This document shows positions 1 through 36,682 of a stretch of DNA of 36,682 nt, one piece after another. A program made the position numbers and the translations under genes. The DNA is taken from IMG/VR virus record IMGVR_UViG_2609459792_000013. The stretch is one strand, 5' to 3'. The notes under the pieces were generated by a model that was not told where the DNA came from, made no database searches, and saw only the letters and a program-made list of their open reading frames with translations. This DNA comes from a virus (lineage: Duplodnaviria > Heunggongvirae > Uroviricota > Caudoviricetes). Each line of letters starts with the position of its first letter. Positions within the stretch are counted from its first letter, which is position 1.

Positions 1-1053
1 TTACGGGGTAATGCCAACCGCTGCCGCCACTTTGTCGCCACTTGGCAGCGTTGCCAGAGGATTGAAACGGAGCGCCGTTTCCAGATGATCCGGTGCCAGA
101 TGTGCGTAACGCATAGTCATTTTTATATCGTGGTGTCCGAGAATTTTTTGTAAGGCCAGAATGTTTCCACCCGACATCATGAAGTGCGCCGCAAACGTAT
201 GGCGCAGAACGTGTGTGAGTTGACCGCGAGGGAGCACGATAGACGTTTTTTCCATCACGGATAAAAATTGAAAATAGCAGTCTGTGAAGAAATTGAACCC
301 ATCAAGCGCCATGATCTCTTCGTAAAGCTCTTTACTGATAGGGATGCTTCTGTTTTTCTTCCCCTTCGTTCTTACAAAGGTAATTCGGTATTTGGTCACC
401 TGTGAACGAGTAAGATTTACGGCTTCTCGCCAGCGTGCGCCTGTGCTTAAGCATATCTTAACTACCAGTGCCAGAATTGGGTCCTGACGTTTGCAATCAG
501 CCAGTAATTCAACAATCTGCTCATGGGTAAGCCATGCCATCTCTTTTTCTGCGATGGTGAATTTTCGCATGTTCTCCAGTGGGTTCGGATACGACCATTC
601 GCCCAGGCGGGATAGTTCGCTAAAAACACTACTTAGATAGCTTTGCTCCAGGTTAATGGTGACCGGGCTTGCTCCTTTCTTCCATTTCTCGCTGAAGTAG
701 ATCTCACCTGTCAGGCGTTTATCTCGATAGTGGGCAAACATTTTAGAGGTTAGATCAGTTGCAAGGGGATTGCCCAGAGCGTCAACCATCAGCAGCAATT
801 TGTCATAGACATGCTGCCCAGCTGTCAGTGATTTACCATGTAGTTTGAACCATAGCTCAACCACGTCTTTCAGTGTTCGACGATCCACTGATTCTCCCAG
901 CCAGGGCTTTGCTTCGGTTTCTTCCATCGTATGGCGCTCAAAAGCCAGAGCTTCGCCTTTGGTGGCGAATTGTTTACGCACACGACGCCCACTACGTCCG
1001 GCGGGGTAACATTCGCAAAGCCATTTTCCTGTGGTGAGTTTTCGTACTGCCAT
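1..1053 (-). CDS. int: Tyrosine-type site-specific integrase (P2 Int-like)
   Basis: Track ORF 1..1131; start trimmed to ATG at 1053 (MAVRKLTTGKW..., GGAGGG RBS 8 nt upstream), which aligns with my recollection of the P2 Int N-terminus. C-terminal HxxR and RYAHLAP tyrosine motif. Confidence 0.9.
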   Translation of the reverse strand: MAVRKLTTGKWLCECYPAGRSGRRVRKQFATKGEALAFERHTMEETEAKPWLGESVDRRTLKDVVELWFKLHGKSLTAGQHVYDKLLLMVDALGNPLATDLTSKMFAHYRDKRLTGEIYFSEKWKKGASPVTINLEQSYLSSVFSELSRLGEWSYPNPLENMRKFTIAEKEMAWLTHEQIVELLADCKRQDPILALVVKICLSTGARWREAVNLTRSQVTKYRITFVRTKGKKNRSIPISKELYEEIMALDGFNFFTDCYFQFLSVMEKTSIVLPRGQLTHVLRHTFAAHFMMSGGNILALQKILGHHDIKMTMRYAHLAPDHLETALRFNPLATLPSGDKVAAAVGITP

Positions 1054-1239
1054 AAAAAATGCCCTCCAATAGAGAGCATTTTTACTGTATATATAAACAG
1101 TGTCAATGTATGAAATCCTGCGACCATACATCTCACTGAAGCCATAATGAAGTTGGCTATTTTTTGCTATGTGAGTATGTGACTTTTGCGGTTAGCCTGC
1201 GGCTCATTGTTATATTAGGCGCAGATATAAAAGCAAAAT

Positions 1240-1431
1240 TTATCGCGAGTTTTTAGTACAGATTTTTTTTGATTTACTAATAGTTCCATCATTGCAAACG
1301 AACTTTCCATCGGAGGTACAGTGAGAGACACCTCCCTTTTTCCCAGAACAAGGATAATTTTTAGCATAGGTAGTTAGTGGGTTTAATAACAAAGAGCATG
1401 ATAAAACCACAAAAAATACCTTACCAAGCAT
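1240..1431 (-). CDS. Small secreted Cys-rich protein (63 aa) inserted between cI and int; candidate lysogenic-conversion moron
   Basis: N-terminal signal-peptide-like segment [23 protein letters not shown], then a Lys/Cys-rich mature part with 4 Cys. GGGAGG RBS 7 nt upstream of the ATG, directly after the cI stop; region is AT-rich. Confidence 0.6.
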
Positions 1432-1446
1432 AGTTTCCTCCCGGTA

Positions 1447-2022
1447 TTACCTAACGTACTTAATTGTTAAACTTATAATTTTCCCAATTATTTCAACATC
1501 TTCTATCTTGCACTCGAAGGCTCTGTTTCCACCTTCAACGAAGATTCTTCCACCGGGTAAACGAGTAATGTCGCGGATTGTTATTTCGCCATCAATACTT
1601 ATTACCCATTTACCGTCACGTATATCATCAAATTCTTTATCACAAATAAATTCAGAATTGTTATCTGTGATGACAAAAGGTTTTTTAAACGTAGAGGGTA
1701 GAAATCCCTTATCAAAAATATAAAAACCGTCTTCACGCAAGGCACCATCAGATAATACATATTTAGCAACTTCCATAGTATTTGTATTACCTGAAGTTTG
1801 CTTTGAACCATGTCCGGTTGTGAGCCAATTAAGCGAGGTGCCCGTTTCAAGGGCGCACTGGATTACCCATTCTGCTGGGAATGAGTCACGCATGTAGCGT
1901 GTGGCGAGTGTACTTTTAGAGATTCCTAAATGATCGCACAACGCCTGTCGAGTTTTGAATCCATAAGCTTCTACCATGCGCTCTATAGCGCCTCGTCCGC
2001 CTTTCTCCAAATTCATGGTCAC
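1447..2022 (-). CDS. cI: Immunity repressor, phage 186 CI-like
   Basis: 191 aa, the size of 186 CI rather than 99-aa P2 C. N-terminal HTH-like region (EAYGF...CALETG...WLTTG) recalled as 186 CI-like. Divergent from the apl/cII operon. Confidence 0.75.
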   Translation of the reverse strand: MTMNLEKGGRGAIERMVEAYGFKTRQALCDHLGISKSTLATRYMRDSFPAEWVIQCALETGTSLNWLTTGHGSKQTSGNTNTMEVAKYVLSDGALREDGFYIFDKGFLPSTFKKPFVITDNNSEFICDKEFDDIRDGKWVISIDGEITIRDITRLPGGRIFVEGGNRAFECKIEDVEIIGKIISLTIKYVR

Positions 2023-2040
2023 TCCAAGTGAACTTTTATC

Positions 2041-2069
2041 TTGACGATTTCACTGTGCGATCGTATGTT
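2041..2069 (+). promoter_or_regulatory. Candidate early lytic promoter (pR-like)
   Basis: TTGACG (2041-2046), 17-bp spacer, TATGTT (2064-2069), about 75 bp upstream of the apl-like ATG. Nearby imperfect repeats GCGATCGTAT / ACGATCCGTAT could be operator half-sites. Confidence 0.3.
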
Positions 2070-2141
2070 TATGGTGTTCACAAAATACAAACGATCCGTA
2101 TTCGTCCTGATTAATCATCATTAAACGAGGAATGTTGCATC

Positions 2142-2363
2142 ATGAGACCTAACATTTCAATCACTCTTACCACGCCTCATGTGACTATTGAACGCTATAG
2201 CGAGCTGACAGGGCTGTCCATCGATACCATCAATGACATGTTGGCTGACGGACGCCTTATCCGTCACCGTCTGCGCAAAGATAAAAAACGTGAAAAAGTG
2301 ATGATCAACATAGCAGCCATGACCGTTGATGCGCTTTCAGAATGCAATCTAAACCTTAATTAG
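2142..2363 (+). CDS. Apl/Cox-like excisionase-regulator (73 aa)
   Basis: Small basic ORF that is first in the rightward early operon, divergent from cI; called by position and size as in P2 cox / 186 apl. Confidence 0.6.
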
Positions 2364-2395
2364 TTCGATTCTGAAATACATCAGAGGCATTGACC

Positions 2396-2905
2396 ATGTT
2401 TGATTACCAAGTTTCCAAACATCCACATTTTGATGAAGCCTGTCGTGCATTCGCATTGCGCCACAACCTAGTGCAACTGGCAGAACGTGCAGGCATGAAT
2501 GTGCAGATTCTGCGGAACAAGCTGAACCCAGCTCAACCTCATTTATTAACCGCACCAGAAATCTGGTTGCTTACCGATCTGACTGAAGATTCAACGCTGG
2601 TAGATGGCTTTCTGGCACAGATTCACTGCCTGCCATGTGTACCGATTAATGAGGTGGCAAAAGAGAAACTGCCGCATTACGTCATGAGTGCAACTGCAGA
2701 GATAGGGCGTGTCGCGGCAGGTGCGGTTTCTGGTGATGTAAAAACCAGTGCAGGCCGTCGTGATGCGATCAGCAGCATTAACTCTGTTACACGACTGATG
2801 GCGCTGGCTGCTGTTTCATTGCAGGCCCGTTTACAGGCTAATCCTGCGATGGCGAGTGCAGTTGATACCGTGACTGGCCTCGGTGCTTCATTCGGTTTGC
2901 TGTGA
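2396..2905 (+). CDS. cII: CII-like lysogeny establishment regulator (186 CII family)
   Basis: ATG at 2396 gives 169 aa starting [19 protein letters not shown]..., strongly matching my recollection of 186 CII (length and motifs [25 protein letters not shown]). Track start at 2390 is a TTG. Confidence 0.8.
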
Positions 2906-2912
2906 GGTGCTT

Positions 2913-3113
2913 ATGCTGACGAAAGAACCATCATTTGCATCGCTGCTGGTAAAACAAAGCCCGGCAATGCACTACGGTCACGGCTGGATCATGGGTGAGG
3001 ATGGTAAACGCTGGCATCCGTGCCGTTCACAAGATGAATTGCTGGCAGAACTATCTACGAAAAAACGGGGGAACAAATGGCTATTGAAGGCGCTGCGGCG
3101 ACTGTTCCATTAA
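2913..3113 (+). CDS. Hypothetical early protein (66 aa)
   Basis: ATG at 2913 with GAGGTG RBS; sits where 186 carries the small early gene fil. Function not determinable from sequence. Confidence 0.45.
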   Translation: MLTKEPSFASLLVKQSPAMHYGHGWIMGEDGKRWHPCRSQDELLAELSTKKRGNKWLLKALRRLFH

Positions 3114-3418
3114 GCCCCGGTGAACGCCTGAATGGACTTAATCACATAGCGGAATTAAGGGCGAAAGTTTTTGGCCTGAATATTGAGTCAGAGCTTGAGC
3201 GGTTTATTAAAGATATGCGTGATCCACGGGATATCAATAACGAACAAAATAAACGAGCACTGGCAGCCATATTCTTTATGGCAAAAATTCCGGCTGAACG
3301 TCATAGCATCAGCATTAATGAGCTGACCACTGACGAAAAGCGGGAGTTGATTAAAGCAATGAATCATTTTCGTGCAGTGGTGAGCTTATTTCCCAGACGG
3401 CTAACCATGCCGAATTAA
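3077..3418 (+). CDS. Hypothetical early protein (113 aa)
   Basis: Track ORF in the early operon; overlaps the previous ORF in another frame; no motif recognised. Confidence 0.45.
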   Translation: MAIEGAAATVPLSPGERLNGLNHIAELRAKVFGLNIESELERFIKDMRDPRDINNEQNKRALAAIFFMAKIPAERHSISINELTTDEKRELIKAMNHFRAVVSLFPRRLTMPN

Positions 3419-3485
3419 CCAACCAATGAAATTAATGGCGTAAACCCGCCGGGCATCCCTTTATCTAAATTCAGGAGAATTGATT

Positions 3486-3719
3486 ATGCGTAATATTGAA
3501 ACCCTCTCGACCAAAACCGGACCGGATGACGCAGGGCTTAATATTTTACTGACAGAGGCTCGTCTGGAAGAACGCCGGGCAAGGGCTGAAGCAATGGCAG
3601 CTCGCCTTGATAGCCTGGCGTGTCATATCACATCCCGCCAGCTAACCCACGTCGAAGCGGCAGAACTGCTTCGTGTGACTGCTGAAGCAATCCAGAACGA
3701 AGCGCAGGAGATCCACTAA
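3486..3719 (+). CDS. Hypothetical early protein (77 aa)
   Basis: ATG at 3486 with AGGAG RBS 8 nt upstream; its stop overlaps the next start (TAATG). Confidence 0.5.
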   Translation: MRNIETLSTKTGPDDAGLNILLTEARLEERRARAEAMAARLDSLACHITSRQLTHVEAAELLRVTAEAIQNEAQEIH

Positions 3720-3946
3720 TGGCTGATGCAATGGATCTCGTACAGCAGCGCGTTGAAGAAGAACGCCAACGCCATATCCGTGCTGCCCGTGCCAAAACGC
3801 CGGGCGTGTCCCGCGTGCTTTGCATTGAGTGTGAAGCGCCAATTCCGCCAGCACGCCGCCGTGCCATTCCGGGTGTGCAGCTTTGCATTACCTGTCAGGA
3901 AATCGCAGAGCTGAAAGGCAAACATTACAACGGAGGTGCTGTATGA
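3719..3946 (+). CDS. TraR/DksA-family C4 zinc-finger protein (75 aa)
   Basis: CIEC...x17...CITC four-Cys motif typical of phage TraR/DksA-like proteins; stop overlaps the Dam start (ATGA). Confidence 0.7.
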   Translation: MADAMDLVQQRVEEERQRHIRAARAKTPGVSRVLCIECEAPIPPARRRAIPGVQLCITCQEIAELKGKHYNGGAV

Positions 3947-4800
3947 GCACCATCCTGAAATGGGCGGGAAATAAAACTGCCATAATGTCCGAACTGAAAA
4001 AACATCTTCCTGCTGGCCCGCGACTGGTTGAACCTTTCGCGGGTTCCTGTGCTGTGATGATGGAGACGGATTATCCCAGCTATCTGGTTGCGGATATTAA
4101 TCCTGATTTAATCAACCTCTATAAAAAGGTTGCCGCTGATTGTGAATCGTTTATATCTCGCGCCAGAGTTTTATTTGAGATCGCAAACAGGGAGGTGGCT
4201 TATTACAACATAAGGCAGGAGTTTAATTACTCAACTGAAATTACTGATTTCATGAAAGCGGTATATTTCCTGTATCTCAATCGTCACGGTTACCGTGGTT
4301 TATGTCGCTATAACAAGAGCGGGCATTTCAACATTCCCTACGGTAATTATAAAAATCCGTATTTCCCTGAAAAAGAAATTCGCGCATTTGCAGAAAAGGC
4401 CCAGCGAGCAACGTTTATCTGCGCCAGCTTTGATGAAACGCTGGCGATGTTGAAGGCGGGGGATGTGGTGTATTGCGATCCGCCGTATGACGGTACGTTT
4501 TCCGGCTATCACACTGACGGCTTCACTGAAGATGACCAGTATCACCTGGCATCTGTTCTTGAACATCGGTCATCAGAAGGACATCCGGTCATTGTTTCTA
4601 ACAGTGACACATCCCTGATCCGTTCGCTGTATCGCAATTTTACTCACCACTACATCAAGGCAAAACGCAGCATCGGTGTGGCAGCTGGCGAGGGTAAATC
4701 AGCAACAGAAATCATTGCTGTTTCCGGGCCGCGCTGCTGGGTGGGATTTGATTATTCGCGTGGCGTGGATAGTTCTGCCGTGTACGGAGTACGTGCATGA
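3943..4800 (+). CDS. dam: DNA adenine methyltransferase (Dam-like, N6-adenine; probably GATC)
   Basis: ATG at 3943 ([11 protein letters not shown]). Motif [10 protein letters not shown] and motif IV DPPY; long collinear similarity to E. coli Dam as I recall it ([32 protein letters not shown]). Confidence 0.85.
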
Positions 4801-7211
4801 GTCATGCCGATATGAACAACTGCTGCGGCTTTAACGAAGCTGCCGCATCGTTCTCATGGAACAGCCCGAAAAAGGCCATTAACCCTTATCTGGACCCGGT
4901 GGAAGTTGCGCCGGTTTCTACGCTTTCAAACCTGATCACTCTGTATGCTGCCGATAACGAGCAGGAACAGCTGCGCCGTGAGGCGCTGAGTGATCAGGTC
5001 TGGGAGCGTTATTTCTTTAATGAATCCCGTGATCCTGTCCAGCGCGAAATGGAACAGGATAAGCTCATTAGTCGGGCAAAGCTGGCGCATGAGCAGCAGC
5101 GTTTTAATCCGGATATGGTCATTCTGGCGGACGTCAACGCCCAGCCTTCCCATATCAGCAAGCCGCTGATGCAACGTATTGAATACTTCAGCAGCCTGGG
5201 CAGGCCAAAGGCTTATTCCCGCTATTTACGTGAGACGATTAAGCCATGTTTGGAACGACTGGAGCATGTACGCGACAGTCAGCTATCTGCATCTTTTCGC
5301 TTTATGGCAAGCCATGAAGGGCTGGACGGCCTGCTGATCCTGCCTGAAATGAGTCAGGATCAGGTGAAACGCCTGTCCACCTTGGTAGCTGCGCATATGA
5401 GTATGTGCCTTGATGCCGCTTGTGGCGATTTGTATGCCACCGATGACGTTAAGCCAGAAGAAATCCGCAATACATGGGAAAGGGTGGCAGCGGAAACCCT
5501 GCGTCTGGATGTCATCCCGCCTGCGTTTGAGCAACTCCGTCGGAAAAGAAACCGCCGTAAACCCGTGCCCTATGAACTCATTCCGGGTTCGCTGGCGCGT
5601 ATGTTGTGCGCCGACTGGTGGTATCGGAAATTATGGAAGATGCGTTGCGAATGGCGGGAAGAGCAGTTGCGTGCAGTCTGCCTTGTCAGCAAAAAAGCAT
5701 CTCCTTATGTCAGCTATGAAGCCGTGATGCATAAACGTGAGCAGCGCCGTAAGTCGCTGGAGTTTTTCCGTTCTCATGAACTGGTGAACGAAGACGGCGA
5801 CACGCTGGACATGGAGGATGTGGTAAACGCCAGCAGCAGCAACCCAGCGCATCGCCGCAATGAGATGATGGCCTGTGTTAAAGGTCTGGAGCTTATCGCG
5901 GAAATGCGCGGTGACTGCGCCGTTTTCTACACCATCACCTGTCCGTCACGTTTCCATTCCACGCTAAACAACGGCAGGCCCAACCCAACCTGGACAAATG
6001 CGACGGTAAGACAAAGCAGTGATTATCTGGTCGGCATGTTTGCTGCATTTCGTAAGGCGATGCACAAAGCCGGATTGCGGTGGTATGGCGTGCGGGTGGC
6101 TGAGCCGCATCATGACGGTACAGTTCACTGGCACCTGTTGTGTTTTATGCGCAAAAAAGACCGCCGCACCATCACTGCATTACTGCGTAAGTTTGCCATC
6201 CGTGAAGACCGCGAGGAGCTGGGCAATAACACTGGGCCGCGCTTTAAGTCTGAGTTGATTAACCCGCGCAAAGGTACGCCAACAAGCTACATCGCGAAAT
6301 ACATCAGTAAGAACATTGACGGGCGTGGTCTGGCTGGCGAGATCAGCAAGGAAACGGGGAAATCCCTGCGTGATAATGCTGAATACGTTAATGCCTGGGC
6401 GTCTCTGCATCGTGTTCAGCAATTCCGCTTCTTTGGCATTCCGGGGCGTCAGGCTTACCGTGAACTGCGATTGCTGGCTGGTCAGGCGGCAAGGCAACAG
6501 GGGGACAAAAAAGCAGGTGCGCCGGTACTGGATAACCCGCGCCTTGATGCCATTCTGGCTGCTGCTGATGCTGGTTGTTTTGCCACCTACATCATGAAGC
6601 AGGGTGGCGTACTGGTTCCCCGCAAATATCACCTCATCAGAACTGCTTATGAAATCAACGAAGAGCCGACCGCCTATGGCGATCACGGCATTCGTATTTA
6701 TGGCATCTGGTCACCTATTGCAGAGGGCAAGATCTGCACTCATGCCGTGAAGTGGAAAATGGTTCGTAAGGCCGTTGACGTTCAGGAGGCGGCAGCCGAC
6801 CAGGGCGCTTGCGCCCCTTGGACTCGTGGCAATAACTGTCCCCTTGCTGAAAATTTGTACCAACAAGGGAAAGACAAATCAGCTGATGGAGATACCAGAA
6901 CGGATATCACCCGCATGGATGACAAGGAGTTGCACGATTACCTGCACAGTATGAGCAAAAAAGAGCGCCGGGAACTGGCAGCAAGGTTACGCCTGGTGAA
7001 ACCGAAACGGCGTAAAGACTACAAACAACGAATTACAGACCATCAGCGACTGCAGCTCGTGTATGAACTGAAGTCCAGGGGATTTGATGGCAGCGAGAAA
7101 GAGGTCGATTTACTGCTTCGCGGCGGCAGTATTCCGTCAGGAGCAGGCCTGCGTATCTTCTATCGGAACCAGCGTTTGCAGGAAGATGATAAGTGGCGAA
7201 ACCTGTATTAA
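4797..7211 (+). CDS. A: Rolling-circle replication initiator (P2 gpA-like)
   Basis: 804 aa; HUH-type motif [10 protein letters not shown] and Y-x3-Y active-site pair (YIAKY), as in P2 A. Start overlaps the Dam stop. Confidence 0.85.
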
Positions 7212-7303
7212 TTACGCGGGTTAACAATTCGTGCTCTTAATAATACCAGGCATATCAGGCTGATGAGCGTAAAAAAACGTTTTACATCAGTAAGATTATT
7301 ATA

Positions 7304-7323
7304 TACTGTAAATATAAACAGTG
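7304..7323 (+). promoter_or_regulatory. LexA (SOS) box overlapping a candidate promoter
   Basis: TACTGTAAATATAAACAGTG is a perfect CTGT-N8-ACAG with AT-rich spacer (CTGT 7306-7309, ACAG 7318-7321). -35 TTTACA (7281-7286) and, 17 bp later, -10 TACTGT (7304-7309) overlap it; AGGAGG RBS and ATG at 7364 follow. Confidence 0.65.
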
Positions 7324-7363
7324 GTTATGTATACAGTATTGCTTTGGTGTCATAGGAGGAAAG

Positions 7364-7552
7364 ATGCAGGACTATTTTTTGGAGTCTTTGAAGCTCCAGC
7401 GCATTGATTTTTTTCTTAAGCTTGTAGCGGCTAGTGAGTGTAGTGATGAAGAGAAGGGGCTGGCTCTGCAGTGGGTTTCAGAGCTGACTGATGAGTTGAT
7501 GGCGAAAATTCGTGCCCATGAATATAACCGTGTAATGGATCTTCCCGGTTAG
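7364..7552 (+). CDS. Small acidic protein (62 aa) under putative SOS control; Tum-like antirepressor position, function unknown
   Basis: Strong AGGAGG RBS; first gene after the LexA-box promoter; sits where 186 carries its LexA-controlled tum operon (A to cos). Confidence 0.6.
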   Translation: MQDYFLESLKLQRIDFFLKLVAASECSDEEKGLALQWVSELTDELMAKIRAHEYNRVMDLPG

Positions 7553-7563
7553 CAGCAGGGGCG

Positions 7564-7598
7564 TTGCTGGCGTGAGAACTAGATTCTCGCGTCAGCAA
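7564..7598 (+). other. 15-bp-stem hairpin between the 62-aa and 387-aa ORFs
   Basis: Arm 7564-7578 TTGCTGGCGTGAGAA pairs with arm 7584-7598 TTCTCGCGTCAGCAA (13 Watson-Crick + 2 G-U pairs), 5-nt loop; no following U-tract. Confidence 0.4.
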
Positions 7599-7722
7599 GG
7601 TCAACTAAGGATTGAAACAGAAAGCCCTTGAAAACAGTAGCAAGTTGCCTATTATCTACGCTGTATTTAATCGATGTCATTGGCTGTAATACCTTAAGTG
7701 ATATTGAAAGGCGGTGTGGGGA

Positions 7723-8883
7723 ATGGATCTGGCTAAAGTTGAAGAACGCGTCCGAAGAGTCATAGGGACAATGGAGTCTGCCGAGCTTGATGAATATTTT
7801 TGGGGTAAGCGCTCGGGTTTGGGAGACTCATTACCTCCGTATTATCTCGTTTATTTTCTTTTGGTAGATTTACTGAAATTTAAAAATCGTGGGGTTGATG
7901 AGAAGATTTCTTTTTCTATCCCAGTCCGGATTGATGGGACTGTCGTAATTATAGAACATCGTAAACTTGGTTTAGATATATTTATCAAGAGTGATGATGA
8001 TATAGAGCAAGCTAAAACTGTTTTGAGACATATTTGCGCAGGGGTTAAAGCTGCTACGAAATTTTTTGACTCGCTTGCAGACAATGCAGCAAAGACTTCA
8101 AATCTAAATGTTAATAACAATGCTAATTCTCTTTATGATAGGTTTTGCTATTTTTTAGAGCTATATAAACAGAAGCTTGATGAAGTTGCTGCTGGCCAAG
8201 AGTCTAAACTGGAAGTTGATAGTGAGTTTAAGTCTGATAATTTTTTCAGCCTGTTACAATCCACTTTTGAACAATCAAATAAGATAATTGAACTCCGAAG
8301 AGAGGCTATGTGGTTAGCAACGTCTGCAATTGAGTCATTTTTCAATTGGACCGAGCATGTTTTCATTCTTATTGCAATCTTGAAGGGTGAGATAAAAAAT
8401 GGGAATGATGTGGCTGATAAAGTTGGGAAAGAATGGGGGGAGAAATTCAAATTAGCCATTGATATTAACTCTTCCAGTCTAAAATCATTCTATGAACGTT
8501 TACTTATACTCAGAAAACAGGTGCGTAATTTTGTAGCCCATGGCGCCTTCGGTAAGGATGGGCAAGCATTGGAATTTCACTCAAGTGTAGGGGCTGTGCC
8601 ACTATTGCTGCCTCATCGAGAAAATAAAGAACGTTTCAAGTTTGGAAATGGTGTACATTTTTTGGCACCTGAAGCAATGCAATTAATTAACGATTTTCTT
8701 GAAAATTTGTGGCAGGGAGAACTGTCCCCAGCAAAAATTTATATTGAATCTGGATGTCCTTTAATACTATCTTACGTAACTAATGGAACCTATGCGGAGG
8801 CGATGAAATCAGAAAGGAATATGGACTTATTGGTTAATTACTTAACTCGTGAGATGGATAATGCCGCAAACATGGATTGGTAA
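7723..8883 (+). CDS. Cargo protein (387 aa), unknown function; candidate HEPN-like nuclease (R-N-x3-H motif)
   Basis: Long AT-rich ORF (ATG 7723; track start 7714 is a GTG) in the P2 tin/old slot. Motif LRKQVRNFVAHG matches the HEPN Rx4-6H signature; no Walker A motif seen. Confidence 0.75.
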   Translation: MDLAKVEERVRRVIGTMESAELDEYFWGKRSGLGDSLPPYYLVYFLLVDLLKFKNRGVDEKISFSIPVRIDGTVVIIEHRKLGLDIFIKSDDDIEQAKTVLRHICAGVKAATKFFDSLADNAAKTSNLNVNNNANSLYDRFCYFLELYKQKLDEVAAGQESKLEVDSEFKSDNFFSLLQSTFEQSNKIIELRREAMWLATSAIESFFNWTEHVFILIAILKGEIKNGNDVADKVGKEWGEKFKLAIDINSSSLKSFYERLLILRKQVRNFVAHGAFGKDGQALEFHSSVGAVPLLLPHRENKERFKFGNGVHFLAPEAMQLINDFLENLWQGELSPAKIYIESGCPLILSYVTNGTYAEAMKSERNMDLLVNYLTREMDNAANMDW

Positions 8884-9083
8884 ACTCTAGGTGCGGGTTA
8901 CAAACACACAAAAAATCTTCCTGAGTTAGGTGTTATCCCAACCCAAGGCTGTGTCAGGAAAACTTCATATGGCGCATGAGATCGCATGATAGTATGACGA
9001 TCGTTTTCGCTGATGCCAGCCTGAGCTGGCGGGCTGTTGCATATGTCATGCAGGCGCATGAAAACCACTGCATAAAGCGGGTA

Positions 9084-9102
9084 GGCGTGGCGGGGATACG
9101 AG
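9084..9102 (+). other. Putative cos (cohesive-end) site
   Basis: GGCGTGGCGGGGATACGAG: the first 13 nt match the 186/P2 cos 19-mer as I recall it (GGCGTGGCGGGGAAAGCAT / GGCGAGGCGGGGAAAGCAC). Lies in a GC-rich non-coding spacer upstream of the Q-P packaging genes. Confidence 0.5.
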
Positions 9103-9208
9103 CGCGCGGGATGACATAACAGATTGAATTGAAAAATATTGACTAAATGTAAAATGCGAAGGATATTTAGCCCCTCTATGAAGTTTTAGATATGGAAAAT
9201 GATAGGTT

Positions 9209-9499
9209 ATGAAAACGATATATAGCTATGATTACCAATACTTGCCTAAAGGGTCCACAAGACCAATTGATGACGGAGATATAGTAGGCTGTTCGTCAGA
9301 AGAAAATCCTTTTCTTCTACTTCCCAATGTAGGTGATTTTGTCTCTATATGTAATGACAATAGTCGGTCTTCGTTTAGTGGTATTGTTAAAACTAGATAT
9401 TTCACTTATACGAGAATAAGTGAGGAGTGCGTACAATGTTCAATTAATATTGTAGTTGCAGAATCTGATGTAGATTGGGGTACTCTTATTAAAGAATAA
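9209..9499 (+). CDS. Cargo protein (96 aa), cytoplasmic, unknown function
   Basis: AT-rich ORF between cos and Q; candidate promoter upstream (TTGACT at 9140-9145); no recognisable motif. Confidence 0.6.
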   Translation: MKTIYSYDYQYLPKGSTRPIDDGDIVGCSSEENPFLLLPNVGDFVSICNDNSRSSFSGIVKTRYFTYTRISEECVQCSINIVVAESDVDWGTLIKE

Positions 9500-9554
9500 T
9501 ATGGGGCGTCTGCGTAAGTGGGCGCTATTAAAATAAAATGGAATCTTGTAATGT

Positions 9555-10241
9555 ATGGTTAAATTTAATAATAACTTTGATTTTCCATTGGTAACAATAC
9601 TGACGGTGTTGCTATTTATATTGGCATATTTTTTTAAACTTGGTGAGGCCGTTTATTTTGGTTATCCAGCAATACTTATATCATTAGATTTAACGAGTGT
9701 TGCGAATATTTCTTTAAAGCTTTTTTTCTATTTTGGTAGTATTGTTATAGGTGTTTTTAATTTTATTTTGAATGATGGTGCGATTAAACTTAATAAAATT
9801 AAGTATGTTCTTTGGATTTTTATTGCCATAACAATATTTTCAGTTTTTTTAAGTTTTAAGAGGGGGGAGAAAGACTTAGTTAACTATCTTAATGGTGGTC
9901 TTTTTGGTATTTGTTCATGGTTGGTGGTAATGTCGTTGTTCAAAACATTTGAACGAAGTGGTGATTTGATTAATATAGATTTCGTATATGCCATATTAAC
10001 GGTTTTCTTTATGTCAGTTACTAGTTTTCTTGGAGGGATTAATTATCATAATCAGTTTGCATCTGTTCTATGGAAAACCTTGGATGGAAAAATAGTAGTT
10101 GGAGAATATAACGGCAGTTTTGTTTTAAAGAAATGCGTAGATGGCAAAGGGGTTTTTAGCTTTAGAGAGGTAAATGGTAGCGAATTTGTTGAGGTTGTAA
10201 ATTATGTGGAAGGGAAGTTTAATCCAAGGTGCAATAGATAA
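9555..10241 (+). CDS. Cargo membrane protein (228 aa), about five TM helices plus a roughly 60-aa C-terminal soluble domain
   Basis: Hydrophobic stretches LVTILTVLLFILAYFF, ISLKLFFYFGSIVIGVFNFIL, YVLWIFIAITIFSVFLSF, LFGICSWLVVMSLF, FVYAILTVFFMSVTSFLGGI; very AT-rich; ends 25 bp before the convergent Q stop. Confidence 0.7.
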   Translation: MVKFNNNFDFPLVTILTVLLFILAYFFKLGEAVYFGYPAILISLDLTSVANISLKLFFYFGSIVIGVFNFILNDGAIKLNKIKYVLWIFIAITIFSVFLSFKRGEKDLVNYLNGGLFGICSWLVVMSLFKTFERSGDLINIDFVYAILTVFFMSVTSFLGGINYHNQFASVLWKTLDGKIVVGEYNGSFVLKKCVDGKGVFSFREVNGSEFVEVVNYVEGKFNPRCNR

Positions 10242-10266
10242 AGGTGCCAGGGCACCTTTCAAATAA

Positions 10267-11298
10267 TTATTCAAGTTTGTAGGCGTCAAAACTGATAACA
10301 GTTTTACCTAACCATATATTCAATTCTTCAAATCTTTTTTGCAATGATGTTAGTTCATTTCTTACAAAAACATTACTCGCCTTCTCCACATCCCCAAACC
10401 CTCCAACATTATTAGGCATAATCCCCATCATTTGCGGCGGCACGCGGTGCGCAGCCATCATGTCATCCCGGCTCACGTTCTTGATATTCAAAAATTCATC
10501 CTTTGCCGCGACTTCTGACAGAGGAATAATCTGAAGCCCGTCCTTTTTGCCGTTAGGCGAGTACATAAACAGGTTGCGGAAGTTGCCTGGACCTTTGGCG
10601 CTTTTCATCGCGTTGCGGAGGTTGTTCACATCTTCCTGGTTCTGCGCGGCGTCGGTCATATACATGATGAAGCCAGCATGACTGCCGTTAATGTAATACT
10701 TTCGACGGAACAGCGTGGCGGACTCATTGAGCAGGGCGGACGGAATGGCAGAAAGATAGCCGGGCAAGCCGTAGATCTCCTGGTTAATGTCCGGTTCCAT
10801 CAGATGAAAAATGCTGCCTTTCGTGAACTGATATGGCTGGGTTGTCATACCGTATTGCACAAACCAGTAGGTATCCAAGTCTAACCCGCGTCGGGTGTAT
10901 TTTGCCAGCGCAGGCTCAAGGGCGATAACTTCACCGAAGCGGTTCGTGCGTTTCTCCAAGTAGGCGTTACCAAAAACCAAATAGTCCTGCACAAAACGCG
11001 AAAAAGCCTGCTGGCTGAGCAGCGGGTGAGGGATGTAGGTGCTGGTCAAAATATTGCATTTCACCGCAATCGGTGAGCTGTGATGCACGGCGGCGCGGAA
11101 GGTTCGTGCCAGCCCGTCAAAGCTGACGGGCGGCTCATACCAGCGATCCATCTGTACGCATTCCACATAGTCCAGCAGTTCGCGGCGGTCCAGAACAGGA
11201 ACGGGATCACCGAAGCTGAATGCTTCGGCTGAAGTCTGGCTTTTATGCTGGTTCTGGTTCGTCGACGCAGCGCGGTTCTTCTTACTCTTTCCCATCAA
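10267..11298 (-). CDS. Q: Portal protein (P2 gpQ-like)
   Basis: 343 aa, recalled P2 Q similarity; operon with P on the minus strand, start overlapping the P stop. Confidence 0.85.
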   Translation of the reverse strand: MMGKSKKNRAASTNQNQHKSQTSAEAFSFGDPVPVLDRRELLDYVECVQMDRWYEPPVSFDGLARTFRAAVHHSSPIAVKCNILTSTYIPHPLLSQQAFSRFVQDYLVFGNAYLEKRTNRFGEVIALEPALAKYTRRGLDLDTYWFVQYGMTTQPYQFTKGSIFHLMEPDINQEIYGLPGYLSAIPSALLNESATLFRRKYYINGSHAGFIMYMTDAAQNQEDVNNLRNAMKSAKGPGNFRNLFMYSPNGKKDGLQIIPLSEVAAKDEFLNIKNVSRDDMMAAHRVPPQMMGIMPNNVGGFGDVEKASNVFVRNELTSLQKRFEELNIWLGKTVISFDAYKLE

Positions 11299-13061
11299 AA
11301 AATCTCCACAATATTGCTGGCATTGGCGGACTCGCCCTGCAGCGGTTCGTTAAACAGTGCGTGCATTGTTGCCCAGGCCAGATCGGCATGGCTGGCTTCT
11401 TCGCTGCGGCTGGCTTCATAGGTCGGGCGGTTGCCGCTGGCGGTGGTGGCGCGACGGATTGCCATGAATGACTGCGCAATGTCGGTGTGTCCGGCGTCAA
11501 ATTCCAGGCGGCGGTGACTGATAATGTCGTAGGCCTTGAGTACCAGGGCGTTTTTAACGTTGGGGTTGTAGACAAACTCCCGGACGGCAGGAAAAAACGC
11601 TTTCACGTTCTCGTAAACCCCGTGACCGACGCCGGTCGAGTCGATGCCGATATAGGTCACGTTATACTGTTCGGTCAGTTTTTTGATGGCGTCAGCCTGG
11701 GCGCGGAAGTCCATTCCGCGCCACTGGTGACGCTCAAGAATGCGGAACTTACCGCCCTGCACGGCTGGCGGTGCCACCACCACGCATCCGGCGCTGTCGC
11801 CGTTCTGCGTACCTTTTGCCGGGTCATAACCGATCCACACTTCGCGCCAGCCAAACGGGCGCAGGGCCAGTGCATGAAAGTCGGTCCAGACTTCCCAGCT
11901 GTCCACCATGCACGCCTGCAGCTCGCTGAGCGGGAACACGGACGCGAGATCGTCCACGAATTCACACATCAGCAGGTTCTGGTATTCGTCCGGGCTGTAT
12001 TCCATGCGCAACTGGTCAAGGTCGAACAGGTTACAGCCGCCGCGCACCGCATCTTCCACGGTGACTATCTGGCGGTATTGCCCGTCTGCACACAGCAGGC
12101 CTGGAGCCAGATTGCTGTGGGACAGGTCGATGTCCACCTTGTCGGCTTTATTGCGCCCACGGTTGAATAGCGCACCGGACCAGAACGGATAAGCACTGTG
12201 TGTCAGGCTGGATGGCGTGGAAAAATAGGTTTGTCGCCATTTTTTGTGAATAGCCATACCGGAAGCCACTTTGCGCAGCTCCTGGAATTTCGGGATCCAG
12301 AAATATTCATCCAGATACAGGTTGCCGTGGTAACTCTGGGCCGTGCGGGCATTGGTGCCGAGGAAATACAGTGTGGCCCCGTTGGGAAGCACCATCGGAT
12401 CGCCTTTCAGCTCCACTTCCACTTCTTTGGCGAAGTCGATGATGTACTGCTTAAAGACGTGGGCCTGTGCCTTGCTGGCGGAAAGGAAAATCTGGTTACG
12501 TCCGGTAAGCAGAGCGTCAATCAGGGCTTCACGGGCAAAGTAAAAGGTCGCGCCGATCTGGCGTGACTTCAGCAGGTTGCGGATGCGGTTGGTTTTTCCG
12601 GCTTCCCACCAGTGGCGCTGGTAGTTGAACATGGAGGAATGGAAGATTTCTTCCAGCTTCTCAATCTGCTCATCGGTGAAAACATTCTTTTCCGGCTGAC
12701 GGCGCGGGCCTTTGTTGCGGTTGGCGACGTTAGGGTTTAAGTCGGCTTCGTTGCCGCCATTGTTAAACTTGCCGATCCGCGCGTGGCGTTCCGACTGGCG
12801 CGCCAGCAGGTCAATCTCTTTGAAATCTTTCCCTTCTTTGTGCTCCTTCATAATGAGCTGGCAGTAGCGTGCGGCGGTGGTGAGCTGCATCTGATCCAGC
12901 GGCCCATAGTCACCCCACTTGTCGCGTTTCTTCCAGCTGTGAACGGTTGCAACTTTCTCGCCCAGCATTTCAGCAATGCGGGCTACACGGTATCCCTGAA
13001 AGTACAGCAGCATGGCCTGCCGACGGGGATCGAGATCTGCGGGTGTCAGTGTGGTGTTCAT
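11295..13061 (-). CDS. P: Terminase large (ATPase) subunit (P2 gpP-like)
   Basis: 588 aa in the position and orientation of P2 P; an alternative start at 13013 is possible. Confidence 0.85.
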   Translation of the reverse strand: MNTTLTPADLDPRRQAMLLYFQGYRVARIAEMLGEKVATVHSWKKRDKWGDYGPLDQMQLTTAARYCQLIMKEHKEGKDFKEIDLLARQSERHARIGKFNNGGNEADLNPNVANRNKGPRRQPEKNVFTDEQIEKLEEIFHSSMFNYQRHWWEAGKTNRIRNLLKSRQIGATFYFAREALIDALLTGRNQIFLSASKAQAHVFKQYIIDFAKEVEVELKGDPMVLPNGATLYFLGTNARTAQSYHGNLYLDEYFWIPKFQELRKVASGMAIHKKWRQTYFSTPSSLTHSAYPFWSGALFNRGRNKADKVDIDLSHSNLAPGLLCADGQYRQIVTVEDAVRGGCNLFDLDQLRMEYSPDEYQNLLMCEFVDDLASVFPLSELQACMVDSWEVWTDFHALALRPFGWREVWIGYDPAKGTQNGDSAGCVVVAPPAVQGGKFRILERHQWRGMDFRAQADAIKKLTEQYNVTYIGIDSTGVGHGVYENVKAFFPAVREFVYNPNVKNALVLKAYDIISHRRLEFDAGHTDIAQSFMAIRRATTASGNRPTYEASRSEEASHADLAWATMHALFNEPLQGESANASNIVEIF

Positions 13062-13107
13062 GGCACAAACCTACAGCCTTGAATGAAGGCTTTCCCCGCC
13101 TGCGGTT

Positions 13108-13125
13108 TGTGTGGTAGTCGGTACA
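13108..13125. promoter_or_regulatory. Late-promoter activator dyad TGT-N12-ACA in the P/O divergent region
   Basis: TGTGTGGTAGTCGGTACA matches the dyad I recall as the Ogr/B-type late activator site (upstream of sigma70 late promoters). Centre is 87.5 bp from the O ATG and 55.5 bp from the P ATG. Confidence 0.55.
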
Positions 13126-13203
13126 AATACCGCGCATTGTTTCACTGCCCCCATCACCGCAACCATAAGGCTCCAGTAAGTTTTTTCTAACGGAGCACGG
13201 CTC

Positions 13204-14037
13204 ATGACAGTGAAAGCAAAGCGTTTTCGCATCGGGGTGGAAGGTGCCACCACCGACGGACGCGAAATCCAGCGTGAATGGCTGGAACAGATGGCAGCCA
13301 GCTACAACCCGGCGGTGTACACCGCGCTGATTAACCTTGAGCACATCAAGTCTTATCTGCCGGACAGCACCTTTAACCGCTACGGCAAGGTGACGGCGCT
13401 GTTTGCTGAAGAAATCACGGAAGGCCCGCTGGCGGGCAAGATGGCACTGTATGCCGACGTTGAGCCAACGGAGTCCCTGGTGGAACTGGTGAAAAAAGGC
13501 CAGAAATTATTCACCTCTATGGAAGTCAGCCCGAAGTTTGCAGATACGGGCAAAGCCTACCTGGTCGGCCTGGCTGCTACAGATGACCCTGCCAGTCTGG
13601 GCACTGAAATGCTGACATTCAGCGCCAGTGCAGCCCATAACCCGCTGGCAAACCGCAAGCAGAATCCTGCCAATCTTTTTACCGCTGCAGAGGAAACGGT
13701 GATCGAACTGGAAGAAGTCCAGGACGAAAAACCATCCCTGTTTGCCCGTGTCACGGCGCTGTTCACCAAAAAAGAGCAATCCGATGATGCCCGGTTCTCT
13801 GATGTGCATAAGGCCGTGGAGCTGGTCGCCACTGAGCAGCAAAACCTGAGTGCGCGCACCGAAAAATCCCTGTCTGAACAGGAAGAACGCCTGTCTGAGC
13901 TGGAGACAGCCCTGCAGGCACAGCTGACCGCCTTTAACGAACTGGTGGACAAGTTGAGCCATGAAGACAGCCGCCAGGACTACCGCCAGCGTGCAACAGG
14001 CGGTAACGCCCCCGCTGACACTCTGACCAATTGCTGA
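13204..14037 (+). CDS. O: Capsid scaffolding protein (gpO-like)
   Basis: 277 aa, first gene of the rightward late operon, acidic coiled-coil C-terminal half. Confidence 0.85.
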   Translation: MTVKAKRFRIGVEGATTDGREIQREWLEQMAASYNPAVYTALINLEHIKSYLPDSTFNRYGKVTALFAEEITEGPLAGKMALYADVEPTESLVELVKKGQKLFTSMEVSPKFADTGKAYLVGLAATDDPASLGTEMLTFSASAAHNPLANRKQNPANLFTAAEETVIELEEVQDEKPSLFARVTALFTKKEQSDDARFSDVHKAVELVATEQQNLSARTEKSLSEQEERLSELETALQAQLTAFNELVDKLSHEDSRQDYRQRATGGNAPADTLTNC

Positions 14038-14053
14038 TGGAGCACAAAACCTG

Positions 14054-15112
14054 ATGAAGAAGAATACCCGCTTTGCTTTTAACGCTTACCTGCAGCAGCT
14101 GGCGCGTCTGAACGGTGTGGCAGTTGAAGAACTGTCCAGCAAGTTCACCGTGGAGCCGTCTGTGCAGCAGACGCTGGAAGACCAGATCCAGCAGTCCGCC
14201 GCTTTCCTGACGCTGATTAACGTCACGCCAGTGACTGAGCAGTCCGGTCAGCTGCTGGGGCTGGGTGTTGGCAGCACCATTGCCGGAACCACTGACACCA
14301 CCGCGAAAGAGCGTGAACCTGTCGATCCGACGCTGATGGTCGATGTGGAATACAAATGCGAACAGACCAACTTTGACACGGTGCTGACCTACGCGAAGCT
14401 GGACCTGTGGGCGAAGTTTCAGGATTTCCAGGTGCGTATCCGTGACGCCATCGTGAAACGTCAGGCACTGGACCGCATCATGATCGGCTTTAACGGCGTG
14501 AAGCGTGCGAAAACCTCCAACCGTAGTGAAAACCCGCTGCTGCAGGATGTGAACAAAGGCTGGCTGCAGAAAATCCGTGAGGATGCACCGGATCACGTCA
14601 TGGGCAGCACCACCACGGGTGGTGAAACCACACCGGGCGCGGTGAAAGTCGGGAAAGGTGGCGAATATGCCAACCTAGACGCCGTGGTGATGGATGCTGT
14701 CAATGAGCTTATCGACGTGGTCTACCAGGACGATGACGATCTGGTGGTGATTTGCGGTCGTGAGCTGCTGTCTGACAAGTATTTCCCGCTGGTCAACAAA
14801 GAGCAGGAAAACAGTGAAAAACTGGCTGCCGATATGATCATCAGCCAGAAACGCATGGGGGGCCTGCAGGCCGTGCGTGCGCCGTTCTTCCCGCCGAATG
14901 CACTGCTGATTACCCGTCTGGATAACCTGTCCATTTACTGGCAGGAAGATACCCGCCGCCGTTCAGTTATCGACAACCCGAAACGTGACCGGATTGAAAA
15001 TTTTGAATCCGTTAATGAAGCCTACGTGGTTGAGGACTACCGCTGCGCCGCACTGGTGGAAAACATCCAGATTGGCGACTTCAGCGCCGCCGCAGCAGAA
15101 GCCGGAGCGTAA
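14054..15112 (+). CDS. N: Major capsid protein (gpN-like)
   Basis: 352 aa; N-terminus TRFAFNAYL...KFTVEPSV matches recalled P2 N. Confidence 0.9.
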   Translation: MKKNTRFAFNAYLQQLARLNGVAVEELSSKFTVEPSVQQTLEDQIQQSAAFLTLINVTPVTEQSGQLLGLGVGSTIAGTTDTTAKEREPVDPTLMVDVEYKCEQTNFDTVLTYAKLDLWAKFQDFQVRIRDAIVKRQALDRIMIGFNGVKRAKTSNRSENPLLQDVNKGWLQKIREDAPDHVMGSTTTGGETTPGAVKVGKGGEYANLDAVVMDAVNELIDVVYQDDDDLVVICGRELLSDKYFPLVNKEQENSEKLAADMIISQKRMGGLQAVRAPFFPPNALLITRLDNLSIYWQEDTRRRSVIDNPKRDRIENFESVNEAYVVEDYRCAALVENIQIGDFSAAAAEAGA

Positions 15113-15115
15113 CCC

Positions 15116-15766
15116 ATGAGCCTGAGTCCCGCACGGCAGCATCGCCTGCGCGTTCAGGCTGAACAGGCCGCCCGTGAGGGCGGCAGCGTTCGCCACGCGT
15201 CGGGCTATGACCTGATGCTGCTGCAACTGGCAGAAGACCGCCGCCGTCTCAAGGGCGTTCAGTCCACGGTCAAAAAAGCGGAAATAAAGGTGGAGCTGCT
15301 GCCGAAATATGCCGCCTGGGCGGAGGGCGTCCTGGCTGCCGGAGGCGCTCAACAGGATGACGTGCTGATGTATGTGATGCTGTGGCGCATTGATGCCGGA
15401 GATTATGCCGGGGCGCTGGAGATCGGGCGTCATGCCCTGCGTCATGGCTGGGTGATGCCGCTGGGTAACCGCAACGTGCAGACCGTGCTGGCAGAGGAAA
15501 TGGCAGATGCAGCGCAGAGCGCAATGCTTGCCGCCACCGGCTTTGATGCCGATCTGTTGCTGCAGACGCTGGAGCTGACAGACGGTCTGGATATGCCGGA
15601 CCAGTCACGGGCGCGTCTGCATAAAGCGATTGGCGCTGTCCTGAGTGAAAGCAATCCGGCTTCCGCCCTTAATCATCTCAACCATGCGTTACAGCTCGAT
15701 CCCCGCTGTGGCGTGAAAAAAGACAAACAGCAGCTGGAGCGCAGACTGCGCAATGACAGCCGCTGA
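15116..15766 (+). CDS. M: Terminase small (endonuclease) subunit (gpM-like)
   Basis: 216 aa; GAQDDVLMYVMLWRIDAGDYAGALEI matches recalled P2 M. Confidence 0.85.
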   Translation: MSLSPARQHRLRVQAEQAAREGGSVRHASGYDLMLLQLAEDRRRLKGVQSTVKKAEIKVELLPKYAAWAEGVLAAGGAQQDDVLMYVMLWRIDAGDYAGALEIGRHALRHGWVMPLGNRNVQTVLAEEMADAAQSAMLAATGFDADLLLQTLELTDGLDMPDQSRARLHKAIGAVLSESNPASALNHLNHALQLDPRCGVKKDKQQLERRLRNDSR

Positions 15767-15860
15767 CAGAACGTGCCCCGCGCACGGGCGGCACGGGGTG
15801 GCGAAAGGCACTGCCACATCAAAACCCCGTCCACCGCCCTTTATTTCAGGAGAAAGCAGC

Positions 15861-16325
15861 ATGAAGTTTGTTGCGCCAGAACAGGCACCGGAACAGGCGG
15901 AAATCATCAGAAATACGCCGTTCTGGCCTGATGTGGACCTGTCGGAGTTTCGCAGTGTCATGCGCACTGACGGCACGGTGACGCAGCCGCGTTTAAAGCA
16001 GGTTGCGCTGTCGGCAATTTCGGAGGTCAACGCAGAGCTGTATGAGTTTCGCAGACGTCAGCAGATGCTGGGATATGCCTCGCTGGCAGAGGTTCCGGCT
16101 GAACAGCTGGACGGCAAAAGTGAGCGCATTCATCACTATTTCAACGCGGTTTACTGCTGGGCACGCGCCATGCTCAACGAGCGTTATCAGGACTATGACG
16201 CCACGGCATCCGGTGTGAAGCGGGGCGAGGAACTGGCGGAATCCAGCGGTGATTTGTGGCGTGACGCCCGCTGGGCCATCAGCCGGGTGCAGGATGCGCC
16301 GCACTGCACAGTGGAGCTTATCTGA
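15861..16325 (+). CDS. L: Head completion/stabilisation protein (gpL-like)
   Basis: ATG at 15861 with AGGAGA RBS (track ORF starts earlier at 15753); 154 aa; position after M. Confidence 0.8.
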   Translation: MKFVAPEQAPEQAEIIRNTPFWPDVDLSEFRSVMRTDGTVTQPRLKQVALSAISEVNAELYEFRRRQQMLGYASLAEVPAEQLDGKSERIHHYFNAVYCWARAMLNERYQDYDATASGVKRGEELAESSGDLWRDARWAISRVQDAPHCTVELI

Positions 16326-16528
16326 TGAAAGTGCGTGCGCATCAGTATGACACGGTGGACGCGCTTTGCTGGCGTCAGTACGGGCGCACGCAGGGTGTCA
16401 CGGAGCAGGTACTGAAGGCAAATCCGGGGCTTGCCGAATATGGCCCCTTTTTACCTCACGGGCTGCAGGTGGAGCTGCCGGACATTCCGACCACCACCAC
16501 CGTGCAGACCGTCCAGCTATGGGACTGA
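16325..16528 (+). CDS. X: Tail protein X (gpX-like)
   Basis: 67 aa; start overlaps the L stop (ATGA); matches recalled P2 X. Confidence 0.8.
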   Translation: MKVRAHQYDTVDALCWRQYGRTQGVTEQVLKANPGLAEYGPFLPHGLQVELPDIPTTTTVQTVQLWD

Positions 16529-16531
16529 ATT

Positions 16532-16747
16532 ATGACGCTTGAGCGAATCAGCGCCTTTATCACGTACTGCATCGCCGTTGTGCTGGCCTGGCTGGGCGAT
16601 TTGTCCATCAAGGATGCCTCAACGCTGGGCGGCCTGATGATTGGTGTGCTGATGCTGGCTATCAACTGGTACTACAAACACAAAGCCTACCAGCTTCTGC
16701 GCGACGGGCAGATCTCGCGGGAGGACTATGAATCCATCAATCGTTAA
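16532..16747 (+). CDS. Holin, two TM domains (class II, pinholin-like)
   Basis: 71 aa with two hydrophobic helices and a charged C-terminus; immediately upstream of a SAR-type endolysin. Confidence 0.7.
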   Translation: MTLERISAFITYCIAVVLAWLGDLSIKDASTLGGLMIGVLMLAINWYYKHKAYQLLRDGQISREDYESINR

Positions 16748-17243
16748 ACGCTGCCTTGTCGGGGCCGTGCTGGCTATTGCTGCCACGCTGCCGGGTTTTC
16801 AGCAGCTTCACACCTCCGTGGAGGGGCTGAAACTGATTGCAGATTACGAAGGCTGTCGTCTGCAGCCGTATCAGTGCAGCGCGGGCGTCTGGACCGACGG
16901 CATTGGTAACACGTCAGGCGTCATTCCCGGCAAAACCATTACGGAACGACAGGCAGCTGAAGGGCTGATCTCCAACGTGCTACGAGTGGAGCGGGCGATG
17001 GAAAGGTGTGTGAAGCAACAGCCGCCGCAGAAGGTGTATGACGCTACGGTGTCGTTTGCCTTCAACGTGGGGACGGGCAATGCCTGCAGTTCCACACTGG
17101 TGAAATTACTCAATCAGCGGCGCTGGGCGGATGCGTGCCGACAGTTGCCGCGCTGGGTTTATGTAAAAGGTGTTTTTAATCAGGGGCTGGATAACCGCCG
17201 TGCGCGGGAGATGGCCTGGTGCCTTAAAGGAGCTGGACTATGA
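16728..17243 (+). CDS. Endolysin, lysozyme (GH24-like) with N-terminal SAR signal-anchor
   Basis: Weakly hydrophobic Gly/Ala-rich N-terminus (LVGAVLAIAATLPG), then catalytic-region motif EGLKLIADYEGCRLQPYQCSAGVWTDGIGNT typical of phage 21-type lysozymes. Confidence 0.85.
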   Translation: MNPSIVKRCLVGAVLAIAATLPGFQQLHTSVEGLKLIADYEGCRLQPYQCSAGVWTDGIGNTSGVIPGKTITERQAAEGLISNVLRVERAMERCVKQQPPQKVYDATVSFAFNVGTGNACSSTLVKLLNQRRWADACRQLPRWVYVKGVFNQGLDNRRAREMAWCLKGAGL

Positions 17244-17668
17244 CGCGTGCTCTGGCAGTAGTGGTGGCGCTGGCACTCGTTGCGCTGGGCTGGCAGTCGA
17301 GGCGGCTTAACAGCGCCAGCCACACCATCGAAACGCAGCGCGCGGCGCTGAAAAGTAAAGCGCAGGAACTAACGAAGAAAAATAGCCAGCTGATCGGTCT
17401 GTCCATTCTGGCTGAAACCAACAACCGGGAGCAGGCGCGGCTCTATGCCGACGCAGAACAGACCAGCGCACTGCTGAGACAACGACAACACCGGATTGAG
17501 GAACTGAAACGTGAGAACGAGGATTTACGCCGCTGGGCTGATACTCCTTTGCCTGCTGACATTATCCGGCTGCGGGAACGCCCCACGCTCACCGGAGGTG
17601 CAGCTTACCGTCAGTGGTTGTCCGCGAGTGACGCCGTGTCGGCTGGAGCAGGCAGCGCCGCGCACTAA
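17240..17668 (+). CDS. i-spanin (Rz/LysB-like)
   Basis: N-terminal TM anchor plus a charged coiled-coil periplasmic domain; directly after the endolysin. Confidence 0.75.
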   Translation: MTRALAVVVALALVALGWQSRRLNSASHTIETQRAALKSKAQELTKKNSQLIGLSILAETNNREQARLYADAEQTSALLRQRQHRIEELKRENEDLRRWADTPLPADIIRLRERPTLTGGAAYRQWLSASDAVSAGAGSAAH

Positions 17669-17801
17669 TGGTGATCTGAACGCGTTGCTGGATGAAACGG
17701 AGGCTGCCTGGGCGGTCTGTGCAGACAAAGTGGACATGATTATTGCGTGTCAGGAGCGAAACAGTGAACAAACCACAATCCCTGCGCCACGCCCTCAATA
17801 A
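17511..17801 (+). CDS. o-spanin (Rz1/LysC-like lipoprotein), overlapping the i-spanin in another frame
   Basis: Lipoprotein signal with lipobox LTLSGC and a Pro-rich mature part; starts inside the i-spanin gene and extends past its stop. Confidence 0.7.
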   Translation: MRTRIYAAGLILLCLLTLSGCGNAPRSPEVQLTVSGCPRVTPCRLEQAAPRTNGDLNALLDETEAAWAVCADKVDMIIACQERNSEQTTIPAPRPQ

Positions 17802-18195
17802 AGCGGTGCCTTATGTCCGCAATAACCCGGACAAACTGCATCTGTTTGTGGATAACGGTTCGCTGGTTGCCACGGGGGCCAGCTCCATGTCGTGGGAGTA
17901 CCGTTACACACTGAACGCGGTGATTGAGGATTTCAGCGGCGACCAGAATCTGCTGATGGCCCCGGTTTTGCTGTGGCTGAGGGATAACCAGCCCGATGCC
18001 ATCAATAACCCGGCGTTACGGGAAAAGCTATTCACCTTTGAGGTGGATATTCTGCGCAACGATGTCTGTGATATCAGCCTGAACCTGCAACTGACGGAAC
18101 GTGTGCTGGTCAGCACTGACGGCAGTGTGTCGAGCGTTGAAGCTATAGCGGAACCTGATGCATCTGAAGAAATGTGGGCGGTGAAACGTGGCTGA
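17764..18195 (+). CDS. R: Tail completion protein R (gpR-like)
   Basis: GTG at 17764 with AGGAG RBS (track ORF starts at a TTG at 17743); called from recalled P2 R similarity and position. Confidence 0.8.
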   Translation: MNKPQSLRHALNKAVPYVRNNPDKLHLFVDNGSLVATGASSMSWEYRYTLNAVIEDFSGDQNLLMAPVLLWLRDNQPDAINNPALREKLFTFEVDILRNDVCDISLNLQLTERVLVSTDGSVSSVEAIAEPDASEEMWAVKRG

Positions 18196-18631
18196 ACTGC
18201 AGAAGGTGGACGACTGGCTGAGTGCTTTGCTGGCGAATCTGGAGCCAGCCGCAAGAAGCCGCATGATGCGCCAGCTGGCGCAGGAACTGCGCCGGACACA
18301 GCAGCAGAACATCAGGATGCAGCGCAATCCAGATGGCAGCAGTTATGAACCGCGCAGGGCAACAGCACGCAGCAAAAAGGGGCACATCAAACGTCAGATG
18401 TTTACAAAGCTGCGCACCTCTAAATACCTTCAAACTACCGCCAGCGCCGATTCTGCCAGCGTGCAGTTTGAAGGTAAGGTGCAGCGCATTGCACGCGTTC
18501 ACCATTACGGCCTGCGTGATCGCGTCAGTCGTCATAGTTTTAAAGTGAAATATGCGCAACGGCGTCTTCTAGGCGTTAATAAAGACATAGAAATTTGGGT
18601 TCGAAACACACTGAAGCACTGGCTTGTTTAG
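18188..18631 (+). CDS. S: Tail completion protein S (gpS-like)
   Basis: 147 aa, GTG start overlapping the R stop; position as in P2. Confidence 0.8.
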   Translation: MAELQKVDDWLSALLANLEPAARSRMMRQLAQELRRTQQQNIRMQRNPDGSSYEPRRATARSKKGHIKRQMFTKLRTSKYLQTTASADSASVQFEGKVQRIARVHHYGLRDRVSRHSFKVKYAQRRLLGVNKDIEIWVRNTLKHWLV

Positions 18632-18645
18632 TGCTTCAGTGTGTT
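18605..18645. other. Perfect 16-bp inverted repeat (9-nt loop) at the convergent S / cargo-gene junction
   Basis: AACACACTGAAGCACT (18605-18620) and AGTGCTTCAGTGTGTT (18630-18645) are exact reverse complements; spans the S stop codon; no clear U-tract on either strand. Confidence 0.4.
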
Positions 18646-18656
18646 AAAACAGAAGA

Positions 18657-20408
18657 CTATTGGTTGAATATGAAGCTGATAATATTTTCAGGAGTGAGCT
18701 CTATGTTTTTTTTATTAAGTTTTTGAATGTACATTTTATATTTCATTTCAACGTTTCGGAAGCCTTGCGCAACAGAAAGTATTTCTACAGGATGAGATGA
18801 AAGTTTTATTAAGGAGTTAATGACTGTATCTAGGTAGATGTGAGCATGTTCAACTAAAACATTTGTTTTTGATGGGGTTTTTCCAGTGTGAACTATCAAG
18901 TTTCTAGTTCTATATATTCTCCTAATTTGCCAGTTGATTCTTTCTGCATGATTTTTAAGTGCCTGATACATAGTATCAGTTGAGGAAATTAAATTGCTAA
19001 TATATTCAAATCTCTCTTTCAATAACGGAAATTGTGATAGTTCTATCTTAAACTGATTGATGCTAGGGGCATGTTCTTGCGAAGCAACAAGAATTACAAA
19101 TGATTTGGCTGCATCGCTATCTCCAATTAGTCTTAGAAGTGACATGGTTCGAGGATGATTCCATCGTTGTAAGTCTTTTATAAGATTCCTTACTAGGTCT
19201 TCAATATAATTCAGGTTTAAAAATGGTGTTAATGAATTAACGATATGTTCTATCGTGGATTGTTCTTCTTTTTTTGATTCGTCGGGGATGAGTGATTCAA
19301 TAGCAATCCATAAATTTAAAAGCTGATTTTCTACAGCATTTGTCTGTAGTGCCATTGAATGTAATTGTACACTTCTTATGAATTTATTGAAAGAATCCTT
19401 GCGCATTCTGAAATTATTCATGAATTGTTCGAGTCTTCTGCTTGCGTGTTCCTGAACCAGATCCTTGCAGCGGTGCATTGGGTTTATGCTGCTTCTTATA
19501 TTGATTTTTTCACCATTTTCACTAACTACAATGTTCTCTGCAGACCATGATGCTTCTTGCTTATGATGATAGAGAGAAAGCAAAGTTGATGCGAGCTTTA
19601 AGTTTCTTTCAGCTACCCTTCTAGCCGTGAATGGATCAAGTGCTTTAACATGCTTAACTAAAATAGTTCGTTGTTCATGATTATCGAAGAAATCTGTTTC
19701 ATTAATATTTTCGGGGGTTTCAAGAACAACCTCAATTTCTAATTGTGATAAGCATGGAGTAATATAACTAAAAGATTTGTCAGCATTGAAATAAACTGAA
19801 TATTCTTGTGTCTCTGAGGGGATGTTCTCTAGGAATGTAATAATCTCTTCATTTGAACTGATCTCTCGTTCTCTTTGGAAGAAATGTTTTTTTAGACTTT
19901 CCATCAAATATTCTTGACTTAATCCTTTTGATATTAGATGGGTAATCAACAGTCTTGTAAACTTTCGAATTTTATTTGGGTTGTATTCTGAAGTTATTGT
20001 AGAGCAAAGTTCACTGATGAGTTTGCTTTCATAATTACCAACATTAAGTTGAACTCTCAGTAATTCAAGAGTTATTTTTAGATTTTTATTTCCTAACTGA
20101 TTGTTTTGGAGTTGATCTAAAAATGAACCTAAAGGGTTTTTTAGAAGACTGATTGCGATGTCATCATTCTTAATATTTTTAGTTAATTCGTCAATGACGT
20201 GGGATATATGTGCGGGGCTTATGTTGCCTTTTTCTATATCATCGATTGTTGATATTGCTTCTATACATAAACTTGGAGTGTTCATTATAGAAGGTTTATA
20301 TGTACTATGGGTGTAATCAAAGAGAAGTTCCTCCATTAACTCGGTGAAATAAATAAGCGCAGTGCATTGTTCAATATGATTCCAGTTGTGTAGTCTTCTA
20401 AATTTCAT
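18657..20408 (-). CDS. Cargo protein (583 aa) antisense to the late operon in the S-V moron slot; candidate HEPN-like abortive-infection protein
   Basis: Very AT-rich ORF; ATG at 20408 (MKFRRLHNWNH...). The track TTG start at 20528 would overlap gpV and is rejected. C-terminal motif IRRIYRTRNLIVHTGK matches R-N-x3-H-x-G; no Walker A motif. Confidence 0.8.
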   Translation of the reverse strand: MKFRRLHNWNHIEQCTALIYFTELMEELLFDYTHSTYKPSIMNTPSLCIEAISTIDDIEKGNISPAHISHVIDELTKNIKNDDIAISLLKNPLGSFLDQLQNNQLGNKNLKITLELLRVQLNVGNYESKLISELCSTITSEYNPNKIRKFTRLLITHLISKGLSQEYLMESLKKHFFQREREISSNEEIITFLENIPSETQEYSVYFNADKSFSYITPCLSQLEIEVVLETPENINETDFFDNHEQRTILVKHVKALDPFTARRVAERNLKLASTLLSLYHHKQEASWSAENIVVSENGEKINIRSSINPMHRCKDLVQEHASRRLEQFMNNFRMRKDSFNKFIRSVQLHSMALQTNAVENQLLNLWIAIESLIPDESKKEEQSTIEHIVNSLTPFLNLNYIEDLVRNLIKDLQRWNHPRTMSLLRLIGDSDAAKSFVILVASQEHAPSINQFKIELSQFPLLKERFEYISNLISSTDTMYQALKNHAERINWQIRRIYRTRNLIVHTGKTPSKTNVLVEHAHIYLDTVINSLIKLSSHPVEILSVAQGFRNVEMKYKMYIQKLNKKNIELTPENIISFIFNQ

Positions 20409-20452
20409 ATTAATACCTTGTTTTGTGAAGCTTGAATTTACCTTTAGCGCAT

Positions 20453-20470
20453 TGTTTGTTGCTTCATACA
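20453..20470. promoter_or_regulatory. TGT-N12-ACA dyad between the cargo gene and V (late-promoter activator site candidate)
   Basis: TGTTTGTTGCTTCATACA, with flanking extended symmetry TGTTTG...CAAACA. Centre is 55.5 bp from the V ATG (20517) and 53.5 bp from the cargo ATG (20408). Confidence 0.45.
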
Positions 20471-20516
20471 AACATGGTTTGTTTGTGATCTCAAGTGTTT
20501 GATTAAGAATTTGAGA

Positions 20517-21095
20517 ATGAACGTACAACTCACGGAAATCATGCGCCTTATCACCAATCTGATCCGCACAGGGGTAGTCACCGAAGTGGACCGGGAAAAC
20601 TGGCTTTGCAGGGTGAAAACGGGCGAGCTTGAAACCAACTGGATCAGCTGGCTGACGCTACGTGCCGGAAATGCCCGGACATGGTGGCGACCATCGGAAG
20701 GTGAGCAGGTGGTGCTGCTGAGTCTGGGCGGCAATCTGGAGACCGCCTTTGCGCTGCCCGCTGTCTATTCGAATCAGTTCGCACCACCGTCGACGTCGGC
20801 GGACGCCTGCGTGACAGAACATCCTGACGGTGGCTGGTTTGAATACGAACCCGCCACCGGGCGCTGGTATGTCAGGGGCATCAAATCAATGGTCATTGAG
20901 GCCGCTGACAACATCACCCTGAAAACCAGTGAGTTTGTACTGGAGGCTGACCGCACGCGCATTAACAGTGAAGTGGTGATCAATGGTGGAGTTACCCAGG
21001 GCGGCGGAGCGATGAGTTCTAACGGGATCGTGGTTGATGCGCATCAGCATACTGGCGTCCTGAAAGGCGGCGATACAACCGGAGGCCCGGTATGA
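20517..21095 (+). CDS. V: Baseplate spike protein (gpV-like)
   Basis: N-terminus MNVQLTEIMRLITNLIRTGVVTEVD resembles recalled P2 V; an alternative start at 20541 is possible. Confidence 0.8.
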   Translation: MNVQLTEIMRLITNLIRTGVVTEVDRENWLCRVKTGELETNWISWLTLRAGNARTWWRPSEGEQVVLLSLGGNLETAFALPAVYSNQFAPPSTSADACVTEHPDGGWFEYEPATGRWYVRGIKSMVIEAADNITLKTSEFVLEADRTRINSEVVINGGVTQGGGAMSSNGIVVDAHQHTGVLKGGDTTGGPV

Positions 21096-21451
21096 CGCTT
21101 TATAGTGGGATGAACAATACCAGCGGCAAAGCCATTACTGATATTGACCATCTGCGCCAGTCGGTGCGGGACATTCTGCTGACGCCGCAGGGTAGCCGCA
21201 TTGCTCGCCGTGAATATGGTTCCCTGCTGTCGGCACTGATAGACCAGCCACAAAATCCGGCGTTACGCCTGCAGGTCATGTCGACAGTGTATGTGGCGCT
21301 GAGTCGCTGGGAGCCACGGCTGACGCTGGACTCCATCACCATTAACAGCAATTTTGACGGTTCAATGGTGGTGGGACTGACTGGGCGGCGTAATAACGGT
21401 GTGCCTGTTTCCCTTTCCGTATCAACAGGAGCAGAGAATGGCAGTGATTGA
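21092..21451 (+). CDS. W: Baseplate wedge protein (gpW-like, gp25 family)
   Basis: 119 aa; start overlaps the V stop; position as in P2. Confidence 0.8.
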   Translation: MTLYSGMNNTSGKAITDIDHLRQSVRDILLTPQGSRIARREYGSLLSALIDQPQNPALRLQVMSTVYVALSRWEPRLTLDSITINSNFDGSMVVGLTGRRNNGVPVSLSVSTGAENGSD

Positions 21452-22346
21452 CCTTTCGCAGTTGCCTGCGCCGCAGATTGTCGATGTGCCGGACTTTGAG
21501 ACGTTGCTTGCCGAACGCAAGGCCGAATTTGTTGCGCTTCATCCGAAAGATGAGCAGGAAGCAGTGATCCGCACGCTTGAACTGGAATCTGAACCCGTCA
21601 CCAAATTGCTGCAGGAGAACGCTTACCGTGAGTTGCTTCTGCGCCAGCGCATTAACGAAGCCGCGCAGGCTGTGATGGTGGCTTACGCTATGGGCAGCGA
21701 TCTTGACCAGCTCGCTGCCAACTACAACGTGAAACGCCTGACGGTGACGCCTGCTGATAATGACGCTGTGCCGCCCGTTGCAGCTGTGATGGAAAGCGAT
21801 GAAGCGTTACGCCTGCGTGTGCCTGCAGCCTTTGAAGGGCTTTCAGTTGCGGGGCCAACTGCAGCTTATGAATTTCATGCCCGAAGCGCCGACGGTCGGG
21901 TGGCGGATGCCAGTGCAACCAGCCCGGCACCTGCAGAGGTGGTGCTGACTGTCCTTAGCCGCGAAGGCGATGGAACTGCAGAAAAAGATCTGCTGGACGT
22001 GGTGGAAAAAGCTCTGAACAGTGAGAACGTCCGCCCGGTGGCTGACCGTCTGACGGTTCGCAGCGCAGAAATCATCCCGTATCGCGTGGAAGCCACCATT
22101 TTTCTCTATCCGGGACCGGAAGCAGAGCCGGTAATGGCAGCGGCAAAAGCCAGCCTGCAGAAGTACATCGCCAGTCAGACGCGTCTTGGTCGGGATATTC
22201 GCCGTAGCGCCATCTTTGCCGCCCTGCATGTTGAGGGTGTGCAGCGTGTGGAGCTGGCTTCTCCTCTGGCGGATGTGGTCCTGAACAAAACACAGGCGGC
22301 ATCATGTACGCAGTGGAGCGTAACCAACGGAGGAACGGATGAATAG
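21438..22346 (+). CDS. J: Baseplate protein (gpJ-like)
   Basis: ATG at 21438 (MAVIDLSQLPAP...), about 302 aa; track ORF begins upstream at 21399. Confidence 0.8.
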   Translation: MAVIDLSQLPAPQIVDVPDFETLLAERKAEFVALHPKDEQEAVIRTLELESEPVTKLLQENAYRELLLRQRINEAAQAVMVAYAMGSDLDQLAANYNVKRLTVTPADNDAVPPVAAVMESDEALRLRVPAAFEGLSVAGPTAAYEFHARSADGRVADASATSPAPAEVVLTVLSREGDGTAEKDLLDVVEKALNSENVRPVADRLTVRSAEIIPYRVEATIFLYPGPEAEPVMAAAKASLQKYIASQTRLGRDIRRSAIFAALHVEGVQRVELASPLADVVLNKTQAASCTQWSVTNGGTDE

Positions 22347-22944
22347 TCTGCTGCCACCGGGTTCAACACCACTGGAGCGCCGACTGGCGCAAACCTGCAG
22401 CGGGATTTCTGATCTGCAGGTGCCGCTTCGTGACTTGTGGAATCCGGCAACCTGCCCGGTCAGTTTCCTGCCTTATCTCGCCTGGGCGTTCTCTGTGGAT
22501 CGCTGGGACGAGGGCTGGACAGAAAGCGTCAAGCGCCAGGTGGTGAAGGATGCTTTTTATATTCATCAGCATAAAGGGACCACCAGTGCCGTGCGTCGGG
22601 TGGTGGAGCCGTTCGGCTTTCTGATCCGCATTATTGAGTGGTGGCAGACCGGAGAGACACCGGGCACGTTTCGTCTGGATATCGGCGTGCAGGACCAGGG
22701 CATCACTGAAGATACCTATCTGGAACTTGAGCGACTGATAAGCGATGCCAAACCATGTAGCCGTCACATGATCGGCATGTCCATCAACCTGCAGACCAGC
22801 GGCCCGCATTGGGTGGGAGCCGCCAGCTATCTTGGCGAAGAAATCACGATCTATCCGTATATCAACGAAACAATTATTTCCGGCGGCACCGCGCATGAAG
22901 GCGGGGCGGTCCATGTTATTGACACAATGAGAGTGAATCCATGA
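22339..22944 (+). CDS. I: Baseplate protein (gpI-like)
   Basis: 201 aa; overlaps the J stop and the H start. Confidence 0.8.
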   Translation: MNSLLPPGSTPLERRLAQTCSGISDLQVPLRDLWNPATCPVSFLPYLAWAFSVDRWDEGWTESVKRQVVKDAFYIHQHKGTTSAVRRVVEPFGFLIRIIEWWQTGETPGTFRLDIGVQDQGITEDTYLELERLISDAKPCSRHMIGMSINLQTSGPHWVGAASYLGEEITIYPYINETIISGGTAHEGGAVHVIDTMRVNP

Positions 22945-24380
22945 GCACAAAATTTTATACCCTGCTGACGGATATTGGCGCGGCGAAACTTGCCAGCGCC
23001 GCCGCGCTCGGTGTGCCTTTAAAAATTACCCATATGGCGGTCGGCGATGGCGGCGGAACATTGCCAACGCCGGACGCAAAGCAGACAGCATTAGTAAATG
23101 AGAAACGCCGGGCTGCGCTGAATATGCTCTATATCGACCCGCAGAACAGCAGCCAGATTATTGCTGAACAGGTGATCCCTGAAAACGAGGGCGGTTGGTG
23201 GATACGTGAAGTGGGCCTGTTTGATGAGTCCGGGGCATTGATTGCCGTGGGCAACTGCCCGGAAAGCTATAAGCCGCAACTGGCTGAAGGCAGCGGGCGT
23301 ACCCAGACCGTGCGCATGGTGCTGATTACCAGCAGCACGGACAATATCACCCTGAAAATCGACCCTGCCGTAGTGCTGGCAACCCGCAAGTATGTGGATG
23401 ACAAGGTACTGGAGCTGAAGGTGTACGTAGATGACCTGATGGCAAAACATCTTGCTGCACAGGACCCACATTCACAGTACGCGCCAAAAGCCAGCCCGAC
23501 ATTTACCGGAACCCCCAAAGCGCCAACGCCAGCGGCGGGGAATAATACCACGCAGGTTGCGACCACTGCGTTTGTACAGGCGGCACTGACGGCCCTTATT
23601 AATGGTGCGCCAGCCACGCTGGACACGCTGAAAGAAATAGCCGCAGCCATTAACAATGATCCGAATTTCAGTACCACCATTAACAATGCGCTGGCACTAA
23701 AAGCACCGTTGTCGAGTCCGGCACTCACCGGAACGCCAACAGCCCCCACGGCGGCGCAGTCGGTCAACAATACACAGATTGCCACTACGGCTTTTGTGAA
23801 ATCGGCGATTGCAGGAATGGTGGGTTCTGCACCTGCTGCACTGGATACACTGAACGAACTGGCGGCGGCACTGGGGAATGATCCGAACTTTGCCACGACA
23901 ATGCTTAATGCGCTGGCAGGTAAACAACCGCTGGACAATACGCTTACCAATTTGAGTGGAAAGGATGTGGCTGGTCTTCTCGCATACCTTGGTTTGGGAG
24001 AAGCGGCAACGAGGAACGTCGGAACGGATACCGGGCAAGTACCAGATATGAGTAGTTTTACAACGGGGCACTCTGGAGCAGCAGACTGGCCGATTCCTAA
24101 ATCTGGATGGAGTAAGGGGCCGGAAGGGGTAATTACACAATGGGGTATTTTCGGTTTCCCCGTTGGACAGACAGGGACGAATGTTGTTTTCCCGCTACCT
24201 TTCCCCGCGCGGGTCGAATCAATTACACTGACAATGGCAGATATCCAGGAGTCTCTGCTTTCTCCAGCAACCATGCCTGCTTATGGAGTTAACTCAACTG
24301 GTACTTCAAGAACGGGTTTTACAGCCCGTATGTCAGGCGCCGGTGGGTTTAATCTTTGCTATATAGCGAAAGGGAGATAA
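22941..24380 (+). CDS. H: Tail fibre protein (gpH-like); C-terminal about 130 aa lie inside the invertible segment
   Basis: 479 aa with Ala/Thr-rich repeats (TAFVQAALTAL, TAFVKSAIAGM) typical of tail fibres. The hix-like crossover site falls at codons 350-354 (LGLGE). Confidence 0.8.
   Translation: MSTKFYTLLTDIGAAKLASAAALGVPLKITHMAVGDGGGTLPTPDAKQTALVNEKRRAALNMLYIDPQNSSQIIAEQVIPENEGGWWIREVGLFDESGALIAVGNCPESYKPQLAEGSGRTQTVRMVLITSSTDNITLKIDPAVVLATRKYVDDKVLELKVYVDDLMAKHLAAQDPHSQYAPKASPTFTGTPKAPTPAAGNNTTQVATTAFVQAALTALINGAPATLDTLKEIAAAINNDPNFSTTINNALALKAPLSSPALTGTPTAPTAAQSVNNTQIATTAFVKSAIAGMVGSAPAALDTLNELAAALGNDPNFATTMLNALAGKQPLDNTLTNLSGKDVAGLLAYLGLGEAATRNVGTDTGQVPDMSSFTTGHSGAADWPIPKSGWSKGPEGVITQWGIFGFPVGQTGTNVVFPLPFPARVESITLTMADIQESLLSPATMPAYGVNSTGTSRTGFTARMSGAGGFNLCYIAKGR
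23977..24002. other. Left recombination site of the invertible segment (hix/gix-like, inside H)
   Basis: TTCTCGCATACC TT GGTTTGGGAGAA. Its reverse complement shares 14 consecutive nt (TTCTCCCAAACCAA) with the right site; 15-bp identical core is 23989-24003. Confidence 0.6.
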
Positions 24381-24384
24381 CAGA

Positions 24385-24828
24385 ATGAATAAAGTTAAAA
24401 GTGTTTACAGCCCGTCCGAAAATGCAATCTACAACGCAGCGCTATATGAAAGTTATATCAAGGAGGGGACATGGCCGCAGGATGGTATTGAAATCAGCGA
24501 TGAGGATGCTGTCAGATTTAATGGGGGAAATAAGCCAACAGGAAAAATGCTGGGAATGGTTTCAGGGACCCTTGCATGGGTTGATGAGCCGCCGCTTTCA
24601 CCAGAACAGAAAATATCAGATGCAGAAAACATGAAAGCCACATTTCGTGCAAAAGCTGACAGTGAAATATCCTGGCGTCAGGATGCTGTTGATGCTGGTA
24701 TCGCAACTGATGAAGAAACTTCAACTCTCACCCAATGGAAGAAATACCGTGTGCTGCTGATGCGTGTTGATACATCAACAGCCCCCGATATTGAATGGCC
24801 TACACCTCCGGCAGTTCAGGCCAGATGA
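24385..24828 (+). CDS. G: Tail fibre assembly chaperone (gpG/Tfa-like)
   Basis: 147 aa directly after H; C-terminal DTSTAPDIEWP motif is shared with the minus-strand Tfa'. Confidence 0.75.
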   Translation: MNKVKSVYSPSENAIYNAALYESYIKEGTWPQDGIEISDEDAVRFNGGNKPTGKMLGMVSGTLAWVDEPPLSPEQKISDAENMKATFRAKADSEISWRQDAVDAGIATDEETSTLTQWKKYRVLLMRVDTSTAPDIEWPTPPAVQAR

Positions 24829-25402
24829 CATCCGGCGCGGTGCTGGTATCTGTTGCCGTCACCGCGTCAATGTAATCCAGCACGGCGTTAAGGCGGGTGG
24901 TTTCTGCCTGCGTCAGCCTCCGCCCGGCCTGTAATTTCAGCTGAATCAGACTGATGGAAGCCATTGCAGCATCAATCAGTGACTGGCGCTGTGCTTCTGC
25001 CGCGTCTACTGCGGCGCAATGCTGTGCCTCAGTATCGGTCACCCATTTCTCACCATCCCATTTATCGTATGGCGTTAACGGGGCGATAGTGGTTGTATTT
25101 TCGGGGTAATCACCCGGAGCTGTGATTTCTTTGGCGTCTCCCGTTTCGGTGTTATAGACGATTTCACCGCGATGGTCTGGCACATATTCCCATGAATTTA
25201 AATCCACAGAGCGACAAATTGCATAACCAGCCTTGTATATGCCAGGTGCCTCCAGACAGGAAAATGCCGGAATACCGACACCCACAGCAAGATATTCAGT
25301 TGATGTGGAAATATATTCCCGTATTTCGCCATCATAGTTATAGACGGTAATATTCCCCGCCTTTGTAGCAATAAACTCGCTATTTAATACAGCGTTATCC
25401 AT
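24800..25402 (-). CDS. Alternative tail fibre assembly chaperone (Tfa'), for the inverted orientation
   Basis: 200 aa; C-terminus DTSTAPDVIWPELP; its 3' end overlaps the plus-strand tfa 3' end by 29 bp (convergent). Confidence 0.75.
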   Translation of the reverse strand: MDNAVLNSEFIATKAGNITVYNYDGEIREYISTSTEYLAVGVGIPAFSCLEAPGIYKAGYAICRSVDLNSWEYVPDHRGEIVYNTETGDAKEITAPGDYPENTTTIAPLTPYDKWDGEKWVTDTEAQHCAAVDAAEAQRQSLIDAAMASISLIQLKLQAGRRLTQAETTRLNAVLDYIDAVTATDTSTAPDVIWPELPEV

Positions 25403-25893
25403 TATGCAGCCCTCACGATATAGTTAAATGCAATATTCCGTGGACGGGTTTCATTTATCCCATATGCTGTTGTTCTCTGATTCCCGACAAAATATCCATT
25501 TGGATTAGAAGATACAGAATAATCATCAAAATCAAGTGGGCTATCAGCACCCGGCGTCAGGCTTGCAATATATCCTCTTCCCATAACTTCTGATGCTGGT
25601 ATTTCTTTTGTACGATAATCACTAACTCTGAAGAGCTGCCCTTGGTGGGTGTGTGATTCCACTCCTCCATTCTGAAGACTTAGCAAGGCACGTACAGCAT
25701 CAATACCACGCCCGTCATCCCAGCCACGAATAAATTCACCGCGTAAATCAGGCAATTTATTTGTCGGGTAAGCCTTTGCCAGTTCCGGGTATTCTTCAGC
25801 AGAAAAAGCTGCACCGTTGCATTTCAGCCAGCCTGTTGGCGGTGTGGCTGAAGGCCATGGAACAGGCACACCAACAGGTAATGCAGAGCCTTC
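25402..25893 (-). CDS. Alternative tail fibre C-terminal (receptor-binding) module H', start-less; expressed only after inversion fuses it to the constant gpH N-terminus
   Basis: Open frame runs from the right hix-like site (codons GLGE in the same phase and with the same nucleotides as gpH 351-354) to the stop at 25402. The track ORF's first 17 codons lie at or beyond the crossover and are not a real start. Confidence 0.6.
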   Translation of the reverse strand, partial: EGSALPVGVPVPWPSATPPTGWLKCNGAAFSAEEYPELAKAYPTNKLPDLRGEFIRGWDDGRGIDAVRALLSLQNGGVESHTHQGQLFRVSDYRTKEIPASEVMGRGYIASLTPGADSPLDFDDYSVSSNPNGYFVGNQRTTAYGINETRPRNIAFNYIVRAA

Positions 25894-25916
25894 TCCCAAA
25901 CCAACGTTTATGAAAA
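25891..25916. other. Right recombination site of the invertible segment (hix/gix-like)
   Basis: TTCTCCCAAACC AA CGTTTATGAAAA resembles the hix/gix consensus TTATCAAAAACC AA GGTTTTTGATAA; about 55 bp upstream of the invertase start. Confidence 0.6.
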
Positions 25917-25971
25917 TGCAGAGATAATGACTAACTGGCATCATCTCCGGTTTTTATTCAGGGGGATGCTC

Positions 25972-26538
25972 ATGCTTATTGGCTATGTACGCGTGTCAAC
26001 AAATGACCAGAACACCGATTTGCAACGTAATGCACTGAACTGCGCGGGATGTGACCGGATTTTTGAGGACAAAATCAGTGGCACTAAGTCCGACAGACCG
26101 GGGCTTAAAAAACTGCTCAGGACACTATCGGCAGGAGACACGCTGGTTGTCTGGAAGCTGGACAGACTGGGTCGCAGTATGCGGCATCTTGTTACGCTGA
26201 TAGAAGAGTTGCGCCAGCGTGGTGTGAATTTCCGAAGCCTGACTGACAGTATTGATACCAGTACCCCAATGGGCCGTTTCTTTTTTCATGTCATGGGGGC
26301 TCTGGCTGAAATGGAACGCGAACTGATAGTTGAACGAACCAGGGCAGGGCTGGCTGCAGCTCGTGCCAAAGGCAGAGTAGGTGGACGCCGTCCTAAGTTG
26401 ACCACCGAACAGTGGGCACAGATTGGGCGTTTACTCGAGGCCGGAGAATCAAGACAGCGTATTGCACTGATTTTTGATGTGGGCGTTTCTACCATTTATA
26501 GAAAATTTCCGGCAAATAAGAGCAGTGAATCCCCCTGA
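25972..26538 (+). CDS. Serine site-specific DNA invertase (Gin/Hin/Pin/Cin family)
   Basis: ATG at 25972 gives MLIGYVRVSTNDQNTDLQRNAL..., near-collinear with Mu Gin as I recall it, including the catalytic Ser in YVRVS and a C-terminal HTH. Track ORF begins upstream at 25927. Confidence 0.9.
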   Translation: MLIGYVRVSTNDQNTDLQRNALNCAGCDRIFEDKISGTKSDRPGLKKLLRTLSAGDTLVVWKLDRLGRSMRHLVTLIEELRQRGVNFRSLTDSIDTSTPMGRFFFHVMGALAEMERELIVERTRAGLAAARAKGRVGGRRPKLTTEQWAQIGRLLEAGESRQRIALIFDVGVSTIYRKFPANKSSESP

Positions 26539-26585
26539 ATCAGCATAATTTTGATTATCCCTGCAAGTAGACAAATACCGTCATT

Positions 26586-26603
26586 TTGTGTGAATAACTG
26601 TAC
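26586..26603 (+). promoter_or_regulatory. Late-promoter activator dyad TGT-N12-ACA upstream of FI
   Basis: TGTGTGAATAACTGTACA; centre is 86.5 bp upstream of the FI ATG, the same geometry as the O site. Confidence 0.55.
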
Positions 26604-26680
26604 AACTACACTTAGCTGTTTGTCGGGCACAATCACTTCAACATAGGGCGAAGCCTAATCCAATCAGGAGGTTCGCCGCT

Positions 26681-27853
26681 ATGGCTCAGGATTACCACCA
26701 CGGGGTGCGCGTTGTTGAAATCAACGAAGGCACCCGATCCATTACCACGGTGAGCACCGCCATCGTGGGTATGGTCTGCACGGGCGATGATGCCGATGCA
26801 AAAATGTTTCCTCTTAATAAACCCGTGCTGATCACTGATGTGCTGACTGCCAGCGGTAAAGCGGGGGAGTCCGGTACGCTGGCCCGTTCGCTGGATGCCA
26901 TCGCTGACCAGGCAAAACCCGTGACCATTGTTGTGCGTGTGCCGCAGGGTGAAACGGAAGACGAAACCACGACCAATATCATCGGCGCAGTGACTGCTGA
27001 AGGTAAAAAAACAGGTATGAAAGCCCTGTTATCTGCCCAGTCACAGCTCGGCGTTAAACCGCGCATTCTCGGCGTGCCAGGCCACGACACCAAGGCGGTA
27101 GCTACTGAGTTGCTGAGCGTGGCGCAAAGCCTGCGTGGATTTGCTTACCTGTCAGCGTATGGCTGCAAGACAGTGCAGGAGGCGATCACTTACCGCGAAA
27201 ACTTCAGCCAGCGCGAAGGGATGCTGATCTGGCCTGACTTTACTGGCTGGGACACGGTGCTGAATGCCGAAGCAACGGCATATGCCACCGCCCGTGCGCT
27301 TGGTCTGCGCGCCAAAATTGACGAGCAGACCGGATGGCACAAAAGCCTGTCCAACGTGGGCGTGAACGGTGTCACCGGAATTTCTGCAGATGTGTTCTGG
27401 GATCTGCAGGACCCGGCAACCGATGCAGGTCTGCTGAACCAGAACGACGTCACCACGCTTGTGCGTAAAGACGGTTTCCGCTTCTGGGGTTCCCGCTGCC
27501 TGAGTGATGACCCGCTCTTTGCCTTCGAAAACTACACCCGCACGGCGCAGGTGCTGATGGACACGATGGCAGAAGCACACATGTGGGCGGTGGATAAACC
27601 GCTTAACCCGTCGCTGGCCCGCGACATTATCGAAGGTATCCGCGCCAAAATGCGCAGCCTGGTCAGTCAGGGCTATCTCATTGGTGGTGATTGCTGGCTG
27701 GATGAGTCGGTGAACGACAAAGACACGCTGAAAGCCGGAAAACTCACCATCGACTACGACTACACGCCAGTGCCGCCACTTGAAAACCTGATGCTGCGTC
27801 AGCGCATCACCGATCAGTACCTGGTGAATTTCGCCAGCCAGGTCAGCGCGTAA
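26681..27853 (+). CDS. FI: Tail sheath protein (gpFI-like)
   Basis: 390 aa; AGGAGG RBS; followed by tube, E/E' and tape measure as in P2. Confidence 0.9.
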
Positions 27854-27862
27854 GGGGACAAC

Positions 27863-28378
27863 ATGGCTTTACCACGCAAATTAAAACACCTGAACCTGTT
27901 TAACGACGGGAACAACTGGCAGGGGATCGTTGAGTCGCTGACGCTGCCGAAATTTACCCGCAAATATGAGAAGTATCGCGGCGGCGGAATGCCGGGTGCG
28001 GTGGATGTGGATCTGGGGCTTGATGACAGTGCACTGGACACAGAATTTTCCATTGGTGGTACTGAATTGCTGCTGTTTAAACAGATGGGTAAAGCCACGG
28101 TGGATGGCATCCAGCTGCGCTTTACCGGCTCTATTCAGCGTGACGATACCGGGGAAGTGCAGGCCGTGGAGCTTGTCGTGCGTGGACGTCACAAAGAAGT
28201 GGATTCCGGCGAGTGGAAGACGGGCGAAAGCAACACCACCAAAGTGACCAGTACCAACAGCTACGCGAAGCTGACCATCAATGGTGAGGTGCTCTATGAA
28301 GTGGACCTTATCAACATGGTGGAAATTGTGGACGGTGTGGACCTGATGGAAGCGCACCGCAACGCCCTCGGCCTCTGA
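27863..28378 (+). CDS. FII: Tail tube protein (gpFII-like)
   Basis: 171 aa directly after the sheath gene. Confidence 0.85.
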   Translation: MALPRKLKHLNLFNDGNNWQGIVESLTLPKFTRKYEKYRGGGMPGAVDVDLGLDDSALDTEFSIGGTELLLFKQMGKATVDGIQLRFTGSIQRDDTGEVQAVELVVRGRHKEVDSGEWKTGESNTTKVTSTNSYAKLTINGEVLYEVDLINMVEIVDGVDLMEAHRNALGL

Positions 28379-28432
28379 TATATCTGAACGGCGCGGGATA
28401 CCGCGCCAGAACCCAATTGACAGGACAGCAAA

Positions 28433-28735
28433 ATGAGCGATAAGCAGACTGAAAAGACCATTCAACTGGATACCCCCATCAAGCGCGGTAAAACAGAAAT
28501 CACCGAAATTGTGCTGCGTAAACCGCAGTCCGGTGCGCTGCGCGGTACACGCCTGCAGGCCATTATGGATATGGATGTAAACGCGATGATGACCGTGATC
28601 CCCCGCATCTCCAGTCCGGCACTGACTGCACAGGAAATTGCAGAGATGGACCCGGCAGATCTCACTGCCATGTCGGTTGAGGTTGTCACTTTTTTGTTGA
28701 AGAAGTCGGTGCTTGCCGGTTTACCGACAGCCTGA
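28433..28735 (+). CDS. E: Tail assembly chaperone gpE-like (zero-frame product)
   Basis: 100 aa; contains the slippery heptamer near its 3' end. Confidence 0.8.
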   Translation: MSDKQTEKTIQLDTPIKRGKTEITEIVLRKPQSGALRGTRLQAIMDMDVNAMMTVIPRISSPALTAQEIAEMDPADLTAMSVEVVTFLLKKSVLAGLPTA

Positions 28736-28869
28736 CGGTTGACGATCTGGTGGCAGATATCGCCACCATTTTTCACTGGCCGCCATTCGTTACTGACGTT
28801 ATGCCGCTGACCGAAGTGCTGGAATGGCGGTATAAAGCGATTCAGAGAAGCGGGGCCAACGATGAGTGA
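28690..28869 (+). other. Programmed -1 frameshift site and E' extension (E+E' = 28433..28696 then -1 frame to 28869)
   Basis: Slippery heptamer T_TTT_TTG at 28690-28696 in the E frame; the -1 frame is open for 58 codons to TGA at 28867-28869, overlapping the T start, as in P2 E/E'. Confidence 0.7.
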
Positions 28870-31800
28870 TAACAACCTGCGTCTGCAGGTCATTCTTAAT
28901 GCGGTTGACAAGCTCACCCGCCCATTTCGATCTGCGCAGGCCAGTTCAAGAGAACTGGCTGCTGCTGTCAAAAAATCCCGCGATGCAATAAAGCAGCTTG
29001 ATCAGGCCGGGAGCAGTCTGGACAGCTTCCGAAAGCTGCAGGCAGAAAATCAGAAATTAGGCGACAGGCTGAACTATGCCCGCCAGCGTGCAAATTTGCT
29101 CAGTCAGGAACTGGGAGCGATGGGGCCGCCTTCGCAACGTCAGGTTGTTGCTCTGGGCCGTCAACGGCTGGCTGTTCAGCGCCTGGAAGAACGCCAGAAA
29201 AAGCTGCAGCAGCAGACGGCGCTTGTGCGTGCTGAACTGTACCGGGCGGGAATTTCTGCGAAAGACGATGCGGGAGCAACTGCCCGTTTAGCCCGTGAAA
29301 CATCACGTTATAACCAGGAACTTTCGAAACAGGAGGCGCGGCTGAAGCGACTGGGGGAAGCTCAGCGCAGGATGAATGCAGCGCGTGCCAGTTATGCCCG
29401 TTCGCTGGAGGTGCGTGATCGTATTGCAGGTGCCGGAGCCACCACCACGGCTGCAGGGCTGGCAATGGGTGCGCCAGTGATGGCGGCAGTAAAAAGCTAT
29501 ACCAGCATGGAAGATGCCATGAAAGGTGTGGCAAAGCAGGTCAATGGTCTGCGTGACGATAATGGCAACCGCACTGCACGTTTTTATGAAATGCAGGATG
29601 CCATCAAGGCTGCCAGCGAACAGTTGCCGATGGAAAACGGTGCGGTGGACTTCGCTGCACTGGTTGAAGGTGGTGCGCGCATGAACGTCGCAAACCCTGA
29701 CGACAGCTGGGAAGATCAGAAACGTGACCTGCTGGCCTTCGCCAGTACGGCAGCAAAGGCGGCAACAGCCTTTGAGCTGCCAGCGGATGAACTGTCAGAA
29801 AGTCTGGGGAAAATCGCCCAGCTCTACAAAATCCCCACCCGCAATATTGAACAGCTCGGTGATGCGCTGAACTATCTGGATGATAACGCCATGTCGAAAG
29901 GGGCAGACATCATTGATGTGATGCAACGTCTGGGCGGTGTGGCTGACCGTCTGGATTATCGTAAAGCGGCGGCGCTGGGTTCCACCTTCCTGACACTGGG
30001 CGCTGCGCCAGAGGTTGCAGCCAGTGCAGCAAACGCGATGGTGCGTGAATTGTCCATTGCCACCATGCAAAGCAAGAGTTTCTTTGAAGGGATGAATCTG
30101 CTGAAACTCAATCCTGAAGTGATTGAAAAGCAGATGACGAAGGATGCGATGGGAACCATCCAGCGCGTGCTGGAGAAGGTAAACGCGCTGCCGCAGGACA
30201 AGCGCCTGTCTGCCATGACTATGTTGTTTGGTAAAGAGTTTGGCGATGACGCGGCGAAACTGGCAAACAACCTGCCGGAACTGCAGCGTCAGTTAAAACT
30301 GACAGCGGGCAATGATGCGCTCGGCTCCATGCAGAAAGAATCCGACATTAACAAGGATTCACTTTCTGCGCAGTGGTTGCTGGTCAAAACCGGAGCGCAG
30401 AACACCTTCAGCAGCCTGGGCGAAACGCTGCGCCAGCCGCTGATGGATATTCTGTACACGGTGAAAAGCGTCACGGGGGCGTTGCGTCGCTGGGTGGAAG
30501 CTAACCCGGAACTGACAGGCACACTGATGAAAGCATCGGCTGTTGTGGCTGCGGTTACCGTCGGCCTCGGCACCTTAGCGGTGGCGCTGGCTGCAGTGCT
30601 GGGGCCGCTGGCAGTGATCCGTCTGGGATTCTCTGTGTTGGGTATCAAAACGTTATCTTCCGTTACGGCAGCAGTAACTCGAACCAGCAGCGCGTTGTCC
30701 TGGCTGGCTGGCGCACCACTGGCACTGCTGCGACGCGGGCTTGCTTCATCGGGCAACGCCGCAGGTTTACTTACTGCGCCGTTGTCGTCTTTGCGCCGCA
30801 CGGCATCACTGACGGGAAATGTCCTGAAAACTGTAGCAGGTGCGCCGGTTGCACTTTTGCGGTCTGGATTATCCGGTTTACGTGCTGTTGCTGTGATGTT
30901 TATGAATCCTCTGGCGGTACTGCGCGGTGGACTGGCCGCCGCAGGCACGGTGCTGCGAGTACTGGCATCTGGTCCACTGGCGATGCTGCGCGTTGCCCTG
31001 TATGCCATATCTGGTCTGTTAGGTGCTCTGCTCAGTCCGATAGGTCTTGTGGTTACTGCACTGGCGGGCGTGGCGCTGGTTGTCTGGAAATACTGGCAAC
31101 CCATCACCGCATTTCTCGGTGGCGTGGTGGAAGGATTCAAAGCGGCGGCAGGTCCCATCAGTGCAGCGTTCGAACCGCTTAAGCCCGTGTTCCAGTGGAT
31201 TGGCGACAAAGTGCAGGCGCTGTGGGGCTGGTTTACTGATCTGCTGACGCCCGTTAAGTCGACCTCTGCCGAACTGCAGAGCGCAGCGGCAATGGGGCGA
31301 CGATTCGGGGAGGCACTGGCAGAAGGGCTGAATATGGTCATGCATCCGCTGGACTCCCTGAAATCCGGCGTTTCCTGGTTGCTGGAGAAACTCGGCATTG
31401 TCAGTAAAGAGGCTGCAAAGGCGAAACTGCCGGAAAGCGTGACGCGTCAGCAACCTGCGACGGTGAATGCAGACGGTAAAGTGATGATGCCATCGGGTGA
31501 TTTTCCGTCATGGGGATATGGCTTTGCGGGGATGTATGACAGCGGCGGCTATATCCCGCGCGGGCAGTTTGGCATCGTCGGTGAAAACGGGCCGGAAATT
31601 GTTAACGGCCCGGCAAACGTGACCAGCCGGAGAAATACAGCTGCACTGGCTGCCGTTGTCGCCGGAATGATGGGTGTTGCTGCCGCGCCAGCAGAGCTTC
31701 CACCGTTGCATCCTTTGGCGCTTCCCGCAAAAGGCGGTGAAGCGATGGTGAGTCGTGCAGCTACTGTGCCGCCCGTTCAACGGCTTGAGGCACCGACGCA

Positions 31801-31939
31801 GATCATCATTCAGACGCAGCCAGGACAAAGTGCGCAGGATATTGCGCGAGAGGTGGCCCGCCAGCTTGATGAACGTGAACGCAGGCTGAAGGCAAAAGCC
31901 AGGAGTAACTACAGCGATCAGGGGGGATACGACGCATGA
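28862..31939 (+). CDS. T: Tail tape measure protein (gpT-like)
   Basis: 1025 aa; coiled-coil N-terminal half and Ala/Gly/Leu-rich repeat region; position after E/E'. Confidence 0.9.
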   Translation: MSDNNLRLQVILNAVDKLTRPFRSAQASSRELAAAVKKSRDAIKQLDQAGSSLDSFRKLQAENQKLGDRLNYARQRANLLSQELGAMGPPSQRQVVALGRQRLAVQRLEERQKKLQQQTALVRAELYRAGISAKDDAGATARLARETSRYNQELSKQEARLKRLGEAQRRMNAARASYARSLEVRDRIAGAGATTTAAGLAMGAPVMAAVKSYTSMEDAMKGVAKQVNGLRDDNGNRTARFYEMQDAIKAASEQLPMENGAVDFAALVEGGARMNVANPDDSWEDQKRDLLAFASTAAKAATAFELPADELSESLGKIAQLYKIPTRNIEQLGDALNYLDDNAMSKGADIIDVMQRLGGVADRLDYRKAAALGSTFLTLGAAPEVAASAANAMVRELSIATMQSKSFFEGMNLLKLNPEVIEKQMTKDAMGTIQRVLEKVNALPQDKRLSAMTMLFGKEFGDDAAKLANNLPELQRQLKLTAGNDALGSMQKESDINKDSLSAQWLLVKTGAQNTFSSLGETLRQPLMDILYTVKSVTGALRRWVEANPELTGTLMKASAVVAAVTVGLGTLAVALAAVLGPLAVIRLGFSVLGIKTLSSVTAAVTRTSSALSWLAGAPLALLRRGLASSGNAAGLLTAPLSSLRRTASLTGNVLKTVAGAPVALLRSGLSGLRAVAVMFMNPLAVLRGGLAAAGTVLRVLASGPLAMLRVALYAISGLLGALLSPIGLVVTALAGVALVVWKYWQPITAFLGGVVEGFKAAAGPISAAFEPLKPVFQWIGDKVQALWGWFTDLLTPVKSTSAELQSAAAMGRRFGEALAEGLNMVMHPLDSLKSGVSWLLEKLGIVSKEAAKAKLPESVTRQQPATVNADGKVMMPSGDFPSWGYGFAGMYDSGGYIPRGQFGIVGENGPEIVNGPANVTSRRNTAALAAVVAGMMGVAAAPAELPPLHPLALPAKGGEAMVSRAATVPPVQRLEAPTQIIIQTQPGQSAQDIAREVARQLDERERRLKAKARSNYSDQGGYDA

Positions 31940-32421
31940 TGATGGTGCTGGGATTGTACGTGTTTATGCTGCGCACCGTGCCGTATCAGGAACTGCAGTA
32001 TCAACGCAGCTGGCGACATGCGGCTAACAGCCGGGTAAATCGTCGTCCGTCCACGCAGTTTCTGGGACCGGATAACGACATGCTGACGCTTTCCGGTGTT
32101 CTTATGCCGGAGATAACAGGCGGCAGGCTGTCGTTGCTGGCACTGGAGCAGATGGCAGAACAGGGGAAAGCATGGCCCCTGATTGAAGGCAGTGGCACGA
32201 TTTATGGCATGTATGTGATTGAGGGACTGAATCAGACTAAAACGGAGTTTTTCCGCGACGGTATGCCGCGCCGGATTGAGTTCACCCTGTCGCTCAAACG
32301 GGTGGATGAATCCCTGTCCGATATATTCGGTGATCTCAGTGCGCAACTGAATAATCTGCAGGACACAGCAACGTCTGCCTTAAGCGATATCAGTAAAACG
32401 GTGGGAGGGCTGCTGTCATGA
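31936..32421 (+). CDS. U: Tail protein U (gpU-like)
   Basis: 161 aa; start overlaps the T stop. Confidence 0.8.
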   Translation: MMMVLGLYVFMLRTVPYQELQYQRSWRHAANSRVNRRPSTQFLGPDNDMLTLSGVLMPEITGGRLSLLALEQMAEQGKAWPLIEGSGTIYGMYVIEGLNQTKTEFFRDGMPRRIEFTLSLKRVDESLSDIFGDLSAQLNNLQDTATSALSDISKTVGGLLS

Positions 32422-33518
32422 ATTTCAGCTCTGAACTGCTTAACAAAGGCAACAAAACTCCCGCATTCAGCATCAGTATTGAGGGCAGGGATATCACCAC
32501 TGTGCTGGATAACCGCCTGATGAGTTTGACGCTGACGGACAATCGGGGCTTTGAAGCGGACCAGCTTGATCTGGAGCTGGACGACGCCGACGGAAAAATC
32601 GTGCTGCCGCGCCGTGGTGCGGTTATTACGCTGGCGCTGGGCTGGAAGGGGCAGCCGCTTTTCCCGAAAGGGGCATTCACGGTGGACGAGATTGAACACA
32701 CTGGCGCACCGGACCGCCTGACTATCCGGGCGCGAAGTGCTGATTTTCGTGAAACGCTGAATACCCGCCGTGAAAAGTCGTGGCACAAGACCACCGTCGG
32801 GGAAGTGGTGAAGGAAATAGCTGTGCGGCACAAACTGAAGATGGCATTGGGTAAAGACCTGTCAGATAAACCCGTGGAACATATAGACCAGACCAATGAG
32901 AGTGACGGCAGTTTTCTGATGCGGCTGGCGCGCCAGTACGGTGCTATTGCGTCGGTGAAAAATGGCAATCTGTTATTCATCCGGCAGGGACAGGGTAAAA
33001 GCGCCAGCGGTAAACCACTACCGGTTATCACTATCACACGTAAGGACGGCGACAGTCACCGCTTTACCCTGGCAGATCGCGGAGCCTACACGGGCGTAAT
33101 TGCCAGCTGGTTGCATACCCGCGAACCCGCGAAGAATGAAAGCACCACGGTGAAGCGTAAGCGCAGGACTAAGAAGCAGAAGAAAGAGCCGGAAGCGAAG
33201 CAGGGCGATTACCTGGTGGGTACAGATGAAAACGTGCTGGTACTTAATCGCACCTATGCCAACCGGAGCAACGCCGAACGGGCGGCGAAAATGCAGTGGG
33301 AACGCCTGCAACGCGGCGTTGCGTCATTCTCGCTACAACTGGCAGAAGGTCGGGCAGATCTCTACACGGAAATGCCAGTGAAAGTCAGTGGCTTTAAACA
33401 GCCGATAGATGATGCGGAATGGACCATTACGACTCTGACGCATACCGTCAGCCCCGATAACGGTTTTACAACCAGTCTGGAGCTTGAAGTGAGGATTGAT
33501 GATTTCGAAATGGAATGA
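32418..33518 (+). CDS. D: Tail protein D (gpD-like, late control D family)
   Basis: 366 aa; last late structural gene before the ogr-like gene. Confidence 0.85.
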   Translation: MNFSSELLNKGNKTPAFSISIEGRDITTVLDNRLMSLTLTDNRGFEADQLDLELDDADGKIVLPRRGAVITLALGWKGQPLFPKGAFTVDEIEHTGAPDRLTIRARSADFRETLNTRREKSWHKTTVGEVVKEIAVRHKLKMALGKDLSDKPVEHIDQTNESDGSFLMRLARQYGAIASVKNGNLLFIRQGQGKSASGKPLPVITITRKDGDSHRFTLADRGAYTGVIASWLHTREPAKNESTTVKRKRRTKKQKKEPEAKQGDYLVGTDENVLVLNRTYANRSNAERAAKMQWERLQRGVASFSLQLAEGRADLYTEMPVKVSGFKQPIDDAEWTITTLTHTVSPDNGFTTSLELEVRIDDFEME

Positions 33519-33608
33519 TTCTTCGCAATGGAGAACTTTTAAGTTTGCAAAATGGAATAATGCGGTATCATTATTGTGAATTTAGCAAAAATGGGGAGAA
33601 CTCGAAAA

Positions 33609-33827
33609 ATGATGATTTGCCCACTGTGTGGAAGTGCCGCCCATACTCGCAGCAGTTTTCAGGTATCTTCATTGACCAAAGAGCGTTACAACCAGTGCCA
33701 GAACATTAACTGCAGCCATACTTTTGTTACCCATGAAACTTTTGTTCGTTCGATTGCAACGCCAAAAGAGTCAAATCCGGTTCAGCCGCATCCAATGAAA
33801 TCAGGACAGGTGGCGCTCTCTCTTTGA
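33609..33827 (+). CDS. ogr: Late-gene transcriptional activator, zinc finger (P2 Ogr / 186 B-like)
   Basis: ATG at 33609 gives MMICPLCGSAAHTR...QCQNINCSHTF (C-x2-C...C-x4-C), resembling recalled P2 Ogr; last phage gene before the host junction. Confidence 0.8.
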   Translation: MMICPLCGSAAHTRSSFQVSSLTKERYNQCQNINCSHTFVTHETFVRSIATPKESNPVQPHPMKSGQVALSL

Positions 33828-33907
33828 CGCTGCCGCCATTTTGTCGCCATCGTTAAAAAACAGTGTTTCTAACATCATGATTTTAAACAGCTTAAATTTC
33901 AGGCAAC

Positions 33908-33950
33908 AAAAAACCCATCAACCTTGAACCGAAATGGCGGGGTTGATGGG
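33908..33950 (-). terminator. Rho-independent terminator candidate for the minus strand (downstream of ybjL)
   Basis: Perfect 10-bp stem CCCATCAACC / GGTTGATGGG (33914-33923 and 33941-33950) with a 17-nt loop, followed on the minus strand by a run of six T (plus-strand AAAAAA at 33908-33913). Confidence 0.5.
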
Positions 33951-34062
33951 CTCCACAAAATGGGGACATCAAAGAAAAGCAGTGGCACTAATTAAGACTG
34001 ATGCCCTGCGGAAAAGTTCTGCGGTTGTGCAAAAAAATTTCATTTTCAGGGCAACTTCAGTT

Positions 34063-35748
34063 TTATCCTAATCCTGGCCATACCATGACGATGATTGTCC
34101 CTGCCAGCGTCAGCAGGACGTTGGCGATTGCGTAGGTGCCCGCATAGCCCAGCGCAGGGATGTTACTGCGAGCTGTATCACTGATGATCTCCATTGCCGG
34201 CGCGCAGGTGCGTGCGCCCATCATTGCGCCGAACAACAGTGCGCGGTTCATTCGCAATACATAAGCACCGAACAAGAAACAGATAACCACGGGCACAAGA
34301 CTGACAATTAATCCGGCAATCAACATCTGACCGCCAATCGCGCCCAGGCCGTTATTAATACCGCTACCGGCGCTCAGACCAACGCCTGCCATAAACACCA
34401 TCAAGCCGAACTCTTTCACCATGCTTAATGCACCTTGCGGAATGTAACCGAAGGTCGGGTGGTTAGCACGCATAAAGCCCAGCATAATTCCGGCGAATAA
34501 CAACCCGGCAGCGTTCCCCATGCCGAAACTGAATGTGCTGAACTGGAAGGTGATCATCCCGATCATCAGCCCAATAACAAAGAAGGCGCAAAATGCCAGC
34601 AGGTCAGTGACCTGGCTGTGAATCGAGATAAAGCCGATGCGATCGGCGATGGTTTTTACGCGACGGGCATCACCGCTGACTTGTAAAACGTCACCTTTGT
34701 TAAGCACGACGTTGTCATCTATCGGCATCTCAATCTGGCTACGAATGACGCGGTTAAGGAAGCAACCGTGATCGGTCAACTTCAGTTGTGCGAGACGTTT
34801 ACCTACAGCGTTATGGTTTTTAACGACCACTTCTTCAGTGACGATACGCATGTCGAGAAGGTCACGATCGAAAACTTCTTTACCGTTACGGAAGCTGGGA
34901 TCGAGTCGGGCATGGGCGTCGGGATAGCCTACCAACGCTATTTCATCGCCCATTTGTAGCACGGCATCACCGTCTGGATTTGCCAGAATCCCGTTACGTC
35001 GAATACGTTCAATGTAGCAGCCGGTTTGTCGATAAATACCCAGTTCACGCAGATTTTTGCCGTCGGTCCAGGCCACCAGCTCCGGGCCGACGCGATAGGC
35101 GCGGATCACCGGTAAATAAACCTTACGGTTGGCATCAGTGTCCAGGCCACGTTCGCGGGCGATTTGCTGGGCGCTGGTCTGTAAGTCCTGATGCTGCAAT
35201 TTCGGCAAGTAACGCGCACCAACAATCAAACTCACCAGACCGATTAAATAGGTTAAGGCATACCCGAGGCTCAGATTATCCAGTGCCAGTGAGAGCTGCC
35301 TGCTTTCCATGCCGAAATGACGCAGTGTATCGCCAGCACCGACCAGAACCGGTGTCGACGTCATAGAGCCTGCTAACATACCGGCCGTCAGGCCAATATC
35401 CCAGCCAAACAGCTTACCTAACCCTAAGGCGATCACCAGCGCACTGCCAACCATCACCAGTGCTAACATTAGGTAATTTTTCCCATCGCGAAAAAAAATG
35501 GAAAAAAAGTTCGGTCCGGCTTCGACCCCGACGCAGAAAATAAACAGCATAAAGCCAAGATTAAGCGCATCGGTGTTAATGCTGAAATGTTGTTGGCCTA
35601 ATAACAGCGATACGACTAAAACGCCAATGGAATTACCCAGTTGGATCGAACCAAGTCGTAACTTTCCGAGACATAGCCCAAGCGCGAGGACCACAAATAA
35701 TAACAGAATGTAATTCCCATTTAACAATTCGGCGACGTTTATATTCAC
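34063..35748 (-). CDS. ybjL: Putative transport protein YbjL-like (AAE-family membrane transporter), host gene
   Basis: 561 aa, multi-TM with a central soluble TrkA-C-like region; length and sequence match my recollection of E. coli YbjL. Confidence 0.8.
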
Positions 35749-36017
35749 GGAGGCTAACTTCTTGTTTACTAGTAAGCTGTTGAAAGAAATGGTAATTTAC
35801 GATAATGTTTTTTACCAGAATTCAGGGCGCAGATTCATTCAGCGCACCTAAACGATAGTAAAGTAACAATATATTTTACTAGTGTAATCACATTAGGTAT
35901 CAACGGCTATATGAATTGCGTTGGCCTATATTAGCATGGAATGCGAAGCGGCTTTATCTTACTGAACGCCACACTGGCGAAAAATGTGTTCGATAGACGC
36001 AGTGTCAGGAGGAACGA

Positions 36018-36395
36018 GTGAAACATAAACAACGTTGGGCGGGGGCAATCTGCTGTTTTGTCCTCTTCATTGTGGTGTGCCTTTTTCTGGCGACGCACAT
36101 GAAAGGCGCTTTTCGGGCTGCCGGGCATCCTGAAATCGGCTTGCTATTTTTCATTCTTCCTGGAGCAGTTGCCAGTTTCTTTTCACAGCGTAGAGAAGTC
36201 CTGAAACCTCTATTTGGCGCAATGCTGGCGGCACCCTGTTCAATGCTCATTATGCGGCTGTTTTTTTCACCGACGCGCTCATTCTGGCAAGAGCTGGCAT
36301 GGTTACTAAGCGCGGTGTTCTGGTGTGCGCTGGGGGCACTGTGTTTCTTATTTATCAGTAGTTTGTTTAAACCACAGCACAGAAAAAATCAGTAA
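36018..36395 (+). CDS. ybjM: Inner membrane protein YbjM-like, host gene
   Basis: 125 aa, GTG start with GGAGG RBS; four hydrophobic helices; adjacent to grxA as in E. coli. Confidence 0.75.
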   Translation: MKHKQRWAGAICCFVLFIVVCLFLATHMKGAFRAAGHPEIGLLFFILPGAVASFFSQRREVLKPLFGAMLAAPCSMLIMRLFFSPTRSFWQELAWLLSAVFWCALGALCFLFISSLFKPQHRKNQ

Positions 36396-36424
36396 AGCCC
36401 TCAACGCGAGGGCTTGTCAGACGA

Positions 36425-36682
36425 TCAGGCGTCCAGATTTTCTTTCACCCATGCAGCAAAATCGGTATAGCCGCCGATATGTTGCTGATCGACAAAAATC
36501 TGCGGCACGGTTTCTACGGGTTTACCTGCCTTTTGTTGTAGATCTTCTTTAGTGATCCCTTCCGCACGAATATCTACATACTGATACTGAAAATCATCGC
36601 GTTCATTGCTCAATTTCTCAGCCAGATCTTTTGCACGCACACAGTAAGGGCAACCCGAACGACCAAAAATAACGGTTTGCAT
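36425..36682 (-). CDS. grxA: Glutaredoxin 1
   Basis: 85 aa with the CPYC active site (MQTVIFGRSGCPYCVRAK...); window ends at its start codon. Confidence 0.9.
   Translation of the reverse strand: MQTVIFGRSGCPYCVRAKDLAEKLSNERDDFQYQYVDIRAEGITKEDLQQKAGKPVETVPQIFVDQQHIGGYTDFAAWVKENLDA

Follow-up and report, generated by a model that had tools for sequence, protein, structure and literature searches.

A YdcA family gene between the immunity repressor and integrase of a 186-like prophage is predicted to encode a small, exported cysteine-rich peptide

The locus described here raises the question of what a very short, cysteine-rich protein is, and what it might do, when its gene directly follows the immunity repressor of a prophage. 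The window, i.e., the whole stretch of 36,682 nucleotides that was analyzed, is a 186-like prophage with host genes at its flanks. In the ORF list, the gene is a 63-aa ORF on the minus strand at 1431..1240 (63 codons; stop 1242–1240), an orientation that the initial annotation had left unstated. It is preceded by the gene for a 186-type CI immunity repressor (cI; 1447..2016, minus strand), whose product matches PF07022 (E 2.8e-33) and PF16452 (E 2e-28) in a Pfam scan; the cI start is placed at 2016 in RefSeq, and the longest ORF begins with GTG at 2022. The ORF is followed by the gene for a P2/186-type tyrosine integrase (int; 1..1053, minus strand; PF24624 and PF00589), whose product starts with MAVRK. 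RefSeq carries the same three CDSs (cI, the ORF, and int), with identical coordinates for the ORF.

The cI stop codon (1449–1447) and the ATG of the ORF (1431–1429) are separated by a spacer of 15 nt (1446–1432, minus strand), within which the Shine–Dalgarno sequence GGGAGG lies at 1442–1437, 5 nt ahead of the ATG; the start 15 bp past the cI stop with this ribosome-binding site, as originally described, can be read directly from the sequence. The AT-rich patch and the Lys/Cys-rich mature part of about 40 residues were also found as claimed. The GC content is 0.31–0.37 over 1051–1500, compared with 0.45–0.55 in int and the lytic genes, and the C-terminal half of cI is as AT-rich as the patch around the ORF. 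The predicted mature part (residues 24–63) comprises 40 aa, including 8 Lys, 1 Arg, and 4 Cys, with a pI of 9.64 and a mass of 4.27 kDa.

The initial annotation did not recognize the peptide; however, the gene at 1240..1431 (minus strand) is recognizable as a member of the YdcA family. Its product scores 116.1 bits against NCBIfam NF007463 (PRK10040/YdcA; curated cut-off of 93), with ORF residues 5–63 aligned to model positions 1–58 of 58, and it matches PHROG 6000, a phage family of unknown function, with an E-value of 4.6e-34 (ORF residues 3–59; profile positions 1–56 of 56). PF27300 ('YdcA') is recorded on a 97%-identical cluster representative and on the homologs in the same slot, an assignment that was precomputed on the representative and is not a direct run on the window protein. 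The identical protein is already present in RefSeq (WP_001321204.1, 'YdcA family protein'), and 654 of the 5426 complete E. coli genomes (~12%) encode it, while a P2/186-type int of this kind is found in 1135 of the 5426. Natural lysogens include E. coli HS, ATCC 8739, NC101, and APEC O78. The ORF is thus almost certainly a prophage-borne copy of the YdcA family (PF27300, NCBIfam PRK10040 group, PHROG 6000). Against NF007462, the equivalog model for K-12 ydcA, the protein reaches 68 bits, which is under the cut-off of 118; judged by these model scores, it belongs to a paralogous subfamily and is not an ortholog of b1419.

The family comprises ~460 clusters in all, and several other names surround it. 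GULLO2-like_3rd, the sole match in a Pfam release older than PF27300, is sub-threshold (E 0.068) and was dismissed as noise. The 'ydcA' of the Neisseria gonococcal island and the Bacillus 'ydcA' in the literature are assumed to be unrelated usages, the overlap in name probably being coincidental. The motif of DUF3761 (C-x-D-G-T-x-S-x-S...C-S-x-H-G-G-V) resembles what we take to be a permuted YdcA motif.

The family assignment also bears on whether so short an ORF encodes anything. Synonymous differences from the E. coli HS allele number 9 in the mature part, with 0 non-synonymous ones. Against the more distant Yersinia, HP2, Moraxella, and K-12-type copies, the synonymous sites are saturated, and the dN is 0.6–1.2 in the signal peptide versus 0.04–0.21 in the mature part. 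By this measure, the mature peptide is under very strong purifying selection and the signal peptide diverges freely. Since curated family models match the ORF and its mature part is under purifying selection, it is confirmed at the sequence level as a real gene beyond chance. The ORF is short, AT-rich, cationic, and Cys-rich, with a composition like that of antimicrobial peptides, which might point either to a spurious ORF or to an exported defensin-like antimicrobial peptide. Nevertheless, the curated HMM matches and the strong purifying selection exclude a spurious ORF, and an antimicrobial peptide would be left without an outer-membrane export route, a neighboring immunity gene, or a processing gene, in a family that is widespread as lone chromosomal genes; both versions are hardly credible.

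The N-terminus of the ORF product consists of K4, a 12-residue hydrophobic core, and the site T-Y-A|K, from which a Sec signal peptide is predicted at residues 1–23 (1363..1431, minus strand), cut after Ala23. This heuristic prediction draws on the hydrophobicity profile, on the residues at −3 and −1 across the family, and on dN. Of 193 family members, 140 have Ala at −1 of the predicted cleavage site, 161 have A, T, S, or V at −3, and 91% carry K or R within the first 8 residues; Ala23 is invariant in alignment A1. The signal-peptide-like N-terminus proposed at the outset is therefore supported, on heuristic grounds, by the −3/−1 residues, the basic n-region, and the fast pre-sequence next to a near-invariant mature part. 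[quoted passage not shown] Sec export and cleavage of the YdcA pre-protein are very probable: Sec would export the pre-protein, signal peptidase I would cut it after Ala23, and the 40-residue basic mature peptide would form a small beta-hairpin knot in the periplasm.

The mature peptide (1243..1362, minus strand) contains the core YdcA domain at N25–T59, as delineated by alignments A1 and A2, the AF2 model, and purifying selection. None of its cysteines (C28, C38, C46, and C58) varies across 27 full-length or 106 domain sequences (A1 and A2, respectively), and the window protein displays the spacing C-x9-C-x7-C-x11-C in a basic domain of ~35 aa. The mean net charge of the YdcA domain is +3.6, and several of its Lys residues are conserved. 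Given the invariant cysteines, the predicted export, and the disulfide-pinned structure of Dis2 (PMC8486379), the mature peptide is probably held by two disulfides among the four invariant Cys residues.

A different product would arise if Cys12, in V-L-S-C, were lipidated, leaving a membrane-anchored protein of 52 aa. The stretch VVLSC looks like a relaxed lipobox, and one UniRef entry, a Yersinia homolog, is named 'Lipoprotein'. However, Cys12 lies just 11 residues from the N-terminus, when the PROSITE lipobox rule places the Cys at positions 15–35; the hydrophobic core (SLLLNPL) continues beyond it, and L at −2 is atypical. Moreover, the cysteine is not conserved (any Cys is present in 39% of the pre-sequences), whereas an A-x-A-type site before N-Y-P-C is. 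Lipidation, with its non-canonical and unconserved lipobox, was rejected as very improbable, and a soluble, signal-peptidase I-processed peptide is retained.

The slot is empty in phage 186, in which the int start and the cI stop overlap, while other prophages carry different cargo there, such as 813R9, 4LV2017, and a KAP_NTPase variant; a cI–int hotspot has also been described for K139-like phages (PMC9122126). The gene is thus cargo in the cI|int junction, which is a variable hotspot of P2-related phages, and the finding is largely accounted for as an already-catalogued family in an ordinary moron architecture. Homologs in the same slot of related prophages, which had been suggested as a check, are present in an E. 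coli variant, in Yersinia, and in Haemophilus HP2, and YdcA also follows the repressor in Comamonas-type P2-like prophages. In HP2, the ATG of the homolog overlaps the cI stop; in Comamonas, an exported ORF comes between an S24-type repressor and the homolog, which overlaps that ORF. The repressor-then-YdcA layout, which involves three types of repressor, is seen in ~17 of 78 species-level loci, and ~60 of the 78 are ordinary chromosomal genes without phage context. Because most family members are chromosomal and lack a phage context, the ancestral role of YdcA would have been a cellular one, with no necessary link to phage or DNA.

No non-phage partner gene emerged as conserved when the neighbors in 80 loci were clustered all-vs-all, and HP2 orf1(S) bears no relation to the gene that follows ydcA in Moraxella bovoculi. 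The UniRef name of the E. coli protein, 'Conjugal transfer protein', could be taken to indicate a plasmid tra locus, which two plasmid copies do not bear out: that of A. baumannii p3ABAYE lies amid hypotheticals, a toxin–antitoxin pair, and a BRO gene instead of tra genes, and that of a Citrobacter plasmid lies inside a T6SS cluster.

The expression of the gene was originally placed inside the lysogenic cI–int operon, and the record of phage 186 annotates pL/pE as transcribing cI–int as the lysogenic operon. The insertion itself stands, as ~390 bp lie between cI and int at a slot that is empty in 186; however, a single operon is probably too simple a description. Ahead of the int ATG is a 13-bp hairpin followed by a U-run (1055..1083, minus strand; −17.5 kcal/mol, z −5.7), which contains the int ribosome-binding site GGAGGG and ends 1 nt short of the ATG; prophages that carry other cargo preserve this structure although their stem sequences differ. 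This element is likely a terminator that also occludes the ribosome-binding site from cI–ydcA read-through. The region between the ORF and int also contains a promoter-like site, TTGACA-17-AAAAAT (1078..1106, minus strand; 10/12 in a promoter scan), whose sequence is conserved whatever the cargo and whose own spacer includes a near-consensus LexA box (1083–1102; 2 mismatches; 0.00 expected by chance), such that int would be driven by its own LexA-boxed promoter. Since the terminator-like hairpin and the LexA-boxed promoter-like site separate the ORF from int, the lysogenic transcript may contain cI and ydcA only.

No terminator-like site was found on the minus strand of the 15-nt cI–ydcA spacer, which is too short for one. 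Because of this short spacer, the strong ribosome-binding site of the ORF, and the absence of a terminator between the two genes, co-expression of ydcA with cI is likely. The peptide and the repressor would be translated off a single lysogenic (pL/pE-type) mRNA, and lysogens would make the peptide continuously, while the hairpin with its U-run would end or silence the cI–ydcA transcript ahead of int.

Clues to function come from relatives in which the domain has company. The YdcA domain is found N-terminally fused to three nuclease folds that are unrelated to one another and score above the Pfam cut-offs, namely SNase, Endonuclease_NS (e.g., in Crenothrix), and PLDc_2, and possibly to HNH, although such fusions are a minority of family members. 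An unfused SNase gene lies directly downstream of the YdcA gene at one locus (L182), and at another (L186), the T6SS cluster, the YdcA gene adjoins one for a GIY-YIG nuclease; a separate fusion to VasL exists in the family. Lys-rich or 'basic adaptor' tails occur in the Providencia and Comamonas copies.

These associations could be read as those of a periplasmic DNA-binding peptide that sequesters DNA from transformation, conjugation, or phage ejection and thereby shields the prophage from curing or competitors. The nuclease fusions and adjacent nuclease genes, the basic domain with its conserved Lys residues, the Lys-rich tails, and the occurrence of phage-borne copies in the naturally competent hosts Haemophilus, Moraxella, and Acinetobacter are consistent with such a role, as is the report that mobile elements attack transforming DNA in the periplasm (PMC12378983). 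However, no DNA-binding fold was recognized, the lone structural relative, Dis2, is a protein-bound accessory subunit and not a DNA binder, and the fusions may merely tether the enzymes, i.e., they could reflect anchoring instead of DNA binding. Furthermore, natural competence is absent from E. coli in ordinary circumstances, and phages normally keep their ejected DNA shielded while it crosses the periplasm. DNA sequestration is therefore distinctly unlikely as the function of the window peptide.

The structural relative emerged from a template-free AF2 model of the domain (pLDDT 85.9), which has a beta-hairpin core. In a Foldseek search, the mature-domain model matched a lobe of Dis2 with a probability of 0.97 (TM 0.71 (TMq), rmsd 1.6 Å, 42% identity over 36 columns); all remaining PDB matches had probabilities of at most 0.10, and the full-length model returned the same top match. 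At the sequence level, Dis2 aligns with P0081, a two-domain YdcA family protein, with pairwise E-values of 2e-7 and 5e-6, and the significance of the YdcA–Dis2 match becomes marginal once the signal peptide is removed. The YdcA domain probably forms the lobes of Dis2, an outer-membrane-proximal T4SS subunit. Dis2 is disulfide-pinned and is located beside the outer membrane in 13 copies (PMC8486379); it is dispensable, with only subtle phenotypes (PMC12716638). It is currently described as a Legionellales-specific T4SS subunit without structural relatives.

A Dis2-like role would make the peptide an outer-membrane-proximal adaptor that docks on an envelope machine or receptor (a secretin, T4SS or T6SS, or porin) and masks or disables a phage receptor or conjugation partner. 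The unique fold match with its P0081 E-values, the position of Dis2 at the outer membrane, the VasL fusion, the T6SS-cluster copy, and the UniRef name 'Conjugal transfer protein' all point in this direction. Against it, the window contains neither a T4SS nor a T6SS, no partner is conserved beside the stand-alone genes, the loss of Dis2 itself has little effect, and the sequence significance is marginal as aforementioned; docking of this kind is improbable for the prophage copy.

The published phenotypes of the family suggest yet another role. K-12-type ydcA is reportedly under YdcI control and induced at pH 5, and its deletion is reported to render E. coli W sensitive to 300 mM 3-hydroxypropionate (PMC7642389); acid induction and this sensitivity, the only phenotypes reported for the K-12-type gene, fit envelope stress better than exclusion. 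The prophage copy could thus be a host-fitness (lysogenic-conversion) factor that provides periplasmic tolerance to acid, organic acid, or envelope stress, performing the same job as chromosomal ydcA and having no role against DNA or phage. The chromosomal location of most family members and the closeness of the phage and K-12-type mature peptides (dN 0.16) are in keeping with this. However, E. coli already has chromosomal ydcA, so that a second copy would contribute nothing beyond dosage or constitutive expression; the published phenotype comes from one growth assay and lacks a mechanism, and the repeated placement behind three kinds of prophage repressor, as well as the nuclease and secretion-system associations, would be left unexplained. 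Such a factor is a serious alternative, albeit a rather unlikely one.

Taken as a whole, a prophage YdcA copy that is exported and co-expressed with cI as an envelope factor is the reading we favor, with moderate confidence. Within it, an envelope-acting accessory function that benefits the lysogen is fairly likely, whereas exclusion of incoming DNA or phage specifically, by analogy with Glo of phage K139, is only tentatively suggested; a search of PADLOC-DB v2 gave no defense-family match for the ORF at E ≤ 0.001. In its other settings, the YdcA domain would play the part of a small adaptor or binding module in the periplasm. From the nuclease fusions, the T6SS loci, and the probable Dis2 lobes, it may be supposed that YdcA has a conserved ligand, probably anionic, in the envelope or among nucleic acids, and the most likely pay-off for the lysogen would be interference with incoming DNA or phage, as for the non-homologous Glo. 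In its boldest form, which we consider unlikely, YdcA would be an unrecognized periplasmic module for nucleic acids, polyanions, or envelope machines and a homolog of the Dis2 lobes; P2-family prophages of Beta- and Gammaproteobacteria, having repeatedly set a free copy right behind their repressor, would keep it constantly in the lysogen periplasm, where it would block superinfecting phage and transforming or conjugative DNA; if true, it would represent a new, very small class of entry-exclusion factor.

One YdcA copy is tied to the immunity repressor of a prophage in ~12% of complete E. coli genomes, in a repressor–YdcA layout that has been re-invented with three repressor types in three bacterial orders. 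The nuclease fusions, T6SS loci, and probable kinship with Dis2 offer hypotheses that are concrete and cheap to address, for a 4-kDa peptide within reach of chemical synthesis. Should the peptide prove to be an entry-exclusion or DNA-binding factor, a function would be gained for a widespread 'y-gene' family and for Dis2-like lobes.

Among known systems, lambda rexAB and bor/lom are the classical morons and superinfection-exclusion genes expressed with a repressor. The window gene shares with them a foreign base composition (GC 0.31–0.37), the predicted co-expression in lysogens, and dispensability for the phage cycle, since 186 lacks YdcA; it differs in its unrelated sequence and in its product, theirs being membrane proteins or lipoproteins and YdcA a predicted soluble 4-kDa periplasmic peptide. 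With K-12 YdcA (b1419) and the family at large, the product shares a signal peptide of ~20–26 aa followed by a ~35-aa domain, whose motif opens with P-C-S-G-x-K-G-G-[IV]-S-H-C and contains the four invariant Cys residues. The window gene, however, lies behind a prophage cI and not at the trg–ydcA–cybB locus, and would use the phage lysogenic promoter instead of YdcI/acid control (PMC7642389). Dis2 of the Legionella Dot/Icm system (the OMC subunit Lpg0823) is set apart by its T4SS, of which the window has no genes, yet it has the motif C-[CS]-x-K-x-G-G-I-x-x-C...V-C-N-[ND]-G-x-x-S in common with YdcA, as well as a signal peptide, disulfide pinning, and a periplasmic location (PMC8486379). The Glo protein of the Vibrio cholerae phage K139, also of the P2 family, is about three times larger (glo CDS, 414 nt) and shows no homology, tblastn of the ORF returning no Vibrio phage at E ≤ 10. 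Nevertheless, glo occupies the same slot (pL–cI–(orf2)–glo–int) on the lysogenic strand, codes for an exported product as the ORF is predicted to do, and yields a small soluble periplasmic protein of lysogens that is annotated as involved in phage exclusion (K139 GenBank annotation; PMC3952083).

The YdcA-family ORF (63 aa) lies on the minus strand at 1431→1240, downstream of a 186-type CI repressor (2016/2022→1447, minus; PF07022 and PF16452) and upstream of a P2-type integrase recognized from domain matches (1053→1, minus). Exactly these three CDS are annotated by RefSeq in E. coli chromosomes, adjoining rcdA/ybjJ. The cI stop codon (1449-1447) and the start ATG of the ORF (1431-1429) are separated by 15 nt that contain GGGAGG at 1442-1437, 5 nt ahead of the ATG. 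The GC content is 0.31-0.37 over 1051-1500, whereas int and the lytic genes have about 0.45-0.55; the 3' half of cI is just as AT-rich. The initial annotation had described the ORF by its length, spacer, ribosome-binding site, and AT-rich surroundings, all of which are confirmed, the strand being minus. At the right side of the window, an Asp-Al_Ex/TrkA_C permease (34063-35748, minus) and YbjM (36018-36395, plus) are host genes, and the prophage thus ends before about 34000; on the left side, int abuts rcdA/ybjJ in related genomes.

The peptide, which had initially gone unrecognized, belongs to a catalogued but uncharacterized family, YdcA. It scores 116.1 bits against NCBIfam NF007463 (PRK10040 group; cut-off 93) and falls under the cut-off of the K-12 ydcA equivalog NF007462; it also matches PHROG 6000 (E 4.6e-34), a group of phage proteins without known function, and its database relatives carry the Pfam domain PF27300 'YdcA'. 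The exact sequence is public within a 355-member cluster found on over 1000 contigs, under the names 'hypothetical protein', 'YdcA family protein', and, in UniRef, 'Conjugal transfer protein'. At the DNA level, 654 of 5426 complete E. coli genomes contain the ORF, including ATCC 8739, HS, NC101, and APEC O78, and 1135 contain the associated integrase type. Searching 1.84 billion representatives with a profile returned 459 family clusters at E ≤ 1e-3, some with two to three tandem copies. K-12 YdcA has been described as having 57 aa, a signal sequence, a predicted periplasmic location, and no known function (bioRxiv 10.1101/2024.02.12.579971). Reportedly, acid induces the K-12 gene, YdcI controls it, and its deletion confers sensitivity to 3-hydroxypropionate (PMC7642389). 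A host-fitness role of the ORF product in acid or envelope stress, like that of chromosomal ydcA, is conceivable but doubtful.

The ORF is a real gene under strong purifying constraint. Compared with the E. coli HS allele (93% DNA identity), the mature part, i.e., the residues following the predicted cleavage at Ala23, displays 9 synonymous and 0 non-synonymous differences. Relative to more distant copies (a second E. coli prophage, Yersinia, Haemophilus phage HP2, Moraxella, and K-12-type chromosomal ydcA), its dN is only 0.04-0.21 with synonymous sites saturated, indicating that amino-acid conservation stems from selection and not from recent transfer; the signal-peptide part reaches dN 0.6-1.2 in these comparisons. 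When aligned, 27 full-length homologues have pre-sequences that are unalignable in detail, and share as invariant residues Ala23 (position -1 of the predicted cleavage site), P27, C28, S29, K32, G33, G34, C38, F44, C46, D48, G49, S52, S54, K55, and C58. The four cysteines, presumably disulfide-bonded, are likewise invariant across 106 diverse domain sequences. Among 193 family members, Ala occupies position -1 in 140 and A/T/S/V position -3 in 161, 91% have K/R among the first eight residues, and the median uncharged run is 13. By heuristic prediction, the N-terminus is a classical Sec/SPase-I signal, through which the product would be exported and cleaved. A lipobox reading of Cys12 ('VLSC') is not credible, this residue being too near the N-terminus and unconserved, with the hydrophobic core running on past it; spurious-ORF, lipoprotein, and antimicrobial-peptide readings are unlikely. 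The mature peptide comprises 40 aa (4.27 kDa, pI 9.64), and the mean net charge of family domains is +3.6.

Modelled on its own by template-free AlphaFold2, the domain is predicted with confidence (pLDDT 85.9) to form a beta-hairpin plus one short helical turn. The sole credible Foldseek match in the PDB is Dis2 (Lpg0823), the 7MUC/7MUD chain AN, from the Dot/Icm T4SS of Legionella (prob 0.97, query TM 0.71, rmsd 1.6 Å, 42% identity over 36 columns), every other match having prob ≤ 0.10; the full-length model yields the same top match. The sequence evidence is mixed: Dis2 is reached with E 2.8e-4 when the signal peptide is included and E 0.15 with a mature-only profile, and pairwise BLASTP of Dis2 against P0081, a two-domain family member, gives E 2e-7 and 5e-6. 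Dis2 was also compared with the family protein P0082. Homology between YdcA and Dis2 is probable, albeit not proven, and Dis2, which has been published as Legionellales-specific and without structural relatives, appears to be a tandem YdcA-like protein. That the ORF product itself docks onto an outer-membrane machine or receptor is unlikely.

Long family members combine a signal peptide, the YdcA domain, a linker, and a further domain. The partners include SNase (PF00565, E 4.8e-24), Endonuclease_NS (PF01223, up to E 8e-33, and E 7e-35 in a Crenothrix genome contig), a PLD-like nuclease domain (PF13091, E 5e-19), and, as a weak match, HNH; nuclease-linked examples are the proteins P0110, P0147, P0176, P0171, and P0208 and the Crenothrix gene at 1732-2655 of locus L149. 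An unfused SNase gene lies directly 3' of YdcA in a MAG (L182, 4213-4902). Links to T6SS comprise a fusion with a VasL domain (P0111) and a 133-aa YdcA-domain protein inside a tssA-F-G-J-E cluster on a plasmid of Citrobacter sp. TSA-1 (L186, 4926-5327), which is followed by a GIY-YIG nuclease gene and, further downstream, a VasL-domain protein. In Providencia members, the partner region is formed by Lys-rich repeats. The occurrence of one N-terminal module with three unrelated nuclease folds argues that what the module contributes in the periplasm is either localization or the binding of a substrate or polyanion. Specific sequestration of DNA in the periplasm by the ORF product is improbable. 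Betaproteobacterial members carry a second Cys-containing domain, C-x-C-R-x5-C-T-G-P-R-G-G-x-Y-C...K-S-Y (Comamonas loci L144, 3926-4348, and L150, 3986-4348; proteins P0056-P0062 and P0107), which reaches the PBCV_basic_adap (PF08789) cut-off in Comamonas suwonensis L144 (21.2 vs 20.4 bits) and stays under it in P0107 (17.1 bits).

The repressor-int junction is variably occupied in related phages. It is empty in phage 186, in which the stop of cI and the start of int overlap, and it holds YdcA in this window and in Yersinia 186-like prophages, a 1.7-kb 'ATPase' in vB_EcoM-813R9, and a 1-kb hypothetical gene in Klebsiella 4LV2017. In an E. coli variant prophage, the YdcA is 70% identical, differs in its signal peptide, and is followed by KAP_NTPase. 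In Haemophilus HP2 and S2, the slot holds an unannotated 60-aa YdcA that overlaps the cI stop with its ATG and precedes the secreted orf1(S); the HP2 ORF (NC_003315, locus L001 2920-3102 = record 2486-2668, reverse strand) is absent from the reference annotation. Homologues in the same slot of P2/186-like prophages, proposed initially as a check, are thus found. Cargo hotspots have been described between cI and integrase in K139-like P2 relatives (PMC9122126) and, as a minor 'integrase-primase' site, in P2-like prophages (PMC13586616). KAP-family genes near YdcA are probably defence cargo: in E. coli, YdcA and int flank a P-loop NTPase gene (L004-L008, 6198-7529), and in Yersinia a gene situated just beyond int (L012, 6651-8207) matches KAP_NTPase only faintly.

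Across 80 species-level genome loci from Alpha-, Beta- and Gammaproteobacteria, the 186-type layout, with cI upstream and int downstream, is observed in about 7. In about 10 further loci (Comamonas, Hydrogenophaga, Aquabacterium, Iodobacter, Oceanisphaera, and Kingella), YdcA is preceded on its own strand by an XRE/S24-type repressor, with at most one ORF, often exported, in between; in Comamonas testosteroni, a lipoprotein-like ORF separates the repressor from YdcA, with a 4-nt overlap and Ogr- and gpD-like genes nearby. The other loci, roughly 60, show ordinary chromosomal surroundings. The family is thus a cellular one that P2-family prophages have repeatedly acquired and positioned downstream of their immunity repressor.

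Three features suggest that the ORF is co-transcribed with cI, namely its strong RBS, a spacer of 15 nt, and a terminator scan that gave no same-strand terminator there; constitutive expression in lysogens would follow. Roughly 90 nt upstream of int are conserved whatever the cargo and hence belong to the int module. Directly upstream of the int ATG (1053, minus), a promoter scan located a promoter-like TTGACA-17-AAAAAT within 1055-1106 (minus), whose spacer holds a near-consensus LexA box (1083-1102, minus; 2 mismatches, 0.00 expected by chance), and a 13-bp hairpin with a U-run engulfs the int RBS (1055-1083, minus; -17.5 kcal/mol, z -5.7), its structure being kept in other prophages through different, compensatory stem sequences. 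Read-through from cI-ydcA would be terminated or translationally silenced at this hairpin, and transcripts from the SOS-controlled promoter, lacking its 5' arm, would express int. This arrangement suggests an int that is insulated from the lysogenic transcript and SOS-inducible. The 'cI-int operon' of the initial annotation is therefore, in this lineage, probably a 'cI-ydcA' unit with a separately controlled int. A second LexA-box match (3 mismatches) at 7304-7323 (plus), just past replication gene A (4797-7211), lies where phage 186 has its LexA-repressed tum promoter and is thus probably the SOS antirepressor promoter of this prophage.

Additional cargo was observed elsewhere in the window. 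A 623-aa ORF (18657-20528, minus), on the opposite strand within the late-gene block, matches the PADLOC ApeA model (E 2.9e-12) and no Pfam family; it likely represents anti-phage cargo of the hotspot that P2-like phages possess among their tail genes. Two ORFs of 389 and 228 aa (7714-8883 and 9555-10241, plus), flanked by gene A/tum and the portal gene (10267-11298, minus), occupy the classical P2 defence hotspot; neither matches Pfam or PADLOC, and they are uncharacterized cargo.

The ORF, its family, and the cI-int hotspot are already catalogued, and the architecture is the ordinary one of a moron co-expressed with the repressor. The literature searched did not contain the systematic linkage of YdcA to three repressor types across P2-family prophages, its nuclease and T6SS associations, or its likely relationship to Dis2, which together render an uncharacterized, chemically synthesizable 4-kDa peptide experimentally tractable. 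We propose that the product would be a lysogen-expressed periplasmic binding module acting at the envelope. Interference with incoming DNA or phage is its most plausible action, although only tentatively so, and it overlaps in part with the host-fitness, sequestration, and docking readings; no PADLOC model matches the protein. Compared with phage 186, whose record annotates pL/pE as driving a lysogenic operon cI-int-orf69, int in the window has its own leader element in place of the overlap with cI. In Vibrio cholerae phage K139 (pL → cI → orf2 → glo → int), the same slot is occupied by Glo, which is not homologous to YdcA and is annotated as 'periplasmic protein; involved in phage exclusion' (K139 record; secondary citations).

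Follow-up and report, generated by a model that had tools for sequence, protein, structure and literature searches.

The DNA analysed here, a window of 36,682 nucleotides, comprises the whole of a 186/Fels-2-like (Peduoviridae) prophage, inserted at rybB/ybjL in the genome of E. coli or a closely related bacterium. Its segment from 7281 to 7338 is very likely an SOS promoter-operator, the equivalent of phage 186 p95, through which LexA-controlled TumA would inactivate the CI repressor and thereby induce the prophage (features are listed in Table 1). The switch is already known: it has been tested experimentally in the 96%-identical E. coli prophage DuoHS, and the mechanism holds nothing new. 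The additions made here are modest, namely a colicin-type double LexA box, the loss of dinI/tumB in this variant and a second, putatively LexA-controlled promoter before int.

The window is collinear with DuoHS, the prophage of E. coli HS, and occupies the same chromosomal site, as seen by pairwise BLAST. From 42 to 7540 the two are 96.4% identical; the alignment then resumes at 10335, and further stretches of the window without DuoHS homology lie at 17222-17281, 18532-20516 and 23405-26554. The right end holds the host genes ybjL and ybjM, and the presence there of the host small RNA rybB is consistent with rybB as the integration site, as in the E. coli HS prophage. Over 175 residues the repressor CI shares 32% identity with 186 CI (E = 8e-38), and its score against the Peptidase_S24 family, 16.7 bits, is under the family cut-off of 23.3. 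It is of the 186 type and, by analogy with 186, would be refractory to RecA-dependent cleavage. Beyond cI follow, in order, an Apl/Cox-like gene, CII, Dam and gpA. A 63-aa ORF parts int from the cI operon, an arrangement unlike that of 186; the N-terminal segment of its product is hydrophobic and signal-like.

Table 1 Features of the window that bear on the SOS promoter, its target genes and their surroundings.
Feature	Position	Strand	Remarks
int	starts 1053	minus	
int promoter TTGACA-17-AAAAAT	1078-1106	minus	10/12; LexA box fills the spacer
LexA box TACTGTATATATAAACAGTG	1083-1102	minus	26.5 bits, best 20-mer in the window
63-aa ORF	1240-1431	minus	between cI and int; NCBIfam PRK10040-type hypothetical protein, phrog_6000
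CI immunity repressor, 186-type	1447-2022	minus	Pfam Phage_CI_repr and Phage_CI_C
gpA (replication gene A)	4797-7211		Pfam Phage_GPA
-35 TTTACA of tumA (p95-like) SOS promoter	7281-7286	+	seen in sequence; conserved
LexA box 1 TACTGTAAATATAAACAGTG	7304-7323	+	first six bases (7304-7309) are the -10 TACTGT
LexA box 2 CAGTGGTTATGTATACAGTA	7319-7338	+	5-bp overlap with box 1, 15-bp offset
Shine-Dalgarno AGGAGG of tumA	7354-7359	+	
tumA, 62 aa	7364-7552	+	phrog_698, E = 4.7e-36
15-bp hairpin, no U-tract	7564-7598	+	11 nt past tumA stop
Promoter-like TTGAAA-16-TATTAT	7628-7655		10/12; just 5' of 386-aa gene
386-aa cargo gene (386/389 aa)	7723-8883	+	ATG at 7723
96-aa cargo ORF	9209-9499	+	phrog_12676; no Pfam, NCBIfam or PADLOC match
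228-aa cargo ORF	9555-10241	+	phrog_35408; hydrophobic, probably membrane protein; no Pfam, NCBIfam or PADLOC match
Portal gene	10267-11298	minus	follows three ORFs without family assignment 3' of tumA
rybB, host sRNA	33905-33983	minus	Rfam RF00110, 105 bits; adjoins ybjL, prophage right end

The initial annotation of this DNA had reported a CTGT-N8-ACAG SOS box, which is present as box 1, TACTGTAAATATAAACAGTG; the range it gave, 7281-7323, includes the -35 as well. Box 1 matches the consensus TACTG(TA)5CAGTA at 17 of 20 positions, with CTGT-N8-ACAG intact. For scoring, 27 E. coli LexA sites served to make a position weight matrix, in place of a curated one; the training sites themselves have a median of 20.4 bits (range 12.8-26.7). 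Box 1 scored 23.9 bits, above that median and second among all 20-mers of the window, and the third-best 20-mer, at 15.7 bits, was the overlapping box 2. The 20-nt consensus with three or fewer mismatches was found at two sites in the 36.7-kb window and at none in 100 shuffles. It could be argued that box 1 is a chance or decayed palindrome of an AT-rich intergenic region, without LexA function in the window copy, insofar as its -10 is weak and CTGT-N8-ACAG by itself is mildly over-represented (two occurrences in the window where 0.55 would be expected; two or more in 8 of 100 shuffles). Such a reading is scarcely credible, however, given that 20 bits was never reached in 500 first-order Markov surrogates of the window (maximum 18.4), that box 1 is identical in Fels-2 and DuoHS, that a box is kept in distant relatives although the flanks diverge, and that DuoHS induction needs lexA and tum (PMC12055606). 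Judged by its sequence and its retention among phages, 7304-7323 is very probably a genuine LexA (SOS) operator, and it is conserved.

The spacer between TTTACA and TACTGT is 17 nt, and 40 nt separate the end of box 1 from the tumA ATG at 7364. Box 1 starts 93 nt past the gpA stop (7211), and tumA is transcribed in the direction of gpA. TTTACA-17-TACTGT is not among the promoters listed by a generic sigma-70 scan, since TACTGT fits TATAAT at 3 of 6 positions only. The layout is nevertheless that of the annotated 186 p95, and the earlier proposal of a LexA box overlapping a promoter was right. The -10 lies within box 1, and box 2 spans the likely transcription start; LexA would presumably occupy box 2 as well. 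A role of the box for a divergent minus-strand gene was rejected, the only candidate there being a 64-aa ORF buried in gpA.

Conservation of the locus was followed in 12 aligned loci, consisting of the window and 11 phage records from at least eight Peduoviridae genera. These were Cartapus, Klebsiella phages ST11-OXA245phi3.1, ST13-OXA48phi12.1 and ST437-OXA245phi4.1, RE2010, SopEphi, Escherichia phage 500465-1, Yersinia phage MLG42, ESSI2_ev015, Cronobacter phage ESSI-2 and 186; Fels-2, PSP3 and DuoHS were added to the comparison afterwards. Every locus has a LexA box of 21-29 bits, 21-27 bits among the 12 aligned ones, located 38-96 nt 5' of the homologous ORF, and the flanks diverge. TTTACA or TTCACA is found 17-18 nt 5' of TACTGT in most of the 12 loci, including 186. 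The box 1 20-mer of the window recurs unchanged in Fels-2, DuoHS, Cartapus, RE2010, Klebsiella phage ST11-OXA245phi3.1 and Escherichia phage 500465-1. Promoter and both boxes precede the same gene in nine other sequenced phages and in DuoHS. Box 2 is seen at the same 15-bp offset in eight phage loci, Fels-2 and DuoHS; no member of the phrog_698 subgroup lacks it, and the DuoHS copy differs from that of the window at 2 of 20 positions. Four more distant relatives (186, PSP3, ESSI2_ev015 and Cronobacter phage ESSI-2) have a single box only. The promoter-tumA part of the query was matched in 1102 of 5426 complete E. coli genomes, and the assignment therefore bears on many prophage-induction predictions.

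The 62-aa ORF is named 'hypothetical' or 'levan regulatory protein' in the public records consulted, and it has no match in Pfam, NCBIfam or PADLOC. BLASTP gave no alignment between it and 186 Tum, and the homology rests on profile matches. Besides phrog_698, the ORF matches phrog_8554 (3.7e-8) and phrog_1993 (0.0025); residues 1-70 of 186 Tum match phrog_1993 (1.5e-23), phrog_8554 (3.4e-12) and phrog_698 (5.9e-6) over the same positions. One Cys and an A-L motif do not vary in the alignment. In relatives, a 77-aa DinI-family gene lies directly 3' of the ORF, and its match to the 186 Tum profile falls in the C-terminal half. Since the ORF matches the N-terminal part of Tum and the DinI-family gene its C-terminal half, the pair corresponds to the fused Tum of 186. 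The PSP3 record shows tumA ('UV induction of prophage') and tumB (DinI) as separate genes, and tum has been described as split in Fels-2 and PSP3, with the antirepressor activity in the upstream gene (PMC3121763); a literature search on tumA/tumB/PSP3 found nothing else of relevance. The window ORF is identical at 57 of 62 residues to Fels-2 STM2728, and likewise to DuoHS ECHS_RS04495. By homology, the 62-aa ORF is a backbone gene, the split-tum antirepressor 'tumA', and it can be so named in annotation.

Experimental support for this switch comes from DuoHS, in which mitomycin C-induced lysis was abolished by delta-tum and also by lexA(Ind-) (PMC12055606). The primers used for delta-tum, NHR24 and NHR28, are given in the supplementary list of that study (PMC12055606). 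When mapped on E. coli HS, they fuse the start codon of the 62-aa ORF (ATG; L020, 9620) with its stop codon (TGA, 9806-9808), and the deletion leaves the next gene, which is dinI-like, intact. Because the primers delete exactly the DuoHS 62-aa ORF, the published DuoHS tum is the orthologue of the window ORF. It is correspondingly very unlikely that the 62-aa protein has a function other than antirepression and that the LexA box merely adds a minor SOS gene without a role in induction. The absence of a Pfam, NCBIfam or PADLOC family and the uninformative names in the sources would fit such a gene. Against it stand the loss of induction upon in-frame deletion of the 57/62-identical DuoHS orthologue (PMC12055606), the profile matches that tie the ORF to the N-terminal part of 186 Tum, and the PSP3 tumA annotation together with PMC3121763, both of which support antirepressor identity. 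The initial annotation had further suggested that the site may determine whether the prophage is inducible by UV. It very probably does decide SOS inducibility; DuoHS induction needs tum and a cleavable LexA (PMC12055606).

The proposed course of induction draws its LexA- and tum-dependence and the antirepression of CI from the literature on 186, PSP3, Fels-2 and DuoHS. In an undamaged lysogen, LexA dimers on both overlapping boxes would cover the -10 and the start and silence the promoter. Upon DNA damage, RecA would be activated, LexA would cleave itself, the promoter would fire and 62-aa TumA would be made. TumA would then bind the 186-type CI and block it from its operators; with CI inactivated, the early lytic promoter would be released and the prophage induced. 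By analogy with the colicins, the double operator probably makes the switch tight and late-firing, with strong repression, late derepression and commitment only after severe damage. The prophage can be predicted to be SOS-inducible via an antirepressor and not via repressor cleavage. The window copy of tumA, with its altered C-terminal residues and no tumB, is presumed to be active, and the changed C-terminus of TumA and the missing dinI/tumB could alter or weaken induction.

One of the closest described counterparts of this promoter is that of 186, whose p95/tum is reported as a LexA-repressed antirepressor (Shearwin, Brumby and Egan 1998, as cited in PMC3121763). In the 186 record, p95 consists of a -35 TTCACA, a -10 TACTGT and the LexA site TACTGTATGTTTATACAGTA, followed by tum; the A gene ends at 28828. 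The initial annotation's analogy with 186 tum proved exact in position and layout. In both phages the SOS promoter lies just past gene A, the LexA box begins with the -10 TACTGT, the repressor is a 186-type CI, an accessory gene follows downstream in the same orientation, and the N-terminal part of Tum is homologous. The two differ in that 186 has a single box and a fused 146-aa Tum with N-terminal and DinI-like parts, whereas the window has two overlapping boxes and a stand-alone 62-aa protein, with no DinI-like part. Fels-2 (STM2728 with DinI) and DuoHS agree with the window in box 1, which is identical, and in the protein at 57 of 62 residues. In Fels-2, PSP3 and DuoHS, dinI/tumB lies directly 3' of tumA, whereas the window has other cargo and no dinI. 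Fels-2 also figures in Bunny et al. 2002, cited via PMC3121763 in connection with the lethality of a lexA null.

The double operator itself has a counterpart outside phages. The colicin E1 (cea) and cloacin operators likewise have two LexA boxes with a 5-bp overlap and a 15-bp offset, and an operator core of about 40 nt is near-identical between the window (TATACTGTAAATATAAACAGTGGTTATGTATACAGTATT) and ColE1 (TATGCTGTATATAAAACCAGTGGTTATATGTACAGTATT), cloacin being alike. The colicin double operator binds two LexA dimers and gives tight repression and delayed induction (PMC2994835). The likeness is limited to the operator: the colicin operators govern a bacteriocin gene and that of the window a phage antirepressor, and the distance to the -35 differs. 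The window double operator matches more than 1200 plasmid records, including bacteriocin plasmids of ColE1 size (about 6.6 kb) and of cloacin (9.3 kb). The regulatory logic recurs in Gifsy (GfoA/GftA) and N15 (AntC), where LexA represses a small antirepressor directed against a non-cleavable repressor (PMC3121763). These systems share the logic of the window, but the proteins are unrelated, the genes are ordered differently (in Gifsy, dinI is first) and the phage families are different.

The initial annotation had taken the 62-aa ORF for the first gene of a cargo module. In this it was mistaken, as the ORF is the conserved backbone gene tumA. Homology to DuoHS and other relatives stops only at about 7540, within the last tumA codons, and variable cargo follows from there. 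Nucleotide divergence from DuoHS already climbs from about 7500, marking a mosaic junction in the tumA 3' end, and 5 of the last 12 residues of TumA differ from the DuoHS and Fels-2 proteins. A tblastn search of the whole window for DinI/TumB-like sequence gave none (best E = 0.35). ESSI2_ev015 and Cronobacter phage ESSI-2 also have tumA without dinI, and the DinI partner is thus not universal.

Past the tumA stop lies a hairpin, the equivalent of which follows dinI/tumB in Cartapus, SopEphi, Yersinia phage MLG42 and two Klebsiella phages. Compensatory changes were found in 7 of 18 pairs across the six phages, and in the five others the hairpin precedes a conserved GGTTGAACAACGAG motif. An Rfam search at E <= 1 yielded no match in 7200-7730, RybB being the sole match in the whole window. 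A terminator variant, an RNA stabiliser and a module boundary are candidate roles for the hairpin.

The gpA-portal variable region is a known hotspot for accessory and defence genes. The 386-aa protein encoded there has no Pfam, PHROG, NCBIfam or PADLOC match. The protein has upwards of 1000 proteobacterial homologues, every one labelled hypothetical, and its AlphaFold model is confident (pLDDT 84) and features a long helical hairpin, with no informative PDB match. It is possibly the product of an uncharacterised anti-phage gene. In 10 complete E. coli genomes the junction formed by the tumA 3' end, the hairpin and the 386-aa gene recurs at 98.6-98.8% identity, and the cargo beyond it is different; the 96-aa and 228-aa ORFs are missing from the E. 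coli genomes that share this tumA/386-aa module.

The SOS promoter may possibly drive downstream cargo in addition to tumA. A stronger form of this idea, that the LexA promoter serves mainly an accessory module in which the 62-aa ORF and the 386/389-, 96- and 228-aa genes form an SOS-induced cargo operon, is doubtful, with points on either side. No canonical intrinsic terminator was predicted on the + strand between 7323 and 8883, and the hairpin lacks a U-tract; transcription from 186 p95 continues past a partial terminator into orf97, and the junction recurs in the 10 E. coli genomes. On the other hand, promoter and 62-aa ORF are backbone, kept across phages whose downstream genes are all different, with homology ending at about 7540, and the 62-aa ORF is the tum antirepressor. 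A strong conserved hairpin also stands between tumA and the 386-aa gene, which has a promoter-like site of its own. The hairpin and this separate site argue against obligatory co-transcription of tumA and cargo, and we retain the reading in which the promoter acts first of all on the antirepressor.

Besides box 2 (7319-7338), a further element beyond those of the initial annotation is the LexA box at 1083-1102, stronger than box 1, which lies with its promoter about 25 nt 5' of the int ATG (1053). The position of this box within the promoter implies that int expression would be SOS-inducible. The prophage might then be wired to the SOS response three times, through the double-operator tumA, a LexA-repressed int and read-through from tumA into the 386-aa cargo gene, a scheme that we put forward tentatively and hold to be somewhat improbable as a whole. 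If true, the loss of dinI/tumB, which placed the 386-aa gene behind tumA, would make a candidate defence gene inducible by DNA damage. A LexA-repressed int promoter is unannotated in 186, and no description of one was found for 186, for P2 or elsewhere in the literature searched, where the one paper retrieved, on Phollow, makes no mention of an int promoter. Klebsiella phage 4LV2017, E. coli phage 813R9, ESSI2_ev129 and DuoHS all retain the int box with differing spacer bases; it is absent where cI abuts int, as in Cartapus. Among 120 matches to the promoter-plus-box pattern in IMG/VR, 81 precede an int of this type.

Follow-up and report, generated by a model that had tools for sequence, protein, structure and literature searches.

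The window (the whole stretch of DNA analysed, 36,682 nt in length) belongs to a Fels-2-like P2-family prophage, which is the type of element carrying the two genes considered here, namely a 62-aa tumA-type gene and a 386-aa cargo gene. Both ORFs are located on the + strand, and the earlier note was right in placing them in the hotspot of P2-like phages bordered by gene A (4797..7211) on the left and the cos cohesive-end sequence GGCGTGGCGGGGATACGAG (9084..9102) on the right. The first 13 nt of the latter correspond to the annotated cos of phage 186 (bases 1-19 of the 186 record), the sequence is kept in the window, E. coli L725, E. coli S163-2 and Fels-2, and the right end of the 186 genome can be aligned as far as window position 9083, to which cos adjoins. 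The region from gene A to the portal gene in P2 has been described as a defence hotspot with experimental support (PMC9122126, PMC9519451), and the same gene A to cos interval harbors tin/old in P2 and orf97 in 186. No known RNA families were detected at 7200-9250, the sole match in the window being the host RybB at 33905-33983.

A putative SOS promoter is found on the + strand at 7281..7307, consisting of a -35 hexamer TTTACA (7281-7286) and a -10 hexamer TATACT (7302-7307) separated by a 15-nt spacer. It was missed by the consensus promoter scan, which required a spacer of 16-18 nt, and the hexamers were assigned by reading the sequence. The -10 hexamer overlaps LexA box 1, TACTGTAAATATAAACAGTG (7304..7323, no strand assigned), as in the annotated p95/LexA layout of 186. 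Box 1, the presence of which ahead of the 62-aa ORF had been proposed before, contains a perfect CTGT-N8-ACAG core, CTGTAAATATAAACAG, at 7306..7321, and the 20-mer has three mismatches to the consensus TACTGTATATATATACAGTA. The weaker box 2, CAGTGGTTATGTATACAGTA (7319..7338, no strand assigned), overlaps box 1 and has five mismatches to the 20-mer consensus, with a perfect right half-site and a degenerate left one; together the two boxes form the inverted repeat I3. Two perfect LexA cores are present in the window against 0.55 expected, at least two being found in 8 of 100 shuffled sequences. Both boxes are kept in Fels-2 and in L103, a diverged P2-like backbone, and box 1 is identical in Fels-2. 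Judging by these likenesses, LexA control of the 62-aa gene may be regarded as established by homology.

The 62-aa gene (7364..7552, + strand) is preceded by a strong Shine-Dalgarno sequence AGGAGG 5 nt upstream and codes for a small acidic protein, as noted earlier, with a pI of 4.6 and 12 D+E residues vs 7 K+R. The product had been described as unrecognised but can be assigned with PHROG profiles to the tumA-type antirepressors, being the orthologue of Fels-2 STM2728. It matches phrog_698 (E = 4.7e-36), phrog_8554 (3.7e-8) and phrog_1993 (0.0025), the same three profiles that are matched by 186 Tum (2.4e-5, 1.4e-11 and 1e-22, respectively), while PSP3 TumA matches phrog_1993 at 2.7e-32. BLASTP of the 62-aa ORF against 186 Tum and PSP3 TumA revealed no similarity, the link being at the profile level only. 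The proteins share a common pattern composed of a hydrophobic helix, a Cys residue and then A-L-x-[WL]-[VI], and the length of 62 aa is similar to the 60 aa of PSP3 TumA. On these grounds PSP3 TumA and the N-terminal half of 186 Tum are regarded as remote homologues of the gene product. Genes are annotated at the equivalent place after gene A in both phages, namely p95, the LexA site, tum and orf97 in 186 and tumA/tumB in PSP3. It was reported that tum is split in Fels-2 and PSP3 with the antirepressor being the upstream half (PMC3121763), and that deletion of tum or a lexA(Ind-) mutation abolishes induction of the P2-like phage of E. coli HS (PMC12055606).

The tumA gene is closely related to its counterpart in Fels-2, with 95% identity to the Fels-2 protein across residues 1-60 and 93% identity of the DNA comprising the promoter and tumA. 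The promoter-tumA segment recurs in about 1,100 complete E. coli genomes together with many different cargos, and tumA of Fels-2-like phages is also present in 66 phage records. The DinI-like partner is fused to the antirepressor in 186, is encoded by a separate tumB in PSP3 and Fels-2 and is absent from this phage, with no DinI-like ORF found between 7552 and cos.

The similarity to Fels-2 and to Klebsiella phages stops at query base 329, equal to window position 7540, and at 7541 a cargo cassette begins (7541..8975, + strand), occupying the place that dinI/tumB and a cargo of its own have in Fels-2. The left junction is located within the last codons of tumA and the right one at the conserved DNA flanking cos. 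The GC content of the cassette is 39% vs 53% for the backbone. The 386-aa gene (7723..8883, + strand) is the sole cargo between tumA and cos; with a GC content of 37.6% vs 53% for gene A, it is indeed AT-rich, in agreement with the earlier note. The mechanically called ORF begins with GTG at 7714 and codes for 389 aa, but since the homologues start with M-D-L and the identical E. coli gene is annotated in RefSeq from the equivalent ATG, the start was assigned to ATG 7723. Thus, the large ORF previously reported is real, while its length is 386 rather than 387 aa. Among 5,426 complete E. coli genomes only 10 were found to have the cassette, always in the same slot. The same cassette is also carried by L103, so that the junction between tumA and the cargo is kept across two diverged backbones.

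The gap between tumA and the 386-aa gene is 170 bp long and shows a fold z of -3.56 over 7540-7730. It includes an RNA hairpin with a 15-bp stem (7564..7598, + strand) located directly 3' of the tumA stop codon and lacking a U tract; the hairpin was not called by the terminator scan, and in L103 one of its stem pairs is disrupted with no compensating change. Weak termination, processing or stabilisation of the transcript are its conceivable roles. A σ70-like site TTGAAA-16-TATTAT with 10 of 12 matches follows at 7628..7655 (+ strand) and might serve the cargo gene as a promoter of its own, albeit weakly indicated, the promoter- and terminator-scan counts in the region not exceeding the shuffle expectation. 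The scan found no intrinsic terminator on the + strand between the two genes. Downstream of the cargo gene there is an 11-bp hairpin (8920..8947, no strand assigned), which has a terminator score for the minus strand only.

As no terminator intervenes, we infer that SOS control of the 386-aa gene is plausible. Taken further, this would mean that the protein belongs to the SOS operon and is active only after DNA damage, not guarding the uninduced lysogen at all; it would then cripple co-induced prophages or satellites, or shut off host RNA in favor of the P2-like lytic cycle. The gene is located directly downstream of the LexA promoter and is co-oriented with it, and a precedent is provided by 186, where orf97 occupies the equivalent slot downstream of tum; its annotation assigns it to the SOS operon, preceded by a merely partial terminator, and states that plasmid-borne expression of the gene blocks infection by 186. 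The orf97 product belongs to phrog_3403 and is unrelated to the 386-aa protein, which has no PADLOC or PHROG family. The conserved tumA-cargo junction would also suit such an arrangement, although the geometry of the slot alone accounts for it, homologues of the 386-aa gene are found elsewhere with no SOS context, and the two genes are separated by a strong hairpin and by a site resembling a promoter. On balance, a protein confined to the SOS response seems unlikely. The more general proposal that the hotspot-1 cargo of the 186/Fels-2 branch is wired behind the tum promoter, which would make the 386-aa protein an SOS-boosted inter-prophage weapon or an induction-coupled RNase, turned on at the moment when DNA damage rouses all co-resident prophages and satellites and not serving as a constitutive guard, is also to be regarded as doubtful; SOS or LexA is not mentioned in the two P2-hotspot papers searched.

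The 386-aa protein consists of an N-terminal α+β domain (residues 1 to about 130, nt 7723-8121) and a helical HEPN-like domain (residues from about 134 to 386). The latter contains LRKQVRNFVAHG, with the R-N-x3-H motif represented by R268-N269-F-V-A-H273 (codons at 8524..8541, + strand), which is a candidate HEPN catalytic motif. The motif had been pointed out previously with the caution that it might occur by chance in a protein of this size. This concern is countered by its presence in all 120 first-round homologues and by R268, N269 and H273 being invariant columns in the alignment of 117 sequences with identity down to 41%; in addition, R-[ND]-x3-H is present in 71 of the 74 full-length remote representatives. 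That R-N-x3-H-G is strictly invariant among the family members argues for catalysis.

Structure prediction, proposed earlier as a check, resulted in a confident HEPN-like AlphaFold2 model (pLDDT 90.4, pTM 0.84), with the C-terminal domain predicted to adopt the all-α up-and-down helical bundle typical of HEPN proteins, which is accompanied by the conserved R-x4-6-H motif. The motif is placed at the C-terminal end of helix 251-273 and is followed by a conserved loop (274-314) modeled with low confidence. The best match of the model is the abortive-infection protein AbiA, followed mostly by HEPN toxins, while Foldseek against the PDB gave nothing at E <= 0.001 and sequence searches of the PDB, both single-sequence and profile-based, gave only noise. 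The Pfam model Csx1_HEPN matches residues 219-279 below threshold (E = 0.037, 14.9 bits vs the cut-off of 23) and does so in only 1 of 117 family members, so the protein does not belong to a curated HEPN family. The N-terminal domain shows generic fold matches only. It was also considered as a PD-(D/E)xK nuclease, and this assignment was rejected as the α-β-β-β-α-β fold was not found.

The systems closest to the 386-aa protein include HepS of Gifsy-1 (PMC13043305) and Tha of S. aureus prophages (PMC11087260), which are single-protein HEPN abortive-infection defences encoded by prophages, as well as the HEPN domain at the C-terminus of AbiA (PDB 8oz7). At the sequence level, no relation of the 386-aa protein to a solved structure could be detected; its N-terminal α+β domain is different, and it lacks a reverse-transcriptase-like polymerase domain. 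The HEPN toxins RnlA and LsoA are marginal fold matches with zero sequence similarity, and there is no RnlB/LsoB-like antitoxin gene beside the 386-aa gene.

In profile searches no Pfam, NCBIfam or PHROG model matched the 386-aa protein, and with PADLOC-DB v2 (including the tin, old, PD-, Rst- and PDC- families) neither of the two proteins had a match at E <= 1. No papers were found for the RefSeq accession WP_032248694. The family is large, with approximately 1,000 clusters at 50% identity in many phyla, but was detected at only 239 loci among 185,579 species genomes (about 240 species); TBLASTN of the protein against 50,697 deposited phage genomes found no homologue. The neighborhoods of the homologues are diverse and include a type I restriction-modification and helicase island with an integrase, a conjugative-type region with hipBA next to the gene, a CP4-57-like island with an adjacent RES protein, a prophage site beside an AAA_15 ATPase and another HEPN protein, and a location directly 3' of a prophage integrase. 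The immediate neighbors of some homologues code for Mokosh-like, DRT UG17, GajB-like, type ISP and AbiJ proteins, and many others are housekeeping genes. No recurring neighbor family was found across 70 loci from different species, and a tumA-like partner was never found beside the homologues. The family is stand-alone, mobile and horizontally scattered.

This distribution bears on the suggestion of the earlier note that the two genes form a toxin-antitoxin-like pair, in which the acidic 62-aa protein would neutralise a 386-aa HEPN toxin. The genes are adjacent and co-oriented, a small acidic protein is encoded beside a putative RNase, and the 62-aa ORF even has a sub-threshold match to MafI immunity proteins (E = 0.037, 13.8 bits vs the cut-off of 31). 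Against this, the 62-aa ORF is the conserved tumA, paired with many different cargos, and the 386-aa family has neither a conserved neighbor nor a tumA-like partner. As tumA and the 386-aa family do not co-occur and co-vary across genomes, a type II pair was rejected and the toxin-antitoxin reading fails, leaving it with hardly any probability. The 170-bp gap with its hairpin also speaks against it; tandem repeats of the kind found in RNA antitoxins (type III) are absent, and the upstream regions of the homologues show no conservation. The idea of a two-gene module has to be abandoned for the same reason, tumA being a part of the backbone. What is retained from the proposal of an antirepressor plus a defence or toxin gene is the antirepressor, represented by the Tum/TumA-like 62-aa protein, but not the functional pairing.

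The 386-aa gene can be called a defence gene by context, lying in the P2 hotspot and having homologues with defence-type neighbors, the enrichment being an informal estimate. Some HEPN-fold proteins are not nucleases, and the protein might instead be the product of a mobile accessory gene using a HEPN-like scaffold for neither defence nor RNA cleavage, for instance a regulator binding nucleotides or ligands, an anti-defence factor or a hitch-hiking selfish element. The failure of all defence models to match, the many homologues residing among housekeeping genes and the uninformative N-terminal domain agree with this, but the invariant motif pointing to catalysis, the recurrence at mobile-element cargo sites beside restriction, helicase or Abi genes and a slot experimentally known to be rich in defence genes do not, which makes such an accessory role a possible explanation but not a favored one.

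The best explanation, to which we assign a probability of about 60%, is that the locus comprises two independent units sharing one transcriptional neighborhood, the second of which is a HEPN defence cargo. In the first unit, the boxes at 7304-7338 would make up a LexA-repressed promoter driving tumA. DNA damage would lead to LexA cleavage and thereby to de-repression of TumA, which would inactivate the CI-type repressor of the prophage, so that the Fels-2-like prophage enters the lytic cycle. The boxes, the synteny with Fels-2, PSP3 and 186 and the homology are shown by the present analysis, and the antirepressor activity and the LexA dependence of tumA are adopted by analogy from the literature on 186, PSP3, Fels-2 and DuoHS.

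The second unit would have arisen when a cassette swap in the last codons of tumA brought the single 386-aa gene into the hotspot. Its product is most likely a stand-alone HEPN ribonuclease serving in defence, which would guard the lysogen from other phages by abortive infection in a manner likened to that of HepS, Tha or AbiA-CTD-type proteins. It would be kept in check until the N-terminal domain and/or the loop 274-314 senses a phage cue and would then cleave tRNA, rRNA or mRNA via R268/H273, the probable active form being a dimer or tetramer. The gene is probably expressed by relying both on read-through from the SOS promoter and on its own promoter. An RNase constitutively induced by the SOS response could be harmful to the lytic cycle of the phage itself, so that regulation must go beyond simple read-through. 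The hairpin at 7564-7598 may also terminate or process the transcript, counting against read-through.

The tumA half of the locus is textbook biology for inducible P2-like phages, to which the only addition made here is that the DinI-like tumB is shown to be losable. The 386-aa gene represents a large family with no curated model or studied member, and the slot in which it lies ranks among the best validated hotspots for defence genes. It is a good, though unproven, candidate for defence against phages by a single gene and would then be a new abortive-infection system, possibly with a sensor domain that is also new. Should its expression turn out to be LexA-coupled, this would raise the question of whether 186/Fels-2-type phages time their defence cargo to prophage induction.

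The window belongs to a Fels-2-like prophage of the Peduoviridae (P2 family), with the replication endonuclease gene A at 4797-7211 on the plus strand and the portal gene Q at 10267-11298 on the minus strand. The GC content of the backbone is 0.52-0.58 and drops to 0.29-0.44 across 7000-10500. Another 2-kb low-GC block (18501-20500, GC 0.32-0.35) lies within the late-gene region of 0.55-0.60 GC and may be a further cargo site of P2-like phages. Since a full-length match to the RybB sRNA gene (105 bits) is found at 33905-33983 on the minus strand, the DNA from about 33.5 kb onwards is host chromosome adjoining the prophage end.

Both ORFs described in the earlier note are present between gene A and cos. 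The first, coding for 62 aa (7364-7552), was said to be preceded by an SOS box, which is confirmed by a perfect CTGT-N8-ACAG core at 7306-7321, within a 20-mer (7304-7323) having three mismatches to the LexA consensus, and by conservation: this box and a weaker one overlapping it (7319-7338) are both kept in Fels-2 and in L103, an IMG/VR entry whose P2-like backbone is more diverged. A 329-bp segment running from the gene A end into the final codons of the ORF shares 93-94% identity with Fels-2, phage Cartapus and many Klebsiella P2-like phages, and about 1,100 of 5,426 complete E. coli genomes contain it. A further candidate LexA box, TACTGTATATATAAACAGTG (1083-1102), has a perfect core and two mismatches, thus scoring better than the 7304-7323 box; it precedes the start of the minus-strand integrase gene by about 30 bp, where int-proximal DNA common to Klebsiella P2-like phages (1001-1111) gives way to a low-GC variable region (1112-1460) containing a 63-aa minus-strand ORF.

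The Fels-2 counterpart of the 62-aa ORF is STM2728, followed by a DinI-family gene, and the equivalent pair in PSP3 is annotated as tumA ("UV induction of prophage") and tumB. In 186 this place is annotated with promoter p95, a LexA site, a fused tum gene, partial terminator t95a, orf97 and terminator t95b. BLASTP detected no similarity of the 62-aa ORF to 186 Tum or PSP3 TumA. At the profile level, the ORF matches phrog_698 (4.7e-36), phrog_8554 (3.7e-8) and phrog_1993 (0.0025), 186 Tum matches phrog_1993 (1e-22), phrog_8554 (1.4e-11) and phrog_698 (2.4e-5) via its N-terminal 44-61 residues, and PSP3 TumA belongs to phrog_1993 (2.7e-32). A MAFFT alignment gives a common pattern of a helix, a Cys and then A-L-x-[WL]-[VI]. 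According to Lemire et al. (PMC3121763), tum exists in two parts in Fels-2 and PSP3, the upstream one being the antirepressor. Induction of the P2-like prophage of E. coli HS was abolished in delta-tum and lexA(Ind-) mutants (Phollow paper, PMC12055606). Due to the synteny, the profile matches and the literature on Tum, we read 7364-7552 as a putative LexA-controlled antirepressor gene of the tumA type, a kind already known. Unlike in Fels-2 and PSP3, no DinI-like tumB gene follows it, which is unusual.

The first 13 nt of the 19-nt sequence GGCGTGGCGGGGATACGAG at 9084-9102 are those of the annotated 186 cos (bases 1-19 of the 186 record), and the right end of 186 can be aligned up to position 9083. 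Fels-2, two E. coli prophages and the window have about 150 bp around cos in common and differ on either side, so the slot between gene A and cos holds one cassette, from 7541 to about 8975, in which the larger ORF is the only one of note. The left junction falls within the last tumA codons, which read "...DLPG*" in the window and L103 versus "...DVIN*" in Fels-2. Among complete E. coli genomes, only 10 have the same cassette (at least 99.3% identity), each time in the gene A-cos slot; it is also present in four IMG/VR contigs, and L103 carries a copy with 96% identity. Between cos and Q lies another slot (9209-10241), which contains a 96-aa ORF (phrog_12676) and a 228-aa multi-transmembrane ORF (phrog_35408, GC 0.30), both PHROGs being functionally unannotated. 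E. coli L725 shares the cassette with the window and has three different genes, including one for a STAS-like protein, between cos and Q, so the two slots swap independently.

The larger ORF had been given as 387 aa in length; its true start is ATG 7723, where the homologues begin with M-D-L and where RefSeq starts a near-identical E. coli gene, leaving 386 aa (7723-8883). Its R-N-x3-H motif, LRKQVRNFVAHG, was confirmed, with R268-H273 encoded at 8524-8541. No model from Pfam (above threshold), NCBIfam, PADLOC or PHROGs matched the protein; there is a sub-threshold match to Pfam Csx1_HEPN (E = 0.037) over residues 219-279; a sequence search against solved structures gave no match, and TBLASTN found no homologue in 50,697 phage records. 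The family is nevertheless large, with 1,245 matches among 90%-identity clusters and, among 50%-identity clusters, 1,011 at E <= 1e-3 and 350 at E <= 1e-30. Nearly all near-full-length proteins among the 150 cluster matches listed are about 380-400 aa long with unchanged architecture. Invariant residues include K61, K81, E211, W238, K241, R268, N269, H273 and G274, and there is a conserved C-terminal N-M-D-W.

AlphaFold2 modelled the protein with good confidence (pLDDT 90.4, pTM 0.84). The alpha+beta domain at the N terminus comprises helices 3-14 and 40-50, a sheet of three strands (62-88) and helices 91-124; it is followed by long helices 134-167, 174-220 and 251-273, the last ending in R-N-x3-H, and, beyond a loop, by helices 315-382. 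This loop (residues 274-314, window 8542-8664) is strongly conserved (HGAFGKxGxAxxFHSxxGAVP, with G274, F276, G277, H286, G290, A291 and P293 invariant) and modelled with low confidence (pLDDT 54-66); it may become ordered only upon oligomerisation or ligand binding, and is a candidate regulatory or substrate-binding element adjoining the catalytic-type motif. The model resembles AbiA structurally, the matched part of which we take to be its HEPN domain.

A one-genome-per-species collection yielded 239 loci, the 80 listed coming from Alpha-, Beta- and Gammaproteobacteria, Nitrospirota, Acidobacteriota, Chloroflexota, Bacteroidota, Cyanobacteria, Chlorobiota, Actinomycetota and Saccharibacteria. 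In Klebsiella, a homologue with 61% identity starts 13 bp past the gene for a 1,093-aa helicase, after hsdR-hsdM-hsdS in an integrase-bounded island; a 66% homologue adjoins a RES-domain gene in a CP4-57-like island, and further homologues lie behind hipBA in a stretch that includes conjugative-transfer genes, behind an HNH gene or alone amid housekeeping genes. On two non-P2 viral contigs the homologue adjoins an AAA_15/AAA_21 ATPase and a Cthe_2314-type HEPN protein near baseplate genes, or lies directly downstream of an integrase. Immediate neighbours include Mokosh MkoA-like, DRT UG17 (2), GajB-like UvrD helicase (2), type ISP restriction and AbiJ proteins, resolvases and transposases, along with urocanase, PrmA and transporters. 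A large NTPase, or a large ORF that may encode one, lies upstream at a minority of loci: the ResIII/DEAD helicase downstream of the type I restriction-modification operon in Klebsiella (L005-L010), an ORF of equal size in L071, a 1,112-aa Mokosh MkoA-like protein 114 bp away in L021, and ORFs of 1,624 and 770 aa in L031 and L075, respectively. Elsewhere the HEPN protein may be an effector module of multi-gene systems. The earlier note had also considered a toxin-antitoxin-like pair formed with the 62-aa ORF. When the two nearest ORFs on each side of the homologue were compared by all-against-all BLAST for 70 species-level loci, no neighbour family recurred beyond closely related genomes. Overall, the contexts are those of an accessory gene that is self-sufficient, moves horizontally and prefers mobile-element cargo sites; they fit a gene for defence or abortive infection and rule out an obligate partner, and the toxin-antitoxin reading is therefore rejected.

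Between the tumA stop (7552) and ATG 7723 the scan found no plus-strand intrinsic terminator; there is a 15-bp hairpin lacking a U tract (7564-7598), one pair of which is broken in L103 without compensation. A sigma-70-like site was picked up at 7628-7655, such sites being no commoner in the region than in shuffled sequences. A longer predicted structure pairs 7649-7725, covering the Shine-Dalgarno sequence and the start of the 386-aa gene, and may restrain translation of a potentially toxic product; for the fold of 7540-7730 as a whole, z = -3.56, and all known copies of the gene region are at least 96% identical. As orf97 of 186 lies in the SOS operon behind a partial terminator, we infer by analogy that read-through from the SOS promoter into the cargo gene is plausible.

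Experiments have validated the gene A-cos slot as a defence hotspot (PMC9122126, PMC9519451), and many unannotated P2/P4 hotspot genes were reported as functional or predicted defences in a 2026 survey (PMC13586616). The 386-aa protein is by sequence a member of none of the curated HEPN or defence families, and has a putative likeness in mode of action to HepS (PMC13043305) and Tha (PMC11087260), recently described single-protein prophage HEPN defences. Its gene is a good experimental candidate, albeit unsurprising to a specialist. Less expected is the location of the cargo in 186/Fels-2-type phages directly downstream of a LexA-controlled promoter, to which two of these hotspot papers make no reference.

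Follow-up and report, generated by a model that had tools for sequence, protein, structure and literature searches.

The window analysed here, a stretch of 36,682 nucleotides, carries two cargo genes at separate places in a P2/186-like prophage. The main P2 defence hotspot, described previously as the gpA-gpQ hotspot (PMC9122126; PMC13586616), is bordered on the left by gpA (4797..7211, plus strand), which is annotated as 'replication endonuclease' and whose identical counterpart in L004 matches Pfam Phage_GPA, and on the right by the gene for the portal protein gpQ (10267..11298, minus strand; Phage_portal in L004). Between them lies an open reading frame (7723..8883, plus strand) whose product, designated protein A, belongs to an uncharacterised HEPN-like family. 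Its length is 386 amino acids, as in the identical database protein, and not 387 as given in the initial annotation, since the interval takes in the stop codon. The second cargo slot is bordered by the genes for the tail completion protein gpS (18188..18631, plus strand; Pfam Phage_tail_S, E = 6.6e-39) and the baseplate spike gpV (20499..21095, plus strand; Pfam Phage_base_V and Apex) and harbours the gene of the 583-residue protein B (18657..20408, minus strand). Both cargo genes are variable low-GC cassettes between conserved phage core genes, with a GC content of 0.38 (protein A) and 0.33 (protein B) compared to 0.51 for the whole window, and their neighbours and the genomes in which they occur vary.

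Judged by its sequence, protein B is the characterised Ec2ApeA, and this identity is the half of the finding that was already known. It matches PDB entry 9HXI at 581 of 583 positions, the only differences being D210 and T528, which are E and A in the PDB chain, and it is related to Ec3ApeA (E = 2.3e-133) and Ec1ApeA (E = 1.9e-12); the PADLOC ApeA model covers residues 20-534 (E = 2.4e-12). The HEPN_ApeA domain, in the limits published for Ec2ApeA (10.64898/2026.01.26.701840), spans residues 335-583 (18660..19406, minus strand) and includes the catalytic Rx4H motif R502-N-L-I-V-H507-T-G509 (18882..18905, minus strand), in which R502, N503, H507, and G509 are invariant among 48 relatives. The protein carries T36, Y37, S40, E74, R148, R152, Y401, Y469, H487, R490, Q494, H521, and Y525 and keeps the interface residues R551, E554, Q99, Q548, R336, and E115, so that every catalytic, pocket and oligomerisation residue of Ec2ApeA is present and nothing functional distinguishes it from the Ec2ApeA structures (PDB 9HXB-9HXI). 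Ec2ApeA is a HEPN anticodon nuclease which forms a ring-shaped decamer of HEPN dimers and is activated by 5'-phosphorylated deoxydinucleotides (pdNG), whose binding pocket is remote from the active site; the authors proposed that pdNG originates from phage-induced breakdown of host DNA (10.64898/2026.01.26.701840). ApeA aborts infection, and the exchange R502A in Ec2ApeA abolished both defence and toxicity. Cutting of the tRNA anticodon loop during infection was shown for Ec1ApeA, the work on Ec2ApeA being devoted to structure and activation (10.64898/2026.01.26.701840).

The initial annotation had drawn attention to a short motif common to the two cargo proteins, and both occurrences were confirmed at their positions: VRNFVAHG in protein A (V267-G274; nucleotides 8521-8544, plus strand, in the frame starting at ATG 7723) and TRNLIVHTG in protein B (T501-G509; nucleotides 18882-18908, minus strand, in the frame starting at ATG 20408). 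With the whole window (36,682 bases) translated in all six frames, the pattern RN[AVILMFWC]3H has these two matches and no third one. By chance, ~0.05 matches are expected per ~12,000 coding residues (~4e-6 per position), and the probability of two or more is ~0.001. The motif had been formulated as R-N-(hydrophobic)3-H-x-G, which holds for the H-T-G of protein B but not for protein A, where glycine follows histidine directly; the common form is R-N-x3-H-(x)-G. The middle triplet is hydrophobic in the two proteins themselves but not throughout their families, which have F/Y/P/H, then V/L/I/M, then A/S/T (protein A) and I/N/L/M/K, then I, then V (protein B). Basic residues do precede the motif in both proteins, in differing registers: the protein A family has R or K throughout at position -4, and the protein B family has one of these two at position 496 together with invariant R497 and R500. 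Both motifs also lie in the C-terminal third, at relative positions of 0.69 (R268 of 386) and 0.86 (R502 of 583). The expected conservation of arginine and histidine is borne out, as none of R, N, H, and G varies in the two sets of protein A relatives (47 and 55) or in the 48 relatives of protein B. Convergent chance matches, which had been offered as one explanation, are at variance with a motif that is both this rare and strictly invariant in the two families. Both occurrences are likely to represent the Rx4H catalytic signature of HEPN ribonucleases, present in two unrelated families that are each found here as low-GC prophage cargo.

Relatives of protein A are numerous, with 949 matches in 90% clusters, all 'hypothetical' and none with a Pfam assignment, and the family, which is widespread in Proteobacteria, comprises no fewer than 1000 clusters at 50% identity. 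Its members are located in defence islands and on mobile elements. The exact protein occurs in E. coli, and near-identical cluster members were found in Klebsiella, Citrobacter, and Enterobacter. Protein A has no significant family match in Pfam, NCBIfam, PADLOC, or PHROGs. When the family was searched, NCBIfam and PHROGs gave no HEPN profile match, Pfam Csx1_HEPN gave a sub-threshold one in 1 of 47 members (E = 0.038, 14.8 bits at a cutoff of 23), and the PADLOC Csx1/Csm6 models gave weak ones (eight protein-model matches among 55 members, the best with 7e-4). A profile search of PDB sequences with the family yielded spurious matches only (septin, Dicer). The 150 matches listed from a profile search of 1.84 billion representatives all belong to the protein A family, so that they provide no bridge to an annotated one. 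Longer members (P0245 with 633 amino acids and others) have extensions without a Pfam domain, and a literature search by protein accession found no publication.

Protein A is predicted to consist of an N-terminal α/β domain, a four-helix core of HEPN-like type from which a long helical hairpin protrudes, and a helical tail at the C-terminus. The N-terminal domain (residues 1-124; 7723..8094, plus strand), a candidate sensor, is modelled by AlphaFold2 with a pLDDT above 90 as helices plus a three-stranded sheet; it contains the conserved stretches LPPYYLVYFLLV, EK..WS.P, and HRKFGL and has no family match in the libraries searched. The HEPN-like helical domain (residues 125-345; 8095..8757, plus strand) is modelled with a four-helix up-down bundle that can be superposed on solved HEPN domains. 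Only 10 columns are invariant among the 55 relatives, which reach down to 20% identity, and these include E211, R268, N269, H273, and G274. The glutamate (8353..8355, plus strand), which is invariant in two alignments of the family (A3 and A4), is located in the long model helix 172-221 preceding the motif and is a candidate for the acidic residue that is often conserved in helix 2 of HEPN domains (PMC3710099). The motif R268-N-F-V-A-H273-G274 (8524..8544, plus strand) lies at the C-terminal end of the predicted helix 251-272/274 and is followed by a loop. This is the canonical HEPN position, where core helix 3 ends and the loop to helix 4 starts; the motif is modelled with a pLDDT of 84-87, and the residues immediately behind it with lower values. 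HEPN domains are defined by Rx4-6H with a polar residue (N, D, or H) next to the arginine (PMC3710099), and R268-N269-x3-H273 fits this rule.

A Foldseek search of the PDB with the full-length model of protein A returned coiled-coil/SMC noise only (E >0.1), and a structure comparison placed five HEPN structures among the best 60 out of 48,164 chains, their coverage being almost complete at ~3 Å. That protein A is an unrelated helical protein outside the HEPN superfamily, its RNxxxH match to ApeA being coincidental, is very unlikely in view of these structures, of the low frequency of the motif per position with both occurrences in cargo genes, and of its strict invariance and placement at the helix end. 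The protein A family very probably has a HEPN fold.

The two proteins nevertheless show no similarity in the profile-profile comparison that had been suggested for them: hhalign gave probabilities of 0.4-1.2% for the full-length proteins, the HEPN-trimmed regions, and stretches of 61 residues surrounding the motifs, and the sole alignment in register with the motifs covers eight residues. The idea of a specific module exchanged recently between A and B, which would make protein A a divergent or truncated ApeA, would have only this eight-residue motif and the presence of both genes in one prophage to draw on. It is exceedingly improbable and, at the sensitivity of the profile tools used, already refuted. 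The PADLOC ApeA model matches neither protein A nor any of 55 relatives, and the 386 residues of protein A with their α/β N-terminal domain differ from the N, Mid, and split HEPN domains of the 583-residue protein B. The two genes are found apart from each other in complete E. coli genomes, and the genomes listed for each have no accession in common. The missing HMM and profile matches and the different architecture rule out an assignment of protein A to ApeA. What A and B share is the HEPN superfamily fold and the catalytic signature; the HEPN-type reading of the initial annotation is thus supported, whereas a recently exchanged module is not.

Several known HEPN systems resemble protein A in part. 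The minimal HEPN toxins of HEPN-MNT pairs (HepT, 5YEP/7AE8; HI0074, 1jog; the AMPylated toxin 8xdj; YutE, 1ylm; TTHA0636, 1wwp) are three times smaller, lack its N-terminal α/β domain, long helical hairpin, and C-terminal tail, and share no sequence-profile match with it, and no MNT antitoxin gene adjoins the gene of protein A. AbiA of Lactococcus lactis (PDB 8OZ7), for which RNase activity was undetected, combines a C-terminal HEPN domain with a reverse-transcriptase-like polymerase, whereas protein A has no polymerase domain and Rx4H instead of Rx6H. The logic proposed for protein A is that of single-protein defence nucleases such as DARNA/PD-T7-3 and Csm6/Csx1, in which a HEPN effector is fused to a non-catalytic sensing domain and activation by an infection signal leads to cleavage of tRNA or mRNA; the weak profile matches of the protein A family are to Csx1/Csm6 HEPN models. 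The N-terminal domain of protein A, however, matches neither the Pds5-like C-terminal domain of DARNA nor the CARF domains of Csm6/Csx1, and an assignment to DARNA/PD-T7-3 was rejected, as the HEPN domain of the 456-residue DARNA is N-terminal (R117/H122).

In our preferred reading, which is likely, protein A is a HEPN RNase as well. It would dimerise via its HEPN core to create a composite active site of R268, N269, and H273, possibly with E211, and would be kept in an off state, from which an infection cue sensed by its non-catalytic parts releases it. The activated protein may then cleave tRNA or mRNA, stop translation, and shield the population of lysogens from competing phages, and the prophage would carry two HEPN effectors with independent triggers. 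A more far-reaching reading, about as likely as not, is that protein A founds an unnamed single-gene anti-phage HEPN RNase system with an α/β sensor of its own and a trigger different from that of ApeA, and that it is deliberately paired with protein B, different sensors in two hotspots giving a broader abortive-infection coverage. For this previously unnamed family we infer both the RNase activity and the role in defence. It is unlikely that protein A has the HEPN fold and motif without being an active RNase and serves in dimerisation or nucleic-acid binding, any effector activity being located elsewhere or absent, because the invariance of R, N, H, G, and the upstream glutamate down to 20% identity fits catalysis more than a purely structural role; moreover, the motif is as a rule missing from HEPN domains that are no longer catalytic (PMC3710099).

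It is quite improbable that protein A is a HEPN toxin acting mainly outside anti-phage defence, be it in addiction to or stabilisation of a mobile element or in an inter-bacterial or anti-defence function. HEPN domains are frequent components of toxin-antitoxin systems (PMC3710099), a Thalassospira relative on a conjugative element lies directly downstream of hipB-hipA with a one-base gap (6094-7434, then 7436-8590), and a cytolethal distending toxin is encoded in ~2% of P2 hotspots, with other cargo unrelated to defence in some of the rest (PMC9122126). Yet no small partner gene is conserved beside protein A across the genomic contexts compared, and a defence role is indicated by its location in the main P2 hotspot for defence genes and in an R-M island.

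With protein A read as a defence RNase, a large family that is named by no curated library and bears the hallmarks of HEPN nucleases is flagged, with members in R-M islands as well as in the main hotspot for P2 defence genes. Should it be validated, annotation tools would gain a HEPN defence family whose sensor domain is new, and a natural case of one prophage combining two RNase effectors would become available for study. The advance would be incremental and not conceptual, since HEPN defence proteins are known in large numbers already. Ec2ApeA, for its part, was described without mention of a prophage (10.64898/2026.01.26.701840), whereas the gene of protein B places it in a P2/186-like prophage, as phage cargo between gpS and gpV.

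A six-frame translation of the window contains RN[hydrophobic]3H at exactly two places, with about 0.05 occurrences expected in its coding capacity from amino-acid frequencies: VRNFVAHG (nt 8521-8544, plus strand) is located in cargo protein A (7723-8883, plus strand) and TRNLIVHTG (nt 18882-18908, minus strand) in cargo protein B (18657-20408, minus strand). The open reading frame starting with the ATG at 20408 encodes the 583 aa given for protein B in the initial annotation, and the one starting with the ATG at 7723 encodes 386 aa instead of the 387 aa claimed for protein A. The ending H-x-G, proposed for both motifs, holds for protein B only, as H and G adjoin directly in protein A; basic residues do precede the motif in both proteins, in differing registers.

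Protein B matches the ApeA model of PADLOC (E = 2.4e-12), and a PDB sequence search showed 581 of its 583 residues to be identical to 'Bacterial antiviral defense protein Ec2ApeA' (PDB 9HXI and related entries). According to a preprint (10.64898/2026.01.26.701840), ApeA proteins are HEPN anticodon nucleases working by abortive infection. Ec2ApeA is described there as a decamer of HEPN dimers, in which residues 335-583 form a split HEPN domain with the HepT toxin as the closest structure; the exchange R502A abolishes defence and toxicity, binding of 5'-phosphorylated deoxydinucleotides (pdNG) to a distal pocket activates the enzyme, and cleavage of tRNA anticodons in the course of infection was mapped with Ec1ApeA (10.64898/2026.01.26.701840). 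For a protein nearly identical to protein B, the literature shows the fold, the oligomer, the ligand pocket and the ligand that activates the enzyme, along with the essential arginine, and the copy in the window keeps every published catalytic, pocket and interface residue. Since the arginine of TRNLIVHTG is R502, the proposed HEPN assignment of protein B was correct and already known. R502, N503, H507 and G509 are invariant across 48 relatives with identities down to 35%. Another R-x4-H is likewise invariant in the ApeA family and reads R345-S-V-Q-L-H350 in protein B (19359-19376, minus strand); located where the HEPN_ApeA region begins and preceding the catalytic R502/H507 in the sequence, it has no polar residue after the arginine.

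Protein A represents a new, unannotated family, very probably of the HEPN kind. Its relatives number 949 in the database of 90% clusters and form at least 1000 clusters at 50% identity; all are labelled 'hypothetical' and carry no precomputed Pfam domain, and protein A itself gave no significant match in Pfam, NCBIfam, PADLOC or PHROGs. R, N, H and G of its motif are invariant in 47 relatives (43-66% identity), and an alignment of 55 sequences, including members at 20-25% identity, retains 10 invariant columns (G83, N132, E211, W238, K241, R268, N269, H273, G274, and P293). Catalytic HEPN domains are characterized by Rx4H, a polar residue following the arginine and a conserved acidic residue upstream (PMC3710099), and the invariant residues of protein A appear to match this signature. 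The single Pfam match in the family, a sub-threshold hit to Csx1_HEPN in one of 47 members, is centred on the motif. A PADLOC scan of all 55 members with a lax cutoff gave 14 weak matches, 8 of them to Csx1/Csm6 CARF-HEPN models (best E = 7e-4), a weak but directional signal. Some members, such as P0245 (633 aa), P0252 (500 aa) and P0270 (460 aa), are extended at the N- or C-terminus by 70-230 residues that have no Pfam match; these could represent different sensor domains or result from wrongly called starts.

The AlphaFold2 model of full-length protein A is of high confidence (pLDDT 89, pTM 0.83); its numbering is shifted by +1 because the query started one codon early. It consists of an N-terminal alpha/beta domain (residues ~1-124), a long hairpin formed by helices 134-167 and 171-220, with E211 on the second of them, two short helices, a helix (251-272) which terminates in the motif and has H273 at the tip, a poorly modelled loop of conserved sequence and further helices. 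Structural matches, with the comparison values in brackets, include AbiA (8oz7_A, rank 1; 9.0, 2.8, 115/597), HI0074 (1jog_A, rank 3; 8.2, 3.3, 127/135), which is the HEPN partner of a nucleotidyltransferase, an AMPylated 'HEPN toxin' (8xdj_A, rank 7; 7.8, 3.5, 121/130), YutE (1ylm_B, rank 38; 7.1, 3.4, 126/143) and TTHA0636 (1wwp_B, rank 56; 6.9, 3.3, 105/119). The latter two have both been named as HEPN domains (PMC3710099). The HEPN interpretation is supported for both motifs, in protein A by the conserved signature and the predicted HEPN-like fold. The segment directly after the motif (AFGK...FHS..GAVP..., residues ~275-315; 8545-8670, plus strand) contains several invariant residues, had pLDDT values of 45-69 in both AlphaFold runs, and may act as a regulatory loop, flexible or dependent on a partner.

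A HEPN module common to both proteins had been suspected, but at the level of sequence profiles no relationship is detectable past the superfamily. Comparison of the whole families by hhalign gave probabilities of 0.4-1.0% with the two motifs not even aligned, comparison of the HEPN regions gave 1.2%, and with 61 residues around the motifs RNxxxHxx alone was aligned (0.6%). ApeA differs from protein A in architecture, and the ApeA HMM does not match protein A. The sole segment paired by hhalign between the families, at an insignificant ~1% or less, is L-x-(D/E)-R-F-x-Y-F/I (A 137-150, 8131-8172, plus strand; B 462-475, 18984-19025, minus strand), which is located at the start of the first long helix in protein A and in an insertion of the HEPN domain in ApeA.

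The window represents a P2/186-like prophage with integrase, terminase, capsid, lysis and tail genes and with those for the CI repressor (1447-2022, minus strand), the gpA replication endonuclease (4797-7211), the portal protein gpQ (10267-11298, minus strand), gpS (tail completion protein, 18188-18631) and gpV (baseplate spike, 20499-21095); at its right end the window has host genes (Asp-Al_Ex transporter, ybjM). The phage backbone of ~55-60% GC is broken by two low-GC islands, ~7200-10260 and ~18650-20450, the former being the gpA-gpQ locus, which has been described as the principal hotspot for defence genes in P2-like phages (PMC9122126, PMC13586616). Among the complete E. coli genomes listed with cassettes at ≥98% identity, A occurs in 10 and B in 11 with no accession in common, so that the two cassettes occur independently of each other; in this prophage lineage they are found together on ~20 or more contigs.

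Gene A is followed in E. coli L725 by a different cassette including a STAS-like protein, and in another assembly (L005) the small-ORF pair downstream is replaced. In Klebsiella (L008, 1-12359), a relative with 61% identity lies within an integrase-bounded island in the order type I R-M hsdR/M/S, 1093-aa DEAD/ResIII helicase, A relative, 332-440-aa protein without known function and HNH/ScoMcrA-like nuclease, and begins 13 bases after the helicase gene. In Thalassospira indica (L002, 5843-8590), a 47%-identical relative starts one base past the hipA stop codon on a conjugative element (HTH-HipA-A, i.e. after hipB-hipA), an arrangement which could mean that, in some lineages, the gene is coupled in an operon to a kinase toxin system. 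Other relatives examined are solitary, adjoining a transposase fragment or an HNH gene. No conserved partner gene was seen across the loci examined, which fits a single-gene system.

The computational results on protein A comprise motif invariance, a predicted HEPN-like fold, a hotspot and defence-island context and no specific ApeA homology. We infer from them that protein A would dimerise and act as an RNase which would be kept off until infection and protect the lysogen. The main caution on the RNase function comes from AbiA, for which RNase activity was not detected with an intact motif. Protein A is a useful lead for the annotation and testing of a candidate defence gene and involves no new principle.

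The gpA-gpQ hotspot contains a second cassette (9209-10241, plus strand) encoding two proteins without known function, one of 96 aa (PHROG 12676) and one of 228 aa (PHROG 35408), the latter with hydrophobic stretches and apparently membrane-spanning. This cassette is missing in the complete E. coli genomes with gene A, and related prophages carry other genes instead. A further region with GC below that of the backbone (24800-26538) is a tail-fibre switching region composed of a tail-fibre assembly protein gene (24800-25402, minus strand), a tail-collar fibre fragment (25402-25944, minus strand) and, in the opposite orientation to this adjoining fragment, a serine recombinase/invertase gene (25927-26538, plus strand).

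Follow-up and report, generated by a model that had tools for sequence, protein, structure and literature searches.

The stretch of DNA analyzed here (36,682 nucleotides, referred to below as the window) is a P2-like prophage of Escherichia coli, of the Fels-2/P2 type (Peduoviridae), and E. coli chromosomes carry the sequence of its right end (33700-36682) with 100% identity at ybjL-ybjM-grxA. Pfam models identify the gpA replication endonuclease (4797-7211), the Q portal protein (10267-11298, minus strand; Phage_portal), the P large terminase (11295-13061, minus strand; Terminase_5, Terminase_6N, and Terminase_6C, i.e., PF06056, PF03237, and PF17289), the O scaffold (13204-14037), and a gpM-type small terminase (15116-15766, plus strand; PF05944, Phage_term_smal, 2.2e-40), which is the presumed reader of the cos packaging signal. 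Q, P, O, and M all give full-length family matches, and elsewhere in the late region the ORFs run without interruption. A cognate terminase pair (small gpM and large gpP) is encoded by the same element as the candidate cos, and the order gpA, accessory region, cos, Q, P is the layout of P2 and 186.

The accessory region holds two AT-rich blocks on either side of a GC-rich one. The block at 8968-9108 has a GC content of 56.7%, against 39.1% in the cargo to its left and 32.1% in that to its right, which bears out the description of a GC-rich spacer in the initial annotation. The left slot (7212-8967, plus strand) contains a perfect LexA box, CTGTAAATATAAACAG (7306-7321), which precedes a conserved 62-amino-acid ORF (phrog_698; 7364-7552), followed by replaceable cargo at 7541-8967. 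The main gene of this block, an ORF of 386/389 amino acids (7714/7723-8883), has no family match in Pfam, PADLOC, or NCBIfam; relatives carry DinI at its position. The left block had been called an SOS module, and the LexA box makes that name apt for its regulation but not for its gene content, as no DinI or Tum gene is present. A second perfect LexA-box-like palindrome, CTGTATATATAAACAG, lies at 1085-1100, near the 5' end of the integrase ORF (1-1131, minus strand), and could indicate SOS control at the int end of the prophage.

The right slot (9109-10266, plus strand) encodes a small nonmembrane protein of 96 amino acids (9209-9499; phrog_12676) and a protein of 228 amino acids with at least four separate hydrophobic segments (9555-10241; phrog_35408), both belonging to families of unknown function. 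Its earlier designation as a membrane module fits the 228-amino-acid protein and does not extend to the 96-amino-acid one. None of the four cargo ORFs of the two slots has a Pfam, PADLOC, or NCBIfam match or a recognized defense domain, PHROGs returned only families of unknown function, and comparison of the cargo with plasmid DNA gave one weak partial match. The right cargo pair (96 plus 228 amino acids) was found in 33 blocks of an assembly collection, and it occupies the cos-Q slot in both contexts shown (L134 and L135). The same prophage has a third accessory slot, an AT-rich insertion (∼33% GC) in the late region at 18.6 to 20.5 kb, where 18657-20528 (minus strand) encodes a 623-amino-acid protein that matches the PADLOC ApeA defense model (2.9e-12).

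Within the GC-rich block, positions 9084-9102 (plus strand; 73.7% GC) read GGCGTGGCGGGGATACGAG, the predicted 19-nt cohesive end (cosN). This 19-mer occurs once in the window, even with three mismatches permitted, and shuffled sequences averaged 0.01 matches; the family pattern GGCGWGGCGGGG-N7-YGCGCG likewise has the 9084-9102 site as its sole match in the window. The record of phage 186 opens with GGCGTGGCGGGGAAAGCAT, annotated as the cohesive end, the top strand being cut at its 5' end and the bottom strand at its 3' end, and the record of P2 opens with GGCGAGGCGGGGAAAGCAC, annotated as cosL, a sequence shared by P4. The window 19-mer fits the P2-family form, GGCG(A/T)GGCGGGG plus 7 nt, and is identical to the 186 end at 15 of 19 positions and to the P2 end at 14 of 19. 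Its first 13 nt had been equated with those of the 186 cohesive end, and they do match the 186 record exactly; the mismatches with 186 are at positions 14, 16, 17, and 19. Because six positions on the 3' side depart from P2 or 186, the position of the right nick is extrapolated. The site had also been placed upstream of the Q-P packaging genes, and by Pfam assignment it does sit between gpA and the divergent Q and P.

The same 19-mer, with the surrounding block, is present in several named phages. The SEN8 genome announcement states a cos site, ggcgtggcggggatacgag, that is identical to the window 19-mer (PMC5427200), and the SEN8 record stops exactly at the base before it. The record of Cartapus (prophage 4 of E. 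coli LF82) begins 32 nt upstream of the 19-mer, and its bases 1 to 59 are labeled “putative cos site, homologous to the cos of P2 phage”; encapsidated Cartapus genomes have been detected by quantitative PCR (PMC9928086). In both SEN8 and Cartapus, cos was called by annotation or homology. Fels-2 and plaque-forming Yersinia phages (MLG42) also have the 19-mer and its flanks. A scan of one genome per species found the 19-mer in ∼50 stretches, mostly from Enterobacterales, nearly all with the adjoining core and CGCGCG, and a scan of IMG/VR for the exact 19-mer gave 120 loci; 0 of these 120, and no locus spanning a whole contig, starts or stops at the 19-mer. In a literature search by sequence string and keyword, the variant ending in ATACGAG was called at annotation level only (SEN8), and PhageTerm mapping was found only for a P2-type end.

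Other occurrences of the 19-mer are of a different kind. Exact copies in three unrelated metagenome-assembled genomes were rejected as cos sites, the flanks being absent and ∼4 chance matches being expected in 596 Gb. Five contigs of the betaproteobacterium Chitinimonas sp. BJB300 and three of C. taiwanensis carry the exact 19-mer followed by CGCGCGC, with a flank identity of only 60 to 76%, which suggests that a distant host harbors several P2-like elements sharing one cohesive end. One IMG/VR metagenome contig has two inverted 19-mers 3.2 kb apart (3447-3465, minus strand, and 6704-6722, plus strand), which could be an assembly artifact at genome ends or two adjacent elements. No P4-like satellite with this cos variant was found among the fetched loci by tblastn with P4 Psu as the query.

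Conservation around the 19-mer defines an island at 8968-9108 (plus strand), delimited by a BLAST block in 73 phage records and by a per-position profile of 124 comparison loci oriented on the 19-mer. The share of the most frequent base averaged 0.8 to 1.0 from −125 to +25 and fell within a few bases, on both sides, to a background of ∼0.35. The conserved region is markedly asymmetric: it extends ∼125 bp leftward from the cut but just 6 to 7 bp rightward, the latter being CGCGCG (9103-9108, plus strand), after which conservation ends and the right cargo begins. No block other than 8968-9108 is common to the window and its relatives in the interval between the two cargo slots.

Cos regions of P2, 186, and P4 had been proposed as the comparison by which a cos site here should be judged, and when they were aligned, the match carried on, ungapped, into the conserved flanks. 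In this MAFFT alignment of the window, Fels-2, and Yersinia MLG42 with the rebuilt circular junctions of P2, 186, P4, and Cartapus, 50 columns are invariant, each keeping a constant distance from the ends of P2, 186, and P4, which have been defined experimentally. They include GCAT at −110, −100, and −28, AAAACC at −23 to −18, AAG-GGG at −9 to −3, 15 of the 19 cohesive-end positions, and GCGCG at +21 to +25. The proposal of a cos at 9084-9102 is thus supported, at the level of sequence, by the P2/186/P4 flank alignment and by the SEN8 annotation.

The invariant columns outline a proximal core at 9055-9109 (plus strand) that consists of TGCATKAAAACC...AAAGYGGG, the 19-mer, and YGCGCG. Its flanks, TGCAT(G/T)AAAACC...AAAG(C/T)GGG on the left and (C/T)GCGCG on the right, are present at fixed spacing, and the whole spans 55 bp, from about −29 to +26. 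A 55-bp cos core was described by Ziermann and Calendar (1990), according to the passage of PMC5694545 that cites their work, and we infer that 9055-9109 corresponds to it, the exact coordinates being our own placement. Candidate terminase recognition repeats form a cluster that spans 8974-9060, with GCATG at 8974, 8984, and 9056 (plus strand) and CATGC at 9047. These four motifs in 141 bp compare with an expectation of 0.25 (Poisson P = 1.3e-4), and no other 141-bp stretch of the window is richer in them. The island also contains a hairpin (9013-9042, plus strand), which in the clade consensus resembles a terminator (−23.4 kcal/mol; z = −4.5; followed by UUUU) and in the window is weakened (−14.7 kcal/mol; z = −1.0). 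A comparable hairpin is found in P4, and none is found in P2.

This copy of the island belongs to the Fels-2/SEN8-type variant, with the exact 19-mer, CGCGCG, and an island that starts at −116, and it has several peculiarities. The distal 9 bp, which carry GTGCATG at −125 to −117 in relatives, are replaced by left-cargo sequence, and the distal repeat, kept in 91 to 94% of loci, is absent from the window (8959-8967). At −2 (9082) the window has T, a base seen in 2 of 124 loci, where 98% of loci and P2, 186, and P4 have C; the G at −48 (9036) is found in 0 of the 124 other loci. Overall, the island is 82% identical to the consensus, the 11th lowest value among 122, while the 19-mer, CGCGCG, and 51 of the 55 core positions agree with it. 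When the island was examined for an internal recombination breakpoint, its right half was found to have private substitutions not common to L135, a contig with the same right cargo.

An identical junction between left cargo and island, without the distal repeat, is found in E. coli L725, whose left cargo is that of the window; 7200-9108 is also matched at 98.6 to 98.8% by nine additional complete E. coli genomes. The divergent junction is a lineage trait and not a sequencing error. A 10-kb stretch identical to the window is also on record in other assemblies. The diverged island, the lost repeat, the changes at −2 and −48, and the weak hairpin mean, on sequence grounds, that the packaging efficiency of this copy could be reduced.

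The two cargo slots vary in content between conserved anchors, even among close relatives, and they vary separately. In comparison with relatives (L135, L006, and Fels-2 for the left side), the left slot is bounded by breakpoints at 7540 and 8968, and the right slot by breakpoints at 9108 and ∼10302. Of 5,426 complete E. coli genomes searched with 7200-10300, 1,102 matched the left side and none matched to the right of 9108; the matches listed break off at 9107 to 9109 (the 9108/9109 boundary), and none of them enters the right cargo. Among the loci in which gpA or Q could be located, the left slot (84 loci) is 0.36 to 3.7 kb long and falls into 34 types by clustering. The right slot falls into 68 types in 90 loci; it is empty in 10 of them, at 147 to 182 bp, a length like that between cos and the portal gene in P2 and 186, and 0.5 to 3.5 kb long in the other 80. 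Genes found in the cos-flanking slots of relatives include those for AIPR, STAS-like, and DinI proteins.

Combinations of left and right cargo make the separate variation explicit. One left type occurs with nine different right types, and three right types each occur with two left types. Contig L135 (ERR1623172) has the right cargo of the window and the downstream DNA at 99.6% identity, joined to another left cargo (DinI plus a 203-amino-acid ORF), whereas E. coli L725 has the left cargo of the window and another right cargo (hypothetical, STAS-like, and hypothetical proteins). The arrangement of L725 is that of locus L005. The suggestion that the cargo occupies two independent moron slots is upheld by this independent assortment; as a matter of simple geometry, each end of the linear virion DNA would carry one of the two slots.

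The surroundings of the island also contain an 11-nt perfect inverted repeat, AAAACTTCATA and TATGAAGTTTT, at 8959-8969 and 9177-9187. This pair and a second one (8931-8944 and 9108-9121) were considered as the ends of a mobile cassette and rejected, as their arms lie in modules that occur separately (L005 and L135). The 11-nt repeat around the island is probably coincidental, because its arms belong to cargo modules found separately in other genomes.

We consider it very probable, from sequence comparison, that this Fels-2/P2-type (Peduoviridae) E. coli prophage has its cos packaging site at 8968-9108. By homology, the gpM/gpP terminase would recognize the island of ∼150 bp. Most of the recognition sequence, namely, the GCATG repeats and the TGCATGAAAACC...AAAGCGGG core, would lie to the left of the cut, with only ∼6 to 7 bp (CGCGCG) to the right; since conservation is asymmetric in this way, it suggests that the future right end of the virion DNA carries the recognition elements. 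Nicks are predicted in the top strand at 9083|9084 (before G9084) and in the bottom strand at 9102|9103 (after G9102), which would leave 19-nt 5' cohesive ends of sequence GGCGTGGCGGGGATACGAG, and the unit genome would be packaged. Virion DNA would then start at 9084, with the 96- and 228-amino-acid genes in its first 1.2 kb; its other end would be at 9102, the last ∼1.8 kb containing the LexA-controlled left cargo. We infer the exact nicks, the binding of terminase to the GCATG repeats, and the packaging proficiency of this copy. Apart from the island, no sequence between gpA/orf62 and Q is constrained, and it is therefore a homology anchor between two separately exchangeable cassettes.

The peculiarities of this copy bear on whether the site is still in use. 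It might be a true but decaying cos homologue, an impaired packaging signal at which few or no virion ends are made, as could be argued from its consensus identity of 82%, which ranks 11th from the bottom among 122, the replaced distal GTGCATG, a hairpin of −14.7 rather than −23.4 kcal/mol, the C-to-T change beside the nick at −2 (2 of 124 loci), and a G at −48 that no other locus has. Against this, the 19-mer, CGCGCG, and 51 of 55 core positions are those of the consensus, P2 itself lacks the hairpin, Cartapus has the same C at −29 and is packaged, and the junction without the distal repeat recurs in E. coli L725, with nine more genomes at 98.6 to 98.8% over 7200-9108 and an identical 10-kb stretch in other assemblies. 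Together with full-length Q, P, O, and M and uninterrupted late-region ORFs, this makes decay improbable. A related doubt concerns the register, as the cohesive ends might differ from the P2/186 19-mer in length or position, for example, through a displaced right nick. The 19-mer is unlike that of 186 at positions 14, 16, 17, and 19, and no literature on end mapping of the ATACGAG variant was found, but the spacing of AAG-GGG, GGCG-GGCGGGGA, and GCGCG is the same as in P2, 186, and P4, without gaps, and a P2-type phage analyzed with PhageTerm again has 19-nt 5' ends (PMC10321612); we regard a different register as very unlikely.

Two further explanations concern the role of the block between the cargoes. 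That it is mainly a transcriptional insulator or terminator between cargo operons, its cos resemblance being incidental, might be thought from the strong terminator-like hairpin and T run of the clade consensus. The hairpin, however, accounts for just ∼30 of the 141 bp, P2 does not have it, and in the window it is weak; the best-conserved part is instead the 55-bp core around the 19-mer, for which the chance expectation is 0.01, so that little credence is left to this explanation, which the flank alignment effectively refutes. Alternatively, the gpA-gpQ hotspot may be two functionally different slots at opposite ends of the packaged DNA, with exchange driven by terminase-cut cos ends. The left slot would then be LexA controlled and lie at the right virion end, the right slot, far more diverse and with its own promoters, would lie at the left virion end, and exchange of this kind would have left the window with its atypical island (T at −2 and no distal repeat), as a scar or a specificity variant. 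We think this extended scheme unlikely. The reading that we prefer remains that of a P2-family cos site of the Fels-2 type.

Earlier literature already describes the cos variant, the cosL-Q slot, and the gpA-gpQ hotspot. A passage of PMC5694545, citing Dodd and Egan 1996 and Nakayama 1999, describes the cosL-Q interval of P2-like phages as taking up foreign genes, and such a slot is noted for φCTX, 186, and φRSY1; P2 old and tin are on the other side of cos, at the right end. Rousset et al. (2022), in their treatment of the gpA-gpQ hotspot, speculate that cohesive ends are recombination substrates, and the description of a single hotspot recurs in a passage of a 2026 survey. The present analysis makes a modest addition, namely, the limits of the island (−125 to +25) and the independent assortment of its two sides, both quantified, and leaves the current understanding of P2-family packaging unchanged. 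Correct placement of cos fixes the virion map of the prophage, and the gpA-gpQ defense hotspot becomes two cassettes with an essential packaging signal of ∼150 bp between them. This matters for delimiting accessory or defense candidates, as genes on one side of cos should be scored apart from those on the other. The island may also be useful for the design of P2/P4-type cosmids with Fels-2-type helpers; a cosmid transduction assay has been done for P2/P4 (PMC9942202).

Among known systems, the cos of lambda (cosQ-cosN-cosB) resembles the window site in general plan, with a nick site and an asymmetric recognition region of repeated motifs, of which the small terminase is presumed to be the reader. 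There is no sequence relationship, and the ends of lambda are 12 nt rather than 19 nt long. In lambda, cosB is at the left end, whereas the extended conserved region of the window is on the side of the right virion end. Coliphage 186 (GGCGTGGCGGGGAAAGCAT) and P2/P4 (GGCGAGGCGGGGAAAGCAC) share with the window a GC-rich cohesive end of 19 nt, homologous gpM and gpP, and the GCAT repeats, AAAACC, AAG-GGG, and GCGCG at identical spacing. They differ by four (186) or five (P2/P4) changes in the 19 nt, concentrated at positions 14 to 19, and, in P2 and 186, by a cos-to-Q interval of ∼165 to 175 bp that holds only the portal-gene terminator (Q/W from 187/196), where the window has 1.16 kb of cargo.

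SEN8, Fels-2, Cartapus, RE-2010, and Yersinia phage vB_YpM_MLG42 (the Felsduovirus/Elveevirus group) have the identical 19-mer GGCGTGGCGGGGATACGAG. In the SEN8/Fels-2/Cartapus group, the island is 84 to 88% identical over 8968-9108 and likewise lies between gpA-side accessory genes and Q, whereas the window is without the distal GTGCATG and has a weaker hairpin, the rare bases at −2 and −48, and other cargo on both sides. The cos-flanking hotspots of P2-like phages are likewise characterized by variable AT-rich cargo with many alternative contents, for which conserved gpA/orf62, the cos island, and Q form the boundaries. The cargo of the window is without recognized defense domains, whereas relatives have defense genes such as that for AIPR, and where recent surveys treat one gpA-gpQ hotspot “adjacent to cos,” the window and its relatives have two slots split by the island.

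What the first reader, a model, noticed from the sequence alone, without database searches (positions are those of the whole stretch)
9140..10241. Two-gene AT-rich module (96-aa protein plus 228-aa five-helix membrane protein) between cos and portal gene Q
In P2 as I recall it there is essentially nothing between cos and the Q stop. Here about 1.1 kb of very AT-rich DNA is inserted with its own candidate promoter (TTGACT at 9140-9145). A small soluble protein followed by a polytopic membrane protein with a short C-terminal soluble domain is the typical shape of membrane-disrupting abortive-infection, superinfection-exclusion or toxin-antitoxin-like pairs. Neither protein resembles anything I recognise.
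Basis: partly seen in the sequence, partly recalled or inferred. Interest (0 to 1): 0.8.

Follow-up and report, generated by a model that had tools for sequence, protein, structure and literature searches.

The report
Two stacked accessory genes beside P2 cos
Two real but uncharacterised genes, one for a small soluble protein and one for a five-helix membrane protein, sit in the known variable "defence hotspot" of a P2-like prophage; they are independent cassettes stacked together, not an obligate toxin-antitoxin-type pair.

Summary
A P2-type cos site (9084-9102) is followed by 1.16 kb of 32% GC DNA. It encodes a 96-aa acidic all-beta protein (9209-9499) and a 228-aa five-helix membrane protein with a C-terminal beta domain (9555-10241), just before portal gene Q. 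Both genes are under purifying selection.

The "pair" reading does not hold. In related P2-like prophages the small gene occurs alone between cos and Q. It also occurs followed by an unrelated 298-aa soluble protein. The membrane-protein family occurs next to Q without the small gene. The small family also lies in non-phage settings across Proteobacteria and cyanobacteria.

The small gene has a comparatively conserved sigma-70-like promoter and its own hairpin. The membrane gene lies behind that hairpin and has a second hairpin before Q.

Best reading: two independent morons in the cos-Q arm of the known gpA-gpQ hotspot. The positive-inside bias and a conserved cysteine pair put the membrane protein's conserved parts in the periplasm. 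That favours superinfection exclusion at the envelope, but this is untested.

Neither protein matches any known defence, exclusion, lysis or structural family. Interest is moderate to low: new cargo of a known kind.

The parts
9084..9102 (.). cos cohesive-end core (GGCGTGGCGGGGATACGAG). It marks the left boundary of the cos-Q arm.
   Evidence: Matches 14 of 19 bases of the annotated P2 cosL. An identical or 1-nt variant core, with a conserved ~50-bp left flank, is present in all related prophages examined. Homology ends right after GAGCGCGCG.
9139..9167 (+). Sigma-70-like promoter of the small gene: TTGACT (9139-9144), 17-nt spacer, GATATT (9162-9167).
   Evidence: Consensus scan gives 9 of 12 matches, which is not above chance on its own. 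Both hexamers and the 17-nt spacing are kept in window, L005, L063 and L002 although the spacer sequences differ. Function is inferred; transcription was not shown.
9209..9499 (+). small96: a 96-aa acidic (pI 4.4) all-beta protein with an invariant PNVGD(F/Y)V loop and a conserved C-terminal WGxLIKE tail.
9505..9526 (+). GC-rich hairpin directly after the small gene. It is terminator-like, but in this window three of its pairs are G-U and it lacks a U-run, so it probably only attenuates.
   Evidence: -13.5 kcal/mol, z = -3.35. A hairpin at the same place follows the small gene in every arrangement: alone, with the membrane gene, or with the 298-aa gene.
9555..10241 (+). TM228: a 228-aa inner-membrane protein with five predicted helices, a conserved GEAxYFGYP...LDL motif after helix 1, and a C-terminal beta domain with a conserved cysteine pair (C194, C226).
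   Evidence: ORF. PHROG 35408, unknown function, E=2.7e-152. Only 28 representative clusters among 1.84 billion proteins. Family alignment. Hydropathy, K/R bias and cysteine positions. AlphaFold2 pLDDT 55, with 5 helices plus a beta domain. dN/dS 0.13.
10240..10259 (.). Hairpin (AAGGUGCC-AGGG-GGCACCUU type) between the converging membrane gene and Q. It is a probable bidirectional terminator, the counterpart of P2 tQ.
   Evidence: -10.3 kcal/mol on the + strand and -10.9 on the - strand, z about -3. Analogous hairpins precede the Q stop in relatives. P2 has tQ annotated at the same relative place.
10267..11298 (-). Portal gene Q. It is the right boundary of the slot and not part of the cargo.
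   Evidence: Pfam Phage_portal E=1.8e-16. 95-96% DNA identity to Klebsiella and E. coli P2-like phages, starting 43-46 bp into the query that begins at 10267, that is about 20 bp inside the 3' end of Q; the cargo itself has no match there.
7714..8883 (+). Context only: a 389-aa AT-rich ORF in the other arm of the hotspot (gpA-cos, the P2 old/tin slot), with an RNFVAH HEPN-type motif.
   Evidence: ORF. Sub-threshold Csx1_HEPN hit at E=0.038. Motif at 8524-8541. No PADLOC hit.

Best explanation
The 1.16-kb insert is two separately mobile accessory cassettes (morons). They are stacked in the cos-to-Q arm of the known gpA-gpQ variable hotspot of a 186/P2-like prophage.

Cassette 1 is the small gene with its own sigma-70-like promoter and a downstream hairpin. 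It encodes a cytoplasmic, acidic, all-beta protein of a broadly distributed family. That family works without any fixed partner, and its target is unknown.

Cassette 2 is the membrane gene plus a second hairpin, placed between cassette 1's hairpin and Q. No promoter-like site of its own was found. It is therefore probably transcribed at a low level by read-through from the small gene's promoter across the weakened hairpin.

The membrane protein most likely inserts with its N-terminus in the cytoplasm and its C-terminus outside. This places its two conserved elements at the periplasmic face: the GEAxYFGYP loop and the C-terminal beta domain, which may be disulfide-bonded. From there it would act on its own as a lysogenic-conversion factor. 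The most probable role is superinfection exclusion, interfering with genome entry of incoming phages at the inner membrane.

Shown: gene reality, boundaries, separability of the two genes, hairpins, promoter conservation, topology bias.
Inferred: transcription pattern, periplasmic disulfide, anti-phage role.
For: Separability:
- The small gene is alone between cos and Q in L065-L070.
- The small gene is followed by an unrelated 298-aa protein in L001-4, L010 and L064.
- That 298-aa family occurs in 12 viral contigs without the small gene.
- The membrane family lies next to Q without the small gene in L081 and L085-L089. In L081 and L086 it is the only gene between cos and Q.
- A distant membrane-family member is a lone opposite-strand gene beside int/xis in a lambdoid prophage.
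- The small family occurs in 40 non-P2 genome loci with no conserved neighbour, including a housekeeping locus in Rhizomicrobium.

Different histories: small proteins of L005 and L063 are 86% identical while their membrane proteins are 53% identical. The small protein that accompanies the 298-aa partner (L002) is 83% identical to both.

Cassette anatomy: the TTGACT-17-GATATT element is conserved in four lineages with divergent spacers. A hairpin follows the small gene in all arrangements, and a second hairpin precedes Q. GC is 32.5% against about 53% for the backbone.

Topology: about 22 of 28 family members give 5 helices. K/R residues are concentrated on the N-terminal side loops in nearly all of them. 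A cysteine pair about 32 residues apart in the C-terminal domain is kept in 25 of 28 members.

Hotspot: the gpA-gpQ interval is a documented anti-phage hotspot (PMC9122126, PMC13586616). Relatives carry 3HP and PD-T4-10 in the gpA-cos arm. One carries a PDC-S31-like protein and a RES protein in the cos-Q arm next to a membrane-family gene.
Against: - No experiment and no homology links either protein to phage exclusion.
- The small gene and the membrane gene stay adjacent with a constant 53-56-bp spacer in four lineages down to 52% membrane-protein identity. This could reflect functional coupling rather than mere promoter sharing.
- The window's own membrane protein shows no K/R bias (5 versus 5). 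The topology call rests on the family.
- The structure model of the membrane protein is poor, pLDDT 55.
- Promoter and terminator calls are sequence-based only.
- The absence of a promoter in front of the membrane gene rests on a simple consensus scan.
- Chromosomal, syntenic copies of the small gene in Rhizomicrobium suggest a cellular rather than phage-related role for that family.
Confidence: 0.45

Rival explanations
1. The two genes form a co-dependent two-component system of the toxin-antitoxin or abortive-infection type. The small soluble protein neutralises or senses, and the membrane protein is a membrane-disrupting toxin or effector released on infection.
For: The two genes are adjacent, on the same strand, with a constant 53-56-bp spacer in four diverged lineages. 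They are probably co-transcribed from one promoter. In known systems, membrane proteins are commonly suicide effectors (PMC9122126).
Against: Each gene occurs without the other at the very same slot in related prophages, and in unrelated contexts. The small gene is followed by its own hairpin. The two genes have discordant divergence. The conserved parts of the membrane protein appear to face the periplasm, away from a cytoplasmic partner. There is no PADLOC match.
Confidence: 0.13
2. This is a modular defence system. The small protein is a conserved sensor or adaptor that works with interchangeable effectors, either the 228-aa membrane protein or the 298-aa Cys/His protein. Small-only loci would then be decayed systems.
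For: The same small gene (83-86% identity) sits in front of two unrelated downstream genes at the same site. Exchange of effectors behind a constant sensor is a known pattern in defence systems (general knowledge).
Against: The membrane family and the 298-aa family are both found many times without the small gene. The small gene is intact and under purifying selection where it stands alone. It is a syntenic chromosomal gene in Rhizomicrobium among housekeeping genes. No neighbour is conserved across 40 loci.
Confidence: 0.1
3. The membrane protein is a host-physiology or envelope conversion factor unrelated to phage defence. One possibility is a chaperone or adaptor for pilin-like or other membrane proteins, in the manner of the TfpY/FimB pilin accessory proteins.
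For: Two family members carry a precomputed faint hit to Pfam PF27470 'TfpB'. TfpY-like proteins are of similar size (235-245 aa), with a short cytoplasmic N-terminus, N-terminal membrane helices and a periplasmic C-terminal domain (PMC11841053).
Against: The hit is 'faint' and could not be reproduced, because the family is absent from the local Pfam copy. What PF27470 covers could not be established. TfpY-like proteins have 3 helices, not 5, and are encoded beside pilin genes; no pilin-like gene was seen among the Pfam-annotated or otherwise identified neighbours in the loci examined. All named family members are 'hypothetical protein' from Enterobacterales. The gene recurs at prophage cargo slots.
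Confidence: 0.12
4. The genes serve the phage's own lytic cycle, for example in lysis (a holin-like protein), packaging at cos, or morphogenesis.
For: The genes lie close to cos and to the portal and terminase genes. There is a very weak BlyA-holin hit (E=0.044, 13.8 bits against a cutoff of 52.85).
Against: P2 and many close relatives with 95% identical portal and terminase genes lack both genes. Presence is variable and base composition is foreign. The lysis cassette lies elsewhere. The small family occurs in non-phage chromosomal loci.
Confidence: 0.03

Closest known systems
Cargo of the P2 gpA-gpQ (cos-proximal) anti-phage hotspot: old and tin in P2, plus 3HP, PD-T4-10, PARIS-like and other systems (Rousset et al. 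2022, PMC9122126; NAR 2026, PMC13586616)
   Same: Same genomic interval in a P2-like prophage. AT-rich and variable between otherwise syntenic relatives. Flanked by recognised defence genes in relatives.
   Different: It lies on the Q side of cos, which is essentially empty in P2, rather than in the old/tin position. Neither protein matches any PADLOC model. No anti-phage activity has been shown. There is no DNA match in 5,426 complete E. coli genomes.
Classical morons (promoter-gene-terminator units inserted between conserved phage genes; Hendrix-type definition, from general knowledge)
   Same: Own promoter-like element, own hairpin terminator, deviant GC content, and presence or absence between the same conserved neighbours.
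   Different: Here two units are stacked, and the second appears to lack its own promoter and to depend on read-through. Expression in lysogens has not been shown.
Single-gene inner-membrane superinfection-exclusion proteins (T4 Imm and Sp, P22 SieA, HK97 gp15; recalled from the literature and not compared directly)
   Same: Prophage- or phage-encoded small polytopic inner-membrane protein, able to stand alone, with conserved parts predicted at the periplasmic face.
   Different: There is no sequence similarity. The only PHROG matched is an unknown-function family. It has five helices plus a cysteine-pair beta domain, an architecture not known from those proteins. Function is untested.
RexA/RexB-type and other soluble-sensor plus membrane-effector abortive-infection pairs
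   Same: A soluble protein gene followed by a polytopic membrane protein gene in a prophage.
   Different: The two genes are not co-dependent in distribution. There is no sequence match. The small protein is much smaller than RexA.
TfpY/TfpZ/FimB pilin accessory proteins (PMC11841053)
   Same: About 230-245 aa, cytoplasmic N-terminus, N-terminal membrane helices and a periplasmic C-terminal globular domain. Two relatives carry a faint precomputed PF27470 'TfpB' hit.
   Different: Five helices rather than three. Not next to a pilin gene. The hit is not significant and not reproducible here.

Membership tests
P2 gpA-gpQ hotspot cargo | Located between replication gene A and portal gene Q of a P2-like prophage, next to cos | tested here: met
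   gpA at 4797-7211, cos at 9084-9102, Q at 10267-11298.
P2 gpA-gpQ hotspot cargo | Content varies between relatives that share the flanking genes | tested here: met
   Contents seen across relatives: nothing (P2), small gene alone, small + membrane gene, small + 298-aa gene, membrane gene alone, and membrane gene with other genes.
P2 gpA-gpQ hotspot cargo | Confers anti-phage protection | not testable with these tools
   Needs plating assays.
Moron | Own promoter and terminator, deviant composition, insertion between conserved genes | tested here: met
   Conserved TTGACT-17-GATATT element, hairpins, GC 32.5% against 50-57%. Met by sequence criteria only; transcription was not measured.
Toxin-antitoxin or two-gene abortive-infection pair | The two genes co-occur obligatorily | tested here: not met
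   Each gene is found without the other at the same slot and elsewhere.
Toxin-antitoxin or two-gene abortive-infection pair | The membrane protein is toxic and the small protein rescues | not testable with these tools
   Needs expression experiments.
Known defence systems (PADLOC-DB 2.0) | HMM match to a component of a known or candidate system | tested here: not met
   0 families at E<=1 for both proteins.
Known superinfection-exclusion, lysis or structural phage families (PHROGs, Pfam, NCBIfam) | Sequence match to an annotated family | tested here: not met
   Only PHROG 12676 and PHROG 35408, both of unknown function. No Pfam hit. NCBIfam gave only a sub-threshold BlyA holin hit at E=0.044.
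TfpY/FimB/TfpB pilin accessory proteins | Significant match to the family profile | tested here: inconclusive
   There is a precomputed 'faint' PF27470 hit on two relatives but none listed for the representative closest to the window protein (P0001, 98% identical). The model is absent from the local Pfam copy. All named relatives are 'hypothetical'.
TfpY/FimB/TfpB pilin accessory proteins | Three membrane helices and a gene next to a type IV pilin gene | tested here: not met
   Five helices. Neighbours are phage genes.
Cradle-loop barrel / GD-box proteins (double-psi beta barrel) for the small protein | Fold match to a double-psi or related barrel | tested here: inconclusive

The most novel reading that the evidence does not exclude
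The membrane protein would found a new family of single-gene, periplasm-facing inner-membrane superinfection-exclusion proteins used by P2-like and lambdoid prophages of Enterobacterales. The small protein would be a new, very widely distributed portable factor (alpha-, beta- and gamma-proteobacteria and cyanobacteria), for example an immune or anti-immune modulator that binds a conserved target through its invariant PNVGD loop and LIKE tail. Its promoter-terminator cassette next to cos would serve as a docking point behind which further cargo is stacked and expressed by read-through.
Probability: 0.25. Interest if true: 0.55.

Novelty: new member of a known kind. Interest (0 to 1): 0.33.

Why it matters
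The gpA-gpQ hotspot of P2-like phages is a proven source of new anti-phage systems. About a fifth of P2 elements carry only unknown genes there (PMC13586616).

This case shows three things. First, the Q side of cos, which is empty in P2 itself, is a sub-hotspot where self-contained cassettes are mixed and matched. Second, it supplies two uncharacterised protein families, absent from Pfam, that could be tested cheaply. Third, it is a caution: adjacency in one genome can look like a two-gene system when wider comparison shows independent units.

If the membrane protein proves to be an exclusion factor, it would add a new architecture to a small set of known entry blockers. If the small protein has a conserved cellular target, its breadth across phyla would make it of wider interest.

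Tried and rejected
Family libraries. Pfam, NCBIfam and PADLOC gave no significant family for either protein. PHROGs gave only unknown-function families.

DNA and protein searches. No match in 50,697 phage records. No match in 5,426 complete E. coli genomes by megablast or blastn.

Structure.
- Foldseek against viral models found only uncharacterised small proteins.
- The membrane-protein model was too poor (pLDDT 55) and its fold search gave nothing.
- The afdb50 library was unavailable.
- PDB sequence and profile searches gave nothing for the membrane family or the 298-aa protein and only insignificant hits (E >= 0.43) for the 389-aa protein. The small family gave only weak GD-box hits to designed DPBB proteins.

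TfpB lead. In the literature the name refers to a PilB-like ATPase in Acinetobacter. The TfpY/FimB family has a similar overall shape. I could not establish what PF27470 covers, so I kept this only as a low-probability rival.

Holin idea. Rejected, because the score is far below the cutoff and the context is wrong.

Conserved partner of the small gene. All-against-all comparison of neighbours in 40 loci found none beyond genus-level synteny.

Failed scan. A locus scan with the full 28-member membrane-family alignment failed for lack of a conserved stretch. Sub-alignments worked.

Promoter. The consensus scan alone is not above chance, so I relied on the comparative alignment.

Full report
**What is there.** The window is a 186/P2-like prophage. 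It carries an integrase and CI repressor at the left end, gpA at 4797-7211, portal Q at 10267-11298 and terminase P at 11295-13061. Both ORFs of the finding exist as described: 9209-9499 (96 aa) and 9555-10241 (228 aa), both on the + strand and converging on Q. The segment from 9103 to 10266 is 32.5% GC, against 50-57% for the neighbouring phage genes. At that composition an open frame of 228 codons has a chance probability of about 2.5e-9. Both proteins have homologues at 50-99% identity. They evolve under purifying selection: dN/dS is 0.09 and 0.13 against the Enterobacter hormaechei copy, at dS of about 1.1. They are real genes.

**cos and the P2 comparison.** The annotated P2 genome starts with cosL, GGCGAGGCGGGGAAAGCAC. 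Its Q stop codon follows only 167 bp later, with just the tQ terminator in between. The window has GGCGTGGCGGGGATACGAG at 9084-9102 (14 of 19 bases). This core and about 50 bp to its left are nearly identical in all related prophages I fetched. Similarity ends immediately after GAGCGCGCG.

**The slot is part of a known hotspot.** Rousset et al. 2022 defined the cos-proximal gpA-gpQ interval of P2-like phages as a hotspot of anti-phage systems. A 2026 survey confirms this and notes that 19% of P2 elements carry only unknown genes there (PMC9122126 and PMC13586616). In relatives of this prophage, the gpA-to-cos arm holds recognised systems: 3HP in L066 and PD-T4-10 in L005. In the window that arm holds a 389-aa AT-rich ORF with an RNFVAH HEPN-type motif.

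**The two genes are not an obligate pair.** This is the main result.
- The small gene stands alone between cos and Q in six IMG/VR P2-like prophages, L065-L070. It ends 46-55 bp before the Q stop.
- In Klebsiella pneumoniae and Nissabacter prophages the small gene is followed by an unrelated 298-aa soluble Cys/His-rich protein. That protein family itself occurs in 12 viral contigs without the small gene.
- Divergent members of the membrane family (27-39% identity) sit next to Q in six further P2-like loci without the small gene; L087 and L088 look like the same prophage type. In L081 and L086 the membrane gene is the only gene between cos and Q. In L085, L087/88 and L089 it is accompanied by other cargo: a Cys-rich protein, a 158-aa ORF of unknown family plus a DUF1493 protein, or DUF2971/PDC-S31-like plus RES.
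- A distant member is a lone, opposite-strand gene beside int/xis in a lambdoid prophage.
- The small family is far wider than the word-indexed search suggested. It turned up in 40 loci in Halomonas, Pseudomonas, Vibrio, Photobacterium, Brevundimonas, Synechococcus, Rhizomicrobium and others. None has P2 genes, the membrane protein or the 298-aa protein nearby, and no neighbour is conserved across taxa.
- In about 18 Rhizomicrobium MAGs the small gene is a syntenic chromosomal gene, set among map, a CinA-like gene, a TPR protein gene, a SpoU methylase gene and icd.
- Divergence is discordant. The small proteins of L005 and L063 are 86% identical while their membrane proteins are 53% identical. 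The small protein travelling with the 298-aa partner is 83% identical to both.

**Cassette anatomy.** Upstream of the small gene, TTGACT (9139-9144) and GATATT (9162-9167) are spaced by 17 nt. On its own this is no better than chance in AT-rich DNA. However, both hexamers and the spacing are retained in window, L005, L063 and L002 while the spacer and flanks differ. That is the footprint expected of a working sigma-70 promoter.

Directly after the small gene's stop codon, a GC-rich hairpin is present in every arrangement. In small-only loci it is strong and followed by T-runs, and it doubles as the terminator facing Q. In the window (9505-9526, -13.5 kcal/mol) three of its pairs are G-U and no U-run follows.

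The membrane gene starts 28 nt after this hairpin. The scan found no promoter-like site in front of it. A second hairpin at 10240-10259 separates it from Q. I infer a promoter, small gene, attenuating hairpin, membrane gene, terminator layout, in which the membrane gene is expressed by read-through. This would also explain why new cargo lands behind the small gene.

**The membrane protein.** The family is rare: 28 representative clusters at E<=1e-3 among 1.84 billion proteins. Every named member is a "hypothetical protein" from Enterobacterales, including Enterobacter, Pantoea, Serratia and Yersinia. Conserved features are helix 1, a GE(A/S)xYFGYP...LDL motif, three to four further poorly conserved helices, and a C-terminal beta domain with two cysteines about 32 residues apart. 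That cysteine pair is kept in 25 of the 28 aligned family members.

A crude hydropathy analysis gives five helices in about 22 of 28 members. Lysine and arginine are concentrated in the N-terminal tail and loops 2 and 4 in nearly all of them, though not in the window protein itself, where the count is 5 versus 5. By the positive-inside rule (established knowledge), the N-terminus is cytoplasmic, and the conserved loop and the cysteine-pair domain are periplasmic. A periplasmic location is also where a conserved disulfide makes sense.

The AlphaFold2 model agrees on 5 helices plus a beta domain but is of low confidence (pLDDT 55), and its fold search gave nothing. Two relatives carry a faint precomputed hit to PF27470 "TfpB". 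I could not reproduce or interpret this hit. TfpY/FimB pilin accessory proteins share the general shape but have three helices and lie next to pilin genes.

**Mechanism.** Several features fit a lysogenic-conversion protein acting at the envelope: the gene is stand-alone, prophage-borne and laterally acquired, it recurs at cargo slots, and its conserved parts face the periplasm. The most probable role is superinfection exclusion at the genome-entry step. This fits better than a suicide effector waiting for a cytoplasmic signal. It remains an inference, since nothing here tests activity. I put the independence of the two cassettes at about 0.8 and the exclusion role at about 0.4, giving a combined confidence of about 0.45 for the overall statement.

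**Novelty and score.** The kind of feature, accessory cargo in the P2 cos-proximal hotspot, is known. The two protein families are uncharacterised, absent from Pfam and PADLOC, and absent from 50,697 phage records and 5,426 E. coli genomes. The verdict is a new member of a known kind, of moderate to low interest. Its main value is as two cheap experimental candidates and as an example of a false two-gene system.

Noticed in passing
window 7714-8883 (+): A 389-aa AT-rich ORF (38% GC) in the gpA-cos arm, the P2 old/tin slot. It has an RNFVAH (Rx4H, HEPN-type) motif at nt 8524-8541 and a sub-threshold Csx1_HEPN hit (E=0.038). It has no PADLOC or NCBIfam match and no significant PDB match. It is a candidate single-gene HEPN RNase defence protein.
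   Followed up: partly
window 18657-20528 (-): A second AT-rich island (33% GC) lies between the tail gene S-like ORF and the V-like ORF, the P2 orf30 slot. It encodes a 623-aa protein that matches the PADLOC ApeA model (E=2.9e-12) and has an RNLIVH motif at residue 542.
   Followed up: partly
L001-L004 6398-7294; L010 5413-6309; L094-L106: A 298-aa Cys/His-rich soluble protein (CYLCGKKF...CLHWLLRRC, PHYHFQ) takes the place of the membrane gene behind the small gene in Klebsiella and Nissabacter prophages. It also occurs in 12 IMG/VR contigs without the small gene. It has no Pfam, NCBIfam, PADLOC or PDB match.
   Followed up: partly
L027, L030-L043, L046, L051, L052 (Rhizomicrobium and related MAGs), gene at about 4001-4297: The small-protein family is a syntenic chromosomal gene set among housekeeping genes (M24 aminopeptidase, CinA-like/MoCF, TPR, SpoU methylase, isocitrate dehydrogenase). 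A tandem duplicate occurs in a Rhodoferax MAG (L025, 4001-4288 and 4462-4752).
   Followed up: partly
L066 834-3584 (-); L005 3802-5405 (+); L089 2300-4956 (+): Related prophages carry recognised systems in the same hotspot: 3HP (Hp1-3) and PD-T4-10 in the gpA-cos arm. One has a DUF2971/PDC-S31-like protein and a RES-domain protein flanking a membrane-family gene in the cos-Q arm.
   Followed up: yes
L060/L061 and L077/L078 (IMGVR_UViG_2541047905_000004, 48 kb): The 100%-identical module, with gpA, Q and P, appears twice in inverted orientation on one viral contig. This is either an assembly artefact or two copies of the prophage.
   Followed up: no
window 9505-9526 and the equivalent position in L002, L005, L008, L063, L065-L070: The hairpin after the small gene keeps a CCTGC...GCAGG core across lineages whose flanks have diverged. 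Cargo always sits just downstream of it, so it may mark the preferred insertion or recombination point.
   Followed up: partly
L053 4250-5924 (CP019275.1, E. coli p13P477T-2): A circular 37-kb P2-like element recorded as a plasmid, with 96% identical portal and terminase genes. It carries a different, frameshifted ~558-aa hypothetical gene between the DinI gene and Q.
   Followed up: no

Follow-up and report, generated by a model that had tools for sequence, protein, structure and literature searches.

An Ec2ApeA-like gene in the S-V moron slot of a P2-like prophage

The S-V slot and its AT-rich cassette

The window, the whole stretch of 36,682 nucleotides that was analyzed, carries the late genes of a P2-like prophage, and between S and V a single long gene runs opposite to them (Table 1). 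This gene, here called apeA, has an intact reading frame of 583 codons plus stop. The open reading frame listing gives 18657..20528 on the minus strand, or 623 amino acids counted from a TTG; the length of 583 is counted from the first ATG, at 20408. A Shine-Dalgarno sequence precedes this ATG, the RefSeq start of a near-identical gene is its equivalent, and the PDB construct begins there too. A 623-residue product from TTG 20528 was rejected since it overlaps the V start and pV and is unsupported by the annotation or the PDB construct. The range of 18657-20516 given in the initial annotation extends from the apeA stop codon to the base preceding the V ATG, whose position agrees with the RefSeq start of V. 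That annotation had described an antisense, AT-rich gene of 583 residues in the slot that holds orf30 in P2, and the reading frame, the Pfam matches of the flanking genes, the P2 annotation and the base composition all bear this out. The GC content of apeA is 0.33 (0.28 at third codon positions), as against 0.576 for S and 0.573 for V.

Table 1. Features in and around the S-V slot of the window
Feature	Position	Strand	Basis or remarks
gpR	17743-18195	antisense to apeA	Pfam P2_Phage_GpR
gpS, virion morphogenesis/tail completion, left flank	18188..18631	+	Pfam Phage_tail_S, 6.6e-39
AT-rich exchangeable cassette: last 33 S codons, hairpin, apeA, apeA upstream region, pV	18532..20516		Homology break and GC content
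Perfect 14-bp inverted repeat (18606-18619/18631-18644)	18606..18644		Between convergent S and apeA
apeA CDS, Ec2ApeA allele (by sequence)	18657..20408	-	581/583 to PDB 9HXI; PADLOC ApeA, E 2.4e-12
HEPN_ApeA domain, residues 335-583, split HEPN with insertions	18660..19406	-	Limits from the Ec2ApeA paper
Catalytic HEPN motif R502-N503-L-I-V-H507-T-G509	18882..18905	-	Sequence and invariance in 15 homologues
Regulatory loop, residues 331-341 (R334, M335, R336, K337 conserved)	19386..19418	-	Ec2ApeA paper
Mid domain, residues 199-309, includes D210	19482..19814	-	Limits from the Ec2ApeA paper
N-terminal domain, residues 1-198	19815..20408	-	Limits from the Ec2ApeA paper
Shine-Dalgarno AAGG, 7-nt spacer to ATG 20408	20416..20419	-	Read in the sequence
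Palindrome TGTTTGT-N8-ACAAACA with TGT-N12-ACA, Ogr/Delta activator site of late pV	20453..20474	+	Motif and P2 annotation
gpV, baseplate spike, right flank, first gene of V operon	20517..21095	+	Pfam Phage_base_V, 6.5e-18, and Apex

Homology to related phages ends at about 18531 and restarts exactly at 20517. Along the cassette between these points the GC content runs 0.39, 0.36, 0.33 and 0.315, against 0.57 outside. The slot is one of three moron regions of P2 (PMC6823313). It lies between gpS and gpV, 3' of the position of the O-operon terminator and 5' of the Ogr site and pV, and it is dispensable in relatives, being empty in the related and viable phage 500465-1. In the window apeA is its only gene and has no antitoxin partner. 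The order of S, terminator, cargo gene, Ogr site and leaderless V is common to apeA and to morons of the P2 orf30 type, although the cargo itself differs. P2 orf30, annotated as nonessential, is antisense in the same place and encodes an unrelated protein; so do Cartapus gp14, antisense cargo with no assigned function, and R18C ORF16, located between V and S. The slot of Kp4865-2, like those of P2 and Cartapus, also holds a gene unrelated to apeA, and neither PADLOC nor Pfam provided an assignment for P2 orf30, Cartapus gp14 or the 503-aa reading frame of Kp4865-2.

Both sides of apeA carry symmetrical elements. In the inverted repeat between S and apeA, the stop codon of S falls at the junction of loop and stem, and the hairpin folds with -27.6 kcal/mol on the plus strand (z -5.2) and -27.2 kcal/mol on the minus strand (z -6.6). 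The P2 annotation has a putative rho-independent terminator of the O operon at the same place. However, no U-tract follows the hairpin on either strand, and for that reason we only infer a terminator function; the element is probably a terminator of both the O operon and apeA or a 3' stabilizer. On the other side, the palindrome is centered 55 nt 5' of the V ATG. The activator site annotated in P2 is centered 55.5 nt before the pV start site, which coincides with the V start codon, and the TGT-N12-ACA motif recurs at a distance of 55-56 nt both in the empty 500465-1 slot and in five distinct slots that bear ApeA. For apeA itself, consensus scanning for promoters and terminators came up empty in both intergenic gaps, and no sigma-70-like promoter with at least 8/12 matches is present within 212 nt upstream of the gene.

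Family assignment and conserved functional residues

The initial annotation could not place the protein in a named family and called it uncharacterised. Neither description can be maintained. In a comparison with PDB sequences, 581 of 583 residues (99.7%) were shared with Ec2ApeA (PDB 9HXI/9HXB/9HXD/9HXE), whose cryo-EM structures and mechanism have been published (Juozapaitis et al., bioRxiv 2026, 10.64898/2026.01.26.701840). Weaker full-length matches were Ec3ApeA (2.3e-133), Ec1ApeA (1.9e-12) and Ec4ApeA (2.6e-10). At the two positions that differ from the PDB protein, D210 (E in the PDB) and T528 (A in the PDB), the window has the family consensus. The two proteins agree in length and start, as they do in all residues of the catalytic, pocket, loop and interface sets. 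Judged by its sequence, the antisense AT-rich gene is an intact copy of the already known Ec2ApeA.

The database check that had been proposed gave a divided answer. The PADLOC ApeA model matched residues 20-534 (E 2.4e-12) and was the sole model among those scanned to do so, whereas scans against Pfam, NCBIfam and PHROGs returned nothing significant. The Pfam model HEPN_Apea did not match the protein even at E<=1; only DUF7625 and MauJ were listed, both below threshold, and the listed homologues are likewise without any precomputed Pfam domain. Because the protein is nearly identical to an ApeA of solved structure, this miss is a matter of the model's limited reach and leaves the assignment intact. 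The statement that a Walker A motif is absent was correct. The pattern [AG]x4GK[ST] does not occur in the protein and no ATPase family was matched in Pfam, PADLOC or NCBIfam; an ATPase of the Old/AAA type was therefore rejected for want of a P-loop.

The Ec2ApeA of the structures comes from E. coli 2-156-04_S4_C1 (PDB 9HXI, 9HXB, 9HXD, 9HXE-H). Its monomer consists of an N-terminal, a Mid and a split HEPN domain, with HepT as the closest structural homologue. The HEPN domains pair to form a composite active site, and five such dimers build a doughnut-shaped decamer with the active sites facing a tRNA-sized channel; this decamer was shown for the PDB protein only. Well away from these sites, where the N-terminal domain meets the HEPN domain, lies a pocket that takes up 5'-phosphorylated deoxydinucleotides with a terminal G (pdNG). 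Once the ligand is bound, loop 331-341 rearranges and tRNA anticodon loops are cut (Juozapaitis et al., 2026). Through its identity to these structures the window protein has the hallmarks of the HEPN superfamily, namely the four-helix fold, R-x4-6-H on helix 3 and a dimeric composite site. It likewise has those of the ApeA family, with a slot that holds apeA alone and an R502-N503-x3-H507 that is invariant in 15 homologues.

A HEPN-like R-N-x3-H-x-G motif had been pointed out near the C-terminus, in IRRIYRTRNLIVHTGK (residues 495-510, containing R502, N503, H507 and G509). With eight occurrences of R-x(4-6)-H in the protein, the motif by itself does not exceed chance expectation. What validates the copy at R502 is its invariance among homologues and the published catalytic-dead mutant R502A, which abolishes both defence and toxicity of the 99.7% identical Ec2ApeA (Juozapaitis et al., 2026); the motif first noticed is thus the catalytic one. 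The 15 homologues (35-90% identity) show no variation at R502, N503, H507, G509 and 11 pocket positions, and 30 of 30 published functional residues that were checked are conserved (3 catalytic, 15 pocket, 4 loop and 8 interface). With residue roles taken from Juozapaitis et al. (2026), the pocket is complete and in the pdNG-binding state of Ec2. The N-terminal domain gives half of it (T36, Y37, S40, I41, M42, E74, R148, R152), of which T36, Y37, S40, E74, R148 and R152 belong to the invariant set. The HEPN_ApeA domain holds Y401, Y469, H487, R490, Q494, H521 and Y525, along with Q548, R551 and E554 for oligomerization; the other ring-interface residues (Q99, R336, E115, F96, L116, I112) are also present.

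HepT and Csm6/Csx1 share with ApeA the four-helix HEPN core and an R-x4-6-H site at a dimer interface, and Csm6/Csx1 are, like ApeA, activated allosterically by a nucleotide-derived ligand. ApeA is set apart from them by large insertions, the N-terminal and Mid domains and the ring assembly, and its ligand is a product of DNA breakdown as opposed to a dedicated second messenger.

Relatives in the slot and elsewhere

The identical protein was found on 24 contigs examined, in every case between S and V (24/24). Among complete E. coli genomes, 11 of 5426 carry apeA, and in 11/11 RefSeq labels the product "hypothetical protein", as it does the 583-aa coding sequence of the window. One decayed prophage (L007) has lost its tail and capsid genes and kept apeA. 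Megablast detected no match to the gene among 50,697 phage records, and all its occurrences so far are in prophages of bacterial assemblies. When 185,579 species-representative genomes were scanned with a peptide pattern, no relative was found; the representative E. coli lacks the gene, and a single-sequence query of this kind reaches close relatives only. In P2-like prophages of four genera (Escherichia, Enterobacter, Pantoea and Klebsiella), this slot is filled, in the same orientation, by relatives with 77%, 55% and 41% identity. More distant ones reside in non-phage defence islands, adjoining SIR2-HerA or Eco57I-type RM genes. In the literature, HEPN_Apea proteins occur in Rousset et al. 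(2022) solely as entries of the P4-hotspot and P2-hotspot tables, "ApeA" does not appear in a 2026 preprint on P2/P4 hotspots or its supplements, and the Ec2ApeA preprint nowhere mentions a prophage (Juozapaitis et al., 2026).

The low GC content of the gene had been taken as a sign of recent horizontal acquisition. Because diverged relatives share slot and orientation in four genera, a recent arrival is doubtful, and the composition looks instead like a long-standing property of a cassette resident in the slot.

Ec3ApeA (PDB 9HXJ; equivalent to P0071) is about 41% identical to the window protein over its full length. Its gene lies antisense in the same slot of an E. coli P2-like prophage, with an Ogr site 55 nt before V and a shorter cassette in which 79 nt separate the start codons of apeA and V. 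Its product forms a dodecamer, not a decamer, and protects only moderately (Juozapaitis et al., 2026). Ec2 and Ec3, both experimentally validated ApeA proteins, are cargo of one late-operon slot in P2-like prophages. The original ApeA, Ec1ApeA (WP_000706972; PDB 9HXN; Gao et al., 2020), has only remote similarity to the window protein (E 1.9e-12). It has the three domains, the HEPN R-x4-H site, the decamer and the anticodon-loop cleavage of Ec2ApeA; however, its pocket differs (D75, D509, K41, T506) and deoxydinucleotides do not activate it (Juozapaitis et al., 2026).

Defence by the window allele and its place in the prophage

We consider it very likely, from sequence and context, that the gene is a functional Ec2ApeA allele and serves as single-gene anti-phage cargo of a P2-like (Peduoviridae) prophage, inserted beside ybjL, whose S-V moron slot it occupies. 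Since every published functional residue that was checked is conserved, the allele would act as Ec2ApeA does. Its expression in the lysogen would start from a promoter necessarily overlapping the divergent pV/Ogr region, and it would shield the lysogen, and hence the prophage, from lytic phages that degrade host DNA. Ec2ApeA has been reported to protect against many phages, with Vequintavirus and Justusliebigvirus phages, Bas27 and RB69 among the sensitive ones, at low and not at high multiplicity of infection, and therefore by abortive infection; the initial suggestion of a single-protein HEPN-RNase defence of this type agrees with the published enzyme. The support for this mechanism is a single preprint, with expression from a plasmid-borne T7 promoter in BL21. 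The authors infer that pdNG rises during infection and that it stems from host DNA degraded by nucleases of the infecting phage, and a ternary complex with tRNA was not captured (Juozapaitis et al., 2026).

A different mode of action has been described within the same family: Ec1ApeA and Ps2ApeA cleave the genomes of ssRNA phages non-abortively, with the same conserved pocket as sensor (Drobysheva et al., 10.64898/2026.03.20.713152). That the window protein would mainly cut the genomic RNA of an invading phage and let the cell survive is nevertheless improbable. The same study states that Ec2ApeA senses deoxydinucleotides and Ec1ApeA does not, the two are only distantly related, and the pdNG-contact residues that differ in Ec1ApeA (E74, R490, S40, H487) are in the Ec2 state in the window protein. 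The failure of Ec2ApeA at high multiplicity is, moreover, abortive behavior. Cleavage of phage RNA by the window protein would be an additional activity at best.

It is less probable still that apeA is primarily a selfish, addiction-like toxin or an inert, decaying moron, as opposed to a defence that operates in the native lysogen. Overexpressed Ec2ApeA is toxic without phage, through endogenous pdCG (Juozapaitis et al., 2026), and this, the promoter scans and the low number of carriers among complete genomes all fit such a reading; the retention of apeA in the decayed prophage fits either domestication by the host or addiction. The intact reading frame and the invariance of catalytic and pocket residues across 35-90% identity, however, are evident constraint. 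The published protection and the lone position of the gene, with no antitoxin beside it, also speak against it. A non-defence role in the P2-like phage cycle, such as RNA processing of late transcripts, is hinted at by the location between two late transcription units, overlapping the pV control region, yet it can hardly be credited given the empty or unrelated slots of relatives, the nonessential orf30 of P2 and the distant apeA relatives in non-phage defence islands.

The gain in gene function is small, with protein, structure, catalytic motif and activating ligand already published; what is new here is the context, that is, the make-up of the cassette and the relatives in the same slot. Pfam, NCBIfam and PHROGs are blind to the Ec2ApeA branch, and surveys of defence in P2-like phages may undercount it. 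The shared slot places ApeA among the prophage-borne defences of phage-phage competition, and it raises the question of how a carrier phage escapes triggering its own RNase in lytic growth. One tentative answer, which we regard as rather unlikely as a whole and which is absent from the ApeA literature examined, is that the Ec2/Ec3 branch is a long-term S-V resident of enterobacterial P2-like phages, travelling as a cassette that includes an S C-terminus, a hairpin and a pV promoter belonging to it, and that Ogr shuts apeA off on entry into the lytic cycle. A shut-off is conceivable because the start of apeA and the leaderless start of V are only 79-114 nt apart, and the Ogr site lies on top of the leader or promoter of apeA. 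When the prophage turns lytic, apeA could then be silenced by late transcription under Ogr activation, combined with read-through that converges from the O operon. If true, the carrier phage would have its suicide RNase ready during lysogeny and put it out of action while growing lytically itself.

Identity of the antisense gene

The only long minus-strand ORF in the region spans 18657..20528 (623 aa counted from a TTG). Its first ATG, at 20408, gives a product of 583 aa, follows an AAGG Shine-Dalgarno sequence (20416-20419, 7-nt spacer), and coincides with the RefSeq start of a near-identical gene and with the start of the PDB construct. The range in the initial annotation, 18657-20516, contains the gene, but it extends up to one base short of the V start codon and so includes the upstream gap.

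Profile searches against Pfam, NCBIfam and PHROGs with this protein gave no significant match, while the PADLOC ApeA model aligned with residues 20-534 (E 2.4e-12) and placed it in a defence family. A PDB sequence search settles its identity at the sequence level as Ec2ApeA, with 581/583 residues identical (9HXI, 9HXB, 9HXD, 9HXE-H). Ec3ApeA (2.3e-133), Ec1ApeA (1.9e-12) and Ec4ApeA (2.6e-10) were also matched over their full length. The only differences are D210 and T528, which are E and A in the PDB Ec2ApeA; both are the consensus in an alignment of homologues (n=15), and RefSeq WP_089454933 differs from the window protein only by T528A.

The gene was initially described as uncharacterised, which is out of date: structures and a mechanism of Ec2ApeA have been published, and the following details come from that preprint (Juozapaitis et al., 10.64898/2026.01.26.701840). 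Three domains make up the monomer: N-terminal (1-198), Mid (199-309) and HEPN (335-583), the last of which is split and has HepT as its nearest structural relative. HEPN dimers build a decameric ring with active sites toward a tRNA-sized channel, and the interface mutant R551E is an inactive dimer. Deoxydinucleotides that carry a 5' phosphate and a 3' G bind in a pocket at the N-terminal/HEPN domain boundary; loop 331-341 is rearranged upon ligand binding, and mutants Q494Y, R490A, H487A, Y401F and Y37F lose both binding and defence. Background toxicity is eased by a co-expressed deoxydinucleotide-specific diDNase, and the authors infer, rather than directly demonstrate, that the ligand arises from phage-nuclease degradation of host DNA. 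Protection is strong against Vequintavirus, Justusliebigvirus and Guernseyvirinae, among several phage groups, and holds at low but not high MOI, which indicates abortive infection. The early guess of a single-protein abortive HEPN RNase was thus borne out.

The proposed catalytic R/H motif proved correct as well. The segment IRRIYRTRNLIVHTGK (residues 495-510) contains R502-N503-x3-H507-x-G509, and R502A abolishes defence and toxicity in Ec2ApeA. On its own the motif carries little weight, since R-x(4-6)-H is present eight times in the protein. A Walker A motif was found nowhere in the 583 aa, as first noted. All 30 published Ec2ApeA residues are kept (3 catalytic, 15 pocket, 4 loop and 8 interface), and homologues of 35-90% identity show no variation at R502, N503, H507, G509 or eleven of the pocket positions, from which we infer that this allele shares the Ec2ApeA mechanism and would work as a ligand-activated HEPN RNase in abortive defence. 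A minor alternative is non-abortive cleavage of ssRNA-phage genomes, as performed by Ec1ApeA; however, Ec1ApeA is distant from Ec2ApeA, and the preprint reporting its activity explicitly contrasts it with the deoxydinucleotide sensing of Ec2ApeA (10.64898/2026.03.20.713152).

The S-V slot and its cassette

In E. coli USDA-ARS-USMARC-50748 a 97.6% identical stretch lies inside a complete P2-like prophage in the rcdA/ybjL interval, and that ybjL/ybjM flank also closes the window. Pfam matches to gpS and gpV confirm the slot, and apeA has a GC of 0.33 (GC3 0.28) against 0.576 and 0.573 for the neighbouring parts of S and V. The observation of an AT-rich antisense gene therefore stands, and its reading as a recent acquisition is doubtful.

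Features of the prophage and of related loci (window coordinates unless a record is named)
Feature	Coordinates	Strand	Remarks
D12-class (Dam-like) N6-adenine DNA methyltransferase	3883-4800	+	early region
A-Q hotspot	7150-10300		between genes A (replication) and Q (portal); GC 0.25-0.40
A-Q hotspot ORFs	7714-8883, 9209-9499, 9555-10241	+
gpR	17743-18195		P2 R flank gene; Pfam
gpS	18188-18631		P2 S, left flank; Pfam
Cassette	18532-20516		GC 0.31-0.39 throughout
S tail	18532-18631	+	last 33 codons of S
Perfect 14-bp hairpin	18606-18619 / 18631-18644		S stop codon at loop/stem junction
apeA	18657-20408	-	583 aa
Ogr site	20453-20474		palindrome TGTTTGT-N8-ACAAACA holding TGT-N12-ACA; centre 55 nt before V ATG
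gpV	20517-21095		P2 V, right flank; Pfam
Invertible tail-fibre segment	23977-26538
cix/gix-like inverted repeats	23977-24003, 25890-25916		bracket tail-fibre genes
Genes for alternative fibre C-terminus and tail-fibre assembly	24385-24828, 24800-25402, 25402-25944	+, -, -	bracketed by the repeats
Serine invertase	25927-26538		Pfam Resolvase + HTH_7; after repeat-bracketed genes
Cartapus gp14	L003 1607-2137	-	176 aa, antisense in slot
Kp4865-2 ORF	L004 1701-3212	+	503 aa, sense; weak, sub-threshold P-loop/AAA matches
P2 orf30	L005 440-1225	-	261 aa, antisense in slot
Decayed prophage copy	L007 (GCA_048105135.1) 3132-13340		apeA, S, R, lysis genes retained

The slot follows the plan of P2, which is annotated in the order S, putative O-operon terminator, orf30 (antisense, nonessential), activator-binding site and pV start, with pV transcription starting at the V start codon. 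The hairpin has a folding energy of about -27 kcal/mol for both strands (z-scores -5.2 and -6.6); its terminator role is putative, as no U-tract follows it. Homology to the related Peduoviridae compared, 500465-1 (empty slot), Cartapus and Kp4865-2, ends at about 18531 and restarts exactly at 20517. Given these limits and the cassette-wide composition, the exchangeable unit includes, besides apeA, the end of S, the hairpin and a pV copy of its own. The S tail, part of an essential tail gene, has a GC of 0.39 vs 0.576 for the remaining S and lacks nucleotide homology to S of closely related phages; the S C-terminus is thus exchanged along with the slot cargo.

Distribution of apeA and other prophage cargo

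Among 5426 complete E. coli genomes, apeA occurs in 11, in every case chromosomal, beside gpV and labelled "hypothetical protein" in RefSeq; megablast did not find it in 50,697 phage records. The identical protein has the S-V context on all 24 contigs examined. The wider family comprises 350 proteins at E<=1e-5, and no precomputed Pfam domain is recorded for any of the 120 listed. Relatives from Enterobacter roggenkampii (77% identity), Pantoea agglomerans (55%), Klebsiella pneumoniae (41%) and E. coli P0071 (41%; Ec3ApeA, by near-identity to 9HXJ) also occupy the S-V slot of P2-like prophages in antisense orientation, and all four loci carry TGT-N12-ACA 55-56 nt ahead of V. Relatives from Burkholderia, Vibrio and Lysobacter (35-41% identity) lie outside P2-like phages, two of them adjoining Eco57I-type RM or SIR2-HerA genes. 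One of the 24 contigs carries the same prophage in decayed form: gpV adjoins ybjL, which means that the tail genes past V have been lost, and the genes for small terminase, capsid and scaffold are absent as well. This decay with apeA retained could represent host domestication of the defence gene.

The slot cargo of Cartapus, Kp4865-2 and P2, for which PADLOC and Pfam gave no assignment, could be further unrecognised defence genes. A better candidate than apeA for an uncharacterised defence system is the A-Q region, the canonical P2 defence hotspot. Searches of Pfam, PADLOC, PHROGs, NCBIfam and PDB sequences gave no match for its 389-aa ORF, and for the ORFs of 96 and 228 aa the only matches were PHROGs of unknown function; the USDA-ARS-USMARC-50748 prophage, otherwise 96-98% identical, carries other cargo there (DinI, a hypothetical protein and a P-loop NTPase). 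Elsewhere, the tail-fibre segment would allow Mu G-segment-style host-range switching, and the methyltransferase (PADLOC orphan methyltransferase 3e-111; Pfam MethyltransfD12 1.2e-76) probably serves the prophage in anti-restriction or regulation.

ApeA among the P2 defence slots

P2-like phages have three recognised moron regions, among them the S-V position (PMC6823313), a 2026 P2/P4 hotspot preprint names a late-gene defence hotspot "downstream of GpL", and HEPN_Apea proteins appear in the supplementary tables of Rousset et al. 2022 for the P4 and P2 hotspots. We found no literature statement of Ec2ApeA or Ec3ApeA as S-V cargo: "prophage" is absent from both ApeA preprints (10.64898/2026.01.26.701840, 10.64898/2026.03.20.713152), and "ApeA" from the hotspot preprint and its supplements. 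The gene is already known, and the contextual addition is small, with no new system.

What remains of value is the annotation gap for this ApeA branch, its residence in one P2 slot, and its possible control. Neither a consensus scan nor a looser scan (at least 8/12) of 212 nt found a sigma-70-like promoter upstream of apeA. With only 79-114 nt between the start codons of apeA and V among the loci compared, the putative promoter of apeA has to overlap the pV/Ogr region. The idea is that Ogr and late transcription would keep apeA silent while the prophage goes through a lytic cycle of its own.

Follow-up and report, generated by a model that had tools for sequence, protein, structure and literature searches.

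A palindromic site between gene V and a divergent Ec2ApeA gene in a P2-like prophage is probably the activator site of a leaderless late promoter

Introduction

Late transcription in phage P2 relies on the activator Ogr, which is absent in the P2 lysogen; the P4 promoters Psid and PLL and the promoters of phage 186 are likewise Ogr/Delta/B-dependent. Promoters of this type have a weak sigma-70 core preceded by a TGT-N12-ACA consensus, and their activators are small zinc-finger Ogr_Delta proteins (PMC3931495). Two regions of P2 provide the closest described comparisons, for which we took transcription starts and activator sites from the GenBank annotation (NC_001895). At pV, the activator site spans 10239-10266 (center 10252.5) and the V operon transcript is annotated from 10308, where the V coding sequence begins; on these positions the V mRNA is leaderless and the center of the site lies at -55.5. 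The non-essential minus-strand gene orf30 has its start at 10224, divergent from V and 28.5 bp from the center of the PV site. Elsewhere in the P2 genome, one activator site (3057-3087) is annotated for the divergent promoters pP and pO, whose transcripts start at 3016 and 3127.

P2-like prophages also carry defense hotspots (Rousset et al. 2022, PMC9122126; NAR 2026, PMC13586616). In a term search, neither paper was found to discuss a late promoter inside the hotspot or to place a boundary at the V ATG. The defense protein considered here, Ec2ApeA, is an abortive-infection HEPN nuclease that cleaves tRNAs in their anticodon loops; its activators are 5'-phosphorylated deoxydinucleotides, and overexpression brings background toxicity (10.64898/2026.01.26.701840). 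In that preprint it was expressed from the T7 or the Ec1ApeA promoter, so its native regulation is not described there.

This article concerns the DNA between the start codons of gene V and a divergent Ec2ApeA gene in the window, the whole stretch of 36,682 nucleotides that was analyzed. A preliminary description had drawn attention to a dyad nearly equidistant from the two genes, and proposed that it might serve the V late promoter, control the cargo gene, or couple the two. We put the probability at roughly 0.8 that the dyad is the binding site of an Ogr-family activator for the late promoter PV and that its equidistance is incidental, a judgment made from sequence comparison.

The S-V cassette and its cargo

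The window is a P2-like (Peduoviridae) prophage: its R, S, V, and W genes match their own Pfam families, and among phage records, Elveevirus and Wadgaonvirus phages of Klebsiella and Escherichia come closest. Between S and V lies an island with one minus-strand gene, framed by the following features.

18605-18645, no strand assigned: hairpin between the convergent S and apeA genes (18-bp stem, -27.6 kcal/mol, z = -7.1), with the S stop codon in the loop
18632-20516, no strand assigned: AT-rich S-V hotspot cassette, containing the cargo and probably its own PV, delimited by GC profile and homology edges
18657-20408, minus strand: cargo gene for Ec2ApeA (583 aa; HEPN tRNA anticodon nuclease of abortive infection), named by its PDB match
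20517-21095, plus strand: gene V (baseplate spike; Pfam Phage_base_V, 6.2e-18)

S ends at 18631; GC content is 0.30-0.36 within the island and 0.54-0.60 on either side of it. At exactly 20517, the window again becomes homologous to hundreds of E. coli prophages; the whole cassette is carried by 11 genomes, and phage records match only its flanks. Relatives hold other inserts in the same place, among them PARIS (AriA/AriB), AbiU, PDC-S59, and ApeA variants. The P2 S-V (orf30) accessory-gene hotspot is recognized by a variable AT-rich insert between conserved S and V, and by its sequence the window belongs to it. The hairpin at the S end probably terminates transcription in both directions; it escaped the built-in terminator scan.

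Across residues 1-583, the cargo protein matches the Ec2ApeA chains in PDB (9HXI and related) with 1272 bits. It retains the HEPN RxxxxH motif (R502-x4-H507) and the ligand-pocket residues E74, R148, H487, and R490. PADLOC gives an ApeA match (2.4e-12), and searches of Pfam and NCBIfam with the protein gave none. We traced the contexts of ApeA homologs by a search for homologous proteins, followed by inspection of the contigs that encode them. Homologs at 41-80% identity lie nearly always in the same S-V slot, divergent from V; one that is 48% identical lies outside any P2 context and has no dyad upstream. A scan of genome contigs with the cargo protein found no relatives. In one locus (L095; Logan ERR12361470_978, 1-4155), the remains of a decayed prophage with ogr nearby, V is cut down to 181 aa, and the dyad is mutated from ACA to ATA beside an ApeA homolog of 584 aa that is still intact; as a single case it carries little weight.

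Geometry of the dyad

Read from the window sequence, the dyad is a TGT-N12-ACA element, TGTTTGTTGCTTCATACA, at 20453-20470, centered at 20461.5; with one flanking base per side it becomes TTGT...ACAA, as at the PO/PP and PF sites of the window. Its center lies 55.5 bp from the V ATG (20517-20519) and 53.5 bp from the cargo ATG, whose A is at 20408 on the minus strand. There are 108 bp between the two start codons, and the two ATGs are 109 bp apart. Both start codons are identical in the RefSeq/PGAP annotation of a 99.7% identical E. coli prophage, and the coordinates and distances first reported for the dyad are correct.

The extended symmetry that the preliminary description ascribed to the dyad stands in part. 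TGTTTGT (20453-20459) and ACAAACA (20468-20474) do form a perfect 7-bp inverted repeat, but its axis is at 20463.5 rather than 20461.5; lying 2 bp off the dyad center, the palindrome is no extension of the same dyad. What it does create is an overlapping element:

20457-20474, no strand assigned: second TGT-N12-ACA register, centered at 20465.5

This second center is 51.5 bp from the V ATG, outside the conserved range, and 57.5 bp from the cargo ATG. Register and palindrome were considered as a cargo-facing site and rejected, as both are missing from the sister cassettes L087 and L093; on this comparison the second register is probably incidental. The heptamer TGTTTGT or the hexamer TGTTTG occurs three times in direct orientation, at 20453, 20480, and 20496, with ACAAACA at 20468 in between; these direct repeats of 20453-20501 are not kept in the sister cassettes. 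A search of Rfam found no RNA family in the dyad region.

The late promoter PV

The V side of the dyad is conserved far beyond the ApeA cassettes. Scanning IMG/VR with the V protein gave 80 loci in which V is at least 98% identical, and their S-V gaps comprise an empty class (68-71 bp) and about 11-12 unrelated insert classes of 556-2247 bp. Of the 27 distinct upstream sequences, 26 have a TGT-N12-ACA element centered 54.5-56.5 bp (mostly 55.5 bp) before the V ATG, within surroundings that are unrelated. The same spacing recurs in Enterobacter, Pantoea, and Klebsiella prophages that carry ApeA, and in phages with V identities of only 47-86%; the 186-like phage BIS20 differs in having no exact TGT-N12-ACA upstream of V, but retains xAxxxT at -12 to -7.

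We aligned 18 cassette classes without gaps, anchored on the V ATG, and kept columns of at least 70% identity. What remains is the dyad, an A at -11 (17/18), a T at -7 (16/18), and nothing else. With transcription taken to start at the first base of the V ATG, this A and T fall on the two key positions of a sigma-70 -10 hexamer. A Shine-Dalgarno-like motif at proper spacing precedes 1 of 21 V genes versus 16 of 20 cargo genes. The spacer of the window, compared with those of L087 and L093, is about 70-75% identical in its V-side half and scrambled in its cargo-side half. Taken together, the position-specific dyad, the A at -11 and T at -7, the lack of a V Shine-Dalgarno motif, and the homology edge argue that the dyad is the PV site, that V is leaderless, and that PV is borne by the cassette. 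Since the homology edge falls at the V start codon, with dyad, spacer, and -10 element inside the cassette, each cassette brings a PV of its own. The cassette promoters share the AT-richness of the cargo, and the promoter of the empty site is not their source. The elements in the window are the following.

20453-20470, no strand assigned: putative Ogr-type activator site of PV (TGT-N12-ACA centered at -55.5 from the V ATG; spacing kept in relatives, and the P2 PV site equidistant)
20505-20510, plus strand: predicted PV -10 element AAGAAT, at -12 to -7 of the V ATG, with A at -11 and T at -7

Homologs of V, W, J, and I lie directly downstream of the dyad promoter and correspond to the late morphogenetic operon VWJIHG. 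The other late promoters of the window, and a candidate for its activator, offer internal points of reference.

13108-13125, no strand assigned: shared PP/PO activator site (TTGTGTGGTAGTCGGTACAA, center 13116.5), an internal reference for a bidirectional late promoter
26587-26604, no strand assigned: PF activator site (TTGTGTGAATAACTGTACAA, center 26595.5), with CAACAT towards FI, occupying -12 to -7 of a start placed 55.5 bp from the center
33609-33827, plus strand: ogr-like late activator gene, 72 aa (CX2C-X22-CX4C; Pfam Ogr_Delta PF04606, 5e-22; aligns with P2 Ogr)

All four late promoters of the window have xAxxxT at 55.5-56.5 bp from the dyad center; at PP/PO the hexamers are TAGGTT (55.5 bp off, P side) and AACCAT (56.5 bp off, O side). 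The P ATG (13061) is itself 55.5 bp from the P/O dyad center, with TAGGTT at -12 to -7, and on this spacing the terminase gene P may be leaderless in the window lineage, as against a 23-nt leader in P2. A second TGT-N12-ACA at 13050-13067, probably a chance match, overlaps the P start codon. The ogr-like gene scores 98.5 bits with the NCBIfam equivalog, below the cut-off of 116; by its Pfam match and cysteine pattern, the prophage that carries PV appears to encode a cognate Ogr-family zinc-finger activator as well.

Two lines of evidence, the P2 annotation and the conservation of the element at one position in unrelated cassettes, strongly support a role of the dyad in the V late promoter, as the preliminary description had proposed. 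Judging from these alignments, V mRNA is almost certainly leaderless throughout this group of S-V relatives; by analogy with P2, transcription in the window phage would start at the V ATG and Ogr would bind the dyad. Ogr (33609-33827) would be produced once replication starts and would then bind the dyad at -55.5, recruiting sigma-70 RNA polymerase to a weak core promoter with AAGAAT (20505-20510) as its -10 element. The transcript would begin at the A of the V ATG (20517), yielding a leaderless VWJIHG mRNA. ApeA, in turn, would be made in the lysogen from a weak promoter of its own, on an mRNA whose leader holds a Shine-Dalgarno sequence, and the near-equal distances from the dyad to the V and ApeA ATGs would be a coincidence of packing.

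Control of the divergent apeA gene

The distance from the dyad center to the cargo ATG is not fixed. It is 53.5 bp in the window, 56.5 bp in L087 (77% identity), 57.5 bp in L093 (80%), 59.5 bp in L089 (55%), and 60.5 bp in L094; in the distant 41% Ec3ApeA-like clade it is 26.5 bp (L090) and 25.5 bp (L065). With other cargoes the distance ranges from 9.5 to 83.5 bp and is 10-40 bp in most cassettes. The V side is constant in all cassettes whose cargo-side spacing varies. The cargo side of the window has a conserved element of another kind:

20416-20419, minus strand: AAGG at -11 to -8 of the cargo ATG, its Shine-Dalgarno sequence, kept in 6/6 members of the near ApeA clade

AAGG stands 7-8 nt before the ATG in all six close ApeA cassettes, in a region that is otherwise scrambled. 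Its conservation implies an apeA mRNA with a leader, whose start must be within about 42 bp of the dyad center, which excludes a start at 55 bp. The sequence CAAGGT at -12 to -7 of the cargo ATG also satisfies xAxxxT (A at -11, T at -7). As a sign of a late promoter on the cargo side, this match was discarded as non-discriminating, because an AAGGxT Shine-Dalgarno sequence fulfils the pattern by itself. Genuine late promoters have their start 54.5-57.5 bp from the dyad center, and the cargo ATG, at 53.5 bp, falls outside this range.

A bidirectional promoter of the PP/PO type has both starts about 55 bp from the center, both conserved, and late morphogenetic units on either side. At the S-V dyad the two starts do not show this conserved spacing, and the divergent gene is Ec2ApeA. 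The suggestion that the dyad couples the two genes or activates the cargo finds no support here: cargo-side spacing varies by tens of base pairs among cassettes, the V side is fixed, and the cargo Shine-Dalgarno sequence is kept. An unfixed distance from ApeA ATG to dyad, together with a normally spaced Shine-Dalgarno sequence, indicates that the equidistance of the dyad from the V and cargo ATGs is most likely incidental, as far as sequence can tell.

Scanned for consensus promoters, the DNA between apeA and V gave no sigma-70 site on the plus or the minus strand. In a weight-matrix scan of the cargo strand, the best score was 4.2 versus a shuffle median of 5.7, with no sigma-70-like promoter above background; among the sister ApeA cassettes no candidate is conserved, and L087 also has none above background. 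The best candidate in L089, TTGATG-17-TACATT, scores 9.3, above the 95th percentile of shuffles, and has its -35 within the dyad spacer; the window equivalent of its -10 is TAAATT, 12 nt past the dyad, with a poor -35. In L093 the best candidate lies outside the dyad and adjoins it. As only 108 bp separate the ATGs and a leader is needed, the apeA promoter must overlap the dyad region. Expression of ApeA in the lysogen is most likely constitutive.

Such crowding raises the possibility of an operator. With the dyad in or against the ApeA promoter, Ogr and polymerase at PV would shut off new ApeA transcription. This is physically plausible, and as a side effect or a selected switch it is compatible with the preferred reading, to which it would be an addition and not a replacement; even so, we consider it unlikely. 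The Shine-Dalgarno sequence puts the ApeA start upstream of about 20420 and the -35 of a normal promoter within 20453-20475, and the L089 candidate has its -35 in the dyad spacer, with TAAATT at the equivalent position of the window. Against this, no promoter is conserved across the ApeA cassettes: the L093 candidate does not fall in the dyad, and in neither the window nor L087 does any candidate rise above background. Cargo ATGs at 10-40 bp from the dyad center make overlap with PV the rule in most cassettes, yet there is no sign of selection, and a selected overlap would be indistinguishable from forced crowding. Turning ApeA off would be harmless to the phage, given the toxicity of overexpressed Ec2ApeA; its benefit is doubtful, however, as ApeA protein made in the lysogen would outlast the short lytic cycle. 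Overall, it is doubtful that the Ogr site doubles as a control element of the defense gene, stopping ApeA synthesis at the lytic switch or, less likely, turning it on through a PP/PO-like promoter. Either arrangement, if true, would put an abortive-infection gene under the influence of a phage late activator.

The second of these options, in which the palindrome also activates a leaderless divergent apeA and Ogr induces ApeA late, is very improbable. It draws on a real precedent: P2 annotates a single site for divergent pO and pP with starts 55-56 bp to either side, and the P/O region of the window shows the same geometry. The S-V dyad resembles these in the 109 bp between ATGs, in the cargo-side CAAGGT, in distances of 53.5-57.5 bp to two possible centers, and in that the weight-matrix scan found no ordinary promoter for the cargo gene of the window. 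Each resemblance weakens on comparison. One distance (53.5 bp) is out of range and the other (57.5 bp) belongs to the register that is not conserved; across close homologs the cargo-side distance drifts from 53.5 to 60.5 bp, and in the Ec3ApeA-like clade it is about 26 bp, while the V side stays fixed; AAGG at Shine-Dalgarno spacing in 6/6 close homologs explains the xAxxxT match alone; and the 48% identical homolog outside a P2 context has no dyad upstream. A defense gene must, moreover, be on in the lysogen, where Ogr is absent, and toxic overexpressed Ec2ApeA would damage the late protein synthesis of the phage itself. A palindrome without function, arisen by chance in AT-rich DNA, would agree with the frequency of bare TGT-N12-ACA, which is not enriched in the whole window (11 matches vs 9.87 expected; 41 of 100 shuffles reach 11), and with the local recurrence of TGTTTGT. 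This explanation is effectively refuted by the V-ATG spacing, the 18-class alignment, and the comparison with distant phages: the dyad holds its position within 1 bp in unrelated cassettes and in distant P2-like phages, in agreement with the annotated P2 site.

Other features of the prophage

Three further regions of the window bear on host range, integration, and cargo. At the position of the Z/fun hotspot (24800-26538), a minus-strand Collar-domain protein (25402-25944) and a tail-fiber assembly protein (24800-25402) are adjoined by a Hin/Gin-type resolvase-invertase (25927-26538), just upstream of the PF dyad; this arrangement suggests an invertible host-range segment. An RybB sRNA gene (33905-33983, minus strand, 105 bits) lies about 80 bp beyond ogr, which implies that the prophage end and attachment site adjoin rybB. 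Finally, 7714-10241 contains ORFs of 389, 96, and 228 aa upstream of a minus-strand ORF (10267-11298) at the portal (Q) position. Pfam and PADLOC gave no match for these three ORFs; by position the region is the classical old/tin hotspot, and it may hold undescribed cargo.

Implications and comparison with known systems

The native home of Ec2ApeA is the S-V hotspot of P2-like prophages, where its 108 bp of upstream DNA would be mostly PV; this is relevant to studies of its "native" control. The promoters of about 14 unrelated cassettes in this hotspot have in common only the dyad at -55.5, the A at -11, and the T at -7, and would thereby supply a compact natural definition of an Ogr-dependent leaderless promoter. 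With the starts of most divergent cargo genes at 10-40 bp from the dyad, overlap of their promoters with PV is unavoidable, and interference between a defense gene and the tail operon becomes directly testable.

Among described systems, the P2 tail-region hotspot (PMC9122126, PMC13586616) shares with this locus an accessory or defense cassette between conserved tail genes. The P4 (Psid, PLL), 186, PSP3, and phiR73 promoters are likened to PV at the level of the consensus. P2 PP/PO has, like the S-V dyad, a palindromic site roughly midway between divergent starts about 110 bp apart. The two differ in that PP/PO keeps about 55.5 bp and an xAxxxT -10 on both sides, in P2 and in the window phage, whereas the S-V dyad does so only on the V side; and PP/PO is flanked by late genes, whereas the other gene at the S-V dyad is of the lysogenic-conversion type and has a Shine-Dalgarno sequence.

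The closest counterpart is P2 PV with orf30. Both occupy the S-V locus, both have a site centered 55.5 bp before the V ATG, and both carry an AT-rich accessory gene on the opposite strand, convergent with S; P2 even has an annotated terminator after S at the place of the S/apeA hairpin. They differ in cargo (orf30 is not Ec2ApeA), in the distance of the cargo ATG (28.5 vs 53.5 bp), in V, which is only 42% identical, and in the site itself: P2 PV has no exact TGT-N12-ACA, and the window dyad is a perfect one. A divergent gene beside the PV activator site, which the preliminary description had thought an unusual regulatory arrangement, is therefore already present in P2 itself. The S-V dyad is a standard P2-family late-promoter site in its standard place, beside a cargo already characterized in structure and mechanism. 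The chief gains are a set of minimal, leaderless PV promoters carried by the cassettes and a view of where Ec2ApeA sits natively in the genome.
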